Part shown: piece by piece, positions 1 to 40,684 of the stretch | Position numbering within the stretch: the stretch's first letter is position 1 | How the letters are laid out: every line of letters starts with the position of its first letter | Source of the DNA: Rickettsiaceae bacterium | GTDB taxonomy: Bacteria; Pseudomonadota; Alphaproteobacteria; Rickettsiales; Rickettsiaceae | Length of the DNA stretch: 40,684 bases | Assembly (NCBI GenBank): GCA_013214485.1 | Contig: JABSSF010000003.1 | Location: forward strand, 1 to 40,684 | Reading direction: 5' to 3' | The notes under the pieces: generated by a model | The model's database searches: none | The model's input: the letters and a program-made list of their open reading frames with translations, nothing else | What the model was told of the DNA's origin: nothing | Made by a program: the position numbers and the translations under genes

Positions 1-374
1 ACAGTATAGTCTTTTTTTTCTAGTAAAGCCCAAGCGTTTTAAAGCATCCCATACGCAGCTGATTGTTACGCCAAAATAGTTAGCATAATCTTTAATATAT
101 AAATCTGGATTAATTGTTACGTATTCCTTTAAAAGATCAGGGTTCAGCTTTCTCCATCCCCTTTTTAAAGGAGCATCTTCCAAATTACCATTCTGCTCAA
201 GCATATCTAGCCATTTGTTCAGTGTCACTACTGATATTTCAAATAAACTACATGTTTTTGATTTATTATTGCTTTTTTTATAGTGAGCAATTACACGTTT
301 TCTGAATATTATTGGATATTTCTTTTTTCATTGAAAATCCCATATTTATATTCATTTGTCAAGTGAAATTACTA
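1..374 (-). mobile_element. IS630/Tc1-mariner-family insertion sequence, copy 1 (5' part only, cut by window edge)
   Basis: nt 1-374 align by eye almost base for base with 27979-28352 (copy 2). The minus strand encodes the HTH N-terminal part of the transposase. The element ends in the TIR ...gtgaaattacta followed by TA. Confidence 0.8.
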
Positions 375-600
375 TAAATCAACTCCTGAGCAGATTCAAG
401 CAGCAATTATGACTATTAAAGATTATGCAGAGGATCTAGTTTTATTGGGATTACATAAACATTGTATATTTAAAAATAATAAAGTTCAAAATATCCTGGA
501 TAAAGCAAGCAAGAATTTAAAATAGCTTTCCCACAATAACCAGAGCTTTTGTATTTTATACTCAAGCTAATTAACTTATGTTTTTTCTTAAGATTGCTTT

Positions 601-657
601 ACTAAGAAAGGATAACATGTTATCCTTTCTTAGTGAGCACTTCTAAGAAAGGATAAT
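601..657 (+). promoter_or_regulatory. Perfect 34-bp palindrome (601-634) plus a third half-site (643-656) overlapping the RBS of the Fic gene; putative operator
   Basis: actaagaaaggataacatgttatcctttcttagt is its own reverse complement (checked base by base). ctaagaaaggataa recurs at 643-656, 2 nt before the ATG at 659. No T-run follows, so it is not a typical terminator. Confidence 0.6.
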
Positions 658-658
658 T

Positions 659-1816
659 ATGCAAAATAGAATCGGCAAATTCATTACCAAGAAAGTTGCA
701 GGTGAATCTTATAAAATTTATATTCCACCTAAATTACCATTACACTCAGGGATAGATTTAAATCCAATATCTACTTTAATTGAAAATGCCGCATTCTTTC
801 TATCTCAATTAAATAGCATAGCTGAATCAATACCAAACACTAATTTATTTGTATATATGTATGTACGTAAAGAAGCTTTGTTATCAAGTCAAATAGAAGG
901 AACACAAAGTTCTTTTTCAGACCTTATTCTCTTTGAGCATAAACAAAAACCCCAAGTATCATTAGATGATGTAGAAGAAGTATCTAATTATGTTAAGGCA
1001 ATAAATCATGGAATTAAAAGACTTAAAAAGGGTTTTCCACTATGTAATAGACTAATATGTGAAGTTCATAAAATTTTATTATCTGGAATTCGTGGTACAA
1101 ATAAATTACCAGGAAAATTTAGAACTTCACAAAATTGGATTGGTGGGACTAGACCTGGTAATGCTATATTTGTTCCCCCAGCACCAGAATTCTTACCAGA
1201 ATGTCTGTCAAACTTAGAAAAATTTTTACATGATAATACTTATCCAGCTCTAATTAAAGCAGCTATTACTCATTTGCAATTTGAAACTATTCATCCATTT
1301 TTAGATGGTAATGGTAGAATTGGTCGTTTACTTATTATTTTATTACTAATAAATGATGGTATAATTGAGAAACCAATTCTTTATCTTAGTTTATATTTAA
1401 AACAAAATCGTAGTACTTACTATAATTTACTACAAGAAGTTAGAACTAATGGTACATGGGAAACCTGGTTAGAATTTTTCTTAGATAGTATCATAACATC
1501 CAGCAAACAAGCAATTCTTACCATAAATAAAATTAATAACTTATTCACTGTTGATCTACTTAAAATAGATAAGCTAGGTAGAGCTAGTCATTCTTGTAGA
1601 AAGGTATTAGAATATTTACAAGAACTACCACAAATTTCTGTACCAACATTATCTCAAGCTCTTAATATTTCGGCACCAGCAGCTAGAAATGCTTTGAATC
1701 ATTTAACGCAGCTTGATATAACTCAAGAAATAACTGGTAAAAAAAGAGATAAAATTTATGTATATAAAAATTATCTTACTTTACTAGAAGATGGAACTGA
1801 GCCTTTATCACTCTAA
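659..1816 (+). CDS. Fic family protein (class II, autoinhibited AMP-transferase type) with a C-terminal winged-helix-like region
   Basis: Canonical Fic motif HPFLDGNGRIGR. N-terminal inhibitory-helix motif S-x-x-x-E-G in EALLSSQIEGT. C-terminal segment LEYLQELPQISVPTLSQALNISAPAARNALNHL looks like an HTH. Confidence 0.9.
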   Translation: MQNRIGKFITKKVAGESYKIYIPPKLPLHSGIDLNPISTLIENAAFFLSQLNSIAESIPNTNLFVYMYVRKEALLSSQIEGTQSSFSDLILFEHKQKPQVSLDDVEEVSNYVKAINHGIKRLKKGFPLCNRLICEVHKILLSGIRGTNKLPGKFRTSQNWIGGTRPGNAIFVPPAPEFLPECLSNLEKFLHDNTYPALIKAAITHLQFETIHPFLDGNGRIGRLLIILLLINDGIIEKPILYLSLYLKQNRSTYYNLLQEVRTNGTWETWLEFFLDSIITSSKQAILTINKINNLFTVDLLKIDKLGRASHSCRKVLEYLQELPQISVPTLSQALNISAPAARNALNHLTQLDITQEITGKKRDKIYVYKNYLTLLEDGTEPLSL

Positions 1817-1968
1817 ATCGGAATAAATATCATCGAAAAGCAACTATTAATAAAAAAAACTTTATTAAATTTTAGTTATATTATCTTTTTATTTATTTTC
1901 TTACGCATACTGATACATAATTATAAATAGGAAACATTTTCTAAATAAATTAACTTTTATCAATCAGT

Positions 1969-2703
1969 ATGTTTAAATTAAATGATTTAATAGATAAATT
2001 TAAGAATAAGAGTGATACTACTATAGTAAAGGAAACATCTGATTCGACGACGGAATCTAAAAATTCTGTACAAGTGGTTCGTAACTGGTATGAAGAACGA
2101 TATGATATTATTACCGTTCAGCGTAACATAGCATTATTATTATTAGTTATTCTTTTATTATTATCTATAGTGGCAATAGGTTCTATTGCATATGTAGTAA
2201 ATAGTAAGCGTTTTGATCCTTTTGTCATTCAAATAGATGATACAACGGGCATGGCTAAGGTTGTTAATCCTTTGGAATCGTCAGTTTTGGAAGGTAATGA
2301 GGCTTTAGCAAAATATTTTATCAAACGTTATGTAATTTCAAGAGAAACTTATAATCCTGTAGATTTTGGTAAATCAGCAAAAAAAATTGTAAGATTATTA
2401 TCAACTAATCAAGTTTATTGGGAATATCTTGGTTATCTTAGAAATGAAGAGACTAATCCAGCCATTAGATATGGTCAAAAAAATACTACCTATTTATTAG
2501 TTAAATCATGGTCGAAATTAGATAATAGAAAATATATTCTTAGATTTTCTATTAATGAAACCACAGGTAATAGAAGTGTTTTCAATAAAATAGCCGTAGT
2601 AGAATTTGATTATGTAGCCATGGAATTAACGGAGAAAGAACAAGATATTAATCCAATTGGTTTTCAAGTAACAGGATATAGGGTGGACGATGATAATAGT
2701 TAG
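1969..2703 (+). CDS. virB8: Type IV secretion system protein VirB8 (rvhB8-like)
   Basis: Single N-terminal TM segment followed by a periplasmic domain (RYVISRETYNP, YLLVKSW). First gene of a B8-B9-B10-B11-D4 array. Confidence 0.8.
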   Translation: MFKLNDLIDKFKNKSDTTIVKETSDSTTESKNSVQVVRNWYEERYDIITVQRNIALLLLVILLLLSIVAIGSIAYVVNSKRFDPFVIQIDDTTGMAKVVNPLESSVLEGNEALAKYFIKRYVISRETYNPVDFGKSAKKIVRLLSTNQVYWEYLGYLRNEETNPAIRYGQKNTTYLLVKSWSKLDNRKYILRFSINETTGNRSVFNKIAVVEFDYVAMELTEKEQDINPIGFQVTGYRVDDDNS

Positions 2704-3115
2704 AATAATATTATTTTTAATCATAACATTAGCTTTTACTAAAATAAGTTATAGTTATTATACAGATGAAGATATACCAATAACTACAGATAGTAGAATT
2801 AAACATTACATATATAGTGAAAATGAAGTATATTTATTAGTGTTACATGTTGGGTTTCAATCACATATTGAATTTGCTAAGAATGAAACTATACAAAGCT
2901 TGATTCCAGGGGATACTTACGCATGGAAATTAAATCCTATTGGTAATAGATTATTCATAAAGCCAATGGAAGATAATATGCAAACTAATATAACTATTAT
3001 CACTAATAAAAGAACATATCACTTTGATCTATCTTCAGTGCAGTTGATTGAAGGGCATGAAAAAGATTTAGTATATGTAATTAAGTTTCACTACCCAAGA
3101 AAGAAATCCAGGTAA
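2690..3115 (+). CDS. virB9: Short VirB9-like protein (N-terminal domain only, rvhB9b-like)
   Basis: Signal peptide plus about 115 aa. Lies between virB8 and virB10, with a 14-nt overlap with virB8. Motifs YLLVLHVGFQSHIEF and TNITIITNKRTYHFDL resemble the VirB9/CagX N-terminal domain. Confidence 0.7.
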   Translation: MIIVRIILFLIITLAFTKISYSYYTDEDIPITTDSRIKHYIYSENEVYLLVLHVGFQSHIEFAKNETIQSLIPGDTYAWKLNPIGNRLFIKPMEDNMQTNITIITNKRTYHFDLSSVQLIEGHEKDLVYVIKFHYPRKKSR

Positions 3116-3117
3116 TT

Positions 3118-4620
3118 ATGGAAAAAGAACAAAATACTCCAGAGAATGAAGAAGTTGTGCAAAATGAAGAAGCTGTACAAGCAGATACAGGAGAAATGCC
3201 TGAAGTTGAGCAGGAATTGTCTAAAGTAGCTTCTAACCCTAAGCAAAATTTAATTATTTTAGGAGTAGTTGGAGTAATATTCATTTATTTAGTTTTCAAT
3301 TTATTCATTAATTCTGATGAAGAAGATACGACAGAAATTAAAGTTGCTGCTCCAACTAATGTATCTAGGCCAGCGCAATCGTTAGATGATAGTGATATTC
3401 CACCAATTCCAACATTGCCAACACCACCTGAAATTGAAGATCCAAGCGTTGATGCTATAGAACCACCTCAGTTAACTCCAGAGCCACCACCTGCGCCTGA
3501 ACCAGTGGTTCAAGCACAAGAGCCAGCACTTTTACCAGATGCTAAAAGTGATAATTTATTGCCACAAACGGCAAAGTTAGAACCACTTTTGCCACAAACA
3601 GGACAAAGTAATGAAACTGCAAGGCAAAGACGTGAAGCAAAGCGTAAATCTTCCATTATATTAGTTGCTGGAGCAGTTCCTAAAAAAACTCCAGAACAAA
3701 TAGAGCAAGAAGCTGATTTTAAATATCGTGGTGATATGAATTTAGTTTTAGGGCAAGGTAAATTAATAAATGCAGTTTTAGAGACTGCAATTAATAGTGA
3801 TTTTGGTGGTGAAATTAGAGCTGTTGTTAGTAGGGATGTTTATTCCGAATGGGGAAGAAATATCTTAATTCCTAAAGGTTCTAGAGTGTTTGGCACCTAT
3901 TCTGCTGGAGTTGATAGTGGTGGTTATGGCCGTATATCCATTACATGGAATAAAATCAATCTAATTAATGGTTATAGCGTAAAGTTACAAAGTCCAGCTG
4001 TTGATAATTTAGGCAGAGCAGGAACTCAAGGAAGAGTTGACGATAAATTCAAAGAAAGATTTTCAAATGCAGTGTTACGTTCAGCTTTTAATATAGCTTT
4101 AGCTAGAGGGTTGGATCAAATAGTTAAACCACAAATAAGTACTCAAGCTGCAGCATCGCAATCGGCAAATGCCTCAAGTATTCGTAATATTGCAACAGCT
4201 ATATTTGGCGAAGCAGGTAAAACTGATGCACAGAAAAGAACAGAAATATGTGCTAGTGTTTTAGCAAATATTCAAGATACTACTTCTTCAGCTTTTAATA
4301 CAATTAATACAGCTTGTAATGATCTGAATGCGGCAACTGGAGCTACAGATGCAGAAAAATTAAACTCATTGATTAATACTATAAATTCAGCTGCAGATTC
4401 TTTGTTAGTAGTTAATAATACCCAAGTTGAAGAAACCAAAGCACAAGAAGCATCTAAACAAGCATTTACTGATGTTAGTGATGTGGTAAAAGAATATATT
4501 GAAGAACAAGAATTTAAGCCTACAATTACCGTAGATCAAGGTACTCATATTAAAATATATGTTAATAAGGATTACAGATTTCCTAAGGCTGCTGTGCATA
4601 AATCAAGGATAGTAAAATGA
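3118..4620 (+). CDS. virB10: Type IV secretion system protein VirB10
   Basis: Acidic N-terminus, TM segment, proline-rich spacer (PPIPTLPTPPEIEDP...PEPPPAPEP). Conserved C-terminal barrel motifs (GTYSAG, RISITWNKI, DNLGRAGTQGRVDDKF, TITVDQGTHIKIYV). Confidence 0.9.
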   Translation: MEKEQNTPENEEVVQNEEAVQADTGEMPEVEQELSKVASNPKQNLIILGVVGVIFIYLVFNLFINSDEEDTTEIKVAAPTNVSRPAQSLDDSDIPPIPTLPTPPEIEDPSVDAIEPPQLTPEPPPAPEPVVQAQEPALLPDAKSDNLLPQTAKLEPLLPQTGQSNETARQRREAKRKSSIILVAGAVPKKTPEQIEQEADFKYRGDMNLVLGQGKLINAVLETAINSDFGGEIRAVVSRDVYSEWGRNILIPKGSRVFGTYSAGVDSGGYGRISITWNKINLINGYSVKLQSPAVDNLGRAGTQGRVDDKFKERFSNAVLRSAFNIALARGLDQIVKPQISTQAAASQSANASSIRNIATAIFGEAGKTDAQKRTEICASVLANIQDTTSSAFNTINTACNDLNAATGATDAEKLNSLINTINSAADSLLVVNNTQVEETKAQEASKQAFTDVSDVVKEYIEEQEFKPTITVDQGTHIKIYVNKDYRFPKAAVHKSRIVK

Positions 4621-5612
4621 ATTTTGCTGCATTAGAAACCTACTTACTACCGTTTAAAAACCTTTTCGATGAAGAAGGAGTTAATGAGGTTATGGTTAAT
4701 ACGCCAGGTGAAGTATGGGTTGAAAAAAAAGGCGATCAAAGACTTGAAAACGTTCCAGAATTAGATCTTGATCATTTATTAGGACTTGGTAGATTGGTGG
4801 CTCAATCTACAGATCAAAAAATTTCTGAGGAAAATCCATTACTTTCAGCAACTCTGCCAAATGGTTATCGTATTCAGGTTGTATTTCCACCAGCATGTGA
4901 ACCTGGAACAGTTGCTTATGCAATCAGAAAAGGTTCAACTATGAATCTAACCTTGGATGAATATGCAAAAATGGGAGCTTTTGACGATACGACAACCGAA
5001 GAAGCCGTTAATGAAGATGATAATATCTTGTGTAAATATTTAAAAGAAAAGAAAATTAAAGAATTTATTCGTCATGCAGTAATTTGTAAGAAAAATATTA
5101 TTATTAGTGGTGGAACTTCAACAGGAAAAACTACTTTTACTAATGCTGCTCTTAGTGAAATACCTGAAGGAGAAAGGTTAATTACAGTTGAAGATGCAAG
5201 AGAAGTATTATTAAATAAGCACCCAAATAGAGTTCATTTATTAGTATCGAAAGGTGGTCAAGGTAGAGCTAAAGTTAGTACTCAAGATTTAATAGAAGCT
5301 TGTCTTAGGCTCCGTCCTGATAGAATTATTGTTGGTGAATTAAGGGGTGCAGAAGCATTTAGTTTTCTTAGAGCAATAAATACTGGTCATCCAGGATCAG
5401 TATCTACTTTGCACGCTGATGCTCCTTCAATGGCTATTGAACAATTAAAACTTATGGTAATGCAGGCAGGACTTGGTATGCCACCTGAAGAAATTAGAAA
5501 TTATATTCTTTCAGTAGTAGATGTTGTTGTACAATTGAAAAGAGGTGGTGGTGGCAGGCGTTTTGTATCAGAAGTATATTTTAAGGGGTTAAGCGAGAAA
5601 AATGGGATTTAA
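4617..5612 (+). CDS. virB11: Type IV secretion ATPase VirB11
   Basis: Walker A GGTSTGKTT, DRIIVGELRG, HPGSVSTLHA. ATGA overlap with virB10. Confidence 0.95.
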   Translation: MNFAALETYLLPFKNLFDEEGVNEVMVNTPGEVWVEKKGDQRLENVPELDLDHLLGLGRLVAQSTDQKISEENPLLSATLPNGYRIQVVFPPACEPGTVAYAIRKGSTMNLTLDEYAKMGAFDDTTTEEAVNEDDNILCKYLKEKKIKEFIRHAVICKKNIIISGGTSTGKTTFTNAALSEIPEGERLITVEDAREVLLNKHPNRVHLLVSKGGQGRAKVSTQDLIEACLRLRPDRIIVGELRGAEAFSFLRAINTGHPGSVSTLHADAPSMAIEQLKLMVMQAGLGMPPEEIRNYILSVVDVVVQLKRGGGGRRFVSEVYFKGLSEKNGI

Positions 5613-7365
5613 ATTAACTTTAACAAAAGCTAGAAATATTTTTGGACATTTAGTTATCCACCCATTTTTTATATATTGTACAATATGGTTTAGTGGAGCA
5701 ATTATAGCTCTTATTACTAATGAATCTAATGCTATTGGTATTAATAATGATGTTGTAGTTGTTGGTTATAAATGGCTGAGTTGGATGTTTAGTGTCTGGG
5801 GAAGACTTGACATGACTGCTTATAATTATTTAAAACTAAAACTAATCTTAGCGGCAACATTACCTGCTTTATTAATGATAGCTATTTACATGAAAAATTT
5901 TACAAGAATAAAGAATTTAGAGTTTTTCACTCCAAAAGAATCAGTTTATGGTTCTGCTGCTTGGGCTTCTAACGCAGATATCGAAAGAGCAAACCTACGA
6001 GCAAAGCATGGTATGTTACTTGGCCAAGATGATACAGGTTATTTTGTTGCAGACGGGTTTCAACATGCTTTATTATTTGCTCCTACTGGGTCTGGTAAAG
6101 GTGTTGGTTTTGTTATTCCAAATTTATTATTTTGGGATCATTCCGTAGTAGTTCATGATATCAAATTAGAAAATCATCAATTAACTAGCGGTTGGCGTAA
6201 GAAACAAGGCCAAGAAGTATATGTTTGGGAACCTTCCAACCCTGATGGCATCACCCATTGTTATAATCCTATTGATTGGGTCAGTAGTAAACCAGGGCAA
6301 ATTGTTGATGATGTACAAAAAATTTCTAACCTAATCTTACCAGAAAAAGATTTTTGGAATAATGAAGCACGAAGTTTGTTTCTAGGAGTAGTTCTATATT
6401 TAATTGCCGATGATACTAAAGCAAAATCTTTTGGTCAAGTTGTAAGAACTATGCGTAGTGATGATGTCGTGTATAATCTTGCCGTAGTACTCGATACTCT
6501 GGGTGATGCTATTCATCCAGTTGCTTATATGAATATTGCTGCATTTCTACAAAAGGCTGATAAAGAACGTTCTGGTGTAATTTCAACAATGAACTCTGGT
6601 TTAGAGCTTTGGGCAAATCCTTTAATTGATGCGGCCACTGCAGCTTCTGACTTTAGTATTATGGAACTAAAACGTAAAAAAACTACAGTTTATGTTGGAT
6701 TAACCCCAGATAATATCCAACGTTTACAAAAATTAATGCAGGTATTTTATCAGCAGGCAACTGAATTTTTAAGCCGTAAAATACCAGACGAAAAAGACGA
6801 ACCTTATGGAGTGATGTTCATGATGGATGAGTTCCCAACCCTTGGAAAAATGGAACAGTTTAAAGCAGGTATTGCCTATTTCCGTGGCTATAGAGTTAGA
6901 CTATTCTTAATTATTCAAGATACCCAGCAACTAAAAGGAACTTATGAAGATGCAGGTATGAATTCCTTTTTATCTAACTCAACTTTCCGGATTACTTTTG
7001 CTGCCAATAACTATGAAACAGCTAATTTGATTTCACAGCTTTGTGGTAATAAAACTGTAGAACAAGCATCTTATAATAAACCTATATTCTTTGATTTAAA
7101 TATTGCAACAAGAACAAAAAATGTTTCGAAAGTACAAAGAGCATTGTTACTTCCACAAGAAGTAATTCAACTACCTAGGGATGATCAAATAGTATTAATT
7201 GAGTCTTTTCCACCTATCAGATCAAAGAAAATTAAGTATTATGCAGATAAGTACTTTACAAAACGATTATTACCGCCTACATTTGTACCTACTCAGGAAC
7301 CTTATGATCCAAATAAAGATAGAAGTAATCAGGATGAGGCTGAGGCGAAAGTAGAGGAAGCATAA
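5602..7365 (+). CDS. virD4: Type IV secretion coupling protein VirD4
   Basis: Two N-terminal TM segments, Walker A APTGSGKGVG, MMDEFPTLG, LIIQDTQQL. Confidence 0.95.
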   Translation: MGFKLTLTKARNIFGHLVIHPFFIYCTIWFSGAIIALITNESNAIGINNDVVVVGYKWLSWMFSVWGRLDMTAYNYLKLKLILAATLPALLMIAIYMKNFTRIKNLEFFTPKESVYGSAAWASNADIERANLRAKHGMLLGQDDTGYFVADGFQHALLFAPTGSGKGVGFVIPNLLFWDHSVVVHDIKLENHQLTSGWRKKQGQEVYVWEPSNPDGITHCYNPIDWVSSKPGQIVDDVQKISNLILPEKDFWNNEARSLFLGVVLYLIADDTKAKSFGQVVRTMRSDDVVYNLAVVLDTLGDAIHPVAYMNIAAFLQKADKERSGVISTMNSGLELWANPLIDAATAASDFSIMELKRKKTTVYVGLTPDNIQRLQKLMQVFYQQATEFLSRKIPDEKDEPYGVMFMMDEFPTLGKMEQFKAGIAYFRGYRVRLFLIIQDTQQLKGTYEDAGMNSFLSNSTFRITFAANNYETANLISQLCGNKTVEQASYNKPIFFDLNIATRTKNVSKVQRALLLPQEVIQLPRDDQIVLIESFPPIRSKKIKYYADKYFTKRLLPPTFVPTQEPYDPNKDRSNQDEAEAKVEEA

Positions 7366-7400
7366 ACTCTACTTAAGTAAAGTTAATATAGGGCAAAAAA

Positions 7401-8816
7401 ATGCGTTTAGGAATAATTGATATTGGCTTTAATGCTATTAGAGCAGTTGTTTATCATGATAGTAGTATTGGCGCTCCTGAGATATTTAATAATAAGTTTA
7501 AGAATGATATTTTAAGCTTACTTGAAAAAGAAGATCTAAACATTAAACATCAAACATATTTATCATTACAATATATCACTCACATATTTGCTAAACTATC
7601 TGTTACTGAAGTGAAATGTGTAGCTACAGCTGTACTTAGAGATCACCCTAAATCTGAAGAGTTTATTAAACATATCAAGGCTACATATGATTTAAACATT
7701 GAAGTGATAAGTGGCGACAGAGAAGCTTATCTTACTGCCCTTGGTTTAACTTCTGCCATTTATAACACAGACGGCATAGCTGCAGATCTAGGTGGTGGTA
7801 GTTTAGAACTTGCAGAAGTTAATGGTAGAGAGATTAATAAACTTGGTTCATTAAATATTGGTACAAAAGTTATCAATGCAAAGAAATTAAATAATATTGA
7901 TCTTATTATCAAAGTCATTACAGACGAATATGGTGACTTTCAATATGAAAATATCTATATGATTGGTGGAGCTTTACGTTTCATTGGTAGATTATTTTTG
8001 GATTATGTCAATTACCCAATTAAAAATTTACATAATCTGACTATAGATAGCAAGGAATTTGCTGATTATTTAGAAAAAATACAAAATCCAAATACCAATA
8101 ATGAAAAAAATAATAAACGAAAAATCAATTATAATGCAGTTATTGTAACCAGTGCAATGATTCAAGTATTTAAACCAAAGAATATTATTATTTCAACATT
8201 TGGCTTGAAAGAAGGAGTAAGATTTGAGTTATTAACAAAGGAAGAAAAGCAAAAAGATATTATTTTTGAGAAATTAAAACAAGTTTGTAATTGTGATACG
8301 ACAAAAACAGATTTTGATAGCTATATTAAAATAATATCAACCTTATTACCAAAAGAAAATAATGTAGATGATATTATTAGATATACAATAATTTTGACAT
8401 CGTTACCTAGATATTTTGACCATACCTTGCCGCCAGTAGCTATTTCTAATTTTGTATTATATTCAGAAATACCATTTCCTTATTATATGCGAATAATGTT
8501 GGCATTAATTTTATCATATATGTCTAACTTTAAACCCACTACTGAATTAATTAAACTTTCAAAGAAAATAATTAATAAGAGAAATCATCAGATTAGTCAG
8601 ATAATTGGTCATACCATGCGTATTGCAAAAGATGTAGACGGTGCAGAATTTACTACCCCATCTTTTTCTATACAACAAAAAGATGGATTTCTAGAAATAG
8701 CCAGTAACGATATTTTACCACGCCCTATATTTGAAAAAGTATGTGATCGTTTAAAATCTATTGCCTTTATTCGTAAAGCATTTTATTCTCAGAATAATGA
8801 TGGAAATAATCAATAA
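7401..8816 (+). CDS. Ppx/GppA family phosphatase (exopolyphosphatase / guanosine pentaphosphate phosphohydrolase-like)
   Basis: N-terminal actin-fold motifs GIIDIGFNAIRAVVY and AADLGGGSLEL. Confidence 0.75.
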   Translation: MRLGIIDIGFNAIRAVVYHDSSIGAPEIFNNKFKNDILSLLEKEDLNIKHQTYLSLQYITHIFAKLSVTEVKCVATAVLRDHPKSEEFIKHIKATYDLNIEVISGDREAYLTALGLTSAIYNTDGIAADLGGGSLELAEVNGREINKLGSLNIGTKVINAKKLNNIDLIIKVITDEYGDFQYENIYMIGGALRFIGRLFLDYVNYPIKNLHNLTIDSKEFADYLEKIQNPNTNNEKNNKRKINYNAVIVTSAMIQVFKPKNIIISTFGLKEGVRFELLTKEEKQKDIIFEKLKQVCNCDTTKTDFDSYIKIISTLLPKENNVDDIIRYTIILTSLPRYFDHTLPPVAISNFVLYSEIPFPYYMRIMLALILSYMSNFKPTTELIKLSKKIINKRNHQISQIIGHTMRIAKDVDGAEFTTPSFSIQQKDGFLEIASNDILPRPIFEKVCDRLKSIAFIRKAFYSQNNDGNNQ

Positions 8817-8830
8817 GAAATAATTAAACG

Positions 8831-9367
8831 ATGTTGCATAATACAGAAAATTCTTATGGCCTTATTACTAGACTACTTCATTGGATTATAGCTTTAATGA
8901 TTCTAGGCTTACTTGTAGTTGGTTTTACTATGGAGAGCATGGAACCCTCTGAGCAAAAATGGCAATTATACGGTTATCATAAAGCTACGGGCTTTTTTGT
9001 TTTTACTTTAGTTGCTATACGTATAGTTTGGCGTTTGATTAATGTAGAAGTATTACTACCAAAAGATATTCCACATTGGCAAGCTATGGCCTCTAAAATA
9101 ACTCATTATTTATTATATTTATTTATGTTCTTAATGCCTTTTAGTGGCATAATGATGAGTCGTTTAGGTGGCCATAACATTAATGTTTTCGATTTGTTTA
9201 CTATACCAGCAGCAACTAAAAATCCAGAATGGGCTGGTATTTTTCATAAAACACATGGTCTTGCAGCATATGGTATATCTGCTTTTATATTACTACATAT
9301 TGGAGCAGCACTATATCACCATTTTATCCGTAAGGATAATGTGTTAATGCGGATGATAAAGGAATAG
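8831..9367 (+). CDS. cybB: Cytochrome b561 family protein
   Basis: Four TM helices with conserved histidines (LLHWIIA, YHKATG, FHKTHG, HIGAALYHHF). Confidence 0.8.
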   Translation: MLHNTENSYGLITRLLHWIIALMILGLLVVGFTMESMEPSEQKWQLYGYHKATGFFVFTLVAIRIVWRLINVEVLLPKDIPHWQAMASKITHYLLYLFMFLMPFSGIMMSRLGGHNINVFDLFTIPAATKNPEWAGIFHKTHGLAAYGISAFILLHIGAALYHHFIRKDNVLMRMIKE

Positions 9368-9399
9368 TTTTTAAGTTATTTTACAAAAATTTGTCATAT

Positions 9400-9438
9400 C
9401 TGGATTATCATGTCACCATAGGTAACTCGTGATGACGG
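9400..9438. repeat. RPE-like palindromic repeat core (inverted copy of 16412-16452)
   Basis: The reverse complement ccgtcatcacgagttacctatggtgacatgataatccag matches ccgtcatcacgagtcacctgtgggtgacgtggtgatccag at 16412-16451, about 85% identity by eye. It lies in the convergent spacer between cybB and ctaB. Confidence 0.65.
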
Positions 9439-9580
9439 TTTTCATTTTTCTTGGACACTAGTGTGCTTTCGCAGGGATGACAATGTGGATATCTTCTAAT
9501 AACCTTCAGATTAGCAGTAACTAGTTCAATGGTAGCGGATAAACCGCCTTCAACCAACTTGTCATCATCAAATAGTTACT

Positions 9581-10498
9581 TCAAAGAATTATAAGGCTTA
9601 AGAAGATAATGAAGAGATATAATATAGAGAACCAGAATAGTTTTTTAGCCTTTGCTAAATTATCATCCTTAAATAAACAGATAACATAATATAAGAAAGC
9701 AGCATCAAAGATACTAGCTATAATTAAATAACCGTGACCCCCCATATTATATATATATGGCATGATTGAACTTATTAATAGTAAAATAGTATAAAATAAA
9801 ATTTGCTTTTTAGTATAGGTAAAACCTTTAACAGCTGGCATCATTGGTACATTACAACTTTGATAATCTTTAGTTTTAAATATTGCTAGCGCCCAAGAAT
9901 GTGGCGGAGTCCAGAGGAAAATTATCATAAATAAAATTATGGCTTCTATGGAAATCTCACCAGTTACAGCAACAACCCCAATCATTGGTGGCAGAGCTCC
10001 TGCAACGCCACCTATTACAACATTCTGGATCGAATTACGCTTTAACCACATCGTATAAATGAAAATATAATATAAGATAGTAAATAATAACAATCCTGCT
10101 GCAAGAAAACTAACACAAAGTGCCATCATTAATACAGACATTACGGTAAGAACAATGCCAAAAGATAATGCTTCATCAGCCGCTATTTTGACTTGAACTA
10201 TTGGTCTTTTGCGTGTTCTAGTCATAATAGCGTCAATATCACGATCATACCACATATTAAGCGCTGCTGCTGCTCCTGATCCAGTCGTTACGCACAAAAT
10301 AGTAGCAAATGCAATTACTGGAGAAATAGTGCCTGGAGCTAAAATTATCCCACAAATAGCTGTAAATACTACCAAAGACATTACCCGAGGTTTCATCAAT
10401 AAGAAATAATCCTTAACCGAAGATGAGTCCACACTATCTGTGCTAGATTGCTCTAAATTTACTTTACTGCTTTGAGTTAAAGTTACTGATTTTTGCAT
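9581..10498 (-). CDS. ctaB: Protoheme IX farnesyltransferase (heme O synthase)
   Basis: UbiA-family polytopic membrane protein with [19 protein letters not shown]. Immediately downstream of ctaD. Confidence 0.9.
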
Positions 10499-10499
10499 C

Positions 10500-12089
<1,590 letters not shown>

Positions 12090-12102
12090 TTAGTTAATTT
12101 TA

Positions 12103-12930
12103 TTACTTATTATTATTTTCTGCTAATTTAATTTTTGACAAATTATAATAACTATTATTACTGGCAAATTTTTCTTTAGCTTGCTCAACCCAAGCGGCAA
12201 ATTCTTCTTTACTAACAACTTCAAGAGCAATTGGCATAAACCCATGGTTAACACCGCATATTTCAGAACATTGACCGTAATACACCCCCCTCTTGCTGAC
12301 TTTAGTCCAAGTTTCATTTATTTTTCCAGGTACTGCATCAGTTTTAATACCAAGGGCTGGAATAGCAAAACTATGGATTACATCTCCTGCAGTTATTAAA
12401 AATTTTACAGTAGTATTTTCTGGAATAACTATCCTATTATCTACTTCTAATAATCGAAGCTGTCCTGGCTTTAATTCATTATCTGGGATAATATTACTAT
12501 CGAAAGCAATGTTCTCATGATCTGGATATTCATAACCCCAATACCATTGATAGCCTACAACTTTAATAGTCATTTCTGCAGGCGGAATTTTTTCGGCAAA
12601 TTTTAAAATACGAAAAGAAGGAATTGCAATAATGATCAAAATAATAATTGGAATTACTGTCCAAATAACCTCAATAGTTATATTATGTGAAAATTTTGCT
12701 GGAACTGGGTTTCTTTTTGCTGAAAAGCGAAATATTACATACATCAATAAAAAGAAAACAAAAGCTACTATTGCTACACTAATAACCATTAAGAAATCAT
12801 GAAACCACACTAATTCTTCCATTATCTCGCTTGCCGCAGGTTGGAAATCCATTTGCCAATCTAAGGGATAAGCTGCCTTACAATTAGAGCCAATAAGTAG
12901 TAAAAATAATAGTATTAAAAATCTTATCAT
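12103..12930 (-). CDS. ctaC: Cytochrome c oxidase subunit II
   Basis: Two TM helices and the CuA site DVIHSFAIP...CSEICGVNHGFMP. Confidence 0.95.
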   Translation of the reverse strand: MIRFLILLFLLLIGSNCKAAYPLDWQMDFQPAASEIMEELVWFHDFLMVISVAIVAFVFFLLMYVIFRFSAKRNPVPAKFSHNITIEVIWTVIPIIILIIIAIPSFRILKFAEKIPPAEMTIKVVGYQWYWGYEYPDHENIAFDSNIIPDNELKPGQLRLLEVDNRIVIPENTTVKFLITAGDVIHSFAIPALGIKTDAVPGKINETWTKVSKRGVYYGQCSEICGVNHGFMPIALEVVSKEEFAAWVEQAKEKFASNNSYYNLSKIKLAENNNK

Positions 12931-13280
12931 TAGATATATATATTTATTTTATATTTAAAACTTATATCATAAAAAATATAAGGACTAATAAATATGATAC
13001 ACTTTTATCTACTTTTAAGCAAAATAAATCAAGTGAAATTTACTAAACCAACTATTTATTCTTAAATCTAAAGACCAGAATAATACAGTTTATACAAAAA
13101 TTCAGATTTGTATTAGCTCTAAGCATATTTATGGTATATATGTCGCTATTTTATACCATTTTACAATTAAGAATAATGGTTAAAGTTAAAATCCCTTGTT
13201 ATGCAGTTTAACAATTGTGTATATTAAATAAATATAGTATCATTGTTTAACTCAATTAAAGTAATTATAAGGAGATTTTT

Positions 13281-13760
13281 ATGTCCAGTATGTTCAAGAA
13301 AGTTTTAGTAATATTTTTTGCTATGACATTACTATCAGCTTGTGCTTCAAAAGAAGTAAAACAAGGTAAGTATGATGATCATTCAGCGCATATTGCACAA
13401 TTTGAAAGTAATGAAGGGGACAGAGTGTTCTTTGATTTTGATAGTGCAGCACTTACTGAAGCAACAAAAGACAAATTAACACAACAAGTAAGATGGTTAA
13501 ATATCCATAGGTTATTTAACAGCATTGTCATTGAAGGACATTGCGATGAAAGAGGAACAAGAGAGTACAATTTGGCGCTTGGAGCACGTAGAGCAGAAGC
13601 AATTAAAAGATACTTAATTGCAGAAGGTCTTGATGCTGACCGTATTGTAGAAACTGTGTCTTATGGTAAAGAAAGACCAGCTGTAATAGGTAATAATGAA
13701 GCGGCCTGGAGTAAAAATCGTAGAGGTGTAACTTCTATTAGAGGTATGACTTCTGAATAA
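13281..13760 (+). CDS. pal: Peptidoglycan-associated lipoprotein Pal (OmpA family)
   Basis: Lipobox LLSAC. OmpA-like motifs FDFDSAAL, IEGHCDERGTREYNLALGARRA, NRRGV. RBS aaggag lies 7 nt upstream. Confidence 0.9.
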   Translation: MSSMFKKVLVIFFAMTLLSACASKEVKQGKYDDHSAHIAQFESNEGDRVFFDFDSAALTEATKDKLTQQVRWLNIHRLFNSIVIEGHCDERGTREYNLALGARRAEAIKRYLIAEGLDADRIVETVSYGKERPAVIGNNEAAWSKNRRGVTSIRGMTSE

Positions 13761-13784
13761 AAAAGTATATCTTATACGATTTTT

Positions 13785-13816
13785 AAAAGCCGGTATGCCT
13801 CCTTGCCGGCTTTTTT
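13785..13816 (+). terminator. Rho-independent terminator after pal
   Basis: aaaagccgg (13785-13793) pairs with ccggctttt (13806-13814), followed by a T6 run. Confidence 0.6.
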
Positions 13817-14031
13817 AATGCCCTTTTTTTGAGTTTAATTTCAAAAAACCTTTTTCAAAACTTGTTTCTGGTAGTAAATTGGTAGGGGTTTTTAACACAC
13901 AGAACTGCAGTGTATTTAATATATGAGGATTCAAGTATTAGAACGACACAGCAAGACGCAGCAGAAATCCAGTTTCGAAAGAGGTCTAAAAAAGGGGTAT
14001 TGTTTTTAAAAGTAGAGCTGTAATATTTCTT

Positions 14032-14802
14032 ATGTTTGATCAAATTAAAATAAAAAATAATCATCAAAAAGCAAAGTCAAATATTGCTAAGGCAAAATTT
14101 TTTCAATTTATAAATGATGATATCATTGATCGCCTTGAGCCGGTAGACAAGAAATTTCATAAGGTCTTAATTATAAATCATAATCCAGAATTTATAGCAA
14201 ATATTATCAAAGAAAAACTACCTACTAAAGAAATTACTTATTGCCTGGATTATCAAAATTTAGATTATCAAACTAATTATTTTGATTTGATTATATTTCC
14301 TTTTGGCTTTCATTGGGTAGAGGATATACAAAAATTTTTAATTAATGTTGTTACTATTTTGCATAAAGAAGGGATATTTTTTGCTAATTTTCCTGGAGGA
14401 GGAAGTCTGCAACATTTACGTCGCATTCTAATAAACTTGGAAGCAGAAGCAAAAAGACCGCATTATGCTCATATTTCACCTTTTATTCAATTTAATGATA
14501 TAACTCCGTTATTACAGCAAGCAGGATTTCTTGAGCAGATAGTAGATATGGAAAAATTAGAGCTTGAATATGATAGTCCTTTAAAATTAATGCAGGCTAT
14601 TAAATCAGCAGGAGAAGCAAATGCTTTAGATAAGGCCTGTGCTTATTCAATTACACGTAAAATATATCAGGATTTACGTGAAATGACAGCAAATAAATTT
14701 ATAGATCATATTAACTTGATAACATTTCTTACTAGTAAAACTAAAAATGCAATCAAGTTAAAAGCTAATTATTTTAATCCCGAAAGTATTATAGTTAAAT
14801 AA
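14032..14802 (+). CDS. NDUFAF5-like methyltransferase-fold protein with a degenerate SAM-binding motif I
   Basis: FDLIIFPFGFHWVEDI, FPGGGSLQHLRRILINLEAEAKRPHYAHISPF, LLQQAGF and KSAGEANAL match my memory of the alphaproteobacterial/mitochondrial NDUFAF5 family. At the expected LDLGxGxG position the sequence reads VLIINHNPE. Confidence 0.55.
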   Translation: MFDQIKIKNNHQKAKSNIAKAKFFQFINDDIIDRLEPVDKKFHKVLIINHNPEFIANIIKEKLPTKEITYCLDYQNLDYQTNYFDLIIFPFGFHWVEDIQKFLINVVTILHKEGIFFANFPGGGSLQHLRRILINLEAEAKRPHYAHISPFIQFNDITPLLQQAGFLEQIVDMEKLELEYDSPLKLMQAIKSAGEANALDKACAYSITRKIYQDLREMTANKFIDHINLITFLTSKTKNAIKLKANYFNPESIIVK

Positions 14803-14811
14803 CTTGAAAAA
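14789..14811 (+). repeat. IS630-TIR-like / MITE-end motif overlapping the stop codon of the preceding gene
   Basis: tatagttaaataacttgaaaaag versus tatagtcaaataacttgaaatag at 25479-25501. The 3' partner end was not identified. Confidence 0.5.
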
Positions 14812-14905
14812 GGGAACGAACCGTTCATATATGGAATGCCATGATAAAATCAAGTAGAAAAACTGTCATTATTGTAAAGGTTACGTAATTCGTTGACAAG
14901 ATTGA

Positions 14906-15763
14906 TCAAACTTTTTTAGCGAAAATAATCACACCACCGAGTTTTTTCTGTTTTAACATTTCTAGAATATGGTGATAATGTTTATAAATAATGTCTAGTT
15001 CTTCTTTACTAAAGCTGACAGTTGTAATTAATTCTTGTTTAGTATACAAAGTATCTAGCAAATCCTCGCACCATTTAATATATTGATCAGAAACATCAAC
15101 TATTTCAATTACTTCCCAACCAATTACACGGAGTAATACTTTTAATTTCTGCATATTAAGTGGATACATTTCCTCACCAGCGACATTTTTAAAATCACCT
15201 TGTTTGAGATCAAGAGCCGTATAATCAAAAATAGCCAGCAAGCCATTTTCTTCTGTAACATTCTTTATCTTTTGTAATAATTCTACTTTATCTGGAATTT
15301 CACAAGCAACATTAAACATATATACGAAAGAAAAAAAATCTTCATCAAAAATATCTGGTATATCTAAAGCATTAGCCTTGATGAAATTTATTGATGGATA
15401 TTTGCCTTTAGCATAATTAATTGATTCTTCATCTAGATCAAGCCCCCAAATATTTCGAAAACCACTTTCTTTTAAATAATTTGTTGCTCCACCAAAGCCA
15501 CTACCAATATCTAGACTATTTCCTCTTTTTATTTCTGGTATAATATTTGCCGACTTACTAACTACCATATCCGTAGCCTCTATACCACCAAGATGACCAC
15601 AAGCACCTTCCCCTATTTTTTTGTATAATGTCTTAGTATCTAGATCTACTGTTGTCTTTACTTCTTCACTATCGCCCCCACCGCCTGCTGCATAGCTAGA
15701 TAAAACTCCATTACAAATTAATAGTAATGTAAATAATATTCTCGATATAATTTTTCTATACAT
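14906..15763 (-). CDS. Class I SAM-dependent methyltransferase with an N-terminal signal peptide or membrane anchor (phosphoethanolamine/phospholipid N-methyltransferase-like)
   Basis: Hydrophobic leader ILFTLLLICNGVLSSYAAGGGG. SAM motif I SLDIGSGFGGATNYL, motif post-I WGLDLDEESINYA, and LLAIFDY. The preceding GEGACGHLGGIEAT resembles the PEAMT-type pre-motif. Confidence 0.7.
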   Translation of the reverse strand: MYRKIISRILFTLLLICNGVLSSYAAGGGGDSEEVKTTVDLDTKTLYKKIGEGACGHLGGIEATDMVVSKSANIIPEIKRGNSLDIGSGFGGATNYLKESGFRNIWGLDLDEESINYAKGKYPSINFIKANALDIPDIFDEDFFSFVYMFNVACEIPDKVELLQKIKNVTEENGLLAIFDYTALDLKQGDFKNVAGEEMYPLNMQKLKVLLRVIGWEVIEIVDVSDQYIKWCEDLLDTLYTKQELITTVSFSKEELDIIYKHYHHILEMLKQKKLGGVIIFAKKV

Positions 15764-15950
15764 AAATCCTTACTTTTAAGTGCTAGTATAATTTATGGTA
15801 GCTTAATTTATTTATAGATTCAACTAATCACCTTCTTCCACCTTGCTATTAAAAAATTCAGTGCTAATTTTTACTCTTAAATATATTGCTATTTATTTAT
15901 AATATGATAATGTTTACTAACAGTTGCTTATAATAATAAGGAGAGTTCAT

Positions 15951-16238
15951 ATGAGTAAAACTGGAGCAAATACACCAAATATGATACGTAATGATGAAAA
16001 CACACTAAATATTATAGCTGTGAGAGACGCTGTGAAAGACACTACACAAGATAATGGTACTAACGAAATTATATCTACAGTACAACAGACAGAACCACAA
16101 AATATGTCTAATTATCTGGAATTTTTTTTACATATTCATGATGTTACTTATATTAAAAATTGTTTTGAATTTAATAATAATGGTATTAATTTCTTCATTA
16201 AAGGCCTTACTAAAGGTGATTTTGCTGAGTTATTATAG
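15951..16238 (+). CDS. Hypothetical protein (95 aa from the internal ATG)
   Basis: ATG at 15951 is preceded by aaggagag. No recognisable motif. Confidence 0.4.
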   Translation: MSKTGANTPNMIRNDENTLNIIAVRDAVKDTTQDNGTNEIISTVQQTEPQNMSNYLEFFLHIHDVTYIKNCFEFNNNGINFFIKGLTKGDFAELL

Positions 16239-16411
16239 CTGATCTAAAAACACCCCTAAATAGTAAACCACCTTTGCTAATTAGAAAAATACTTGATTTC
16301 AATTCAGAATAGCAGCAAACTCTTAAATGGTGTTGTTTATGATGTTTTGTTGACACGTCATATATGGACGCCAATGCTGTAAAAGTTAAGTAATTCATTG
16401 ACAGGATAAAG

Positions 16412-16452
16412 CCGTCATCACGAGTCACCTGTGGGTGACGTGGTGATCCAGA
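16412..16452. repeat. RPE-like palindromic repeat core
   Basis: See 9400-9438. Contains an internal hairpin gtcacc-tgtg-ggtgac. The flanking motif gtaattcattgacaggat (16392-16409) recurs as gtaattcgttgacaagat at 14886-14903. Confidence 0.65.
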
Positions 16453-16588
16453 TTTGTTTTATGACATATTTTTTCTGGATTGCTATACAAACTTCGTTTG
16501 TTCGCTAATAGCGCTCCTTAACAACAAATTATTTAACCTTTACAGCAATGACGGATTTACAAGTAATTAATTAAGTATTTTATCTAGA

Positions 16589-16864
16589 ATGGAACTAGCG
16601 ATAATTTTAAAAGCATTATTCTCCCTTGGTGTAGTATTTTTTGCACTTTATTTTATCTTAAAAATAGTCCAGAGATATACTAAACTTGGGACAAATCCTA
16701 AAGGCAAAAAAGGTAATAAAAACCTGGCCATTGAGAATCTAGTCTATATCGATGAAAATACTAAATTAGTAAATATTAGTAATAATAAACAGACTAATTA
16801 TATCATAGCTATTAGTAAAAATAATTTAGTATTGATTGATAAATATAAAACTAATCAGGAATAA
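16589..16864 (+). CDS. fliO: Flagellar biosynthesis protein FliO-like
   Basis: 91 aa with a single N-terminal TM, a basic linker and a conserved-looking C-terminal beta region (LAIENLVYIDENTKLVNIS...IIAISKNNLVLI). Ends 2 nt before fliP. Confidence 0.65.
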   Translation: MELAIILKALFSLGVVFFALYFILKIVQRYTKLGTNPKGKKGNKNLAIENLVYIDENTKLVNISNNKQTNYIIAISKNNLVLIDKYKTNQE

Positions 16865-16866
16865 TT

Positions 16867-17616
16867 ATGCGTAAAGAATCTATTATCTCACTAGTTGTTC
16901 TATTAATATTTATATTATTACCAACTCCAGCTTTTGCTGAAGAATCTTTTGCTGAAGAATTAGATAACCTGCTTAGTAGTGGATCGATGACTAGTCGTAT
17001 CATGCAGCTATTTATGCTAATTACGGTACTGTCCTTAGCTCCTGCAATTTTAATCATGACTACTTCCTTTGTTAGAATTGCGATAGTATTCTCTATTCTC
17101 CGTTCTGCACTGGGCTTGCAGCAAACTCCACCAAATCAAGTGTTAATAAGTCTTGCACTTTTTCTCACATTTTTTATAATGTCACCAACATTGGAGCAAG
17201 CTTATGATGAAGGTCTGCGTCCTATGCTTGAGGAAAGTATTACTGAAGAAGAGGCTATGCCTTTAATAGTTGATCCATTTAAAAAATTTATGGTTGGTAA
17301 TACAAGAACCAAAGACCTTGATTTATTTATATCAATTTCTAAGGTAAAACCACCAAAGGAATTATATAATTTACCACTAAATGTGGTAGTCCCTGCTTTT
17401 CTAATTAGTGAATTAAAAAGGGGATTTGAAATAGGCTTTTTGATATTTTTGCCGTTTCTAATTATTGATATAGTAGTTGCTTCAATACTTATGGCAATGG
17501 GTATGATGATGATGCCACCAGTAATGATTGCTTTGCCATTTAAAATAGTATTCTTTGTTTTAGCCGATGGTTGGTATTTGCTTGCTGGCAGTCTAGTACA
17601 AAGTTTTACGATGTAA
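16867..17616 (+). CDS. fliP: Flagellar export gate protein FliP
   Basis: Signal peptide, then LAPAILIMTTSFVRIAIVFSILRSALGLQQTPPNQVL and FLISELKRGFEIGFLIFLPFLIIDIVVASILMAMGMMMMPP. Confidence 0.95.
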   Translation: MRKESIISLVVLLIFILLPTPAFAEESFAEELDNLLSSGSMTSRIMQLFMLITVLSLAPAILIMTTSFVRIAIVFSILRSALGLQQTPPNQVLISLALFLTFFIMSPTLEQAYDEGLRPMLEESITEEEAMPLIVDPFKKFMVGNTRTKDLDLFISISKVKPPKELYNLPLNVVVPAFLISELKRGFEIGFLIFLPFLIIDIVVASILMAMGMMMMPPVMIALPFKIVFFVLADGWYLLAGSLVQSFTM

Positions 17617-17633
17617 TATATAGGAGATTAAAT

Positions 17634-17951
17634 ATGACTAATGAAATAACAGATGAAAATTTTAAAGAGCAAGTACTAAATTCCGAAAAACCAGTACTTG
17701 TTGATTTTTGGGCAGAATGGTGTGGCCCATGTCGGATGTTAACACCAATAATTGATGATATTGCAACAACTATGTCTGATAAAATAACTGTATATAAAAT
17801 GAATATTGATGAGCATCCTAAAGCTCCAACTAGTTTAGGTGTTCGTAGTATTCCGACTATGAAATTATTTAAAAATGGGGAGGTAGTTGATACTAAGGTT
17901 GGGGTGCAAAATAAAAATGCCCTTGAAGAATGGATTAACTCACTAATATGA
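17634..17951 (+). CDS. trxA: Thioredoxin
   Basis: WCGPC active site. Start placed at the internal ATG 17634, preceded by taggag. 105 aa. Confidence 0.95.
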   Translation: MTNEITDENFKEQVLNSEKPVLVDFWAEWCGPCRMLTPIIDDIATTMSDKITVYKMNIDEHPKAPTSLGVRSIPTMKLFKNGEVVDTKVGVQNKNALEEWINSLI

Positions 17952-18682
17952 ATAATCAAGCATCAATAAATATTGAAAATTGCATTGTTGATGGGATTGA
18001 TACTATTAAAAGAGCTGCAAGCTTAAAACAAATTTTTGTTAAACAGCAAAGTGGGTTTTCAACAAGAATACCAATCCTTCAAAATGTTAGTTTTTCTTGT
18101 AAAGCAGGAGAAAAAATTGCTTTTATTGGTAATAATGGCTCAGGTAAAAGCTCGTTGTTAAAAGTTATTGCTGGAATTTACCCACCATTATCTGGGAAGA
18201 TAAAAGTCAATGGTAAGGTTACAGCGATAATTGAAATGGGGTTAGGATTAGAACCAGAGCTTACTGGTCGACAAAATATCAAAATTCTAATGTTATATAA
18301 TAATATGTTAGATGCTTATAATAAAGAGTTAGAACAAAGTATTATTGATTTTTCAGAATTACAGGAAAAAATAGACTTACCAGTAAAAACTTACAGTTCT
18401 GGGATGTTATCACGCTTATCTTTTTCAGTCTCTTTATTTCAACAATCTGAAATTTTATTACTTGACGAAGTTTTTGCTGCAGGTGATCATAATTTTGTTG
18501 CAAAATCATTAAACTTTTTGAAAAATAAGATTAATTCTGTACCAATTACTATTTTAGTTAGCCATCAAGAAAATATTATTAAAGAAAATTGTAATCGTTG
18601 TGTTTTAATGAAAAATGGTCGGATAATCGCCGACGGTAAGACTGACGAAATCTTAGCAATTTATGAAACAGGTAACTATTAA
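17948..18682 (+). CDS. ABC transporter ATP-binding protein, polysaccharide/O-antigen export type (Wzt/TagH/RfbE-like)
   Basis: Walker A GNNGSGKSS, signature YSSGMLSRL, Walker B LLLDEV. ATGA overlap with trxA. Confidence 0.85.
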   Translation: MNNQASINIENCIVDGIDTIKRAASLKQIFVKQQSGFSTRIPILQNVSFSCKAGEKIAFIGNNGSGKSSLLKVIAGIYPPLSGKIKVNGKVTAIIEMGLGLEPELTGRQNIKILMLYNNMLDAYNKELEQSIIDFSELQEKIDLPVKTYSSGMLSRLSFSVSLFQQSEILLLDEVFAAGDHNFVAKSLNFLKNKINSVPITILVSHQENIIKENCNRCVLMKNGRIIADGKTDEILAIYETGNY

Positions 18683-19458
18683 TGTTTACATATTCATTTT
18701 TAAAAAAATATTGGCAATCAGTCACTTTAATGATGACAACATCAATTGCTAAATATAATAAAAATACTTTTCTAGGCTCTTTTTGGAGCTTACTACAACC
18801 ATTTACTCATTTAGCAGTAATTTCTTTCTTTTTTAGTTTTTTACTCAGACAACCAACAAACAGAATCGTTGAAAATCTTGTTGGTGGTTTGCCTTTTTGG
18901 ACATATATTTCATCTAGTTTATTTGAAACAGCAAACTCCTTAGTTAGTAGAGCTGGTATTTTAAAAAAAGTTGTTATTTCTAAAACATATTTTCCCGTAG
19001 CAGATAGTTTAGTACATGTTTATAATTTGGCCTATACCTTTGTTGCTATGTATTTAGTGTTAATATTATTTTATCCAGAAAAATTTAGTATATTAGTCAT
19101 TTTTGTTCCATTACTTACCATCCCTTTAATTATTTCAATTATTGCTGTTGGAATTGCTGCTGCTTTCCTAACTCCTTATATCAGAGACATCCCTAGCCTG
19201 ATTAATGTTTTACTTAGTGTGATTTATTGGACAATACCAATTATCTATCCTTATACTTTGATTCCAGAATCAAAACGTTTTTTCTTTGACTTTCATCCAC
19301 TTTATATCTTAATTAGACCAATGCAAACTTTGGTTATTACTGGACAATTACCAGATATAATCATGATCTTCAAATCATGTATAGTTTGTTTGCTCAGCGT
19401 CATAGTTAGCTTTCTTATTTATAAAAAGTTAACTAGAAATGTAATATATTATTTATAA
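18682..19458 (+). CDS. ABC-2 type transporter permease (Wzm/TagG/RfbA-like)
   Basis: Six predicted TM helices and an N-terminal FLGSFWSLLQP motif. TAATG overlap with the ATPase gene. Confidence 0.8.
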   Translation: MFTYSFLKKYWQSVTLMMTTSIAKYNKNTFLGSFWSLLQPFTHLAVISFFFSFLLRQPTNRIVENLVGGLPFWTYISSSLFETANSLVSRAGILKKVVISKTYFPVADSLVHVYNLAYTFVAMYLVLILFYPEKFSILVIFVPLLTIPLIISIIAVGIAAAFLTPYIRDIPSLINVLLSVIYWTIPIIYPYTLIPESKRFFFDFHPLYILIRPMQTLVITGQLPDIIMIFKSCIVCLLSVIVSFLIYKKLTRNVIYYL

Positions 19459-22400
19459 TGCAGTTAAAATACGATCTTGATCTTCAGCAATTATATTCTC
19501 TATCTGGGCTTAAAAAATTAGAGCAATATTTTATTCAATTCTTAACTGAAAATAATTCTAAATTAGCTTTAAAATATCTAGAATTTCGCCAGCTCGCTGC
19601 AAGAAAGCCTAGCGAGTTAGATGCTACATTATACTCAGAATTATTGTTAGAAATTGCCACAATTTTTGATGAGTTTATCGCTAATTTATTTAATATTGAA
19701 TCAGAGAATTTAGCTTTGCAACAAACACATAATAAATTTGCCATTATCTATGAATGTCGGCGGAAATTTGTTAAGCGCTTTGCTGTTAAAAAATACCCAG
19801 TAGAAAAATTAACTGAAATTGATTTTACCAAAGTAAGTAAAGAATTAACTAAATTAATAGGTAATTTTAATGAAAGAAATTTTGCCAGGCATGTAATTAA
19901 TTGGCAATTAGATGAAGAAACTCATATAAAAGAGCTAGATATAGCTGCTAAATATGCTGCCTATATGGTGCATAATAATAGCTCTATTACTTTATTTAAT
20001 ATTGAAAAACTAATCGATCCTGCAAATCTAATTAGAAAACATAAAATCCAACAGTTACGCCAAGAATTATCTTTAGGTTTTGCTTATAGAGATCCAGAAA
20101 TTAATAAAGATACAGCTATAGCTGAGGCAAATTATTGTATTTATTGTCACAAACAAGGTAAAGATTCTTGCTCTAAAGGTTTTAGTAAAAGCCAATCAGA
20201 TAAATATCAATCACATAAACAAGTTAATAATGTTGTTGAAAAAAATGGTTGTCCATTAGAGCAAAAGATTTCTGAAATGAATAAAGTAATGACAGATGGT
20301 TATAATATTGCAGCACTTGCTATTATTATTATTGATAATCCTTTAGTTGCAGCAACTGGTCATCGTATTTGTAATGATTGTATGAAAGCTTGTATTTACC
20401 AAAAGCAAGATCCAGTAAATATCCCATTAATAGAATCAAAAATTCTTGATAATGTTTTGAATCTTCCTTATGGTGTGGAAATCTATTTATTACTTACTCG
20501 TTGGAATCCACTAAATATATTTAAGCCAATTTCCAAAGTAAATACTGGATATAATATTTTAGTAACAGGCCTAGGGCCTAGCGGTTTTGCATTATCACAT
20601 TATTTACTTAATGAAGGACATAGTGTGATAGCTATTGATGGGATGAAAATTGATCCCATAGATTTTGATATTTCTAAACCTATTAAAGATTGGCAAAAAA
20701 TCAAAGAATCATTAACTAAAAAAATACCTACAGGATTTGGTGGGGTTGCTGAATATGGTATTACTAATCGTTGGGATAAAAATAATCTGAGCTTGATTAG
20801 ATTAATGTTAGAGCGCCGTGATAATTTTAAATTATATGGTGGAGTACGCCTTGGCAGTAACATCCTAATTAATCAAGCCTTTAAACAAGGGTTCGACCAT
20901 ATAGCATTATGTCTTGGTGCAGGTAGCCCTAAATATTTAGCTGATATAGATTATTTCTTAAAAGGAGTACGTAGTGCTGCTGATTTTCTAATGAATCTAC
21001 AACAAGGTGGTGCTTTTTTGAAGACTAGTAATAGTAATTTAACAATCCGCATGCCAGCTATAGTTATTGGTCTTGGTTTAACAGCTATTGATAGTGCTTC
21101 AGAAATATTACATTATTATCCTGAATTAGTAGAAAATTTCTATAACAAATATGAAAAATTAACTAATAAATATAGTGAAGAATTTGTTAAGCAAAGTTGG
21201 AATGATGAAGATAAGGAAATTGCTTTAGAATATATTACTCACGCAAAATTATTTCGTCGAGCTAAAAATACGACAGAAAAACTGGCTATTTTAAATGATT
21301 TAGGTGGTGTTACTATTTGTTATCATAAAAAAATTATAGATTCACCTGCCTACAGATTAAATCATGAAGAAATAGAACATGCTATGGCACTGGGGATTAA
21401 ATTTCAAGAAGAAGCTAGTTTAAACAAGATAATTCCTGATAAAAATAATTATGCAAAATATGCCATTTTTAATGACGATTTGAAATTATCTGCTAGAACT
21501 ATAATTATGGCTATTGGGACAAAAAATAATGAGTTTAATGATATTGATTATGATTTTAATTCTACAAAATTTAGCCATTTTGGCGATTGTGATCCTAAAT
21601 ATACAGGCAGTGTAGTAAAAGCTTTAGCTAGCGTTAAAAATGGTTATCAAAATATCACTAAAAAACTACCAGCTAATCCTAGTTTTTCTGGTAGCTATGC
21701 TAAATTTACTAATAATTTAGAGCAAATACTAGTAAATCATATAGTAGAGATTAATATTATAGCTAAGAATGTTGTTGAGCTCATGATAGATGCTCCACAA
21801 CTAATTAAAAATTTTCAGCCAGGACAATTTTTCCGTCTGCAAAATTATAGTAAAGAACTAAACTCTCTAACAGAACCAATTGCTTTAACTGGTGCTTATG
21901 TTGATGAATCTAGGAAATTACTTTCATTAATTATTTTGGAAATTGGTAAATCAACTAAATTATGCCGTAATTTTAAAGTAGGTGACAAGATCAGCTTAAT
22001 GGGGCCTACTGGAGTAGCTACAAAAATTGCTAAAAATAAATCTATAGCATTAATCGGGGGGGGGCTTGGTAATGGAGTATTGTTATCTGTAGGAAAGGCT
22101 TTAAAAGAAAATGGTTGTCAAATTATTTATTTTGCAGGTTATCGCAAATTGCAAGATCGTTTCTATCCCGATAAAATTACTACCATTGCTGATAGGGTTA
22201 TTTGGTGCTGCGATGAAGCTAAACTTGATAAAGTTACAAAATCAGATTTATCAATTCATGGTAATATTCTTGATGGCCTTAAGTTTGCTAAAGAAAATAA
22301 GTTGGTTGATAAGGTAACAGAAATTATCTGTATTGGCTCTGATTCAATGATGCAAGCAGTAAGTAATAATTACAAAGAATATTTTAATAAGGATAGCAGG

Positions 22401-22616
22401 TTAATTTGTAGTCTAAATTCACCAATGCAATGTATGATGAAAGGTATTTGTGGTCAATGTCTGCAAAAAGTTAACTCGTCTGATGGTTATATTTTTTCTT
22501 GTAAAATGCAAGATCAAAGAGCTGATATTATCGATTTTACTGTACTAAAAAACCGTTTAGGGCAAAACTCCTTACTAGAAAAAATTAGCTTAGTTTATGT
22601 GAATTCTGAGAATTGA
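19458..22616 (+). CDS. Large fused flavoprotein: helical N-domain + GltD/NfnB-like Fe-S and FAD/NAD(P) oxidoreductase + PyrK/NfnA-like ferredoxin-reductase domain with a C-terminal 2Fe-2S motif
   Basis: Cys clusters CIYCHKQGKDSC...GCPLEQKI and HRICNDCMKAC. Dinucleotide fold ILVTGLGPSGFALSHYLLNEGHSVIAIDG. PyrK-like PGQFFRL, LMGPTG, IGGGLGNG. Terminal CMMKGICGQCLQKV...FSC. Confidence 0.7.
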   Translation: MQLKYDLDLQQLYSLSGLKKLEQYFIQFLTENNSKLALKYLEFRQLAARKPSELDATLYSELLLEIATIFDEFIANLFNIESENLALQQTHNKFAIIYECRRKFVKRFAVKKYPVEKLTEIDFTKVSKELTKLIGNFNERNFARHVINWQLDEETHIKELDIAAKYAAYMVHNNSSITLFNIEKLIDPANLIRKHKIQQLRQELSLGFAYRDPEINKDTAIAEANYCIYCHKQGKDSCSKGFSKSQSDKYQSHKQVNNVVEKNGCPLEQKISEMNKVMTDGYNIAALAIIIIDNPLVAATGHRICNDCMKACIYQKQDPVNIPLIESKILDNVLNLPYGVEIYLLLTRWNPLNIFKPISKVNTGYNILVTGLGPSGFALSHYLLNEGHSVIAIDGMKIDPIDFDISKPIKDWQKIKESLTKKIPTGFGGVAEYGITNRWDKNNLSLIRLMLERRDNFKLYGGVRLGSNILINQAFKQGFDHIALCLGAGSPKYLADIDYFLKGVRSAADFLMNLQQGGAFLKTSNSNLTIRMPAIVIGLGLTAIDSASEILHYYPELVENFYNKYEKLTNKYSEEFVKQSWNDEDKEIALEYITHAKLFRRAKNTTEKLAILNDLGGVTICYHKKIIDSPAYRLNHEEIEHAMALGIKFQEEASLNKIIPDKNNYAKYAIFNDDLKLSARTIIMAIGTKNNEFNDIDYDFNSTKFSHFGDCDPKYTGSVVKALASVKNGYQNITKKLPANPSFSGSYAKFTNNLEQILVNHIVEINIIAKNVVELMIDAPQLIKNFQPGQFFRLQNYSKELNSLTEPIALTGAYVDESRKLLSLIILEIGKSTKLCRNFKVGDKISLMGPTGVATKIAKNKSIALIGGGLGNGVLLSVGKALKENGCQIIYFAGYRKLQDRFYPDKITTIADRVIWCCDEAKLDKVTKSDLSIHGNILDGLKFAKENKLVDKVTEIICIGSDSMMQAVSNNYKEYFNKDSRLICSLNSPMQCMMKGICGQCLQKVNSSDGYIFSCKMQDQRADIIDFTVLKNRLGQNSLLEKISLVYVNSEN

Positions 22617-23700
22617 CCGCAGCATTCATTATTAAACCAAAGCCAATCAACATTGATCCCATCATTGTACCACCATAAGAAACAAGTGGCAGAGGAACTC
22701 CAACTGCTGGCAATAATCCCATTACCATTGCTATATTAATTATAACATGACTGAAAAATATGGTTGTTACACCAATCACCATCAATTTAGAAAATATATT
22801 ACGACAATTAATTGCTACAGCTAAACAATTAACTACCACAATAAAATATAAAATTATTAACACTAAACCACCAACAAAGCCTAATTCTTCAGTAAGGAAT
22901 GAGAAAATAAAATCTGTTTGATATTCTGGTAAAAAACTTAAATGGCTTTGTGTCCCACTAAATAATCCTTTTCCAAATAAACCTCCTGAACCTAAAGCAA
23001 TTTTAGATTGGATTATATTATAACCAGCCCCTAATGGATCACGTTCAGGATCTAAAAAAGTTAATACACGTCTGCGTTGATATTCGTGCATCATATACCA
23101 AATTACAGGCAATGATATAGTAAGTAATATCCCTGAAATTATAAAATAAATAATCCTAGTACCGATAGCAAAAAACATTGTAGTTGCAACGAGCAAAGTA
23201 ATTATAGCTGTACCTAAGTCTGGTTGTTTAATAATTAATGCAGCAGGTATTATTACGGCAATAATTGCTGGCAATAAATGTTTTAATTCTAATAATTTAT
23301 TTGCCTCCATATTATGGAAATATCTTGCTAACATTAAAACAACAGCAATTTTAGCTAGTTCTGATGGCTGGGCTCTAAACAATCCTAAATCAACCCATCT
23401 AGTTGCCCCTTTAGCATTTATTCCTGATATATTTACTGCGATCAATAATAATATTACTATAAAATATAATAAATATGAAGTTTTAAAAATAAACCGTAAA
23501 TCTATAAAAGCAATTAGAAATGCTAGTAGCATGAAAAAACAAAACCTCACTATTTGACGATAAGCCCAAGGTTCTAGACTCGCTCCAGCAGCAGAATATA
23601 ATACTATAAAACCATAAATGCAGATAATACTAACAAATATTGGTATAGAAAATGGGATATTCTTTAACTTATTAAAAAAGATTGATTTACTATTATCCAT
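22585..23700 (-). CDS. rodA: Peptidoglycan glycosyltransferase RodA (FtsW/RodA/SpoVE family)
   Basis: Polytopic membrane protein with RAQPSELAKI, DLGTAII, LPEYQTDFIFS, LPLVSYGG. Confidence 0.9.
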   Translation of the reverse strand: MDNSKSIFFNKLKNIPFSIPIFVSIICIYGFIVLYSAAGASLEPWAYRQIVRFCFFMLLAFLIAFIDLRFIFKTSYLLYFIVILLLIAVNISGINAKGATRWVDLGLFRAQPSELAKIAVVLMLARYFHNMEANKLLELKHLLPAIIAVIIPAALIIKQPDLGTAIITLLVATTMFFAIGTRIIYFIISGILLTISLPVIWYMMHEYQRRRVLTFLDPERDPLGAGYNIIQSKIALGSGGLFGKGLFSGTQSHLSFLPEYQTDFIFSFLTEELGFVGGLVLIILYFIVVVNCLAVAINCRNIFSKLMVIGVTTIFFSHVIINIAMVMGLLPAVGVPLPLVSYGGTMMGSMLIGFGLIMNAAVNSQNSHKLS

Positions 23701-23716
23701 AGATTATTTCTTCTCA

Positions 23717-25447
23717 CTACTTATTATTATTTTGACCATAAACCAATTTAATTTTAGGAAATATAATTTTCACTTTTGTGCCTTCTCCTTTTTTACTTGT
23801 TATGATCAAACTAGCATCATGGGCATCTAATAACATTTTAACAATAGGTAACCCTAAGCCATATGATCCTCTAGAATGACTATTACTTCCTACTATACCA
23901 TAAGTACTTAAAGCTATTTCTATTTCATGTTCGTCCATACCAATACCTTCATCAATCACAGTTATTACTATCGTTTCTTCTACTAATTCTGCAACAATAT
24001 TTATATTGGTATTATCATTAGAATATTTGATAGCGTTACTGACTAAATTACTAAATATTTGTAACATTCGCCGCTTATCACAAATCACAAGCGGTAAATC
24101 TTTACTAAGCTTCTGATTAACAGTAATTTTTCTTTGATTATATCTTGCCAAATTAACTTTAATAGCTTCTTTTATAATGCTTTTAATATCTGCTGTGGAA
24201 TTAACAATTCTAAATCTTCCTTCAATTATTTGATTATCATCAAGTATATCAGTAATAAAATCGAGAATAATTTTTGAATTTTGGTGAATACCTTCAGCAT
24301 ATTTCATATAAGCTGCTGGCAAGTTACCTAACAATTCTTTTTTCATAATTTCTGAACCAGTTAAAATAAAACCAAGGGGAGATCTTACCTCATGCGCTGT
24401 AAAAGCAAGAAAATCAGTTTTAGCTTGTGTCGCATTATTAGCAACTATTGTTGCTTTTTCTGCTTTTTCTCGAAGTACTGCTTCTCTTTTATATAAAGAA
24501 ACTATTGAGAAAAAACAAACAATAGCAAGCACAGCCACTTCAATAAATCTTCTTGCAACGCTATCTAAAATATTTTGCTTGATAACATTATCATCAATAT
24601 TAACAATAATGATAAATGGCAAGCCACCTAAAGGTTTGATGTAGTAATTAATGCCATTAATCATATCTAGATAATGATGATCTGAATTGCTTTGTTTAAT
24701 TTTTAGATCTTTAATAATAGATTTCAAATTATTTGCAAGACCATTTTCATCAACTACATTATTAATGACTTCTTTGGATCTAGCAATAACATTATAATCA
24801 GTATCTATAATAATAAAATTAGCATCAATATTTCTTTTTATACTATTAAGACTTCTAACCAAAGTACCAATATCATAACTAAGTATTACTGAGCCTATAT
24901 ATTTATTACTATTTCCATCAACAATACTATCAATTATTTTCAGCTTACGTTCTTTTTCTTGAAAGCCAGTATAAAATGAAATTCCATAAGGATTACGTTT
25001 TGAAGGTGTTTTTACTATATCTTTTACATATTTTAAAAACTGAAAATTTTTTTTAAAATTTTTATTACTAGTAGCAACCTCCTTGAAATCTTTATTTACC
25101 CAACTATATTTGCGCCAACCAAAAAAATAGTTCAAATCTCGAGATTTAAAATTTTCCTGCAATAATTTTCTGATATATCGTGTATCATTGTGATGCTCCT
25201 TGATAGATTTTGAAATAATTCTAATAAAATACTGTGAGTAATTAATGCGATCTGTAAGTACTGTACCCAGATTGCTAGCTTCAATTTTTAACTCTTGTAA
25301 TACTAATTCTTTATTATTATGATATGTTCTAAAAAAATATAATAAAGTAAGACAAATAACTACAAATATAATTATTATTGTCAAAATATGAATATTCAGA
25401 TTATACCCCAAATGTTTTTTTTCCTTGTAATTACGATTTTTATTCAT
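23717..25447 (-). CDS. Sensor histidine kinase with a large periplasmic (Cache-like) domain; no adjacent response regulator
   Basis: TM1, about 250 aa periplasmic, TM2. H-box FLAFTAHEVRSPL, N-box SNLVSNAIKYS, G-boxes DEGIGM and GLGLPI. Confidence 0.9.
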   Translation of the reverse strand: MNKNRNYKEKKHLGYNLNIHILTIIIIFVVICLTLLYFFRTYHNNKELVLQELKIEASNLGTVLTDRINYSQYFIRIISKSIKEHHNDTRYIRKLLQENFKSRDLNYFFGWRKYSWVNKDFKEVATSNKNFKKNFQFLKYVKDIVKTPSKRNPYGISFYTGFQEKERKLKIIDSIVDGNSNKYIGSVILSYDIGTLVRSLNSIKRNIDANFIIIDTDYNVIARSKEVINNVVDENGLANNLKSIIKDLKIKQSNSDHHYLDMINGINYYIKPLGGLPFIIIVNIDDNVIKQNILDSVARRFIEVAVLAIVCFFSIVSLYKREAVLREKAEKATIVANNATQAKTDFLAFTAHEVRSPLGFILTGSEIMKKELLGNLPAAYMKYAEGIHQNSKIILDFITDILDDNQIIEGRFRIVNSTADIKSIIKEAIKVNLARYNQRKITVNQKLSKDLPLVICDKRRMLQIFSNLVSNAIKYSNDNTNINIVAELVEETIVITVIDEGIGMDEHEIEIALSTYGIVGSNSHSRGSYGLGLPIVKMLLDAHDASLIITSKKGEGTKVKIIFPKIKLVYGQNNNK

Positions 25448-25480
25448 AAATTAAATTTATTTAATACCTAAAATAATGTA

Positions 25481-25580
25481 TAGTCAAATAACTTGAAATA
25501 GAACTAGGCGCAATCGATCAATGCCTGTTGTTACTAAGCGAGGATTGAGTAACGATGCCCTACTTCACAGTTAATGACTA
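25481..25580. mobile_element. 100-bp MITE-like element with TIRs related to the IS630 TIRs, flanked by TA/TA
   Basis: Left end tagtcaaataacttgaaat. Reverse complement of the right end is tagtcattaactgtgaagt. TA at 25479-25480 and 25581-25582. The IS630 ends are tagtcatttcgattgaca and tagtaacttcacttgata. Confidence 0.6.
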
Positions 25581-25683
25581 TAGTATCATTGATGCTTAAC
25601 TTTTTGTCTATGGCTATAAGCTTCGATACATCAAGTTAATTAACTATAAGCTAAAAAAAAGCAATTTAAAATAAAAATAATAT

Positions 25684-27072
25684 ATGAAATTATCATTATT
25701 TAATACTAAAACAAAAAAAAGAGAAGTTTTTATACCAATAAACCCAAAATTGATAAAAATGTATGTTTGTGGTCCGACAGTATATGATTATCCCCATATT
25801 GGTAATGCTAGGTCAGTAGTTATATATGATCTCTTATATCGTATCTTAAAATTAATCTATGGTGAAAGTAAAGTTAGATATGTTCGTAATATTACAGATG
25901 TTGACGATAAAATTATAGATAGAGCAATTCAGGATAAAAAAACTATTAATAAGTTAACTAACGAAACCACAGAGATTTTCCATCAGCATATGGAATATTT
26001 AGGATGTCAAGCACCTAATATTGAGCCCAAAGCAACAGAGCATATCAATGAAATGGTTGTTATGATTGAAAAATTACTAACACTTAGTTTTGCTTATAAG
26101 ATAAATAATCACGTCTATTTTGATATTACTAAGTTTGATAGATATACAGAATTATCTGGTCGCAGTTTAGACGAAATGTTTGCAGGTGTTAGAATCGATA
26201 AAAGTGAAGAGAAAAAACATCCAGGAGATTTTGTTTTATGGAAACCAGCAAAAGAAACCGACGATATATCTGCTAAATTTGATAGTCCATTTGGTTTAGG
26301 ACGTCCTGGCTGGCATATTGAATGTTCAGCGATGAGCCACAAATATTTAGGAGAAAATTTTGATATTCATGGTGGGGGTATTGATCTTATCTTTCCACAT
26401 CATACTAATGAAGTAGCACAAAGTATTTGTGCATTTCCAGGAGCAAATTTTGCTAATTATTGGGTGCATAATGGATTTTTAACTGTAAATCATGAAAAAA
26501 TGAGTAAATCTTTAGGGAACTTCCTTACAGTTAAAGATTTTATAGAGCAAAATATTAATGGTGACGTAGCTAGGTTTTTCTTACTTGGGTCACATTATCG
26601 CAAACCCCTTGATTATAACGATAAAGAAATAGCTGATGCTAAGAAAACATTAGCTTATTGGTATAACGCTATCAGGGATATTCCTGAAGATGAGTTAATG
26701 ATTGATATATCTCTGCCAGAGGAATTTATAAATCATTTGCTTGATGATATGAATACTCATATGGCAATTACGGTAATTAATAACTATGCTAAACAGGTTC
26801 ATACTACAAACCAAAAGGAAGAAAAAATCTCTGCAGCAAAAAAGATGCTAGCTGCGGCAAAATTTCTTGGCTTAATGCGTCAAAATACAGCTCAATGGTT
26901 TCATGGGGATATTGATACTAAAGAAATAGAATCGCTGATTGCTAAACGAAAACAGGCTAAAGCAGATAAAGATTGGGCATTAGCTGATAAAATACGCCAG
27001 GACTTACAGCATAAAGGAATCATTATTGAGGATAACCCAGGGGGAATTACTAATTGGAAAGTTATTAAATAG
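25684..27072 (+). CDS. cysS: Cysteine--tRNA ligase
   Basis: Class I signatures HIGNARS and KMSKSLGN, plus [12 protein letters not shown]. Confidence 0.97.
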
Positions 27073-27173
27073 TTGATAAATCTAAAACTAATCTCATCGA
27101 TACGCTTCTAGATTAGCTTTTACAGTACTTTAATCAACTTTATATTAACGAAGTTAATGTAAAGCCCTCTCTG

Positions 27174-27233
27174 TAGTCAAATAACTTAAAAATTGGTTCG
27201 TCACCTTCAAACTCTAGGCTCTGTTGACATAAG
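27174..27233. repeat. Solo IS630-TIR-like end plus shared repeat core
   Basis: tagtcaaataacttaaaaattgg resembles the MITE/IS TIR. ctaggctctgttgacataag (27214-27233) recurs as ctaggatctgttaacataag at 35841-35860. Confidence 0.5.
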
Positions 27234-27308
27234 GATCTATCAAACCTGGATCATCACGCCGATAAATCGGCTCATAATTACGACTTTTATCATGAACGGA
27301 TACTTTTT

Positions 27309-27375
27309 AAATGCGAACCAGCGGATAAGAAATCTGTGTATTCCCCTATAAAATGGCACTCGCTAGTTCGCATTT
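27309..27375. repeat. Long imperfect hairpin in the cysS-IS630 spacer (RPE-like)
   Basis: aaatgcgaaccagcg (27309-27323) pairs with cgctagttcgcattt (27361-27375), 14 of 15 positions complementary. Confidence 0.5.
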
Positions 27376-27439
27376 TAATAAATATTATCAACTGATCCCG
27401 CAATTTGAGCACTATCACCATTATCTTGATTATGTATAG

Positions 27440-28302
27440 TCATTTCGATTGACAAGTGTATAATTTAAAGGAGTGATCAATAGTTTGTTGTAGTGTATCA
27501 AATTGTGAGATAGTATTTTTTACTTTTTCTTTTAAATTAGCCCAAAATTTCTCTATTGGATTAAGATCTGGTGAATATGGTGGTAAAAACATTATTTTGC
27601 ATCCAGCACTTTCAATTAATTCTTTTGTTTTAAGTGATTTATGGAATGCTGCATTATCCATTATTACTAACTGTCCTGGTTTCAGCTCTGGCAATAAAAT
27701 CTTCTCTAGCCAAATATTAAATAATCCCGTGTTACACGTTCCTTGATAACAAAAAGGCGCCATAATTTTAGTACCACACTTAGCTGCTACAAAGCTCTCT
27801 CTAGCATAGCGTTTTCCAGAGTTTGTACCATGAACCAACTCTCCCCGTTTAGCCCAACCATGGGATTTATTTAAAAAACAATCTATCCCACTTTCATCAA
27901 TATAAACAAGGTTATCCTTAGATATATTTTTTATATTTTCTGTAAATATTTTTCGTTTTTTTTCATCCCGCTCTTTATACAGTATAGTCTTTTTTTTCTA
28001 GTAAAGCCCAAGCGTTTTAAAGCATCCCATACGCAGCTGATTGTTACGCCAAAATGGTTAGCATAATCTTTAATATATAAATCTGGATTAATTGTTACGT
28101 ATTCCTTTAAAAGCTAAGGGTTCAGCTTTCTCCATCCTCTTTTTAAAGGAGCATCTTCCAAATTACCATTTTGCTCAAGCATATCTAGCCATTTGTTCAG
28201 TGTCACTACTGATATTTCAAATAAACTACATGATTTTGATTGATTATTGCTTTTTTTATAGTGAGCAATTACACGTTTTCTGAATATTATTGGATATTTC
28301 AT
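27440..28302 (-). pseudogene. IS630-family DDE transposase, interrupted
   Basis: N-terminal HTH ORF (28114-28302) ends at an in-frame TAG at 28114-28116; copy 1 reads GAT (Asp) there. The downstream part needs a -1 frame change at the A8 run. The C-terminal part carries the DDE region (IMDNAAFHK, LPPYSPDLNPIEKFW). Confidence 0.8.
27990..27997 (-). promoter_or_regulatory. A8 slippery run at the junction of the two transposase frames (candidate programmed -1 frameshift or transcriptional slippage site)
   Basis: On the coding strand, act aga aaa aaa aga read in the -1 frame after the run gives KKK TILYKERDEKKR... and continues into the DDE domain. An identical T8 run on the plus strand is present in copy 1 at 12-19. 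Confidence 0.55.
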
Positions 28303-28515
28303 TTTTTCATTGAAAATCTCATATTTAATTCGTCTATCAAGTGAAGTTACTATATCTTGATTATTTCTTGACTGTTTACTGCTATTATTTATTTTAAATC
28401 TAATCTTTTGGTAAATTTTACTTTGACGAATCTTCCCGCTTTATTCCTGATGATAAGTTAGTTTGATCCTTACCTATTTTTGCAATAACCTATTTTACTG
28501 AATACTTACTTATTT

Positions 28516-28833
28516 CTAATAAAGAGTTAATACTAATTTTTTATTTAATTTATTTTCAAGGATTACTTCATTTTCAGTAATTTCTGTTATAGTATAGATA
28601 TTATCTACAGTACTTCCTACATTAAAAATTTTACCATTAATCACACAAACTTTCTCATTTTCACTATCAACAATTGCAGAAAGCATATATTCTTTTTGTA
28701 ATTTTTTGGGAATATTTTTAACTTTTTCTTGTTTTGGCTTCATCGGGTCTATTAGCTTTTCTTCTGCCATACAATCGGGTTTTATAAAAAAAATAATTTG
28801 TATAATAATAATTTTAATTATTCTTACTTTCAT
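28516..28833 (-). CDS. PilP/MshK/GspB-like small periplasmic protein
   Basis: N-terminal hydrophobic leader. The C-terminal pattern LSAIVDSENEKVCVINGKIFNVGSTVDNIYTITEITENEVILEN...LVL is typical of MshK/PilP-type proteins. Last gene of the module. Confidence 0.45.
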   Translation of the reverse strand: MKVRIIKIIIIQIIFFIKPDCMAEEKLIDPMKPKQEKVKNIPKKLQKEYMLSAIVDSENEKVCVINGKIFNVGSTVDNIYTITEITENEVILENKLNKKLVLTLY

Positions 28834-29311
28834 ACAAACTCCTTAATTGTAATGATATATATAATGAATTATTTTTTTGTATTTTTAATTTTAAAGAGTC
28901 CAGACGGTAAAACATATTATTTTCATTTAAATGGATTAAATATTTAAGTAAACTAATATAATTACCTTCTAAAGACAGAGAATATCCAGCCTCTATAATA
29001 TCATTATTCTCCGGCATTATCGTATAACTAGATTTTTGGTTAAATATTTTTATATTATAAAGCGAAATAATATCGCTAAAATTCTCCTGAAGAACAAACG
29101 GAGCAGTAATTAGCATTGGATCTCTATAAGAGCTTATAAATCTATTATTTGCTTTATATTCCAAATAATTATTTAACATTTTTTTACCCTCATAAAATAA
29201 GGTAAAAATAATCAATATGTTAATAATAAAAAAACTATAAATTCTTAGCTGATAAAACGACTTCAGCTTCAAAATTATAGAAGATGCTACTATTCTCATC
29301 ATCCTCTTCAT
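28814..29311 (-). CDS. PilO/MshJ-like bitopic membrane protein
   Basis: One TM (IYSFFIINILIIFTLFY). C-terminal YSLSLEGNYISLLKYLIHLNENNMFYRLDSLKL...LYISLQL resembles the PilO/GspM fold signature. Overlaps the upstream gene by up to 77 nt. Confidence 0.45.
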   Translation of the reverse strand: MKRMMRIVASSIILKLKSFYQLRIYSFFIINILIIFTLFYEGKKMLNNYLEYKANNRFISSYRDPMLITAPFVLQENFSDIISLYNIKIFNQKSSYTIMPENNDIIEAGYSLSLEGNYISLLKYLIHLNENNMFYRLDSLKLKIQKNNSLYISLQLRSLYESKNN

Positions 29312-29810
29312 TATTATCCTCTAATGAATTTATGCCTTTATCTTTAAGAAATAACGCCACCGCAAAAGGCACGGGTGGTTTTTCTTGCTCCTCCTCTTCT
29401 TCCTCGATTTGTATTTGCTCTTTATTTTTAATCTTAACCGTTATAATTTGTACCTTTGCAAATTCTACTATTGAATTTAGATAGTCTTCAATTTCATCAT
29501 AATTAAGCGATCTGAGTGTAAGGAAAATTTCATTGCCTTCTAATTTCATCTTATGTACCCATAGATTCATAGTTTGCACCTTAGTAAATGCACTCATTAT
29601 TTCGATATATCGTGAAGATGATATCAGCATTCTATCATTTTGCATTTTTATTAATAAACTAGCTTTTCTACCTACGGATTCTTCATAATGTGGTACTAGC
29701 CATTTAATATTTGAATAATACATTCCCGCCACCATTAAAATTAAAATAAAAAATAATTTATATGACCCCAAAGGAAAAATAATTTTATTCTTTATCAATT
29801 CTTTTGCCAT
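29235..29810 (-). CDS. PilN/MshI-C-like bitopic membrane protein with an acidic insert
   Basis: Start moved to the internal ATG at 29810 (MAKELIK), just after the upstream stop. One TM. KMKLEGNEIFLTLRSLNYDEIEDYLNSI matches the PilN ferredoxin-like pattern. Contains an EEEEEEQEKPP insert. Confidence 0.5.
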   Translation of the reverse strand: MAKELIKNKIIFPLGSYKLFFILILMVAGMYYSNIKWLVPHYEESVGRKASLLIKMQNDRMLISSSRYIEIMSAFTKVQTMNLWVHKMKLEGNEIFLTLRSLNYDEIEDYLNSIVEFAKVQIITVKIKNKEQIQIEEEEEEQEKPPVPFAVALFLKDKGINSLEDNNEEDDENSSIFYNFEAEVVLSAKNL

Positions 29811-29814
29811 AAAA

Positions 29815-30831
29815 CTATTTTTTATTAACCCATTCATTTATTACTTTAGAGGCTAATTCCTTATTTATTGGTTTGAATATAACACTATTCATATCTACTT
29901 CCTTACAGTGTTTTACATAAGCCTCTGAATGGTTAGAAGTTAATCCAATAATTGGAATCCTTTTTAAATTTAATTCCTTTTCTCGTTGACGTATATTTAA
30001 AGTACATTCAAATCCATCCATTATAGGCATTTCACAATCCATGATAATTAAATCATAATCATGATTTTTTTCTAAATTATGTAAGGATTGTTGTGCGTTT
30101 GTTGATATTTCTACAGAAAGTTTTTGTTTAATTAATATAGATTTTAGAATTTTAGCATTTACCTTATTATCCTCAATGACTAACACTTTTTTAACATTCT
30201 TGTTAACTAATGGCATAATTATGAGCCAATATGTAAAAAGAATTAATATTAAACCTACTACTAGAGTAAATAACAATAACACTATTTCCACATGATATTT
30301 CATTAAATTTTTATCTTGATTGCAGGAACTAAAATTACTATCTAAATCAGTTAACAATTTATCTTTTATATATTCCAGTGAGGCTAAAAGATTTGGTTTT
30401 AAAGATTCATTAGAATTATCAGCTTCTATAAGATTTTCTGCATATTCTATAAGATTATTTACATCTTTAACTCTATTGGTAAAATTTAAATAATCTACTT
30501 TTTCCTTTGTTGTACCATTACTTAAATTAACTGATTTAATACAGATTAAAGAATCATTTAATGATTTCAATAACCTAGTATCTGTTATAATATTATCCTT
30601 TAAACATGAGCGAACATTTTGATCTTCAGTAAAAACTATATTAGTTGCGGTTATGGCGATTTTCTCAACCAAGATTCTATGCTTGGAAGCTAAATTAGAT
30701 TCAATTAAACTATTGTTAAAACTAAATATCAAAGATATTAATATAATGTATAATGATATCAATATCATTATCATTGTGAAGTTAATAGCTTTATATTTTT
30801 GTTGTAAAAATTCGTTTATTTGATGAATCAT
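29815..30831 (-). CDS. Membrane-anchored stand-alone receiver (REC) domain protein: TM, about 150-aa extracytoplasmic domain, TM, REC
   Basis: TM1 MIMILISLYIILISLIFSF and TM2 LLLFTLVVGLILILFTYWLIIMPL. About 8 aa after TM2 a complete CheY-like receiver begins (VLVIEDN, DLIIMDCEMPIMDG, IIGLTS, FKP). No HisKA/HATPase and no output domain. Confidence 0.8.
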   Translation of the reverse strand: MIHQINEFLQQKYKAINFTMIMILISLYIILISLIFSFNNSLIESNLASKHRILVEKIAITATNIVFTEDQNVRSCLKDNIITDTRLLKSLNDSLICIKSVNLSNGTTKEKVDYLNFTNRVKDVNNLIEYAENLIEADNSNESLKPNLLASLEYIKDKLLTDLDSNFSSCNQDKNLMKYHVEIVLLLFTLVVGLILILFTYWLIIMPLVNKNVKKVLVIEDNKVNAKILKSILIKQKLSVEISTNAQQSLHNLEKNHDYDLIIMDCEMPIMDGFECTLNIRQREKELNLKRIPIIGLTSNHSEAYVKHCKEVDMNSVIFKPINKELASKVINEWVNKK

Positions 30832-30967
30832 ACTTATATTTTTATCATTTAATATTTCAGCATAGAAATGTAAATAATACCTATGTAAGATGATAACTTA
30901 ATCTTATTTATTTATGCAAAAAACTTTTTACTTATTATACCAGAAATAAAATACTTGTGATATATAA

Positions 30968-32695
30968 TTAAAGTTTATATGACCCAATATCCTCTCTATC
31001 ATCAAAACTATTCACTATAGTTGGTTTTATAAGTACTATAACTTCTATTTTTTTACTGGCATTTCTGTTAGCAGAAAATAAATTAAAAATACGTCCTATT
31101 CCTTTATCATGTTCAAATGGTAAACCAGACCTATTAGTACTTACCATATCTTGAGTCATTCCTCCTAATATAATTATATCACCACTAAATGATTTAACTA
31201 CAGTATCAACTTCCCTGGATAAAATCATTGCTACAGGTATCCTTGAATCCCTATTATCAATCTTAATTAATTTATCTTCATCATCTACTCTACTAATCAT
31301 CGGATGAATGTGCATTATTACTTCATCATTACTTATAATATTAGGAGTTGCTTCTAATGCAACACCAGAAAAGATTGGCTCTAGGTCAAACCCCGATTGA
31401 GTATTAGCATTATCGGAATTTAAATTAGTTGTCAGGTTAGTAACATTAGTGACAAAATATTTATCCTCACCACTTTTTATTAAAGCTCTTTGATTATTTA
31501 AAACTGCAATACGCGGCGATGAAATCACTGATAATTTACCTTGAGTTTTCAATGCTTGCATTACCATATTAAAATCTTTTGCCGCAATTCTACCACTTAA
31601 AACATTATTTAAACTTAATTCATCTCCAGCAATATTAGAAGTATTATGTAAATTATTAATAGAGTCAAACGGAGCACTTACTGCTGCAAGTGATGATTGC
31701 CTTAGATCATTTTTTAACGTATCCCATTGAATGCCATTACTAAATTCTTCTCTTAATTCTACTTCCAGTATTTTAGCTTCAATTATTATTTGCCTTGTCG
31801 AATTCTTATTTACTTTATTTAAAAAATTCTTAATTAACCTTTGCTGACTTGGCATAGCACTTACAACTACTAGACCACTTTCACGATAAACATAAAATTC
31901 CTCAACTTTATTATCTCTATCATTATTTGTACTTGTTACTAAACTAGCTGGAGTAGATGCAGTTTGCCCTGTTGGTTGCCCTTCTCCTGTTACATCTATT
32001 AAAGCTATCGTATTTTTTGTTGTTGATTTTAAAATACTTCTAATAGTATTTTCTACGCTACCCCAAAAATTATCTTCTGACTCTGATTTTATAGTAGAAT
32101 AATTATCGCTTTCTTCATCTTCTTTAAGGGTGCTGCTAACAATAGAAATTGATGATTTTCCTTTCCTCTTAAAATTATGATAATTAACTTCATAAGTAAT
32201 GGTTTGTATTTGTGGTAAATATAAAGTATAACCATAATCTAAATCTTTTACACCAATATCATATATTTCTGTTAAACTATCCAGTACATCAGCTAAACAA
32301 ACATCATGTAAATTCAAAGTCAGTCCTTTAGCTTGGTTTAAATTTGCTGCATAGTTAATATTTTCTTTATAGGTATAGCTTAATAAAGTTGCTAATTCCC
32401 TTAATTTAATATCTTTAGTAACAATATTAGCTTTTTTGCATAAAGGACGTTGCTCTTTAAATGGATTGTCAAAAACTAAAACATTGTTCTCAGATGAGTC
32501 TTTTTCATTCTTATAAAATTCATTAAATTTTTTGATATCATTAGTAAATTTTTCTGAATATTTAGTAGTACTACAACTATTTAAAAACAAAAAAGTAATT
32601 ATAATATAAGGAATAACTCTCTTTTTATAAAAAAAGTATAAAGAATTCAGACTTAAATTCTTTATACTTTTAAATTGTGGTTTATAAAATAACAT
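30968..32695 (-). CDS. Secretin, MshL/PilQ type, probable lipoprotein
   Basis: Start placed at the internal ATG 32695, 4 nt after the upstream stop. Lipobox-like FLFLNSC. Secretin core QIIIEAKILEVEL, VISSPRIAVLNNQRALIKSGEDKYFVT, LEATPNI, IIILGGM, GLPF, VIVLIKPTIV. Confidence 0.85.
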   Translation of the reverse strand: MLFYKPQFKSIKNLSLNSLYFFYKKRVIPYIIITFLFLNSCSTTKYSEKFTNDIKKFNEFYKNEKDSSENNVLVFDNPFKEQRPLCKKANIVTKDIKLRELATLLSYTYKENINYAANLNQAKGLTLNLHDVCLADVLDSLTEIYDIGVKDLDYGYTLYLPQIQTITYEVNYHNFKRKGKSSISIVSSTLKEDEESDNYSTIKSESEDNFWGSVENTIRSILKSTTKNTIALIDVTGEGQPTGQTASTPASLVTSTNNDRDNKVEEFYVYRESGLVVVSAMPSQQRLIKNFLNKVNKNSTRQIIIEAKILEVELREEFSNGIQWDTLKNDLRQSSLAAVSAPFDSINNLHNTSNIAGDELSLNNVLSGRIAAKDFNMVMQALKTQGKLSVISSPRIAVLNNQRALIKSGEDKYFVTNVTNLTTNLNSDNANTQSGFDLEPIFSGVALEATPNIISNDEVIMHIHPMISRVDDEDKLIKIDNRDSRIPVAMILSREVDTVVKSFSGDIIILGGMTQDMVSTNRSGLPFEHDKGIGRIFNLFSANRNASKKIEVIVLIKPTIVNSFDDREDIGSYKL

Positions 32696-32699
32696 TAAT

Positions 32700-33266
32700 T
32701 TATCTTCCGCCACCACTTGGAAGTCCACCGCCTGAGAATAAATTCTCATAATTAATATATGTACAAACTGACAAATATTTATTATCGGTTTCATCTCTGA
32801 TAAATGACGCAGTGAATTCTTTAGTACTGTTACTTCCCATAAATTCTTCTACATTTCTATCGGCATTAGTTAAACATTCCCAAGCAGTAATTTTTTCATC
32901 CTTGTGATTATAAATAGGAATTAAAAGTATCTGCTTACCTAATAATGCTTTAGCTACTGGTGTAACATGACCTTTACTACCTTTTTTTGCCATACCATTA
33001 AATTGAAATTCAATTTTATAGTCTTTAGAAATATTTAATATTGTAATATAAGGATTTTCTTCATTTTTTAACACACTATACGTACTTCTTAAGTGGTTAC
33101 CATGATTTTCCTCATAAAGACGCTCAGCCTGCTTTACTGCTCCGTAGATTGCGCTATCAACATTGCTTAGAGTAGCTTTTGCACCTGCTAATTTAGCACC
33201 AAAAGCTGTACTAGTTGTTAGAGCTAAGATAGTTCCAGTTAGTAAACATAAAGTTTTTTTCTTCAT
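32700..33266 (-). CDS. Type IVa pilin head-domain-like protein with a Sec-type signal peptide instead of a prepilin leader
   Basis: MKKKTLCLLTGTILALTTSTAFG then AKATLSNVDSAIYGAVKQAERLY (alpha1-C-like). C-terminal ITAWECLTNAD...KYLSVCTY resembles the disulfide-bonded D-region (WxC...KYLPxxC) of PilA/PilE. No G/FTLIE motif and no Glu5. Confidence 0.5.
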   Translation of the reverse strand: MKKKTLCLLTGTILALTTSTAFGAKLAGAKATLSNVDSAIYGAVKQAERLYEENHGNHLRSTYSVLKNEENPYITILNISKDYKIEFQFNGMAKKGSKGHVTPVAKALLGKQILLIPIYNHKDEKITAWECLTNADRNVEEFMGSNSTKEFTASFIRDETDNKYLSVCTYINYENLFSGGGLPSGGGR

Positions 33267-33601
33267 TTTCTTACCTTTAATTAATTTTAAAAATGCAGCT
33301 TACTGCTACATAAATTTAAGAATATCACATATAAGTTAACAAATGATTAAAAAATCAATATTTGTTATTTTTTGCCTACTTAGTGTCTGAACGAAAACTG
33401 CTGCCCCCCAATGAAATAAGGTTTTTAAAGTGATAATGTGTTGCGAAGATTATTCTATTTTATCCCACACTTAAAAACTAATAAAGTATTCAAGGGCTTT
33501 TAAATGCGAATTTAGGATAAGGAGTTAGTTCAACAAAGGGTTGCAAAAAGATAAGGAGAGGTTTATAAAGAAAATTTTCACCAAAAAATGCTATAAACCT
33601 C

Positions 33602-34327
33602 ATGAAGAAATGTATCACAACTGTATTTTATTTACTAGATAATTTTTGTAAAGAATATGAAAAATGGCAAAATAAAAATCTCTTACCACAAAATGGTATA
33701 AGAAAACGAGAAGGAAAATTACGACTTTCAGAGTTATTAACTATAGTGTTATATTATTATTTATCTCCCTGTAAAGACTTTAAGAACTACTATTTATATT
33801 ACTTATCAAGTAAATATAAAGGTTATTTTAAATTACCATGTTACAGTCGTATAGTACAACTAATGCCAAGACTTATACTACCATTATCAATAGTAATGCA
33901 AATCTTATCAGGAAGAGAAACAGGCACTTATTATATTGATTCTACAAAATTACAAATATGTCATAATAAACGAACTTCTAGTAATAGAGTTTTTAATAAA
34001 ATTTCTAAATTAGGACGCAGTAGTTATGGCTGGTTTATGGGATTTAAACTACATATGATAATTAATAATAAAGGAGAAATTATGGCAATAAAAATTAGCA
34101 AAGAAAATAAAAGTGATCTATCAGCAGTTAAAGATTTAGTTAAAGGATTAAACGGTACTATTTATGGGGATAAGGGATACATTTCCCGAAAACTATTTGA
34201 AGAGTTATATAGTTCTGGACTAAAGATATTTACTAGTATACGTAAGGATATGAAAAATCACTTACTTAATAATAGTGATAAATATTTTATGCGTAAAAGG
34301 GTTTTAATTGAATGTGTTTTTAAATAA
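33602..34327 (+). mobile_element. IS982-family transposase gene, 3'-truncated (remnant)
   Basis: The N-terminal and DDE-region pattern (YIDSTKLQICHNKR, GWFMGFKLHMIIN, IYGDKGYIS) is typical of IS982. The ORF stops at ...LIECVFK, roughly 50 aa short of family members as I recall them. Element ends were not identified. Confidence 0.65.
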
Positions 34328-34338
34328 CAGTATTAAAT

Positions 34339-34405
34339 AAAGAAGCAAAAACAAGATTATTGATATTTTAAAACTAATACTTAGATTTAAAAGTTACTAT
34401 CTTAG
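34339..34405 (+). repeat. Direct repeat copy A (about 66 bp)
   Basis: aaagaagcaaaaacaagattattgatattttaaaactaatacttagatttaaaagttactatctta versus copy B at 34781-34846, about 80% identity by eye. Both are followed by ttatttttttcattttta (34474-34491 and 34845-34862). Confidence 0.6.
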
Positions 34406-34780
34406 TGAAATTTTGTGACTTTTTTTTATTTTAAGATAACGCACTTACACGTTGAAATGGATATATTTGCTCTTATTTTTTTTCATTTTTAAACTTTAAT
34501 TAAATTCTTTTAATAATTTTCTTTTTTTTTACTAAGGATTTATGTCCATTTGCTAAGACATCTAAAAAACGGAGTACCATCTACAAAAATTTTATTGTTT
34601 ATTTACTGTTATAATTAGCAAAAATCACTAACTATTTTATTTTTACATTTAATTTTTATTCTTTCTTTTCCTTTTGAAATAGCGTTTAGCTCGTTACATC
34701 AATATAAACTTTATCAAATTTTAAACCATTCTTATATTAACCTATCGTTACTGTCTTTTTTCTTAAAGCTAACTTTGTCA

Positions 34781-34846
34781 AAAGAAACAAAAATCAGAAT
34801 TACTGAAGTATATAACTAATACTTGGATTTTAAAGTTACTACCTTA
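34781..34846 (+). repeat. Direct repeat copy B
   Basis: aaagaaacaaaaatcagaattactgaagtatataactaatacttggattttaaagttactacctta. See copy A. Confidence 0.6.
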
Positions 34847-35250
34847 TTTTTTTCATTTTTATTAGAGTTTTTTAACTAATTAGCGGTGCTGCGACAATGA
34901 GAGGGACGTTGAAAGAAATTTAACAGTAAGCTAACTGCCAACAAAAAATAATAATAGTAACTAGAGAATGATTTTTTATTAAAATTTAGTTTATAAAAAA
35001 ACTGTCCTATTGGTTCATTCAAGCGGAACTTACGCAAATTTAAATAACTGTCTCCTAAAGTCCTCTATTCTTAAAAAATGTCAAAAAATTTTAAATAATA
35101 GGTCTAGGTTCTGGTTCACTTATAAACGTTTATGTGAGATGGTGGTGTTAGTGCCATTGTGGTACGAAAGGGGTATAGATACTGGCAAAATTGGACTTAA
35201 ACTAGTACCTATACCTTGCCTTTAGTAACCTTAAAGACAGGAGTAATATT

Positions 35251-35655
35251 ATGTCTAAAAAATTAGAAAATCAACCCAAAAGGGAAAATAATGAAAATCA
35301 AAAAAATAAACCTGATAAAAATAACAACAAAGATAAACATTTAAGAAAATTAAATGAAAATCTTAACAAACTTGATGAAAAACCAATATTTGACGATATT
35401 AATAAAGCTAGTGATGAAGATAAACATAAATTAAAACAATATCCTAATTTTGATAACTTAAGTAAGGAAGAACAAGAAGACTTAATAAAACAAGCCAAAC
35501 AAGCTAAAGATAGACATGAAGAAAATAATAGTCGTCATGCTGAGCAAACAAGAGAGTATTTGAAGGAGCGAACTGAATTAGTTAGAATGTCTGAATTACT
35601 AGAACATGTTTTTAATAATTTAAAATTTAGTCAATTTATAAAGGCTATAAAATAG
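35251..35655 (+). CDS. Hypothetical highly charged K/E/N-rich protein (134 aa)
   Basis: RBS acaggag 8 nt upstream. Low-complexity N-terminal two thirds and a more ordinary C-terminal helix (TELVRMSELLEHVFNNLKFSQFIKAIK). Confidence 0.4.
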   Translation: MSKKLENQPKRENNENQKNKPDKNNNKDKHLRKLNENLNKLDEKPIFDDINKASDEDKHKLKQYPNFDNLSKEEQEDLIKQAKQAKDRHEENNSRHAEQTREYLKERTELVRMSELLEHVFNNLKFSQFIKAIK

Positions 35656-35829
35656 AAGATTGGGAGTATATGCTTCATTTTTGTCCCCATAGCTCGATGT
35701 GGCAAGCTATTAAAAGTGAGGCAAAGATACTAGAAGCTAAAGAGTTAATGCTTAATAAGATTACAACAGATATGTTCAAAGTATTAGAAAATGATGACTG
35801 GTTGTTTTTTATAGCTAAGAAAAATTAAT

Positions 35830-35901
35830 TATAGTAACCCCTAGGATCTGTTAACATAAGCCATTCATTCTATACACCAATAATAACGGTTTGAATGGCT
35901 T
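35830..35901. repeat. RPE/MITE-like element with a TIR-like start and a 10-bp perfect hairpin
   Basis: tatagtaac matches the IS630 TIR start. The core at 35841-35860 matches 27214-27233. aagccattca (35858-35867) pairs with tgaatggctt (35892-35901). Confidence 0.5.
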
Positions 35902-36032
35902 AAAAATTACTTGCTAGCTAAACATTTTTAAACATAATTTTATACCAATTAAGTCGTACTATTAGTTGATTTTAGGAGCTATTTTAGCTAAAATATTCTG
36001 GTTGTTTATTTGATATTTTAAGATAGAGAAAT

Positions 36033-36308
36033 ATGAACAATCAACATAATATACCTTTTATTTATTATAATGATTTTGCTAAAGTTACAGCTGGGAATAA
36101 AATGTACCATTTTGGAAATATGCAAGCAAAAGTTATCAAGCAATTATATGTTGCAGCAAGTACTGATTCGCCTTGGGTTTTCGGTAAACAAGCTTTATAT
36201 AAAGCAGGCTCTAGGTCTTTATGTATGCGAGATTTATTCAGATCACAACCAAAATGGCGGAAACTTGTAGAATCTGATAAAAGAGGCTATTACCGTTTAA
36301 TCATCTGA
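36033..36308 (+). CDS. Hypothetical small basic protein, possibly winged-helix DNA-binding
   Basis: 91 aa. The C-terminal pattern ...RDLFRSQPKWRKLVESDKRGYYRL resembles the wing of wHTH domains. Lies upstream of the serine recombinase. Confidence 0.35.
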   Translation: MNNQHNIPFIYYNDFAKVTAGNKMYHFGNMQAKVIKQLYVAASTDSPWVFGKQALYKAGSRSLCMRDLFRSQPKWRKLVESDKRGYYRLII

Positions 36309-36429
36309 ATTTATATATTATCGTTCACCGATACCTCACTCATCCCTAGGACAAGAAATTTATTACTTAGTAAAATAAAAAGAAGTTTTAGCAATCTAAG
36401 TAATTGGGATGAAAAGGGGTAAGTAAATA

Positions 36430-36669
36430 ATGGCAGGAAAAAATACAGTAAACTTTATCAATAAAAAGAAATCTAGTAGTAAATTATTTAATGATTTAGC
36501 AGATACCATTAAAGAAGCTTATAACAATGACAAAACTTTAAGTGATAAAATTGATGATGCTGAATCTCGGATACTGGCTAGAAATATGATTGAGTTTTGC
36601 CAAAAATTTATCGAGATCCAAATCAGGATAGAAAGCGAAGCAGAAAAAATAATGATAAAACAAGAATAA
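36430..36669 (+). CDS. Hypothetical protein (79 aa, helical)
   Basis: ATG preceded by aaaagggg. No recognisable motif. Confidence 0.35.
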   Translation: MAGKNTVNFINKKKSSSKLFNDLADTIKEAYNNDKTLSDKIDDAESRILARNMIEFCQKFIEIQIRIESEAEKIMIKQE

Positions 36670-36811
36670 TTTCTCCTTAAATCATCCATATTATTTTTTA
36701 TTTAATAAAATTTAATAAACTACTTGCATTTCTGTATAGCTTGCTATAGGTGGTGTGGTGCTAAATTTAGCAGTTTATTTTTATAACAATTAATTTAAGA
36801 GAATTTATATT

Positions 36812-38323
36812 ATGCAAAAAGCTATTAAAGCAATTATATTATCTAGAGTATCATCAAAAGATCAAGAAGATGGTTATTCATTAGAAGTACAAACAGATAG
36901 ATTAGAAAAATATTGCGATCGCAGGGGACTTCATATTATCAAACGTTATCAAATAGTAGAATCTTCTACTAAAGGAGACCGCAAGCAATTTATGGAAATT
37001 ATTAAATTTATTAAGTCGCAGCGTGAACCGATAGCATTTGTTGCAGATAAGGTTGATAGAATACAAAGAAGCCAAAAAGAAACCCCCATATTAGATGATA
37101 TGATAAGACAAGGGAAATTAGAATTACATTTTAATAGCGAAAGTTACATTATTCATCAGGAATCAAGCGCTCACGAGTTAATGATGTGGGGTATGGGAGT
37201 TGTAGTTGCTAAAAGCCATACTGATTTACTCAGTGAAAATGTCAAAAAAAGTTTAAAACGTAAAGTAGAAGCCCATGGAGAGTGGTATGGCTCAGCACCT
37301 ATAGGCTATTTAAATCAACGTGATCAGCGTGGTAGGGGTATAATAGTTACTGACCCTATATCGGCATCAATTGTTACAAAATTATTTGCAGAATTTGCAA
37401 CTGGAGTTTATACTTTATCACAAATGGTAACAAAAGCTAAAGAATGGGGGTTACGCAGTAAAAAAGGGGGGTATGTAAATAAGTCTGTTCTACATCGTAT
37501 GTTTAGAAACCCTTTTTATTATGGTCAAATGAGATTTAAAGGCGAACTATGGACACATAACTATGAGAGATTAACTACAATAGAAACATTTAAAAAATGC
37601 GAGGCAACACTTATGGGCTGGAAGAAAAAACCTTTTCAATATCGAGGTAAAGAATTCTTATTTAGAGGTTTATTAACTTGTAAGACAACTGGCAAATTGG
37701 TTCTTAGTGATACTAAAGTAAAGAAATACCCAAGTCGCAAAAAATCAGAGTGGACTTATTTAATAGCATATGACCCAAAAAACTCAAAAAAGAAAATTTG
37801 GGTAAGAGAAGACAAAGTTATCAAACAATTAGAAGAAGTACTAAAAAATTTAGCTATAAAAGATGAAAAAATCCTAAAACAAACCATGGAGTATTTAACA
37901 GCGGTAAATGAAGGCAAAAAACACGATTTTAATAGAGAAGTTGGTGCATTAAAGCAAGAACACGCAAATATTCAGAATAAGCTTGATAAGCTATTAGATT
38001 TACTCGCTGAAGGGGTTTTGACTAAAGAGGAATTTTTAACCAAGAAAAATAAATATAAAGAACGTCAGCACGAGTTAACAGAATTATTACAAACTTATGA
38101 CAAGATTGATGATAAATTTTCTAAAAAGCTGCTAGAGGTTATAAACATTACTAATGAAGTTTATGATACTTTTAAGGGTTCAAAAATTTCTGAAAAAAGG
38201 CAATTATTAAAGTTCATGTTCTCGAACCTTTTTCTGGGGCAGCGGAGTGCTAGAGTACAGCTGGACTTTTCCATATCTAGTGAACTGGCAAAATTAACCA
38301 ATTGTGTACTTCCTGAGAGATAG
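36812..38323 (+). CDS. Large serine recombinase (resolvase/invertase catalytic domain + recombinase domain + coiled coil); 3' end probably altered by IS insertion
   Basis: Catalytic region AIILSRVSSKDQEDGYSLEVQ, VADKVDRIQRS. Recombinase domain PIGY, NPFYYG. C-terminal coiled coil. The last roughly 9 codons lie inside the IS481 left end. Confidence 0.85.
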   Translation: MQKAIKAIILSRVSSKDQEDGYSLEVQTDRLEKYCDRRGLHIIKRYQIVESSTKGDRKQFMEIIKFIKSQREPIAFVADKVDRIQRSQKETPILDDMIRQGKLELHFNSESYIIHQESSAHELMMWGMGVVVAKSHTDLLSENVKKSLKRKVEAHGEWYGSAPIGYLNQRDQRGRGIIVTDPISASIVTKLFAEFATGVYTLSQMVTKAKEWGLRSKKGGYVNKSVLHRMFRNPFYYGQMRFKGELWTHNYERLTTIETFKKCEATLMGWKKKPFQYRGKEFLFRGLLTCKTTGKLVLSDTKVKKYPSRKKSEWTYLIAYDPKNSKKKIWVREDKVIKQLEEVLKNLAIKDEKILKQTMEYLTAVNEGKKHDFNREVGALKQEHANIQNKLDKLLDLLAEGVLTKEEFLTKKNKYKERQHELTELLQTYDKIDDKFSKKLLEVINITNEVYDTFKGSKISEKRQLLKFMFSNLFLGQRSARVQLDFSISSELAKLTNCVLPER

Positions 38324-39572
38324 TATGCAGAAAATTCCGAAGACATAGTATACACTTTTTTCATTTGCGAGGTAGCATATGACATGGAAGGAGTGTAGTA
38401 AAATGGACGAGAAATTAAAGTTTGTAGCAAGATTGTTAGAAGGAGAAAAGATTGCAGTGTTATGCCGTGAGTTTGGTATTACAAGGCGCACAGGTTATAA
38501 GATATTTAATCGCTATAAAGACTACGGTCTTGAAGGCCTTCAAGACCGTAGTGGCAAGCCCTATAGACATGCAAATCAATTACCATACCAAATTGAGAGA
38601 GCAATATTGGGTATAAAGAAGGAATATCCAAGTTGGGGAGCCCCTAAAATTAAGGAAAAATTGTTACGTCAATTTCCTGATATTAAACATCCTGCTATTA
38701 GCACAATACATGCGGTGCTAGATCGTAATGGTTTAGTAAAAAGACAAAAACGTAGACGATATAAAGCACAAGGAACAGAGCTTCTGGAACATAACAGCAT
38801 CAATAGTCTTTGGTGTTGTGACTACAAAGGAGAGTTTATGCTTGGTAATAAAGAATATTGTTACCCTTTGACCATTACAGATTATCATTCACGATATTTG
38901 CTTGCTTGCGAAGGGCAAGAATCTACAAAAGAACAAGGAGCATTTGCTGTTTTTGAAAGCGTTTTTAGAGAGTTTGGATTACCTGATACTATTCGCAGTG
39001 ATAATGGTATACCTTTTGCATCTCCAAATGCCTTATATGGTTTAAGCAAATTATCCGTTTGGTGGCTTAGACTCGGCATAAAAATAGAAAGAATTAAACC
39101 TGGTAACCCTCAACAAAATGGCCGTCACGAACGAATGCATAGAACTCTAAAACAAGATACTGCCAAACCTCCAGCATTTAATCTTCTGCAACAACAAGAA
39201 AAATTTGATCATTTTCAGAAAGTATACAATTATGAGCGTCCTCATCAAGCTATTGCTAACAAATACCCTGCAGAACTGTATACACCTTCTACTAGAGTTT
39301 ATAAAGGATTACCAGATATTGATTATCCTTTTGCTGATAAAATTGTTACCATTACAAAATGTGGAAGAATATGTATTGGAAAAAAGAAAATCAGTGTAAG
39401 TAGTGTATTTGCTGGACAAAATGTTGGTATTTCTCAAGTTGATGATAAAATTTGGCTTGTACAATTCATGCTTTATGATATAGGATACTTTGATATGGAT
39501 ACTTGTAGGCTAGAACCTATTGATAATCAGCTTACCTCGAAACTGTATACCATGCCTCCAGAATGTACCATT
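38296..39572 (+). mobile_element. IS481-family insertion sequence
   Basis: Imperfect terminal inverted repeats: left aaccaattgtgtacttcctgagagatagtatgcag; reverse complement of right aatggtacattctggaggcatggtatacag. Flanked by a 7-bp direct repeat caaaatt (38289-38295 and 39573-39579). Alternative boundaries 38298-39581 (ccaatt/aattgg) cannot be excluded. Confidence 0.6.
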
Positions 39573-39584
39573 CAAAATTGGTGA
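38403..39584 (+). CDS. IS481-family DDE transposase (integrase core domain)
   Basis: Start at the internal ATG 38403 after aaggag. N-terminal HTH (IAVLCREFGITRRTGYKIFNRY). DDE triad contexts WCCDYKG, IRSDNGIPF, NGRHERMHRTLK. The stop codon lies 3 nt inside the tRNA 3' end. Confidence 0.85.
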   Translation: MDEKLKFVARLLEGEKIAVLCREFGITRRTGYKIFNRYKDYGLEGLQDRSGKPYRHANQLPYQIERAILGIKKEYPSWGAPKIKEKLLRQFPDIKHPAISTIHAVLDRNGLVKRQKRRRYKAQGTELLEHNSINSLWCCDYKGEFMLGNKEYCYPLTITDYHSRYLLACEGQESTKEQGAFAVFESVFREFGLPDTIRSDNGIPFASPNALYGLSKLSVWWLRLGIKIERIKPGNPQQNGRHERMHRTLKQDTAKPPAFNLLQQQEKFDHFQKVYNYERPHQAIANKYPAELYTPSTRVYKGLPDIDYPFADKIVTITKCGRICIGKKKISVSSVFAGQNVGISQVDDKIWLVQFMLYDIGYFDMDTCRLEPIDNQLTSKLYTMPPECTIQNW

Positions 39585-39654
39585 GCCCGCCGGGATTCGA
39601 ACCCGGGACACCCTGATTAAAAGTCAGGTGCTCTACCAGCTGAGCTACGGGCTC
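39579..39654 (-). tRNA. tRNA-Lys (anticodon UUU), CCA encoded
   Basis: The reverse complement folds as a cloverleaf: GAGCCCG ta GCTC agctggta GAGC a CCTGA cTTTTaa TCAGG gtgtc CCGGG ttcgaat CCCGG CGGGCTC a cca. All four stems are fully paired. Confidence 0.95.
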
Positions 39655-39842
39655 ACTAGTTTAAGTTACTAATGATAATTAGCAAACTCACCATATTTGA
39701 AAATATATTAGAAATGTTATTTAATATTACAGTTTAACTGCATTGGATTATTAAATTCATCAAAACTAATTTGTTTACTTTATCGCTGAAAAACTATAAA
39801 ATGTCAATGATTTTTTATAAAATTTACATTTTTTATTATATT

Positions 39843-40607
39843 ATGCATGAAGACGTTGTAGTTATTATCCCAGCACGTATTGGTTCAACAAGACTCCCAA
39901 ATAAACCTTTAGAATTAATTGGCGATAAAACAATGATTGAACATATCGCAACTAGAGTAAAAGATCTAGGACTTCAAGTTTATGTTGCGACTGATTCAGC
40001 AAAAATAGCAACTTTACTAACAAAACATAACCTAGATGTAGTTATGACCGATGAATCTTGTCCATCAGGTACTGATAGAGTGCACCAAGCACTACAAAAA
40101 TTACCACAACTAGAACAAATTAATTACGTAATTAATGTCCAAGGTGATATGCCTTTTGTTGATACTACGGCAATTCTGCAAGTAATTGAATTATTAAAAA
40201 ATAGTGATTTTGAAATTACTACGCCAGTTGCTAAGGTAAATGAATCAATTGCTAAAGAACATTCTAATGTTAAAGTGATTATTGATAATAATAATAAAGC
40301 TCTTTATTTCTCTCGTAACTTAATTCCTTATGGCGCAAAAGAATTCCTTTACCATATTGGTATTTATGGTTTTCGTAAAAATACTTTAAATAAATTTGTT
40401 GCCTTACCTCAGACTAATTACGAAAAAAATGAAAATTTAGAACAACTTAGAGCTTTAGAAAATGGCATGAAAATCGGAGTATGTCATTGCAGTGAAATAC
40501 CAATATCTGTAGATACTATAACTGATCTTGAAAAGGCACAAAATCAATGGCAAACAACAGGGCAATTTAAAAGTCACAATCAAAGATTACAAATTACTCT
40601 TGAATAG
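39843..40607 (+). CDS. kdsB: 3-deoxy-manno-octulosonate cytidylyltransferase (CMP-KDO synthetase)
   Basis: Start at the internal ATG 39843 (MHEDVVVIIPARIGSTRLPNKPL). Also GTDRV, NVQGDMPF, GIYGFR, LEQLRALENG. Confidence 0.9.
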   Translation: MHEDVVVIIPARIGSTRLPNKPLELIGDKTMIEHIATRVKDLGLQVYVATDSAKIATLLTKHNLDVVMTDESCPSGTDRVHQALQKLPQLEQINYVINVQGDMPFVDTTAILQVIELLKNSDFEITTPVAKVNESIAKEHSNVKVIIDNNNKALYFSRNLIPYGAKEFLYHIGIYGFRKNTLNKFVALPQTNYEKNENLEQLRALENGMKIGVCHCSEIPISVDTITDLEKAQNQWQTTGQFKSHNQRLQITLE

Positions 40608-40684
40608 AAACTTATAAAAAACCAATTCTTGTAAACTTTTTAAAAACAATATTTGTATAAGATTAAATCAGGATAATTTTTTAA

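Follow-up and report, generated by a model that had tools for sequence, protein, structure and literature searches.

As the field understands it, what marks out a type IV filament machine is its ATPase, platform protein, prepilin peptidase and polymerisable pilins, and a secretin is not known to open unless a filament or a piston pushes through it. The question raised by this locus is what a secretin gene and five pilus-like neighbours are for when none of those motor genes lies beside them. The six genes occupy positions 28516-33266 of a 40,684-nt stretch of Rickettsiaceae DNA (the window, by which we mean the whole stretch that was analysed), and the original prediction had offered two readings of them: a decaying pilus locus, or a pared-down outer-membrane conduit with an inner-membrane alignment complex and a phosphorylation input.

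All six ORFs were present as predicted, co-directional on the minus strand, overlapping and intact, and the identities first given to them (a pilin-head-like protein, an MshL-type lipoprotein secretin, a transmembrane receiver or TM-REC protein, and PilN-, PilO- and PilP/MshK-like proteins, here N-, O- and K-like) hold by profile, profile-profile and fold matches, least firmly for the O-like protein. The start context confirmed the claimed 4-nt gap (atta) between the end of the pilin-like gene, at its stop codon, and the start of the secretin, whose ATG is at 32695, and the last four genes do overlap one another, by 23 nt (TM-REC and N-like), 77 nt (N-like and O-like, the predicted maximum; 65-68 nt with a downstream Met as start) and 20 nt (O-like and K-like). 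Called gene coordinates showed long overlaps of the N-like and O-like genes in relatives as well (35-62 nt). The overall gene order is, as had been stated, unlike both pilMNOPQ and mshIJKL, though the inner N-O-K order is canonical.

The secretin (30968-32695; 575 aa from the ATG at 32695, up to 608 aa in the longest ORF, which reaches 32794) bore out its expected profile with a full-length match to the Pfam Secretin domain (PF00263; 2.3e-27, 96.1 bits against a cut-off of 27.5, model positions 1-168 of 169) and a further match to Secretin_N_2 (3.8e-5). The best-scoring NCBIfam secretin subfamily was MshL, at 207 bits versus 120 for GspD, 78 for PilQ and 36 for HofQ. The match to TIGR02519 MshL (2.2e-61, 207.4 bits) lies under the equivalog cut-off of 250.2 and the identity to gammaproteobacterial MshL is ~29-31%; the protein is MshL-like without being a certified MshL. 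A predicted lipobox, FLNS-C in the window and LTGC, LSSC or LSAC in relatives, contains a nearly invariant Cys (at least 90% conserved among 24 relatives) and places the secretin in the putative lipoprotein, or self-piloting, class. Its closest counterpart is the MshL of the mannose-sensitive haemagglutinin (MSHA) pilus operon found in Gammaproteobacteria such as Vibrio (mshI-J-K-L-M-N-E-G-F plus pilins), likewise a lipoprotein with Secretin_N_2, and neither the PilQ of type IVa pili nor the GspD of type II secretion.

Of the three small proteins, each has its counterpart in the MSHA operon (MshI2, MshJ and MshK, in that order and at similar size), and this order is conserved among the module loci. 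The PilN, PilO and T2SSB/MshK affinities originally proposed were followed up with hhalign, which paired the N-like protein (29235-29837, 200 aa) with the MshI2 family (probability 94.2%, E 1.1e-7), the O-like protein (28814-29311, 165 aa) with MshJ (50.8%, E 1.6e-4, other families below 1%) and the K-like protein (28516-28833, 105 aa) with MshK (98.6%, E 8.3e-16), all off-diagonal comparisons among these families giving at most 3.4%. The N-like protein is a bitopic inner-membrane protein for which Pfam PilN (PF05137) was the top family in two of ten members (best E 4.5e-5) and M. xanthus PilN (3jc8, E 0.8) the only PDB sequence match, and its periplasmic core is PilN-like. An INLLP-type N-terminal cytoplasmic motif of PilN is what we take to be the PilM-binding site, as in the T. 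thermophilus PilM-PilN structure. The corresponding INLY/INLL motif occurs in 77 of 80 gammaproteobacterial MshI2 proteins versus none of the ten N-like proteins, which have lost this putative PilM-binding element. The O-like protein, also bitopic in the inner membrane, had Pfam PilO (PF04350) as top family in one of nine members (E 3.5e-3); its gene keeps its place between the N-like and K-like genes across loci, and the proposed MshJ/PilO-like identity is the weakest of our assignments.

The K-like protein starts with a signal peptide, contains the motif D-P-M-K-P and has at its C terminus a small beta domain of the HR type that binds secretins. The window ORF matched CdsD_C (1.1e-5) and T2SSB (1e-3), each of which was found in seven of eight family members (best CdsD_C 3e-7), and the motif, as DP[TM]KP, is common to the K-like and gammaproteobacterial MshK proteins. 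Neither a PilP profile match nor a lipobox was found in the K-like protein. The MshK/T2SSB half of the PilP/MshK-like claim was upheld and membership of the PilP family was not; the protein is a functional analogue of PilP that stands outside that family. The PilMNOPQ systems of type IVa pili (P. aeruginosa, M. xanthus, T. thermophilus) follow a like logic, in which a periplasmic adaptor binds the secretin alongside a bitopic pair of the PilN/PilO type, and Pfam PilN, Pfam PilO and the M. xanthus PilN give weak direct matches to the module proteins. They differ in that the module has no PilM in cis, no predicted PilM-binding motif and an adaptor of the MshK/GspB type.

Directly upstream of the N-like gene, in the slot held by the PilM-like MshI1 in gammaproteobacterial loci, stands the TM-REC gene (29815-30831, 338 aa). 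Its product has two transmembrane segments, a periplasmic loop of ~130 aa and a C-terminal cytoplasmic receiver domain (Response_reg, PF00072; 9.4e-23, 80.9 bits against a cut-off of 30.2) without an output domain. The acidic pocket, the phospho-acceptor D (MDCEMP), the T/S and the K-P are conserved in all six orthologues, and the receiver domain is intact. The gene is optional, being found in six of the ten module loci.

The pilin-head-like protein (32700-33266, 188 aa) has a signal peptide ending in AFG (next residue A), an alpha1-C-like helix, a four-stranded sheet, a conserved W-x-C-x-T-N-A-D motif and a C-terminal Cys. An AlphaFold (AF2) model built on a 62-sequence alignment (pLDDT 86.9) had N. 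meningitidis PilE (8p3b) as its best Foldseek match in the PDB (E 1.4e-3, probability 1.00, 133 columns, TM 0.41-0.47), the second match reaching only E 0.74; for a second, shallow model made independently, the first match was the truncated K122-4 pilin (1qve). No sequence link to Pfam Pilin, the PDB or MSHA pilins was found. These models support the original pilin-head-like label and suggest, with moderate confidence, a pilin head fold in which alpha1-C packs on an antiparallel sheet with a C-terminal Cys region, as in the type IVa major pilins (N. meningitidis PilE, P. aeruginosa K122-4/PAK). The two invariant residues of the family, which comprises 97 clusters at 50% identity, are both Cys, and the pair brackets the C-terminal region in the manner of the D-region disulfide, within a conserved W-x-C-x-T-x-x-D; an aromatic-x-C-x-T motif occurs in 57 of the 62 members examined. 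Unlike those pilins, however, no member had a class III leader (G-F-T-L-I-E type, 0/62), with its Gly-Phe cleavage site and Glu5, or a hydrophobic alpha1-N stem (0/62), and all 62 had Sec-type n-h-c leaders with A-x-A sites, that is, Sec/signal peptidase I signal peptides. The protein resembles the truncated pilins made artificially for crystallography.

The arrangement, which the original prediction had proposed looking for in other Rickettsiales, was found in ten distinct Rickettsiales-type loci (the window, L001, L002, L004, L085, L086, L164/165, L166, L167 and L168/084), each with a secretin, the N-, O- and K-like genes and one to three pilin-like genes. The nine loci besides the window are independent and syntenic, with orthologues at 22-63% identity and secretins at 36-63%, so the arrangement is no accident. 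Neighbouring genes differ among the ten and three cyclic gene orders occur, with the N-O-K block invariant. The module is a conserved unit and no decaying one-off, which is the new result of this analysis. Of the two original readings, the decaying pilus locus did not survive, the genes being intact and conserved over ten diverged loci, and it is the second, the pared-down conduit, that is favoured.

Motor genes are absent in cis from the module loci, across the window and the 280 kb sampled. A Pfam scan of the window, taking in thirty other ORFs and among them every listed ORF of at least 130 aa, found no PilB/GspE-type ATPase, PilC/GspF protein, PilM or peptidase A24, in agreement, for the window, with the earlier claim that no PilB/PilT/GspE-type ATPase, PilC/GspF, PilM or prepilin peptidase lies near the module. 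The sole T2SSE-family ATPase of the window is VirB11 (4617-5612), 23 kb off in the rvh type IV secretion cluster. A tblastn search across 280 kb of Rickettsiales-type loci found no homologues of MshE, MshG, MshI1, MshM, MshN, MshF or MshA, and the precomputed annotations of such loci held no T2SSE, T2SSF, PilM or peptidase_A24. Among gammaproteobacterial MSHA loci with full flanks, MshE was present in 55 of 61, MshG in 54 and MshI1 in 56 (about 90%). Compared with the MSHA operon, then, the module is without MshI1, MshM, MshN, MshE, MshG, MshF and a class III pilin in cis, has a TM-receiver in the MshI1 slot and Sec leaders on its pilin-related genes, and places the secretin before the I2-J-K block rather than after it (L167 excepted, where it follows the block and a pilin-like gene).

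An alternative is that these genes belong to a type IV pilus of the MSHA kind that is complete but split. Its ATPase, platform and prepilin peptidase, along with a PilM-like protein and true pilins, would be encoded elsewhere in a scrambled Rickettsiales genome, and the operon would contribute the secretin together with the alignment subcomplex and nothing else. In that case the pilin-head proteins exported by Sec would be accessory factors, for example soluble substrates or periplasmic regulators; TcpF and CofJ are soluble substrates released through the pilus machine in type IVb systems. All four envelope proteins do have their nearest relatives in complete MSHA operons, Rickettsiales machine genes are typically scattered (the rvh T4SS is an example), flagellar and T4SS genes are retained in this genome, and according to a published survey (PMC10847448) some early-diverging or aquatic members of the order have components of type IV pili. 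This reading is nevertheless at odds with the disappearance of the predicted PilM-binding motif from the N-like protein in all ten loci, with the lack of any motor or true pilin gene in the 280 kb of sampled flanks, and with the fact that the module shifts its genomic neighbourhood as a unit, accompanied by no pilin-related genes other than the stemless ones. We regard a split pilus as possible but rather unlikely.

In our preferred reading, on which belief and doubt are evenly balanced, the conserved module derives from a type IV filament system of the MSHA class, is self-contained and has lost its cytoplasmic side entirely. The MshL-like lipoprotein secretin would form the outer-membrane channel, and the MshK/GspB-type HR-domain protein would bridge it to the inner-membrane MshI2/MshJ (PilN/PilO-type) pair, so that the parts would form one complex, a trans-periplasmic scaffold. 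In most versions the two-TM receiver protein, encoded where the gene for the lost PilM-like MshI1 would stand, would probably tie the scaffold to a phosphorelay, its phosphorylation presumably regulating the system. The pilin-head proteins, one to three per locus, would reach the periplasm via Sec and signal peptidase I; having no hydrophobic alpha1-N stem, they could not be extracted or polymerised by a PilB/PilC motor, and they are most likely secretin cargo or a surface-displayed partner, passing through or sitting in the secretin. Rather than a pilus, such an arrangement might be a minimal device for export or display, and it would need no motor. Two features read from the sequences fit a motor-independent design, namely the loss of INLY/INLL and the replacement of the class III leader and stem by Sec leaders.

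Type II secretion (GspC/GspD/GspL/GspM, with GspB in some species), whose two-step export route serves as our working analogy, is alike in that a folded protein delivered by Sec goes together with a secretin, an adaptor bearing an HR domain and a PilN/O-like inner-membrane pair, and the module adaptor has weak T2SSB/T2SSC matches. Unlike that system, the module has no GspE ATPase, GspF or pseudopilins in cis and therefore no piston. To our knowledge, cargo alone, with neither piston nor filament, is not known to pass any secretin, so export without a motor would be unprecedented. In its strongest form, the preferred reading is a type IV filament derivative that has discarded all four core components (ATPase, platform, prepilin peptidase and polymerisable pilin). 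It would be a secretin pathway that runs without a motor, is gated by a phosphorelay and serves to export stemless pilin-head adhesins delivered by Sec, or to display them, on the surface of aquatic Rickettsiales; we put this forward as a tentative and somewhat doubtful proposal. If true, it would constitute a new class of two-step outer-membrane export. A truly autonomous secretin, scaffold and Sec-routed pilin head without a cytoplasmic engine would challenge both the definition of filament machines and the accepted view of secretin opening, and would add an unrecognised surface or export system to the Rickettsiales, whose host-interaction machinery draws wide interest. If the motor were found elsewhere, the outcome would be more modest: an MSHA-like pilus split to an unusual degree, to which a new family of accessory proteins belongs and in which a receiver protein replaces PilM.

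In several MAGs (L003, L005-L009) the secretin has no adjacent N-, O-, K- or pilin-like genes, and in two distant ones (L008, L009) this lone secretin directly follows a full-length VirB9 gene. Such cases, with the weak NCBIfam matches to HofQ, would suit a secretin, with or without its scaffold, serving some other process (HofQ-like DNA uptake, cooperation with the rvh T4SS or outer-membrane permeability), the pilin-head proteins being unrelated periplasmic or surface proteins that are merely co-regulated. We find this improbable, given that the secretin, N/O/K and pilin-like genes are syntenic in ten loci, that HofQ scores far under MshL (36 vs 207 bits) and that no competence genes adjoin. 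The L006 and L007 assemblies with lone secretins contain pilin-like genes elsewhere, which suggests that secretin and pilin-like genes are retained together.

As had been predicted, the module is bracketed by IS remnants, with a frameshifted IS630-type transposase on one side (27440-28302, minus strand; DDE_3 9.9e-27 at 27440-27838, an N-terminal HTH-like ORF split off at 28114-28302) and a truncated DDE transposase on the other (33602-34327, plus strand; DDE_Tnp_1_3 2.5e-54), a peculiarity of this window and no trait of the module. Although these remnants, the lack of all motor genes in the window and an L004 secretin broken into two ORFs would suit a non-functional pilus operon remnant stranded among insertion sequences, such decay is very improbable when six ORFs are intact here, their orthologues are intact in nine loci without IS flanks, and the receiver D/T/K, lipobox Cys, pilin Cys pair, DPxKP motif and overlapping starts are all conserved.

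The Sec-dependent pilin-head proteins form a family of about 100 sequence clusters without a Pfam home. Other envelope machines kept in this genome include the rvh T4SS and fliP.

All six minus-strand genes predicted for the module at 28516-33266 were found in the window sequence, and the stop codon of the 188-aa pilin-head-like ORF was separated from the ATG of the secretin (32695) by the 4 nt proposed. The last four genes overlapped by 23 nt (receiver/N-like), 77 nt or 65-68 nt (N-like/O-like), and 20 nt (O-like/P-like), with the predicted N-like/O-like overlap of up to 77 nt holding for the longest start. The IS remnants said to bracket the module were recovered as fragments with Pfam DDE matches on both sides. 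The window is AT-rich (~30% GC) and the module has the same GC content; in such AT-rich DNA a promoter and terminator scan was uninformative, with promoter-like sites no commoner than in shuffled sequence and no terminators. A composite transposon or recent horizontal transfer was rejected because the GC content of the module matches that of the window and the IS flanks are missing at the other loci that carry it. An IS630-type transposase (27440-28302, minus strand) lies in two pieces, an HTH-like N-terminal ORF (28114-28302) and a DDE_3 ORF (27440-27838), a split that may stem from programmed frameshifting or mark a frameshifted remnant.

In Pfam the secretin matched the Secretin domain over its full length (2.3e-27) as well as Secretin_N_2. 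Among the NCBIfam models it was closest to MshL (207 bits, under the 250-bit equivalog cut-off), while those for GspD, PilQ, PilN-IVb, SctC, and HofQ all scored much lower. Its closest relatives were from MAGs titled Rickettsiaceae or Rickettsiales bacterium, with approximately 26 secretins of 34-63% identity in Rickettsiales-like metagenome contigs, followed by gammaproteobacterial MshL proteins at ~29-31% identity. The lipobox Cys was nearly invariant in an alignment of 24 relatives. A filamentous-phage origin for the secretin was rejected, since no phage genes were found nearby and the protein is of the MshL class.

Searched singly, the three small proteins had no significant matches, although CdsD_C and T2SSB weakly matched the P-like one; families were therefore built from the related loci and compared profile against profile with MshI1, MshI2, MshJ, and MshK families taken from ~150 gammaproteobacterial MSHA loci. 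The resulting hhalign matrix had a clean diagonal, with the N-like family matching MshI2 (HH probability 94.2%, E 1e-7), the O-like family MshJ (50.8%, E 1.6e-4), and the P-like family MshK (98.6%, E 8e-16), and every off-diagonal comparison at 3.4% or below. Pfam PilN was the top family for two of ten N-like members (4.5e-5) and PilO for one of nine O-like members (3.5e-3), and CdsD_C and T2SSB each matched seven of eight P-like members. The PilN/O/P-like labels of the original prediction were thus right in kind, and more exactly the N-like and P-like proteins are MshI2- and MshK-like and the O-like protein, the least secure of the three assignments, is probably MshJ-like. The sole PDB sequence match of the N-like profile was M. 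xanthus PilN (E 0.8), PDB profile searches with the O-like and P-like families were uninformative, and the P-like protein and gammaproteobacterial MshK share a signal-peptide and DPxKP architecture. PilN-type proteins bind PilM through an N-terminal INLY/INLL motif, which was present in 77 of 80 MshI2 proteins but in none of the ten N-like proteins.

The motor absence claimed in and near the module was borne out by Pfam, which identified neither an ATPase of the PilB/GspE type nor a PilC/GspF platform, PilM, or prepilin peptidase among 30 other window ORFs, all listed ORFs of at least 130 aa included; the window's sole T2SSE-family protein, VirB11, belongs to the rvh cluster, which lies 23 kb from the module. 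Similarly, tblastn found no homologues of MshE, MshG, MshI1, MshM, MshN, MshF, or MshA in 280 kb of Rickettsiales-type loci. In contrast, full-length gammaproteobacterial loci carried MshE (55/61), MshG (54/61), and MshI1 (56/61) beside MshL. Because the ATPase, the platform, and class III pilins are all lacking in cis, the module falls outside the definition of the MSHA system. Its descent from the secretin and alignment subcomplex of an MSHA-class machine is clear, and by analogy it would work like that subcomplex. As for whether this might be an already described type IV pilus subtype, neither the arrangement itself nor MshL-type secretins of Rickettsiales nor Sec-dependent pilin heads were found described in the searchable literature.

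A search for the same arrangement in other Rickettsiales bins, as the original prediction had suggested, recovered the set of secretin, N-like, O-like, P-like, and pilin-like genes in synteny at ten distinct loci (the window, L001, L002, L004, L085, L086, L164/165, L166, L167, and L168/084); a metagenome scan added only three Rickettsiales-type loci. The block of N-like, O-like, and P-like genes was unchanged in all ten, with three cyclic positions for the secretin and the pilin-like genes, of which there were one to three copies per locus. The neighbours were housekeeping genes that differed by locus, and IS flanks occurred only in the window. A tandem duplication in L167 was dismissed, since the partial ORF upstream does not encode a secretin. 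In L004, from a Rickettsiaceae MAG, the secretin (8362-10116) is split into two ORFs (8362-9141 and 9271-10116), whereas the locus keeps intact N- and O-like genes and three intact pilin-like paralogues; the split reflects an assembly error or marks a pseudogene.

The receiver gene was present at only six of the ten loci and absent from four, and its position is exactly that of MshI1 in canonical MSHA loci. The encoded 338-aa protein has two TM segments enclosing a ~130-aa periplasmic loop, followed by a C-terminal receiver domain (9.4e-23) in which all six orthologues keep the acidic pocket, the phospho-acceptor Asp, the Thr/Ser, and the Lys. On the same strand, 3 kb downstream of the module, a histidine kinase with a periplasmic dCache domain plus HisKA and HATPase_c domains (23717-25447, minus strand) is a candidate partner of this membrane-bound protein.

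The 188-aa protein alone had no relevant Pfam or NCBIfam match, and its family, which comprised 97 clusters at 50% identity in an exhaustive profile search, fared no better: Pfam yielded nothing coherent on 62 members, profile searches of the PDB returned noise only, whether from 12 or from 62 aligned sequences, and hhalign probabilities against six MSHA pilin families from gammaproteobacterial loci were below 1%. The link to pilins is therefore drawn only from fold and motifs. An AlphaFold model based on the 62-sequence alignment was confident (pLDDT 86.9, pTM 0.80) and placed a long helix against a four-stranded sheet, with one good Foldseek match in the PDB, N. meningitidis PilE (8p3b; E 1.4e-3, prob 1.00, 133 columns, TM 0.41/0.47), the second-best match being at E 0.74. 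It superseded a low-confidence AF2 model from seven sequences (pLDDT 62), whose top, non-significant match was, independently, also a pilin, the truncated P. aeruginosa K122-4 protein. Two Cys are kept in the family and an aromatic-x-C-x-T-[DN]-x-D motif occurs in 57 of 62 members, together reminiscent of the pilin D-region. Class III leaders and a hydrophobic alpha1-N are missing from all 62 members, whose leaders are of the ordinary Sec kind, with cleavage sites of the A-x-A type immediately before the helix. The protein is not a type IV pilin under the defining leader and stem criterion, and the models suggest that the family members are natural 'stemless' pilin heads. Their C-terminal tails vary, being Gly/Ser/Asn-rich or Cys-rich in some. 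The giant P0109 (2541 aa) has 23 separate matches to the pilin-head helix region (profile positions 30-65), and other members, including P0111 and P0153, have Cys-rich or ~250-aa C-terminal extensions. Larger surface proteins may draw on the head domain as a module.

We propose that the secretin would be an outer-membrane channel held in place by a periplasmic scaffold made of the HR-type adaptor and the PilN/PilO-type pair. In M. xanthus this part of the type IV pilus machine assembles outside-in, independent of the motor. The cytoplasmic link would have been removed, since PilM/MshI1 and the docking motif are both gone, and in most versions the membrane-anchored receiver domain appears to replace it, which suggests control by phosphorylation. 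The sole pilin-related proteins travelling with the module are predicted to be soluble in the periplasm and could not be spooled into a filament; in the simplest reading they would be its cargo or surface-displayed partner, and the Gly/Ser/Asn-rich or Cys-rich tails would fit surface exposure. The route would have two steps, analogous to type II secretion without the piston. We infer that the parts form a complex, that the pilin-head proteins pass through the secretin, that no motor is needed, and that phosphorylation has a role. The main alternative, possible if doubtful, is that the module belongs to a split MSHA-like pilus with its motor, peptidase, and true pilins encoded elsewhere in the genome. 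The genes of such machines are dispersed in Rickettsiales. Pilus components are reportedly kept by some aquatic lineages (PMC10847448). Against this alternative, the PilM-binding motif is lost and only stemless pilins associate with the module.

Lone secretins were found in more distant Rickettsiales MAGs (L003 and L005-L009). In two such MAGs, CANGIW01 and JAIOYM01, one or two pilin-head paralogues lie beside the mraZ-rsmH-ftsL-ftsI (dcw) cluster (L171, 8838-10246; L173, 259-828; L174, 1890-2459), and the pilin-like and secretin genes are kept but unlinked. In two very different MAGs (GC 0.30 and 0.195), a full-length VirB9/CagX gene lies immediately upstream of the lone secretin, at 9162-9974 (Pfam 8e-57) before 9989-11578 in L008 and at 382-1158 (Pfam 2e-60) before 1480-2865 in L009, with no virB10 downstream. 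This adjacency may link a T4SS outer-membrane component to the secretin or be a coincidence, and it hints at a role of the secretin in some other process, which we consider improbable. Decay of the locus is very improbable, being contradicted by its conservation.

Elsewhere in the window, an rvh-type T4SS cluster of the kind that marks Rickettsiales (1969-7365, plus strand) encodes virB8, a truncated virB9 (141 aa, matching the 198-position CagX model at 1-103 only), virB10 (TrbI), virB11 (T2SSE family), and virD4, with a Fic-domain protein just upstream (659-1816). A full-length fliP (16867-17616, plus strand; Pfam FliP 3e-79) is apparently alone, with a 91-aa ORF lacking matches before it, ABC-transporter genes after it, and no other flagellar genes seen in the window. 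Cytochrome oxidase genes are also present. The region at 36812-39654 encodes a serine recombinase (503 aa) and, after it, an IS481-like integrase/transposase (38379-39584), the end of which overlaps a tRNA-Lys(UUU) gene (39579-39654) lying on the opposite strand; taken with the two IS remnants, the region has the look of a patch rich in mobile elements. Finally, a 1052-aa protein (19458-22616, plus strand), with weak Fer4_20 and Pyr_redox_2 matches and no others, is a putative GltD/DPD-like oxidoreductase, unusually large for a reduced genome.

Follow-up and report, generated by a model that had tools for sequence, protein, structure and literature searches.

Secretin machines, such as those of type IV pili, type II secretion and competence, are generally considered to require an ATPase module in the cytoplasm, and this module is coupled to the secretin through proteins of the PilM/GspL type. 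PilM itself is a soluble, actin-like ATP-binding protein. In the 40,684-nt stretch of Rickettsiaceae DNA analysed here (the window), the gene at 29815-30831 lies immediately upstream of an N-like gene, as pilM does upstream of pilN, and its product likewise would have a part on the cytoplasmic face. That product, however, is a two-pass membrane protein with no relation to PilM in either sequence or fold. What, then, is this protein, and what might it do beside a secretin? The features that bear on this question are collected in Table 1.

Table 1. Coordinates of the sensor-receiver gene, its domains and its neighbours in the window
Feature	Position	Strand	Evidence
Sensor-receiver protein, TM1 / P-box four-helix bundle / TM2 / receiver	29815..30831	(-)	338-aa ORF; Pfam receiver match, AF2, eight lineages
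TM1, aa ~19-38	30718..30777	(-)	Hydropathy; AF2 helix 14-67
Predicted periplasmic P-box/PilJ-type four-helix bundle, aa ~39-182	30286..30717	(-)	Profile search, hhalign, AF2
TM2, aa ~183-210	30202..30285	(-)	Hydropathy; AF2 helix 142-210
Receiver, aa 215-335	29827..30189	(-)	Pfam, NCBIfam, Foldseek, homologue alignment
N-like bitopic protein, 200 aa	29235..29837	(-)	One TM, aa 18-39; PilN Pfam; synteny
O-like bitopic protein, 165 aa	28814..29311	(-)	One TM; PilO Pfam; synteny
P-like small exported protein, 105 aa	28516..28833	(-)	CdsD_C, T2SSB, weak T2SSC; synteny
MshL-like secretin	30968..32695	(-)	Secretin, Secretin_N_2, MshL model; start inferred from sequence
Pilin-like protein, 188 aa	32700..33266	(-)	43 homologous clusters; AF2; Foldseek

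A preliminary description of the locus had read the protein as two transmembrane (TM) helices around an extracytoplasmic domain of about 150 aa, followed within about 8 residues by a complete CheY-like receiver, with no kinase core, HPt or output domain. All of these points are borne out, and none of them can be put down to chance. Kyte-Doolittle hydropathy finds two hydrophobic stretches (aa 13-43 and 176-213), both of which coincide with long helices (14-67 and 142-210) of an AlphaFold2 (AF2) model, and about 145 aa lie between TM1 and TM2. The model, built on 3 homologues (mean pLDDT 73.7, pTM 0.40), consists of helices 14-67, 71-101, 108-137 and 142-210 and then, directly, a (beta-alpha)5 domain; the first beta-strand of the receiver begins 4-8 residues past TM2. 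The sole Pfam match is to Response_reg (PF00072; aa 216-326, E 9.4e-23), and the NCBIfam matches are confined to the receiver parts of LuxQ, BarA, ArcB, RcsC and TorS. The same affinity is apparent in structure: in Foldseek comparisons, the model overlays receivers of known structure at target TM-scores of 0.85-0.91 and rmsd values of 1.4-1.7 Å, and the best matches are the receivers of hybrid kinases (GacS D1, fungal hybrid kinases and Sln1). The beta-4 motif, IIALTAN, is also of the generic hybrid-kinase type. The phospho-acceptor pocket is complete, comprising E220, D221, D265 (within MDCEMP), T298 and K320-P321, and these residues, including the K-P cis-peptide pair, are invariant across eight lineages whose proteins are 22-58% identical.

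Searches of the protein with Pfam and NCBIfam gave no HisKA, HATPase_c, HPt or effector domain at E<=1, and no match to an actin-like ATPase or PilM domain; the predicted fold is a four-helix bundle plus a receiver. The protein thus belongs neither with the hybrid kinases nor with the classical response regulators, as had been proposed. It is well supported that the product of this gene is a kinase-less sensor-receiver, with a short cytoplasmic N-terminal tail and its receiver on the cytoplasmic side. Having neither HisKA, HATPase_c, a second receiver nor HPt, it is predicted to be unable to phosphorylate itself.

The identity of the periplasmic domain is less apparent. A direct Pfam/NCBIfam scan of the N-terminal domain produced no sensor family at E<=1, and a word-indexed homologue search with a seven-sequence N-terminal profile returned four members already known and nothing further. 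An exhaustive search of 1.84 billion representative proteins with a profile of three N-terminal halves yielded 40 hits. The strongest of these have the same sensor-TM-receiver layout (P0085, P0086 and P0089), and the others comprise histidine kinases, hybrid kinases and diguanylate cyclases; wherever a distant hit was scanned, the part that aligned proved to be Pfam PF13675. This “PilJ” P-box domain is common to NarX, NarQ and PilJ. An hhalign comparison of the seven-member family with 30 sensor domains of the PF13675 type was strongly positive (99.2%, E 6.7e-20, 184 columns). The canonical P-box, SGRQRMLSQRIAL, aligns with a..NK.L.ERIALLS in the family, such that the motif is partly kept at aa 48-59 (L, (S), E/Q, R/K, I, A). 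With respect to G-R-x-R-M-L-S-Q-R, the Gly and the first Arg are missing, and the second Arg is replaced by Lys in most members.

The four helices of the AF2 model agree with this assignment, and the “extracytoplasmic domain” of the earlier account may accordingly be refined: the domain is predicted to be a four-helix bundle with a degenerate P-box, of the type seen in NarX, NarQ and PilJ. Like those sensors, the protein has two TM helices that flank a periplasmic bundle of about 150 aa. It differs from them in the degeneracy of its P-box, which escapes direct Pfam detection at E<=1; in an extra pair of cysteines, C76 and C97, invariant in all members of the family; and in that TM2 leads directly to a receiver instead of to HAMP-DHp-CA or chemoreceptor (MCP) signalling modules. 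The AF2 model, drawn from three sequences, puts both cysteines on a single helix, for which we found no explanation.

The gene belongs to a cassette of five to six genes. Mapping with a local HMM for each cassette protein, run over all fetched loci, revealed three gene orders. The order secretin, receiver, N, O, P, pilin-like is found in L001, L015, L017 and L020, with partial copies in L004, L006, L007 and L012; in the window and in L019, the pilin-like gene precedes the secretin gene, which precedes the receiver gene; and the marine loci L008 and L009 have receiver, N, O, P, pilin-like, secretin. The last of these mirrors pilM-N-O-P-(x)-Q, with the receiver gene in the place of pilM. The block of receiver, N, O and P is intact across all three orders. 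In every receiver-bearing locus whose contig reaches past the gene, the receiver gene is directly upstream of the N-like gene; the two frames overlap by 4-26 nt in seven loci (by 23 nt in the window) and are separated by 7 nt in L020. The pilM-like position attributed to this gene at the outset is therefore confirmed. A scan of genome contigs with the secretin, over a set of representatives that does not include the window's own genome, yielded one partial locus (L005).

Two loci carry the cassette without a functional receiver gene. In L025, a divergent cassette is intact and the receiver gene is absent; the contig also carries a Rep3 initiator and an IS21 element. Its existence would mean that the machine is not strictly dependent on this gene. 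In L029, the secretin is 88% identical to its L015 counterpart. Of the receiver gene, the first 41 nt survive, after which about 1 kb is deleted, and the pilin-like gene is frameshifted; this cassette is decaying.

Where the gene is present, it is constrained. For the whole gene, a pair of sequences with 95% identity gives a dN/dS of 0.26, and a pair with 59% identity one of 0.19; the values for the two halves are about 0.23 (sensor) and about 0.12 (receiver). The protein is under purifying selection, and both halves are constrained. It is thus well supported that the sensor-receiver is a conserved, selected member of this cassette in uncultured Rickettsiales.

The partners deserve scrutiny, for the meaning of the pilM-like position depends on what they are. 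The N-, O- and P-like proteins each have one N-terminal hydrophobic segment by hydropathy. Their matches to known families were all counted as sub-threshold: Pfam PilN matched two of six members of the N-like family (E 0.017), and PilO matched one of six members of the O-like family (E 0.0055). In the P-like family, CdsD_C was found in four of six members (best E 3e-7) and T2SSB in three of six, with a weak match to T2SSC. The P-like protein has a C-terminal beta domain, a conserved L-x-DPM motif and one invariant Cys. Profiles of the three families gave no significant hhalign match to HofN, HofO or HofP of E. coli (probability <=1%), and sequence-profile searches of the PDB with the N-, O-, P- and pilin-like families returned nothing meaningful. 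A motif-level echo was seen in the HofN/O/P comparison, in which L-x-DPM faces R-DPF. In the N-like protein, the cytoplasmic tail shows little conservation, and a recognisable motif of the PilM-binding type is absent from it. The preliminary description had spoken of PilN/O-like partners; topology and gene order agree with this term, whereas the family identity is weak. We regard the PilN/O/P-like label, which draws on topology, gene order and these matches, as reasonable but weak.

The secretin is more readily recognised (Pfam Secretin, PF00263, E 2.3e-27; Secretin_N_2, E 3.8e-5). Its best NCBIfam model is TIGR02519, MshL, with 207 bits against a cut-off of 250. The ORF extends to 32794, and the ATG at 32695 is the likely start. 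The protein is probably a lipoprotein, because a lipobox-like LNSC is present. The secretin's MshL affinity and Secretin_N_2 domain, together with the small bitopic N/O/P-like partners, recall the MSHA-type operon mshI-J-K-L and the lipoprotein secretins of type IVb systems. The cassette departs from that pattern in the sub-threshold MshL score, and in that MshI/PilM, an ATPase, a platform protein and true prepilins are missing from its vicinity. Further, its pilin-like protein uses a Sec signal peptide.

This pilin-like protein is the best conserved member of the cassette, at about 50% identity as against 22-31% for the receiver proteins, and its 43 homologous clusters are all unnamed. Its Sec-type signal peptide ends in an A-x-A-type site; inspection of the sequence revealed neither a class III leader, nor a G/F...E5 motif, nor the hydrophobic alpha1-N helix. 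The AF2 model (pLDDT 82.7, pTM 0.77) has a long helix packed on a beta-sheet, and its top four Foldseek matches in the PDB are type IVa pilins, with probabilities of up to 0.96 and E values of only 0.05-0.13. An invariant W-E-C...C pair resembles the D-region of pilins. From the model, the likeness to pilins appears to be limited to the head domain.

A pilus ATPase, a platform protein, a prepilin peptidase and a true prepilin were sought among the larger ORFs of the 40-kb window and in the flanks of L006, L015, L017, L025 and L029, and none was found. Rickettsiales scatter their operons; such genes may therefore lie elsewhere in the genome.

What might the sensor-receiver do in this setting? 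Phosphorylation-dependent control of the cassette machine is a plausible hypothesis. Our preferred explanation, to which we give a little under an even chance, is that a kinase-less sensor-receiver, derived from a hybrid kinase, sits in the platform of the cassette, and that its phosphorylation switches the machine. The protein would probably dimerise, as other P-box sensors do, and would probably join the N-O-P inner-membrane platform; its receiver would probably obtain its phosphoryl group in trans, from a kinase or HPt protein whose gene lies elsewhere. With no effector domain to work through, the phosphorylation state would have to be passed on by protein contacts, either in the cytoplasm, between the receiver and the tail of the N-like protein, or by way of TM2 and the bundle, with partners in the periplasm. 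By either route, the activity of the cassette would be switched, for example the opening of the secretin or the handling of the pilin-like protein. The bundle, for its part, could make phosphorylation of the receiver depend on a periplasmic cue. That this cue is the pilin-like protein itself, in the manner of PilA and PilJ, is speculation by analogy, and the PilA-PilJ model is itself contested.

In weighing this explanation, we counted in its favour the domain architecture, the P-box homology, the likeness of both ends to the same hybrid kinases, the hybrid-kinase class of the receiver, the invariance of the pocket, the selection on the gene, the synteny, the overlap of the receiver and N-like frames and the joint decay in L029. 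Against it, we counted the passive-shuttle class of the receiver (see below), the receiver-less L025, the poorly conserved N-like tail, the weak identity of the N/O/P-like proteins, the derivation of the AF2 model from three sequences and the placement of the cysteine pair on one helix.

The strongest competitor concerns the class to which the receiver belongs. It has been argued that receivers of the hybrid-kinase class passively shuttle phosphoryl groups and have no allosteric output (PMC9981736), and a role as relay or sink would therefore fit this receiver better than that of a switch. The protein could thus be a phospho-relay node or phosphate sink that reports a periplasmic state (for example the load of pilin-like protein, or stress on the secretin) to a distal response regulator and not to the machine, with the bundle modulating the exchange of phosphoryl groups between the receiver and an HPt protein or kinase encoded elsewhere. 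We consider this unlikely, though a serious contender. It draws strength from the intermediary class of the receiver, from the absence of an effector domain, from the genuine ligand-sensing role that the P-box domain has in kinases and cyclases, and from the intact cassette of L025. The single-domain hubs CpdR, MrrA, DivK and Spo0F also have no effector and act by phosphotransfer or protein contacts (PMC9981736); unlike the sensor-receiver, they are soluble. However, no HPt protein or hybrid kinase is encoded in the window or in any flank examined, and the tight adjacency of the receiver and N-like genes, usually with overlap, suggests a physical complex. A relay or sink also overlaps with our preferred explanation and is hard to tell from it by sequence alone.

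Both readings call for a phosphodonor. The alphaproteobacterial CckA-ChpT system was considered in this role and downgraded: partners of ChpT share a FATGUY motif, carried by CpdR, MrrA and CckA-Rec (PMC9981736), and this motif is absent from the sensor-receiver, which has IIALTAN at beta-4. CckA-ChpT is thus a less likely donor, and the same difference counts against the relay. Within the window, an orphan Cache-type histidine kinase at 23717-25447 had been put forward as the nearest candidate. It is indeed a kinase (HisKA, E 1.2e-7; HATPase_c, E 1.7e-20), flanked by rodA and cysS, whereas its Cache domain is weak (dCache_1, 22.8 bits against a cut-off of 45). In no other locus is it syntenic with the cassette; the proposal that it is the donor is therefore unsupported either way.

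A purely structural role is improbable in our estimation. In this case, the receiver fold would be a cytoplasmic scaffold that replaces PilM as the anchor of the N-like protein, and phosphorylation would be irrelevant. The position of the gene is what such a role would predict, and other pilus systems do contain receiver-like domains that operate without phosphorylation, namely the atypical receiver of TadZ/CpaE and FrzS; the latter appears at rank 36 of the Foldseek matches. Pseudo-receivers typically lose their pocket residues, however, and here all five, with the K-P pair, are invariant in eight lineages at 22-58% identity. TadZ/CpaE, FrzS and PilG/PilH are nonetheless the closest parallels to a CheY-fold domain tied to a pilus or secretin machine. 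The receivers of TadZ and FrzS are soluble and have no functional pocket, and PilG and PilH, likewise soluble, are CheY-like proteins that receive their input from ChpA; the sensor-receiver differs from all of them in being embedded in the membrane, in its complete pocket and in having a periplasmic sensor of its own.

It is very improbable that the gene is an unrelated neighbour, that is, a stand-alone signalling gene that merely lies beside secretin genes. Such a view could appeal to the receiver-less cassette of L025 and to the mobile-element genes that bracket the cassette in the window. It does not explain why the gene adjoins the N-like gene in eight lineages and three gene orders, usually with overlapping frames, nor why no member of the family was found outside the cassette among the loci examined.

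As to the origin of the protein, the family members P0002 and P0085 have receivers that share 43-47% identity with the phosphorelay receiver of P0087 and P0091, two P-box hybrid kinases of the layout sensor-HisKA-HATPase-receiver-receiver-HPt, and the same two proteins rank at or near the top of the distant hits with the N-terminal profile. Both ends of the protein thus match P-box hybrid kinases, and loss of the DHp/CA core and HPt is the simplest origin. With P0102, these kinases represent the class of BarA, GacS, TorS and LuxQ; their sensor and phosphorelay-type receiver are homologous to those of the sensor-receiver, which differs in having neither HisKA, HATPase_c, a second receiver nor HPt. 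It is probable that such an enzyme lost its kinase core long ago and so gave rise to the protein. The same junction of TM2 and receiver, with the receiver up to about 12 residues after TM2, is found in eight lineages. No kinase core (HisKA/HATPase) was found in any homologue with a Pfam result, and HATPase_c in particular is absent from P0001, P0002, P0004, P0085, P0086, P0089 and the protein of the window; by alignment, outside the Pfam scan, the members from L015, L017, L019 and L020 have the same length and junction. That the gene is a recent truncation or pseudogene of a hybrid histidine kinase, as the resemblance of both its ends to P-box hybrid kinases might suggest, is scarcely credible and was rejected in view of this kinase-less architecture, shared by eight lineages, and a dN/dS of about 0.2; the preliminary description had named kinase-bearing homologues as the finding that would speak for such a truncation, and the homologues scanned are consistently kinase-less.

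The literature on pili and secretins of Rickettsiales and on membrane-anchored response regulators contained no description of the cassette or of this architecture that we could find, and the homologues of the sensor-receiver all lack names in the databases. The architecture thus does not appear to have been characterised already, which the preliminary description had named as a finding that would count against it. Each part is of a known kind, be it the P-box sensor, the hybrid-type receiver, the secretin or the N/O/P-like proteins; their combination appears to be new. In the cassette, the PilM/GspL-type position is taken by a two-component receiver that has a periplasmic sensor of its own, and this receiver is paired with a pilin-like protein that has apparently lost the ability to polymerise. 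If the cassette works as a unit, phosphorylation would have a direct input into a secretin platform, and the sensor-receiver would be a natural case in which sensor and receiver are joined directly, with no kinase between them. In that event, the cassette might also represent a host-interaction organelle in the poorly known, uncultured Rickettsiales.

A bolder reading, which we judge distinctly unlikely, is that the cassette is a motor-less, self-contained secretin machine of host-associated Rickettsiales. In such a machine, the cytoplasmic PilM/ATPase module would have been replaced by the sensor-receiver, the pilin would enter the periplasm through Sec and have no polymerising helix, and the passage of this soluble, pilin-derived protein through the secretin, for export or surface display, would be switched by aspartyl phosphorylation instead of being driven by a pilus ATPase. 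If true, this would be a mode of operating a secretin that has not been recognised before. At five to six genes, the cassette should be tractable for heterologous reconstitution.

A promoter scan of the cassette gave 44 promoter-like sites against 41 expected by chance, which is uninformative in DNA so rich in A and T, and a scan for terminators found none in the cassette. Elsewhere, the window (about 30% G+C) has the look of Rickettsiales DNA and carries virB8-B9-B10-B11-virD4 at 1969-7365, fliP and cox genes, and a TLC ATP/ADP translocase is encoded at another related locus.

Two of the other loci with cassette genes, L029 and L025, lack the receiver gene. Comparison of L029 with L015 reveals a deletion scar: L029 has 41 nt left from the start of the receiver gene, and the ~1 kb that follows, as far as the N-like gene's 5' end, is missing. 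Further, the pilin-like gene of L029 carries a frameshift from a short duplication, while its secretin is 88% identical to that of an intact cassette. The L029 cassette is in decay. The cassette of L025 is intact (order: pilin-like, secretin, N, O, P). Because its 12.4-kb contig also carries a Rep3 replication initiator and IS21 istA/istB, this cassette may be plasmid-borne.

Within the cassette, conservation is highest for the pilin-like protein, which has neither a class III leader nor a hydrophobic alpha1-N helix. Its head contains an invariant W-E-C...C motif, and all 43 of its homologous clusters are unnamed. The gene occurs in tandem, as two or three paralogues, in L013, L015, L016, L021 and L027; L014 and L022 have single copies, set apart from any cassette.

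In the window, the secretin ORF as listed overlaps the pilin-like gene. From the sequence, translation probably begins at the ATG at 32695, which is 4 nt past the pilin-like stop codon; a lipobox-like LNSC lies 38-41 residues beyond this ATG. The mobile-element genes that bracket the cassette may account for the position of the pilin-like gene upstream of the secretin.

The periplasmic bundle of the sensor-receiver has an invariant pair of cysteines, C76 and C97, which are spaced by 21 residues and are predicted to lie on one helix. The P-like protein has one invariant cysteine, C63. Disulfides between subunits may form.

Coordinates of the cassette features and their neighbours
Locus	Feature	Position	Strand	Remarks
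Window	Fic/DOC-family protein	659-1816	+	C-terminal winged-helix region; directly upstream of rvh cluster
Window	rvh cluster	1969-7365
L005	rvh region	146-1085
L006	rvh region	141-5454
L029	rvh region	633-2091
Window	1052-aa ORF	19458-22616	+	between ABC transporter genes and rodA
Window	transposase fragment	27440-27838		brackets cassette
Window	IS5-type DDE transposase	33602-34327		brackets cassette
Window	recombinase-like ORF	36812-38323		brackets cassette
Window	IS481-type integrase	38379-39584		brackets cassette
Window	P-like gene	28516-28833	-
Window	periplasmic bundle	30286-30717	-
Window	secretin ORF as listed	30968-32794	-
Window	pilin-like gene	32700-33266	-	188 aa; Sec signal peptide; type IVa pilin-like head domain
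L029	deletion scar	6361-6460
L015	region compared	7497-8572
L029	pilin-like gene	7941-8258 onward
L025	cassette	6738-11439
L013	tandem pilin-like genes	883-2911
L015	tandem pilin-like genes	9983-11312
L017	cassette neighbourhood	4527-9114

The Rickettsiales rvh cluster (virB8-B9-B10-B11-virD4) adjoins the cassette in several lineages; in the window, the two are ~21 kb from each other. At L017, SCPU (spore-coat-U), PapD and usher genes of chaperone-usher fimbriae come after the cassette, with virB4 next.

Follow-up and report, generated by a model that had tools for sequence, protein, structure and literature searches.

The head gene and its neighbours

The window, by which we mean the whole stretch of DNA analysed here, comprises 40,684 nucleotides of a Rickettsiaceae contig (JABSSF010000003.1). 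On its minus strand lies a short gene, P0001, with a secretin gene directly downstream and, beyond it, genes for membrane-bound and exported proteins. The features on which the argument draws are listed from the head gene downstream.

32700..33266, minus strand: gene for a Sec-type, pilin-head-like precursor (P0001), an ORF of 188 aa with the stop codon within the coordinates
33198..33266, minus strand: signal peptide, P0001 residues 1-23, read from the sequence
33108..33182, minus strand: amphipathic helix, P0001 residues 29-53, equivalent to pilin alpha1-C (DSSP on the AF2 model)
32868..33047, minus strand: alpha-beta loop and four-strand sheet of P0001 (AF2 model and alignment)
32763..32876, minus strand: C-terminal loop, equivalent of the pilin D-region, closed by Cys131 and Cys168 (alignment; putative disulfide)
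32703..32732, minus strand: Gly-rich tail GGGLPSGGGR, disordered, pLDDT ~32-50 at the last residues
30968..32695, minus strand: MshL-type lipoprotein secretin (Pfam and NCBIfam profiles; lipobox FLNS-C)
29815..30831, minus strand: membrane-bound receiver-domain protein (Pfam Response_reg, 9e-23)
29235..29837, minus strand: PilN-like bitopic inner-membrane protein, 200 aa (ortholog profile match and synteny)
28814..29311, minus strand: bitopic protein in the PilO/MshJ position, 165 aa (position and size)
28516..28833, minus strand: small exported PilP/GspC-HR-like protein, 105 aa (weak ortholog profile matches)

An earlier note on this DNA had described the product of 32700..33266 as a pilin head behind a Sec signal peptide, with a pilin-like helix, WxC...KYLxxC motifs and a glycine-rich tail, encoded next to a secretin. 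The ORF is real: it starts with ATG, an in-frame upstream extension is impossible, and its 188-aa product carries each of the quoted features. The precursor begins MKKKTLCLLTG... and reads as MKKK-TLCLLTGTILALTTSTAFG followed by A, with MKKK as n-region, TLCLLTGTILAL as h-region and TTSTAFG as c-region; the predicted signal-peptidase-I cut falls at AFG-A, an exact site that we infer, and Gly(-1)-Phe1 and Glu5 are absent. In an AF2 model, DSSP assigns helix to residues 29-35 and 37-53 (pLDDT 96-98), which together have the sequence AKATLSNVDSAIYGAVKQAERLY. The alpha-beta loop that follows contains a conserved N71-P-Y73 and leads into strands at residues 74-79, 85-89, 112-118 and 128-133, and the C-terminal loop bears the motifs WECLTNAD (W129-E-C131) and NKYLSVC (ending at C168). 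The tail GGGLPSGGGR is indeed present in P0001, but it is unique to this protein and not a feature of the family, whose other C-termini vary and lack it.

The adjacent secretin of the earlier note is also borne out: the product of the downstream gene matches Pfam Secretin (PF00263) at 2.3e-27, above the cut-off, and Secretin_N_2 at 3.8e-5. Its likely start is the ATG at 32695, 4 nt past the head stop codon, and the longest ORF extends to 32794. Judged by profile scores, MshL is the closest secretin family (TIGR02519, 2e-61, model positions 4-290 of 290), and the window secretin, at 207.4 bits against a curated cut-off of 250.2, is not a member by the NCBI threshold; the NCBIfam match to HofQ is weak (3e-9). 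A lipobox is found in the orthologous secretins as well. As in HofQ-type or self-piloting liposecretins, the secretin bears its own lipobox and no pilotin is encoded in the module; unlike stand-alone liposecretins, it is accompanied by an N/O/P-like scaffold and a soluble head.

Beyond the secretin gene lies the gene for the receiver-domain protein, which has two TM segments, a periplasmic region and a C-terminal REC domain. Its orthologs occupy the same position in two further loci (L001 and L011) and are absent from the others, which makes it a component of one subclade only. The PilN-like protein has no direct Pfam match of its own; it falls in the orthogroup of its counterpart at locus L007 (HMM 4e-68), and that protein matches Pfam PilN (PF05137) at 4.5e-5 (23.9 bits, cut-off 22.8); the family profile reaches the M. 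xanthus PilN of 3jc8 with E 0.2. Two members of the alignment subcomplex (PilMNOP-Q) are recognised in this way, the secretin directly and PilN through the L007 ortholog.

The 165-aa protein has an N-terminal TM segment, and its place and size are conserved in all cassettes; it gave no Pfam or PDB match, and hhalign against the PilN-like family was not significant. We place it with PilO by position only. The 105-aa protein appears to contain a beta-domain of the secretin-binding type, like PilP, GspC-HR and the C-termini of GspB and SctD: among 11 P-like orthologs, nine match CdsD_C (best 1.8e-7), eight T2SSB and five Y4YQ_C, all below the curated cut-offs, and the family has weak GspC and SctD matches in NCBIfam. 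A promoter scan (47 sites, with 39 expected in DNA of 26% GC) was uninformative, and a search for terminators found none. IS debris brackets the cassette in the window.

Leader and fold of the head family

A homolog search at E<1e-3 in a library of 1.8 billion proteins returned 7 close relatives, and the family clusters at 50% identity into 97 representatives; the alignment holds 72 full-length members, and a further word-indexed search with the 72-sequence profile made few additions. We found no description of this head family in Pfam, NCBIfam or the literature, and in a non-exhaustive literature search no account turned up of Sec-type pilins, of secretin modules devoid of a motor, or of secretins or pili in Rickettsiales.

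Type 4 pilins are recognised by a class III leader that ends in Gly(-1) and is cut before Phe/Met1, by a hydrophobic alpha1-N of ~21 residues with Glu5 that provides both membrane anchor and filament core, by processing and N-methylation through a prepilin peptidase of the PilD family, and by an alpha/beta-roll head (PMC10191384). When the first 50 residues of the 72 aligned members were searched with the regular expression [GAS][FMLIVY][ST][LIVM][LIVMT]E, no class III leader of the G-F-T-L-I-E type was found; a single member has any G-x4-E in its leader, and the ~21-residue alpha1-N with Glu5 is missing from the family. The leaders have positively charged n-regions and a hydrophobic core of ~11-15 residues followed by a polar c-region, with an AxA-type -3/-1 signal-peptidase-I site after the short h-region in 70 members. 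The replacement of the class III leader by a Sec leader, which the earlier note had read from one protein, is thus a property of the family.

From these leaders, signal peptidase I should release a soluble periplasmic mature protein of ~165 aa. Because alpha1-N and Glu5 are absent, such a protein would have no seat in the inner membrane, would not be cut by prepilin peptidase and would not be spooled into a filament. We also considered whether the heads might be lipoproteins, and rejected this idea: a lipobox occurs in only 2 of the 72 members, by chance. A donor-strand role for an N-terminal extension is weakened because only ~4-8 residues separate the conserved helix cap G-x-x-G-T-L-x-N from the point of cleavage.

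The AF2 model of P0001 built from the 72-sequence alignment (pLDDT 86.2, pTM 0.80) has a helix and a sheet of four strands, and cysteines bracket its C-terminal loop. A Foldseek search of the PDB with this model, a check that the earlier note had proposed, returned Neisseria PilE in the first two ranks (8p3b, prob 0.99, E 9e-3; 5vxx, prob 0.77, E 0.09), and beyond these two structures no match with E < 2. The match is moderate, with TM 0.40-0.46 and an rmsd of 4.5 Å, and is consistent with alpha1-C packed on an antiparallel beta-sheet in an alpha/beta roll. An earlier AF2 model from 7 sequences was too poor to use (pLDDT 62), and a pilin, 1qve, still ranked first; a viral fold library gave no match. 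Like C121 of PilE, C131 sits at the end of strand 4; apart from C131 and C168, no column is invariant across the 72 sequences, 60 of which have exactly two cysteines in the mature protein. The invariant pair corresponds to that of the D-region in the type IVa subclass, and the bond between them is a putative one. The mature head would, on the model and the cysteine pattern, fold as a helix on a four-strand sheet with a Cys131-Cys168 disulfide.

The likeness to type IVa pilin heads also shows in sequence, where it is consistent, though weak. Searches of Pfam, NCBIfam and PDB sequences with the single protein and with the 7- and 72-sequence profiles returned noise and no pilin match. The family HMM, scored against the K122-4 pilin, gave 11.3 bits, a value that one of 2000 shuffles attained. 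With a head-only family HMM, 54% of 89 genuine type IVa pilin heads exceed the 99th percentile of their shuffles; the median is 4.4 bits for the real heads versus -1.2 for the shuffles, with a shuffle 99th percentile of 3.6 bits and a best reversed control of 3.5. An hhalign comparison with a pilin alignment reached P 0.006 over the block '...L.GK.L.L...W.C.T.AD', in which 'PVAKALLGKQILLIP..ITAWECLTNAD' of P0001 aligns with 'VATPLRGKTLTLT..YTWACTSNAD' of the K122-4 pilin. In an hhalign comparison with PilE, precursor residue 45 falls opposite PilE residue 44, so that the numbering differs by 1 from that of mature PilE. A permissive alignment makes the P0001 precursor collinear with a type IVa prepilin from the leader through to the C-terminus.

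Taken together, the head resembles type IVa major pilins (PilE/PilA; PF00114, PF07963) in its alpha1-C on a four-strand antiparallel sheet and in its two-cysteine C-terminal loop, and its motifs W-x-C-x-T/S-N-A-D and (N)K-Y-L-x-x-C are nearly identical to those in WACTSNADNKYLPKTC of the K122-4 pilin. It differs from them in having a cleavable Sec signal in place of the class III leader and the membrane-spanning alpha1-N, and in a ~25-residue insertion between the NAD and KYL motifs. That P0001 encodes the globular domain of a pilin, made as an ordinary Sec pre-protein, is well supported.

A five-gene module without motor parts

Beyond the first reading, which concerned the head and its adjacent secretin, the head turns out to be part of a conserved, mobile, motor-less module of five genes. 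The module spans ~4.5 kb and comprises the MshL-like lipoprotein secretin, the PilN-like protein, the protein in the PilO position, the PilP/GspC-HR-like protein and one to four heads. In 23 of 25 distinct loci, counted with duplicate records of the same contig left out, the head adjoins at least part of the module, and synteny is kept in every examined locus with sufficient flanking DNA. Loci L013, L022 and L026 have the head gene alone, with no module genes in the DNA examined.

The msh gene order is mshI-J-K-L, with PilM/N-, PilO- and PilP-like products and the MshL secretin. Four of the loci (L004, L005, L023 and L024) have the same arrangement of N-like, O-position, P-like and secretin genes. 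Unlike MSHA, the module has no nearby MshE ATPase, MshG platform, MshM/N or class III MshA pilins, and its head gene lies between the P-like and secretin genes or ahead of the secretin gene.

Selection on the cassette has been purifying, with dN/dS of 0.11-0.28 across all five genes; the head gene, under strong constraint, has the lowest value, 0.11, determined from two plasmid-borne copies. Paralogous heads, present in tandem at 1-4 copies per locus, are 31-56% identical to one another, and C-terminal tails and insertions vary among the family members. We looked for conserved major and minor orthogroups among these tandem paralogs and found none, the nearest relatives lying mostly within their own locus. 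At locus L020 a head copy is frameshifted.

Type IV filaments are defined by a pilin with a class III leader, a prepilin peptidase, a platform protein and an ATPase. A phmmer search with a T2SSE-family query of all ORFs of all examined loci found no assembly ATPase, its sole match being the VirB11 of the window, and no ATPase was found within 10-20 kb of flanking DNA at five chromosomal loci. This VirB11 belongs to the T4SS of the window. A platform protein (T2SSF) or a prepilin peptidase is annotated by Pfam in none of the neighbourhoods examined, T2SSF is likewise missing from the annotation of the window, and a PilM gene is found in none of the module loci; the cytoplasmic N-terminal tails of the PilN-like proteins are ~5-35 residues long and have no conserved INLLP-type motif. 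In the DNA examined, none of the cytoplasmic and motor parts that a type IV filament system would have accompanies the module. All four defining parts are missing there, and the head, the secretin and the scaffold have been kept under purifying selection.

The named carriers of the head family are Rickettsiaceae MAGs, and the family is known only from contigs or MAGs; carriers include GCA_021741085.1 and the JAIXRE01 MAG. The relationship to Rickettsiales that the earlier note had assumed fits these findings. At one locus (L008) the contig closes as an 11,248-bp circular plasmid that carries Rep3, Tn3, a resolvase, a toxin-antitoxin pair and the cassette (five genes, 6018-9443), with no motor genes and neither a platform protein nor a prepilin peptidase; this plasmid copy is found in many samples, and tblastn of the PLSDB plasmids with two family members gave no match. 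The GC content of the cassette equals that of its surroundings, with no sign of recent acquisition. To us the module looks like a branch of the pilus machinery, so far undescribed and without a motor, that Rickettsia-like symbionts carry.

A proposed role for a soluble pilin head beneath a secretin gate

We consider it probable that type IV filaments gave rise to a secretin conduit without a motor, and that the soluble periplasmic pilin head serves this conduit as ligand, plug or cargo. The role suggested in the earlier note, a soluble cargo or plug for the adjacent secretin, agrees with all our results. We suggest that the head, alone or with its paralogs, would be captured by the periplasmic domains of the N/O/P-like scaffold and would dock below the secretin gate, at the usual seat of a pilus or pseudopilus tip, where it could act as gate ligand, plug or opener. 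In other words, the state of the conduit would be set by occupancy and not by ATP-driven polymerisation. In the subclade of the window, the receiver-domain protein is encoded inside the operon, and we therefore propose that the conduit could come under phosphorelay control. Known secretin gates open under the push of a filament, a needle or a phage, and to our knowledge a motor-less use of a secretin has no precedent. A chain of contacts from PilQ through PilP and PilO to PilN has been documented (PMC3724824).

A precedent for a docked head of this kind is the minor pseudopilin tip of the T2SS (GspH/I/J/K, or XcpU/V/W/X), in which pilin heads without a TM segment and without E5 have been studied and whose complex faces the secretin gate; pseudopilins truncated in the laboratory to start at residue 28-29 still form the specific tip complex (PMC6211770). 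In the module, the mature head would begin near residue 24 and its helix at residue 29, and up to four paralogs stand in tandem. In contrast to the pseudopilins, which in vivo are membrane-anchored and processed by PilD, the head is truncated by nature. No homology between the head and the GspH-K subfamilies was detected.

If the module works as a unit, a pilin fold and a secretin would be usable without a motor, and the module would offer a natural minimal system in which the roles of the PilN/O/P scaffold and of the secretin gate can be considered alone. It would also show how a signal-anchor (class III) can turn, by a simple path of evolution, into a cleavable (class I) signal. Aquatic Rickettsiaceae would gain an envelope structure not yet characterised, in addition to the rvh type IV secretion system, which is otherwise regarded as the dominant machinery of their interaction with hosts.

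We considered how the same components might act if the cassette were a self-contained, ATP-independent machine, a reading that we hold to be possible and rather unlikely. Sec would deliver the one to four head paralogs to a periplasmic N/O/P-like platform, and the heads would then either form a short fibre or cap or hold the secretin open as a conduit. In the first variant, the self-assembled fibre or cap would be extruded through the liposecretin by folding or binding energy only, as in chaperone-usher and type V pili; in the second, heads that keep the secretin open could allow regulated passage of large solutes for an endosymbiont. The head might have arisen when cleavage moved along one and the same hydrophobic segment, from its N-terminal end to its C-terminal end. 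If this were true, it would be the first case in which a pilin fold and a secretin work with no prepilin peptidase, platform protein or ATPase.

Alternatively, the head could itself be exported as cargo or adhesin, crossing the outer membrane through the secretin to act on the surface or in the host, with its pilin resemblance serving as a recognition signal for the N/O/P-like scaffold. The PilY1/PilC tip adhesins, and TcpF and CofJ, which type IVb pili secrete, are Sec-exported with signal-peptidase-I leaders and then cooperate with a pilus and secretin machine or leave through it. Like them, the head is a Sec-exported protein linked to a secretin machine; unlike them, with their lack of a pilin fold and their ATP-driven pilus, it has the pilin fold itself and no motor was found. 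For PilY1/PilC, the pilus context is given in PMC13533445. The tight linkage to the secretin, the divergence of the paralogs (31-56% identity) with their variable tails and insertions, as expected of an outward-facing protein, and the plasmid-borne mobility reminiscent of an accessory trait all suit such a cargo. However, the module encodes no energy source that could drive a folded protein past the gate of a secretin, the cassette is most conserved and not most variable in its head gene (dN/dS 0.11), and the mature proteins, mostly acidic, have no recognisable adhesin or enzyme domain, so that we regard an exported role as doubtful.

Could the likeness to pilins be convergent, the head being a small alpha/beta protein of the periplasm with no kinship to pilins, for instance an accessory of the secretin in the manner of a pilotin or a scaffold protein? 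The Foldseek E-values of 9e-3 and 0.09, a TM below 0.5 and the want of a database-level profile match to Pfam Pilin or PDB pilins would fit that idea. We nevertheless think it improbable. Two independent models give pilins as the only fold matches, the likeness in sequence to pilin heads is consistent and does not depend on the hydrophobic N-terminus, and the head shares with pilins the order of helix, sheet and W-x-C...Y-L-x-x-C, with numbering offset by 1 from mature PilE; the genomic neighbours, moreover, are type IV filament scaffold genes.

There is likewise little chance that the motor acts in trans, with an uncleaved leader or with PilB, PilC and PilD encoded elsewhere, and that the head serves a conventional pilus as an atypical anchored pilin or minor pilin. 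In favour are the incompleteness of the genomes, which are MAGs and contigs, the collinearity of the precursor with a prepilin, with the h-region at the place of alpha1-N, and the multiple paralogs, which recall sets of major and minor pilins. Against this stand cores of ~11-15 residues, AxA sites in 70 of 72 members and Gly(-1)/Phe1/Glu5 in none; the closed plasmid of 11.2 kb, which bears the module without motor genes; PilN-like tails too short for PilM binding; and flanks of 10-20 kb at five chromosomal loci with no ATPase. A cassette without function, left over from a type IV pilus or MSHA locus that decays as the genome shrinks, is barely credible: gene loss is typical of host-restricted Rickettsiales, and IS debris and the frameshifted L020 copy are at hand, but 97 diverged cluster representatives have intact ORFs, all five genes are under purifying selection (dN/dS 0.11-0.28), and several lineages, as well as a plasmid from many samples, have this architecture in common.

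A role as DNA receptor or ratchet, in the manner of ComP or ComEA, was also considered and rejected because the mature heads are mostly acidic, with a median pI of 5.0.

The head protein family and its leader

The head gene, on the minus strand at 32700..33266, begins with ATG, allows no in-frame upstream extension and encodes a product of 188 aa, MKKK-TLCLLTGTILAL-TTSTAFG/AKLAGAKATLSNVDSAIYGAVKQAERLYEENHG ... ITAWECLTNAD ... NKYLSVC ... GGGLPSGGGR (the slash marks the putative cleavage site). The features quoted in the earlier note, namely the leader, the helix, W-x-C, KYLxxC and the Gly-rich tail, are all present, as read from this ORF. The protein has no match in NCBIfam or among PDB sequences, and none of the 72 aligned family members matches Pfam. 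It belongs to a family and is not an accident. A word-indexed search returned six close homologs with 43-59% identity, none of them annotated. When 1.84 billion cluster representatives were searched exhaustively by HMM, 97 proteins scored E<1e-3, among them 71 with E<1e-10 and 24 with E<1e-30; almost all have lengths of 160-240 aa. In the 72-sequence alignment only Cys131 and Cys168 are invariant, with Y83, P117 and T133 nearly so, and the family consensus retains G-x-x-G-T-L-x-N-I, E-x-N-x-G, N-P-Y, W-E-C-x-T-N-A-D and Y-L-x-x-C. The head protein is under strong constraint: its dN/dS, from two plasmid-borne copies with 84% identity, is 0.11, the lowest among the five cassette genes (0.11-0.28).

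A Sec signal peptide had been proposed to replace the class III leader, and this holds across the family. When all 72 aligned full-length members were scored, none carried the class III motif (Gly/Ala/Ser, then Phe/Met..., then Thr/Ser-Leu-Ile-Glu), and any G-x4-E at all occurred in just one. A small -3/-1 site (AFA, ALA, SLA, AYA, SMA or similar) is found in 70 of the 72, ending an uncharged run with a median of 20 residues, which comprises a hydrophobic core of ~11-15 residues and a polar c-region; the n-regions have a net positive charge, and two members show a chance lipobox. In contrast, nearly all of the genuine pilins that we collected have the PF07963 N_methyl domain, the few entries lacking it being N-terminally truncated. 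Thus, the family-wide leader is an ordinary Sec/signal-peptidase-I signal, and in the window protein AFG/A is the predicted cleavage site.

Some members depart from the common form. A higher-GC subfamily (the L005 locus at 10001-12182, and proteins P0049, P0054, P0055, P0066, P0068, P0075 and P0101) has a distinct helix, 'LRGLRG..A...LP..VA.ERAEDLY', in L005, where the three paralogs bear an additional C-terminal Cys pair; P0054, lengthened by a Cys-rich extension, reaches 290 aa, and the L005 locus, at 40% GC, adjoins the gene of a large ankyrin-repeat protein. Another protein from the HMM search, P0052 (2541 aa), matches the family profile in 23 separate stretches, the best-scoring of which aligns with profile positions 30-65, in the helix region; P0052 may be built of repeats of a similar amphipathic helix, or the matches may be a compositional artefact.

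Relationship to type IVa pilins

An AlphaFold model built from seven sequences was poor (pLDDT 62), and its top Foldseek match was still a pilin, 1qve (K122-4), at E 0.56. With the 72-sequence alignment as input, AlphaFold gave pLDDT 86.2 and pTM 0.80. The resulting model has a helix at 29-53 and strands at 74-79, 85-89, 112-118 and 128-133; its C-terminal loop runs to a short strand in which C168 lies. Searched against 350,542 PDB chains with Foldseek, this model placed Neisseria PilE first (8p3b: E 9.3e-3, prob 0.99, TM 0.40/0.46, 127 columns, 20% identity) and second (5vxx_A: E 0.09, prob 0.77); beyond these two PilE entries no PDB chain matched at E<2, and a viral structure library gave no match.

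Since the match to the PilE fold is moderate, not overwhelming, we sought independent support from sequence, using PilE and K122-4 queries checked against their PDB entries. In hhalign, family positions 45-132 lie in register with residues 44-122 of gonococcal PilE. On the K122-4 head the family HMM scores 11.3 bits, a value reached by 1 of 2000 shuffles, and aligns 'VATPLRGKTLTLT..GSYTWACTSNAD' of the family opposite 'PVAKALLGKQILLIP..KITAWECLTNAD' of K122-4; in hhalign the same block gives P 0.006 against an 89-sequence type IVa pilin alignment built from the pilins collected above. To exclude an artefact of the hydrophobic N-termini, head domains alone were compared after trimming both sides. 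Pilin heads then score a median of 4.4 bits and shuffles a median of -1.2 with a 99th percentile of 3.6, which 54% of real pilin heads exceed; reversed sequences reach 3.5 at most. None of these sequence tests alone passes a database-wide threshold, and taken together they favor the same relationship as the fold search. The earlier note's assignment of a pilin head domain is supported, as is its claim of collinearity with type IVa pilins, which under permissive hhalign settings extends from leader to C-terminus.

The head protein probably descends from a type IVa pilin head, which its own head resembles. Precursor numbering runs one ahead of mature-pilin numbering (residue i against residue i-1), and the signal peptide with ~5 further residues thus falls exactly where alpha1-N would lie. 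Most simply, the leader would have arisen by conversion in situ of the pilin hydrophobic segment. The prepilin signal-anchor segment would have been shortened and would have gained an AxA site at its periplasmic end, and the Gly(-1)/Phe1/Glu5 site would have been lost at the cytoplasmic end of the same segment. Since the protein lacks both the class III leader and alpha1-N/Glu5, each a defining feature of type 4 pilins, it should not be classed as a pilin.

The cassette and its carriers

The secretin gene that had been noted as adjacent (Pfam Secretin, 2.3e-27) indeed follows directly downstream on the head-gene strand. Among NCBIfam families it matches MshL, the MSHA secretin, best (2e-61, 207 bits, under the 250-bit cut-off). 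In its longest form the secretin ORF runs 95 nt into the 3' end of the head gene (32696-32794). The likely start is an internal ATG at 32695, four bases past the head-gene stop codon, which gives a lipoprotein signal ending FLNS-C; the normal lipoprotein signal and 4-nt gap suggest that automatic annotation would probably over-extend the gene. All secretins of the fetched loci have lipoboxes. The genes downstream of the secretin, and the mobile-element genes that bracket the cassette, are as follows.

Features of the cassette and its borders in the window
29815-30831, minus strand: membrane-bound receiver-domain (REC) protein, Response_reg 9e-23
Downstream of the secretin: 200-aa, 165-aa and 105-aa proteins
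27440-27838, minus strand: mobile-element gene
28114-28302, minus strand: mobile-element gene
33602-34327, plus strand: mobile-element gene
36812-38323, plus strand: mobile-element gene
38379-39584, plus strand: mobile-element gene

The ~190-aa cassette protein is PilN-like: its L007 ortholog passes the Pfam PilN cut-off, and the family profile matches M. xanthus PilN at E 0.2. The ~100-aa protein has a putative small beta-domain like that of the secretin-contacting ends of SctD, GspB and GspC, matched in 9 of 11 orthologs (best 1.8e-7, all under cut-off). The ~150-aa protein occupies the PilO/MshJ position, with no homology detected. In the REC protein a periplasmic region accompanies two TM segments, and an output or kinase domain is lacking; its gene, between those of the secretin and the PilN-like protein, occurs only in the window's subclade of cassettes (also at L001 3016-4041 and L011 478-1482).

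By exact protein look-up and by scans of genomes and metagenomes, 26 other locus records were obtained, or 25 distinct loci (L002 and L010 are one contig), and HMMs of the five cassette proteins were run against all of their ORFs. The head gene adjoins at least part of the module, that is, the liposecretin and N/O/P-like scaffold genes to which it is linked, in 23 of the 25. In L013, L022 and L026 it stands without any module gene in the fetched DNA, and L017 is a 1-kb contig with flanks too short to judge synteny. The lone genes lie among housekeeping genes (L013 7386-7904, uvrC/mdh; L022 10001-10615, sspB/obg; L026 6102-6734, near rpsD). Two gene orders occur, head-secretin-(REC)-N-O-P and N-O-P-head(s)-secretin, with one to four tandem head paralogs that are 31-85% identical within a locus (two in L012 and L018, three in L005, four in L024). 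The four in L024 (5141-9062) are diverged, 31-44% identical, and follow the N-O-P genes; this 17.7-kb locus has no secretin, so the secretin can be encoded elsewhere. In L020, a 66-kb Rickettsiales-type contig, the head gene (9941-10540) is frameshifted after about codon 105, either as a pseudogene or through an assembly error, and the adjoining secretin, N, O and P genes are intact.

No motor genes are encoded in cis with the module. No fetched locus contains a T2SSE-family ATPase ORF except VirB11 of the window's type IV secretion system, and neither the precomputed Pfam neighbourhoods nor a Pfam scan of the 40-kb window show a platform protein, PilM or prepilin peptidase. Cytoplasmic tails of the PilN-like proteins can be as short as ~5-10 residues (L004, L005), and no conserved PilM-binding motif was found in them. 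With motor parts missing and tails this short, the module, as encoded, has no cytoplasmic face. One carrier is a closed Rep3 plasmid, a circle of 11,248 bp, as shown by a 141-bp terminal overlap in L008 (1-11389) and by L007, from another sample and assembler, which is a rotation of it; besides the five-gene cassette it carries no genes other than Rep3, a Tn3 transposase, a resolvase and a toxin-antitoxin pair (CopG-type). In a public collection the L008 head protein turns up in 30 indexed blocks; L016 and L009 are related to this plasmid. A tblastn search of PLSDB plasmids with two family members found no copies.

The window (30% GC) contains virB8-9-10-11, virD4, cytochrome oxidase and fliP, and its virB/virD4 and fliP genes indicate a flagellated Rickettsiales-like organism. 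A Fic-domain protein followed by virB8-virB9-virB10-virB11-virD4 (rvh-type type IV secretion) spans 659-7365, and flagellar fliP lies at 16867-17616. L004 comes from a Rickettsiaceae MAG, and another such MAG, GCA_021741085.1, has two distant members, of which one lies in an N-O-P-head cassette and the other stands apart from any module gene. L020 has a candidate ATP/ADP translocase gene, judged by eye from the N-terminal sequence, and L024 a gene for DUF2671, a Rickettsia-associated domain. The remaining members are metagenomic proteins. The cassette does not differ in GC content from its surroundings. The bracketing mobile genes include a fragment of a DDE_3 transposase preceded by a small ORF, an IS4/IS5-type DDE_Tnp_1_3 transposase in truncated form, a large serine recombinase and an IS481-type integrase; among them, 35251-35655 (plus strand) encodes a very Lys/Glu/Asn-rich protein of 134 aa with no family match.

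Possible function of the module

The head protein combines a Sec-type leader, a pilin-like head and an invariant Cys pair. The module resembles MshIJKL/PilNOPQ, the outer part of a type IV filament machine, and differs from the type IV filament superfamily in that the defining ATPase, platform protein and peptidase are absent from the DNA examined. We rate it as a motor-less, Sec-fed derivative of this machinery, conserved, mobile and apparently undescribed; full-text searches of the literature turned up no description of the family or module.

We favor a role for the head as a gate ligand, either plug or opener. After Sec export, signal-peptidase-I cleavage and C131-C168 oxidation would yield a soluble periplasmic head, which the N/O/P-like scaffold would capture; a PilQ-PilP-PilO-PilN contact chain is documented (PMC3724824). 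The head, perhaps in the form of a small homo- or hetero-oligomeric cap, would then dock under the secretin gate, where the tip of a pilus or pseudopilus is usually found. A precedent comes from laboratory-made soluble pseudopilins that start at residue 28-29, lack E5 and still form the specific tip complex (PMC6211770); the natural mature head is predicted to start at ~24, with its helix from 29. The main alternative, in which the head is itself exported through the secretin, is disfavored on two grounds: the cassette encodes no energy source, and its most conserved gene, not its most variable, is that of the head. That the module forms an ATP-independent fibre or regulated conduit seems to us unlikely. 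For the favored gate ligand, the membrane-bound receiver protein would regulate its state in the window's subclade. A dCache-HisKA-HATPase sensor kinase encoded on the same strand at 23717-25447, 4 kb from the REC gene, could be the partner of the REC protein.
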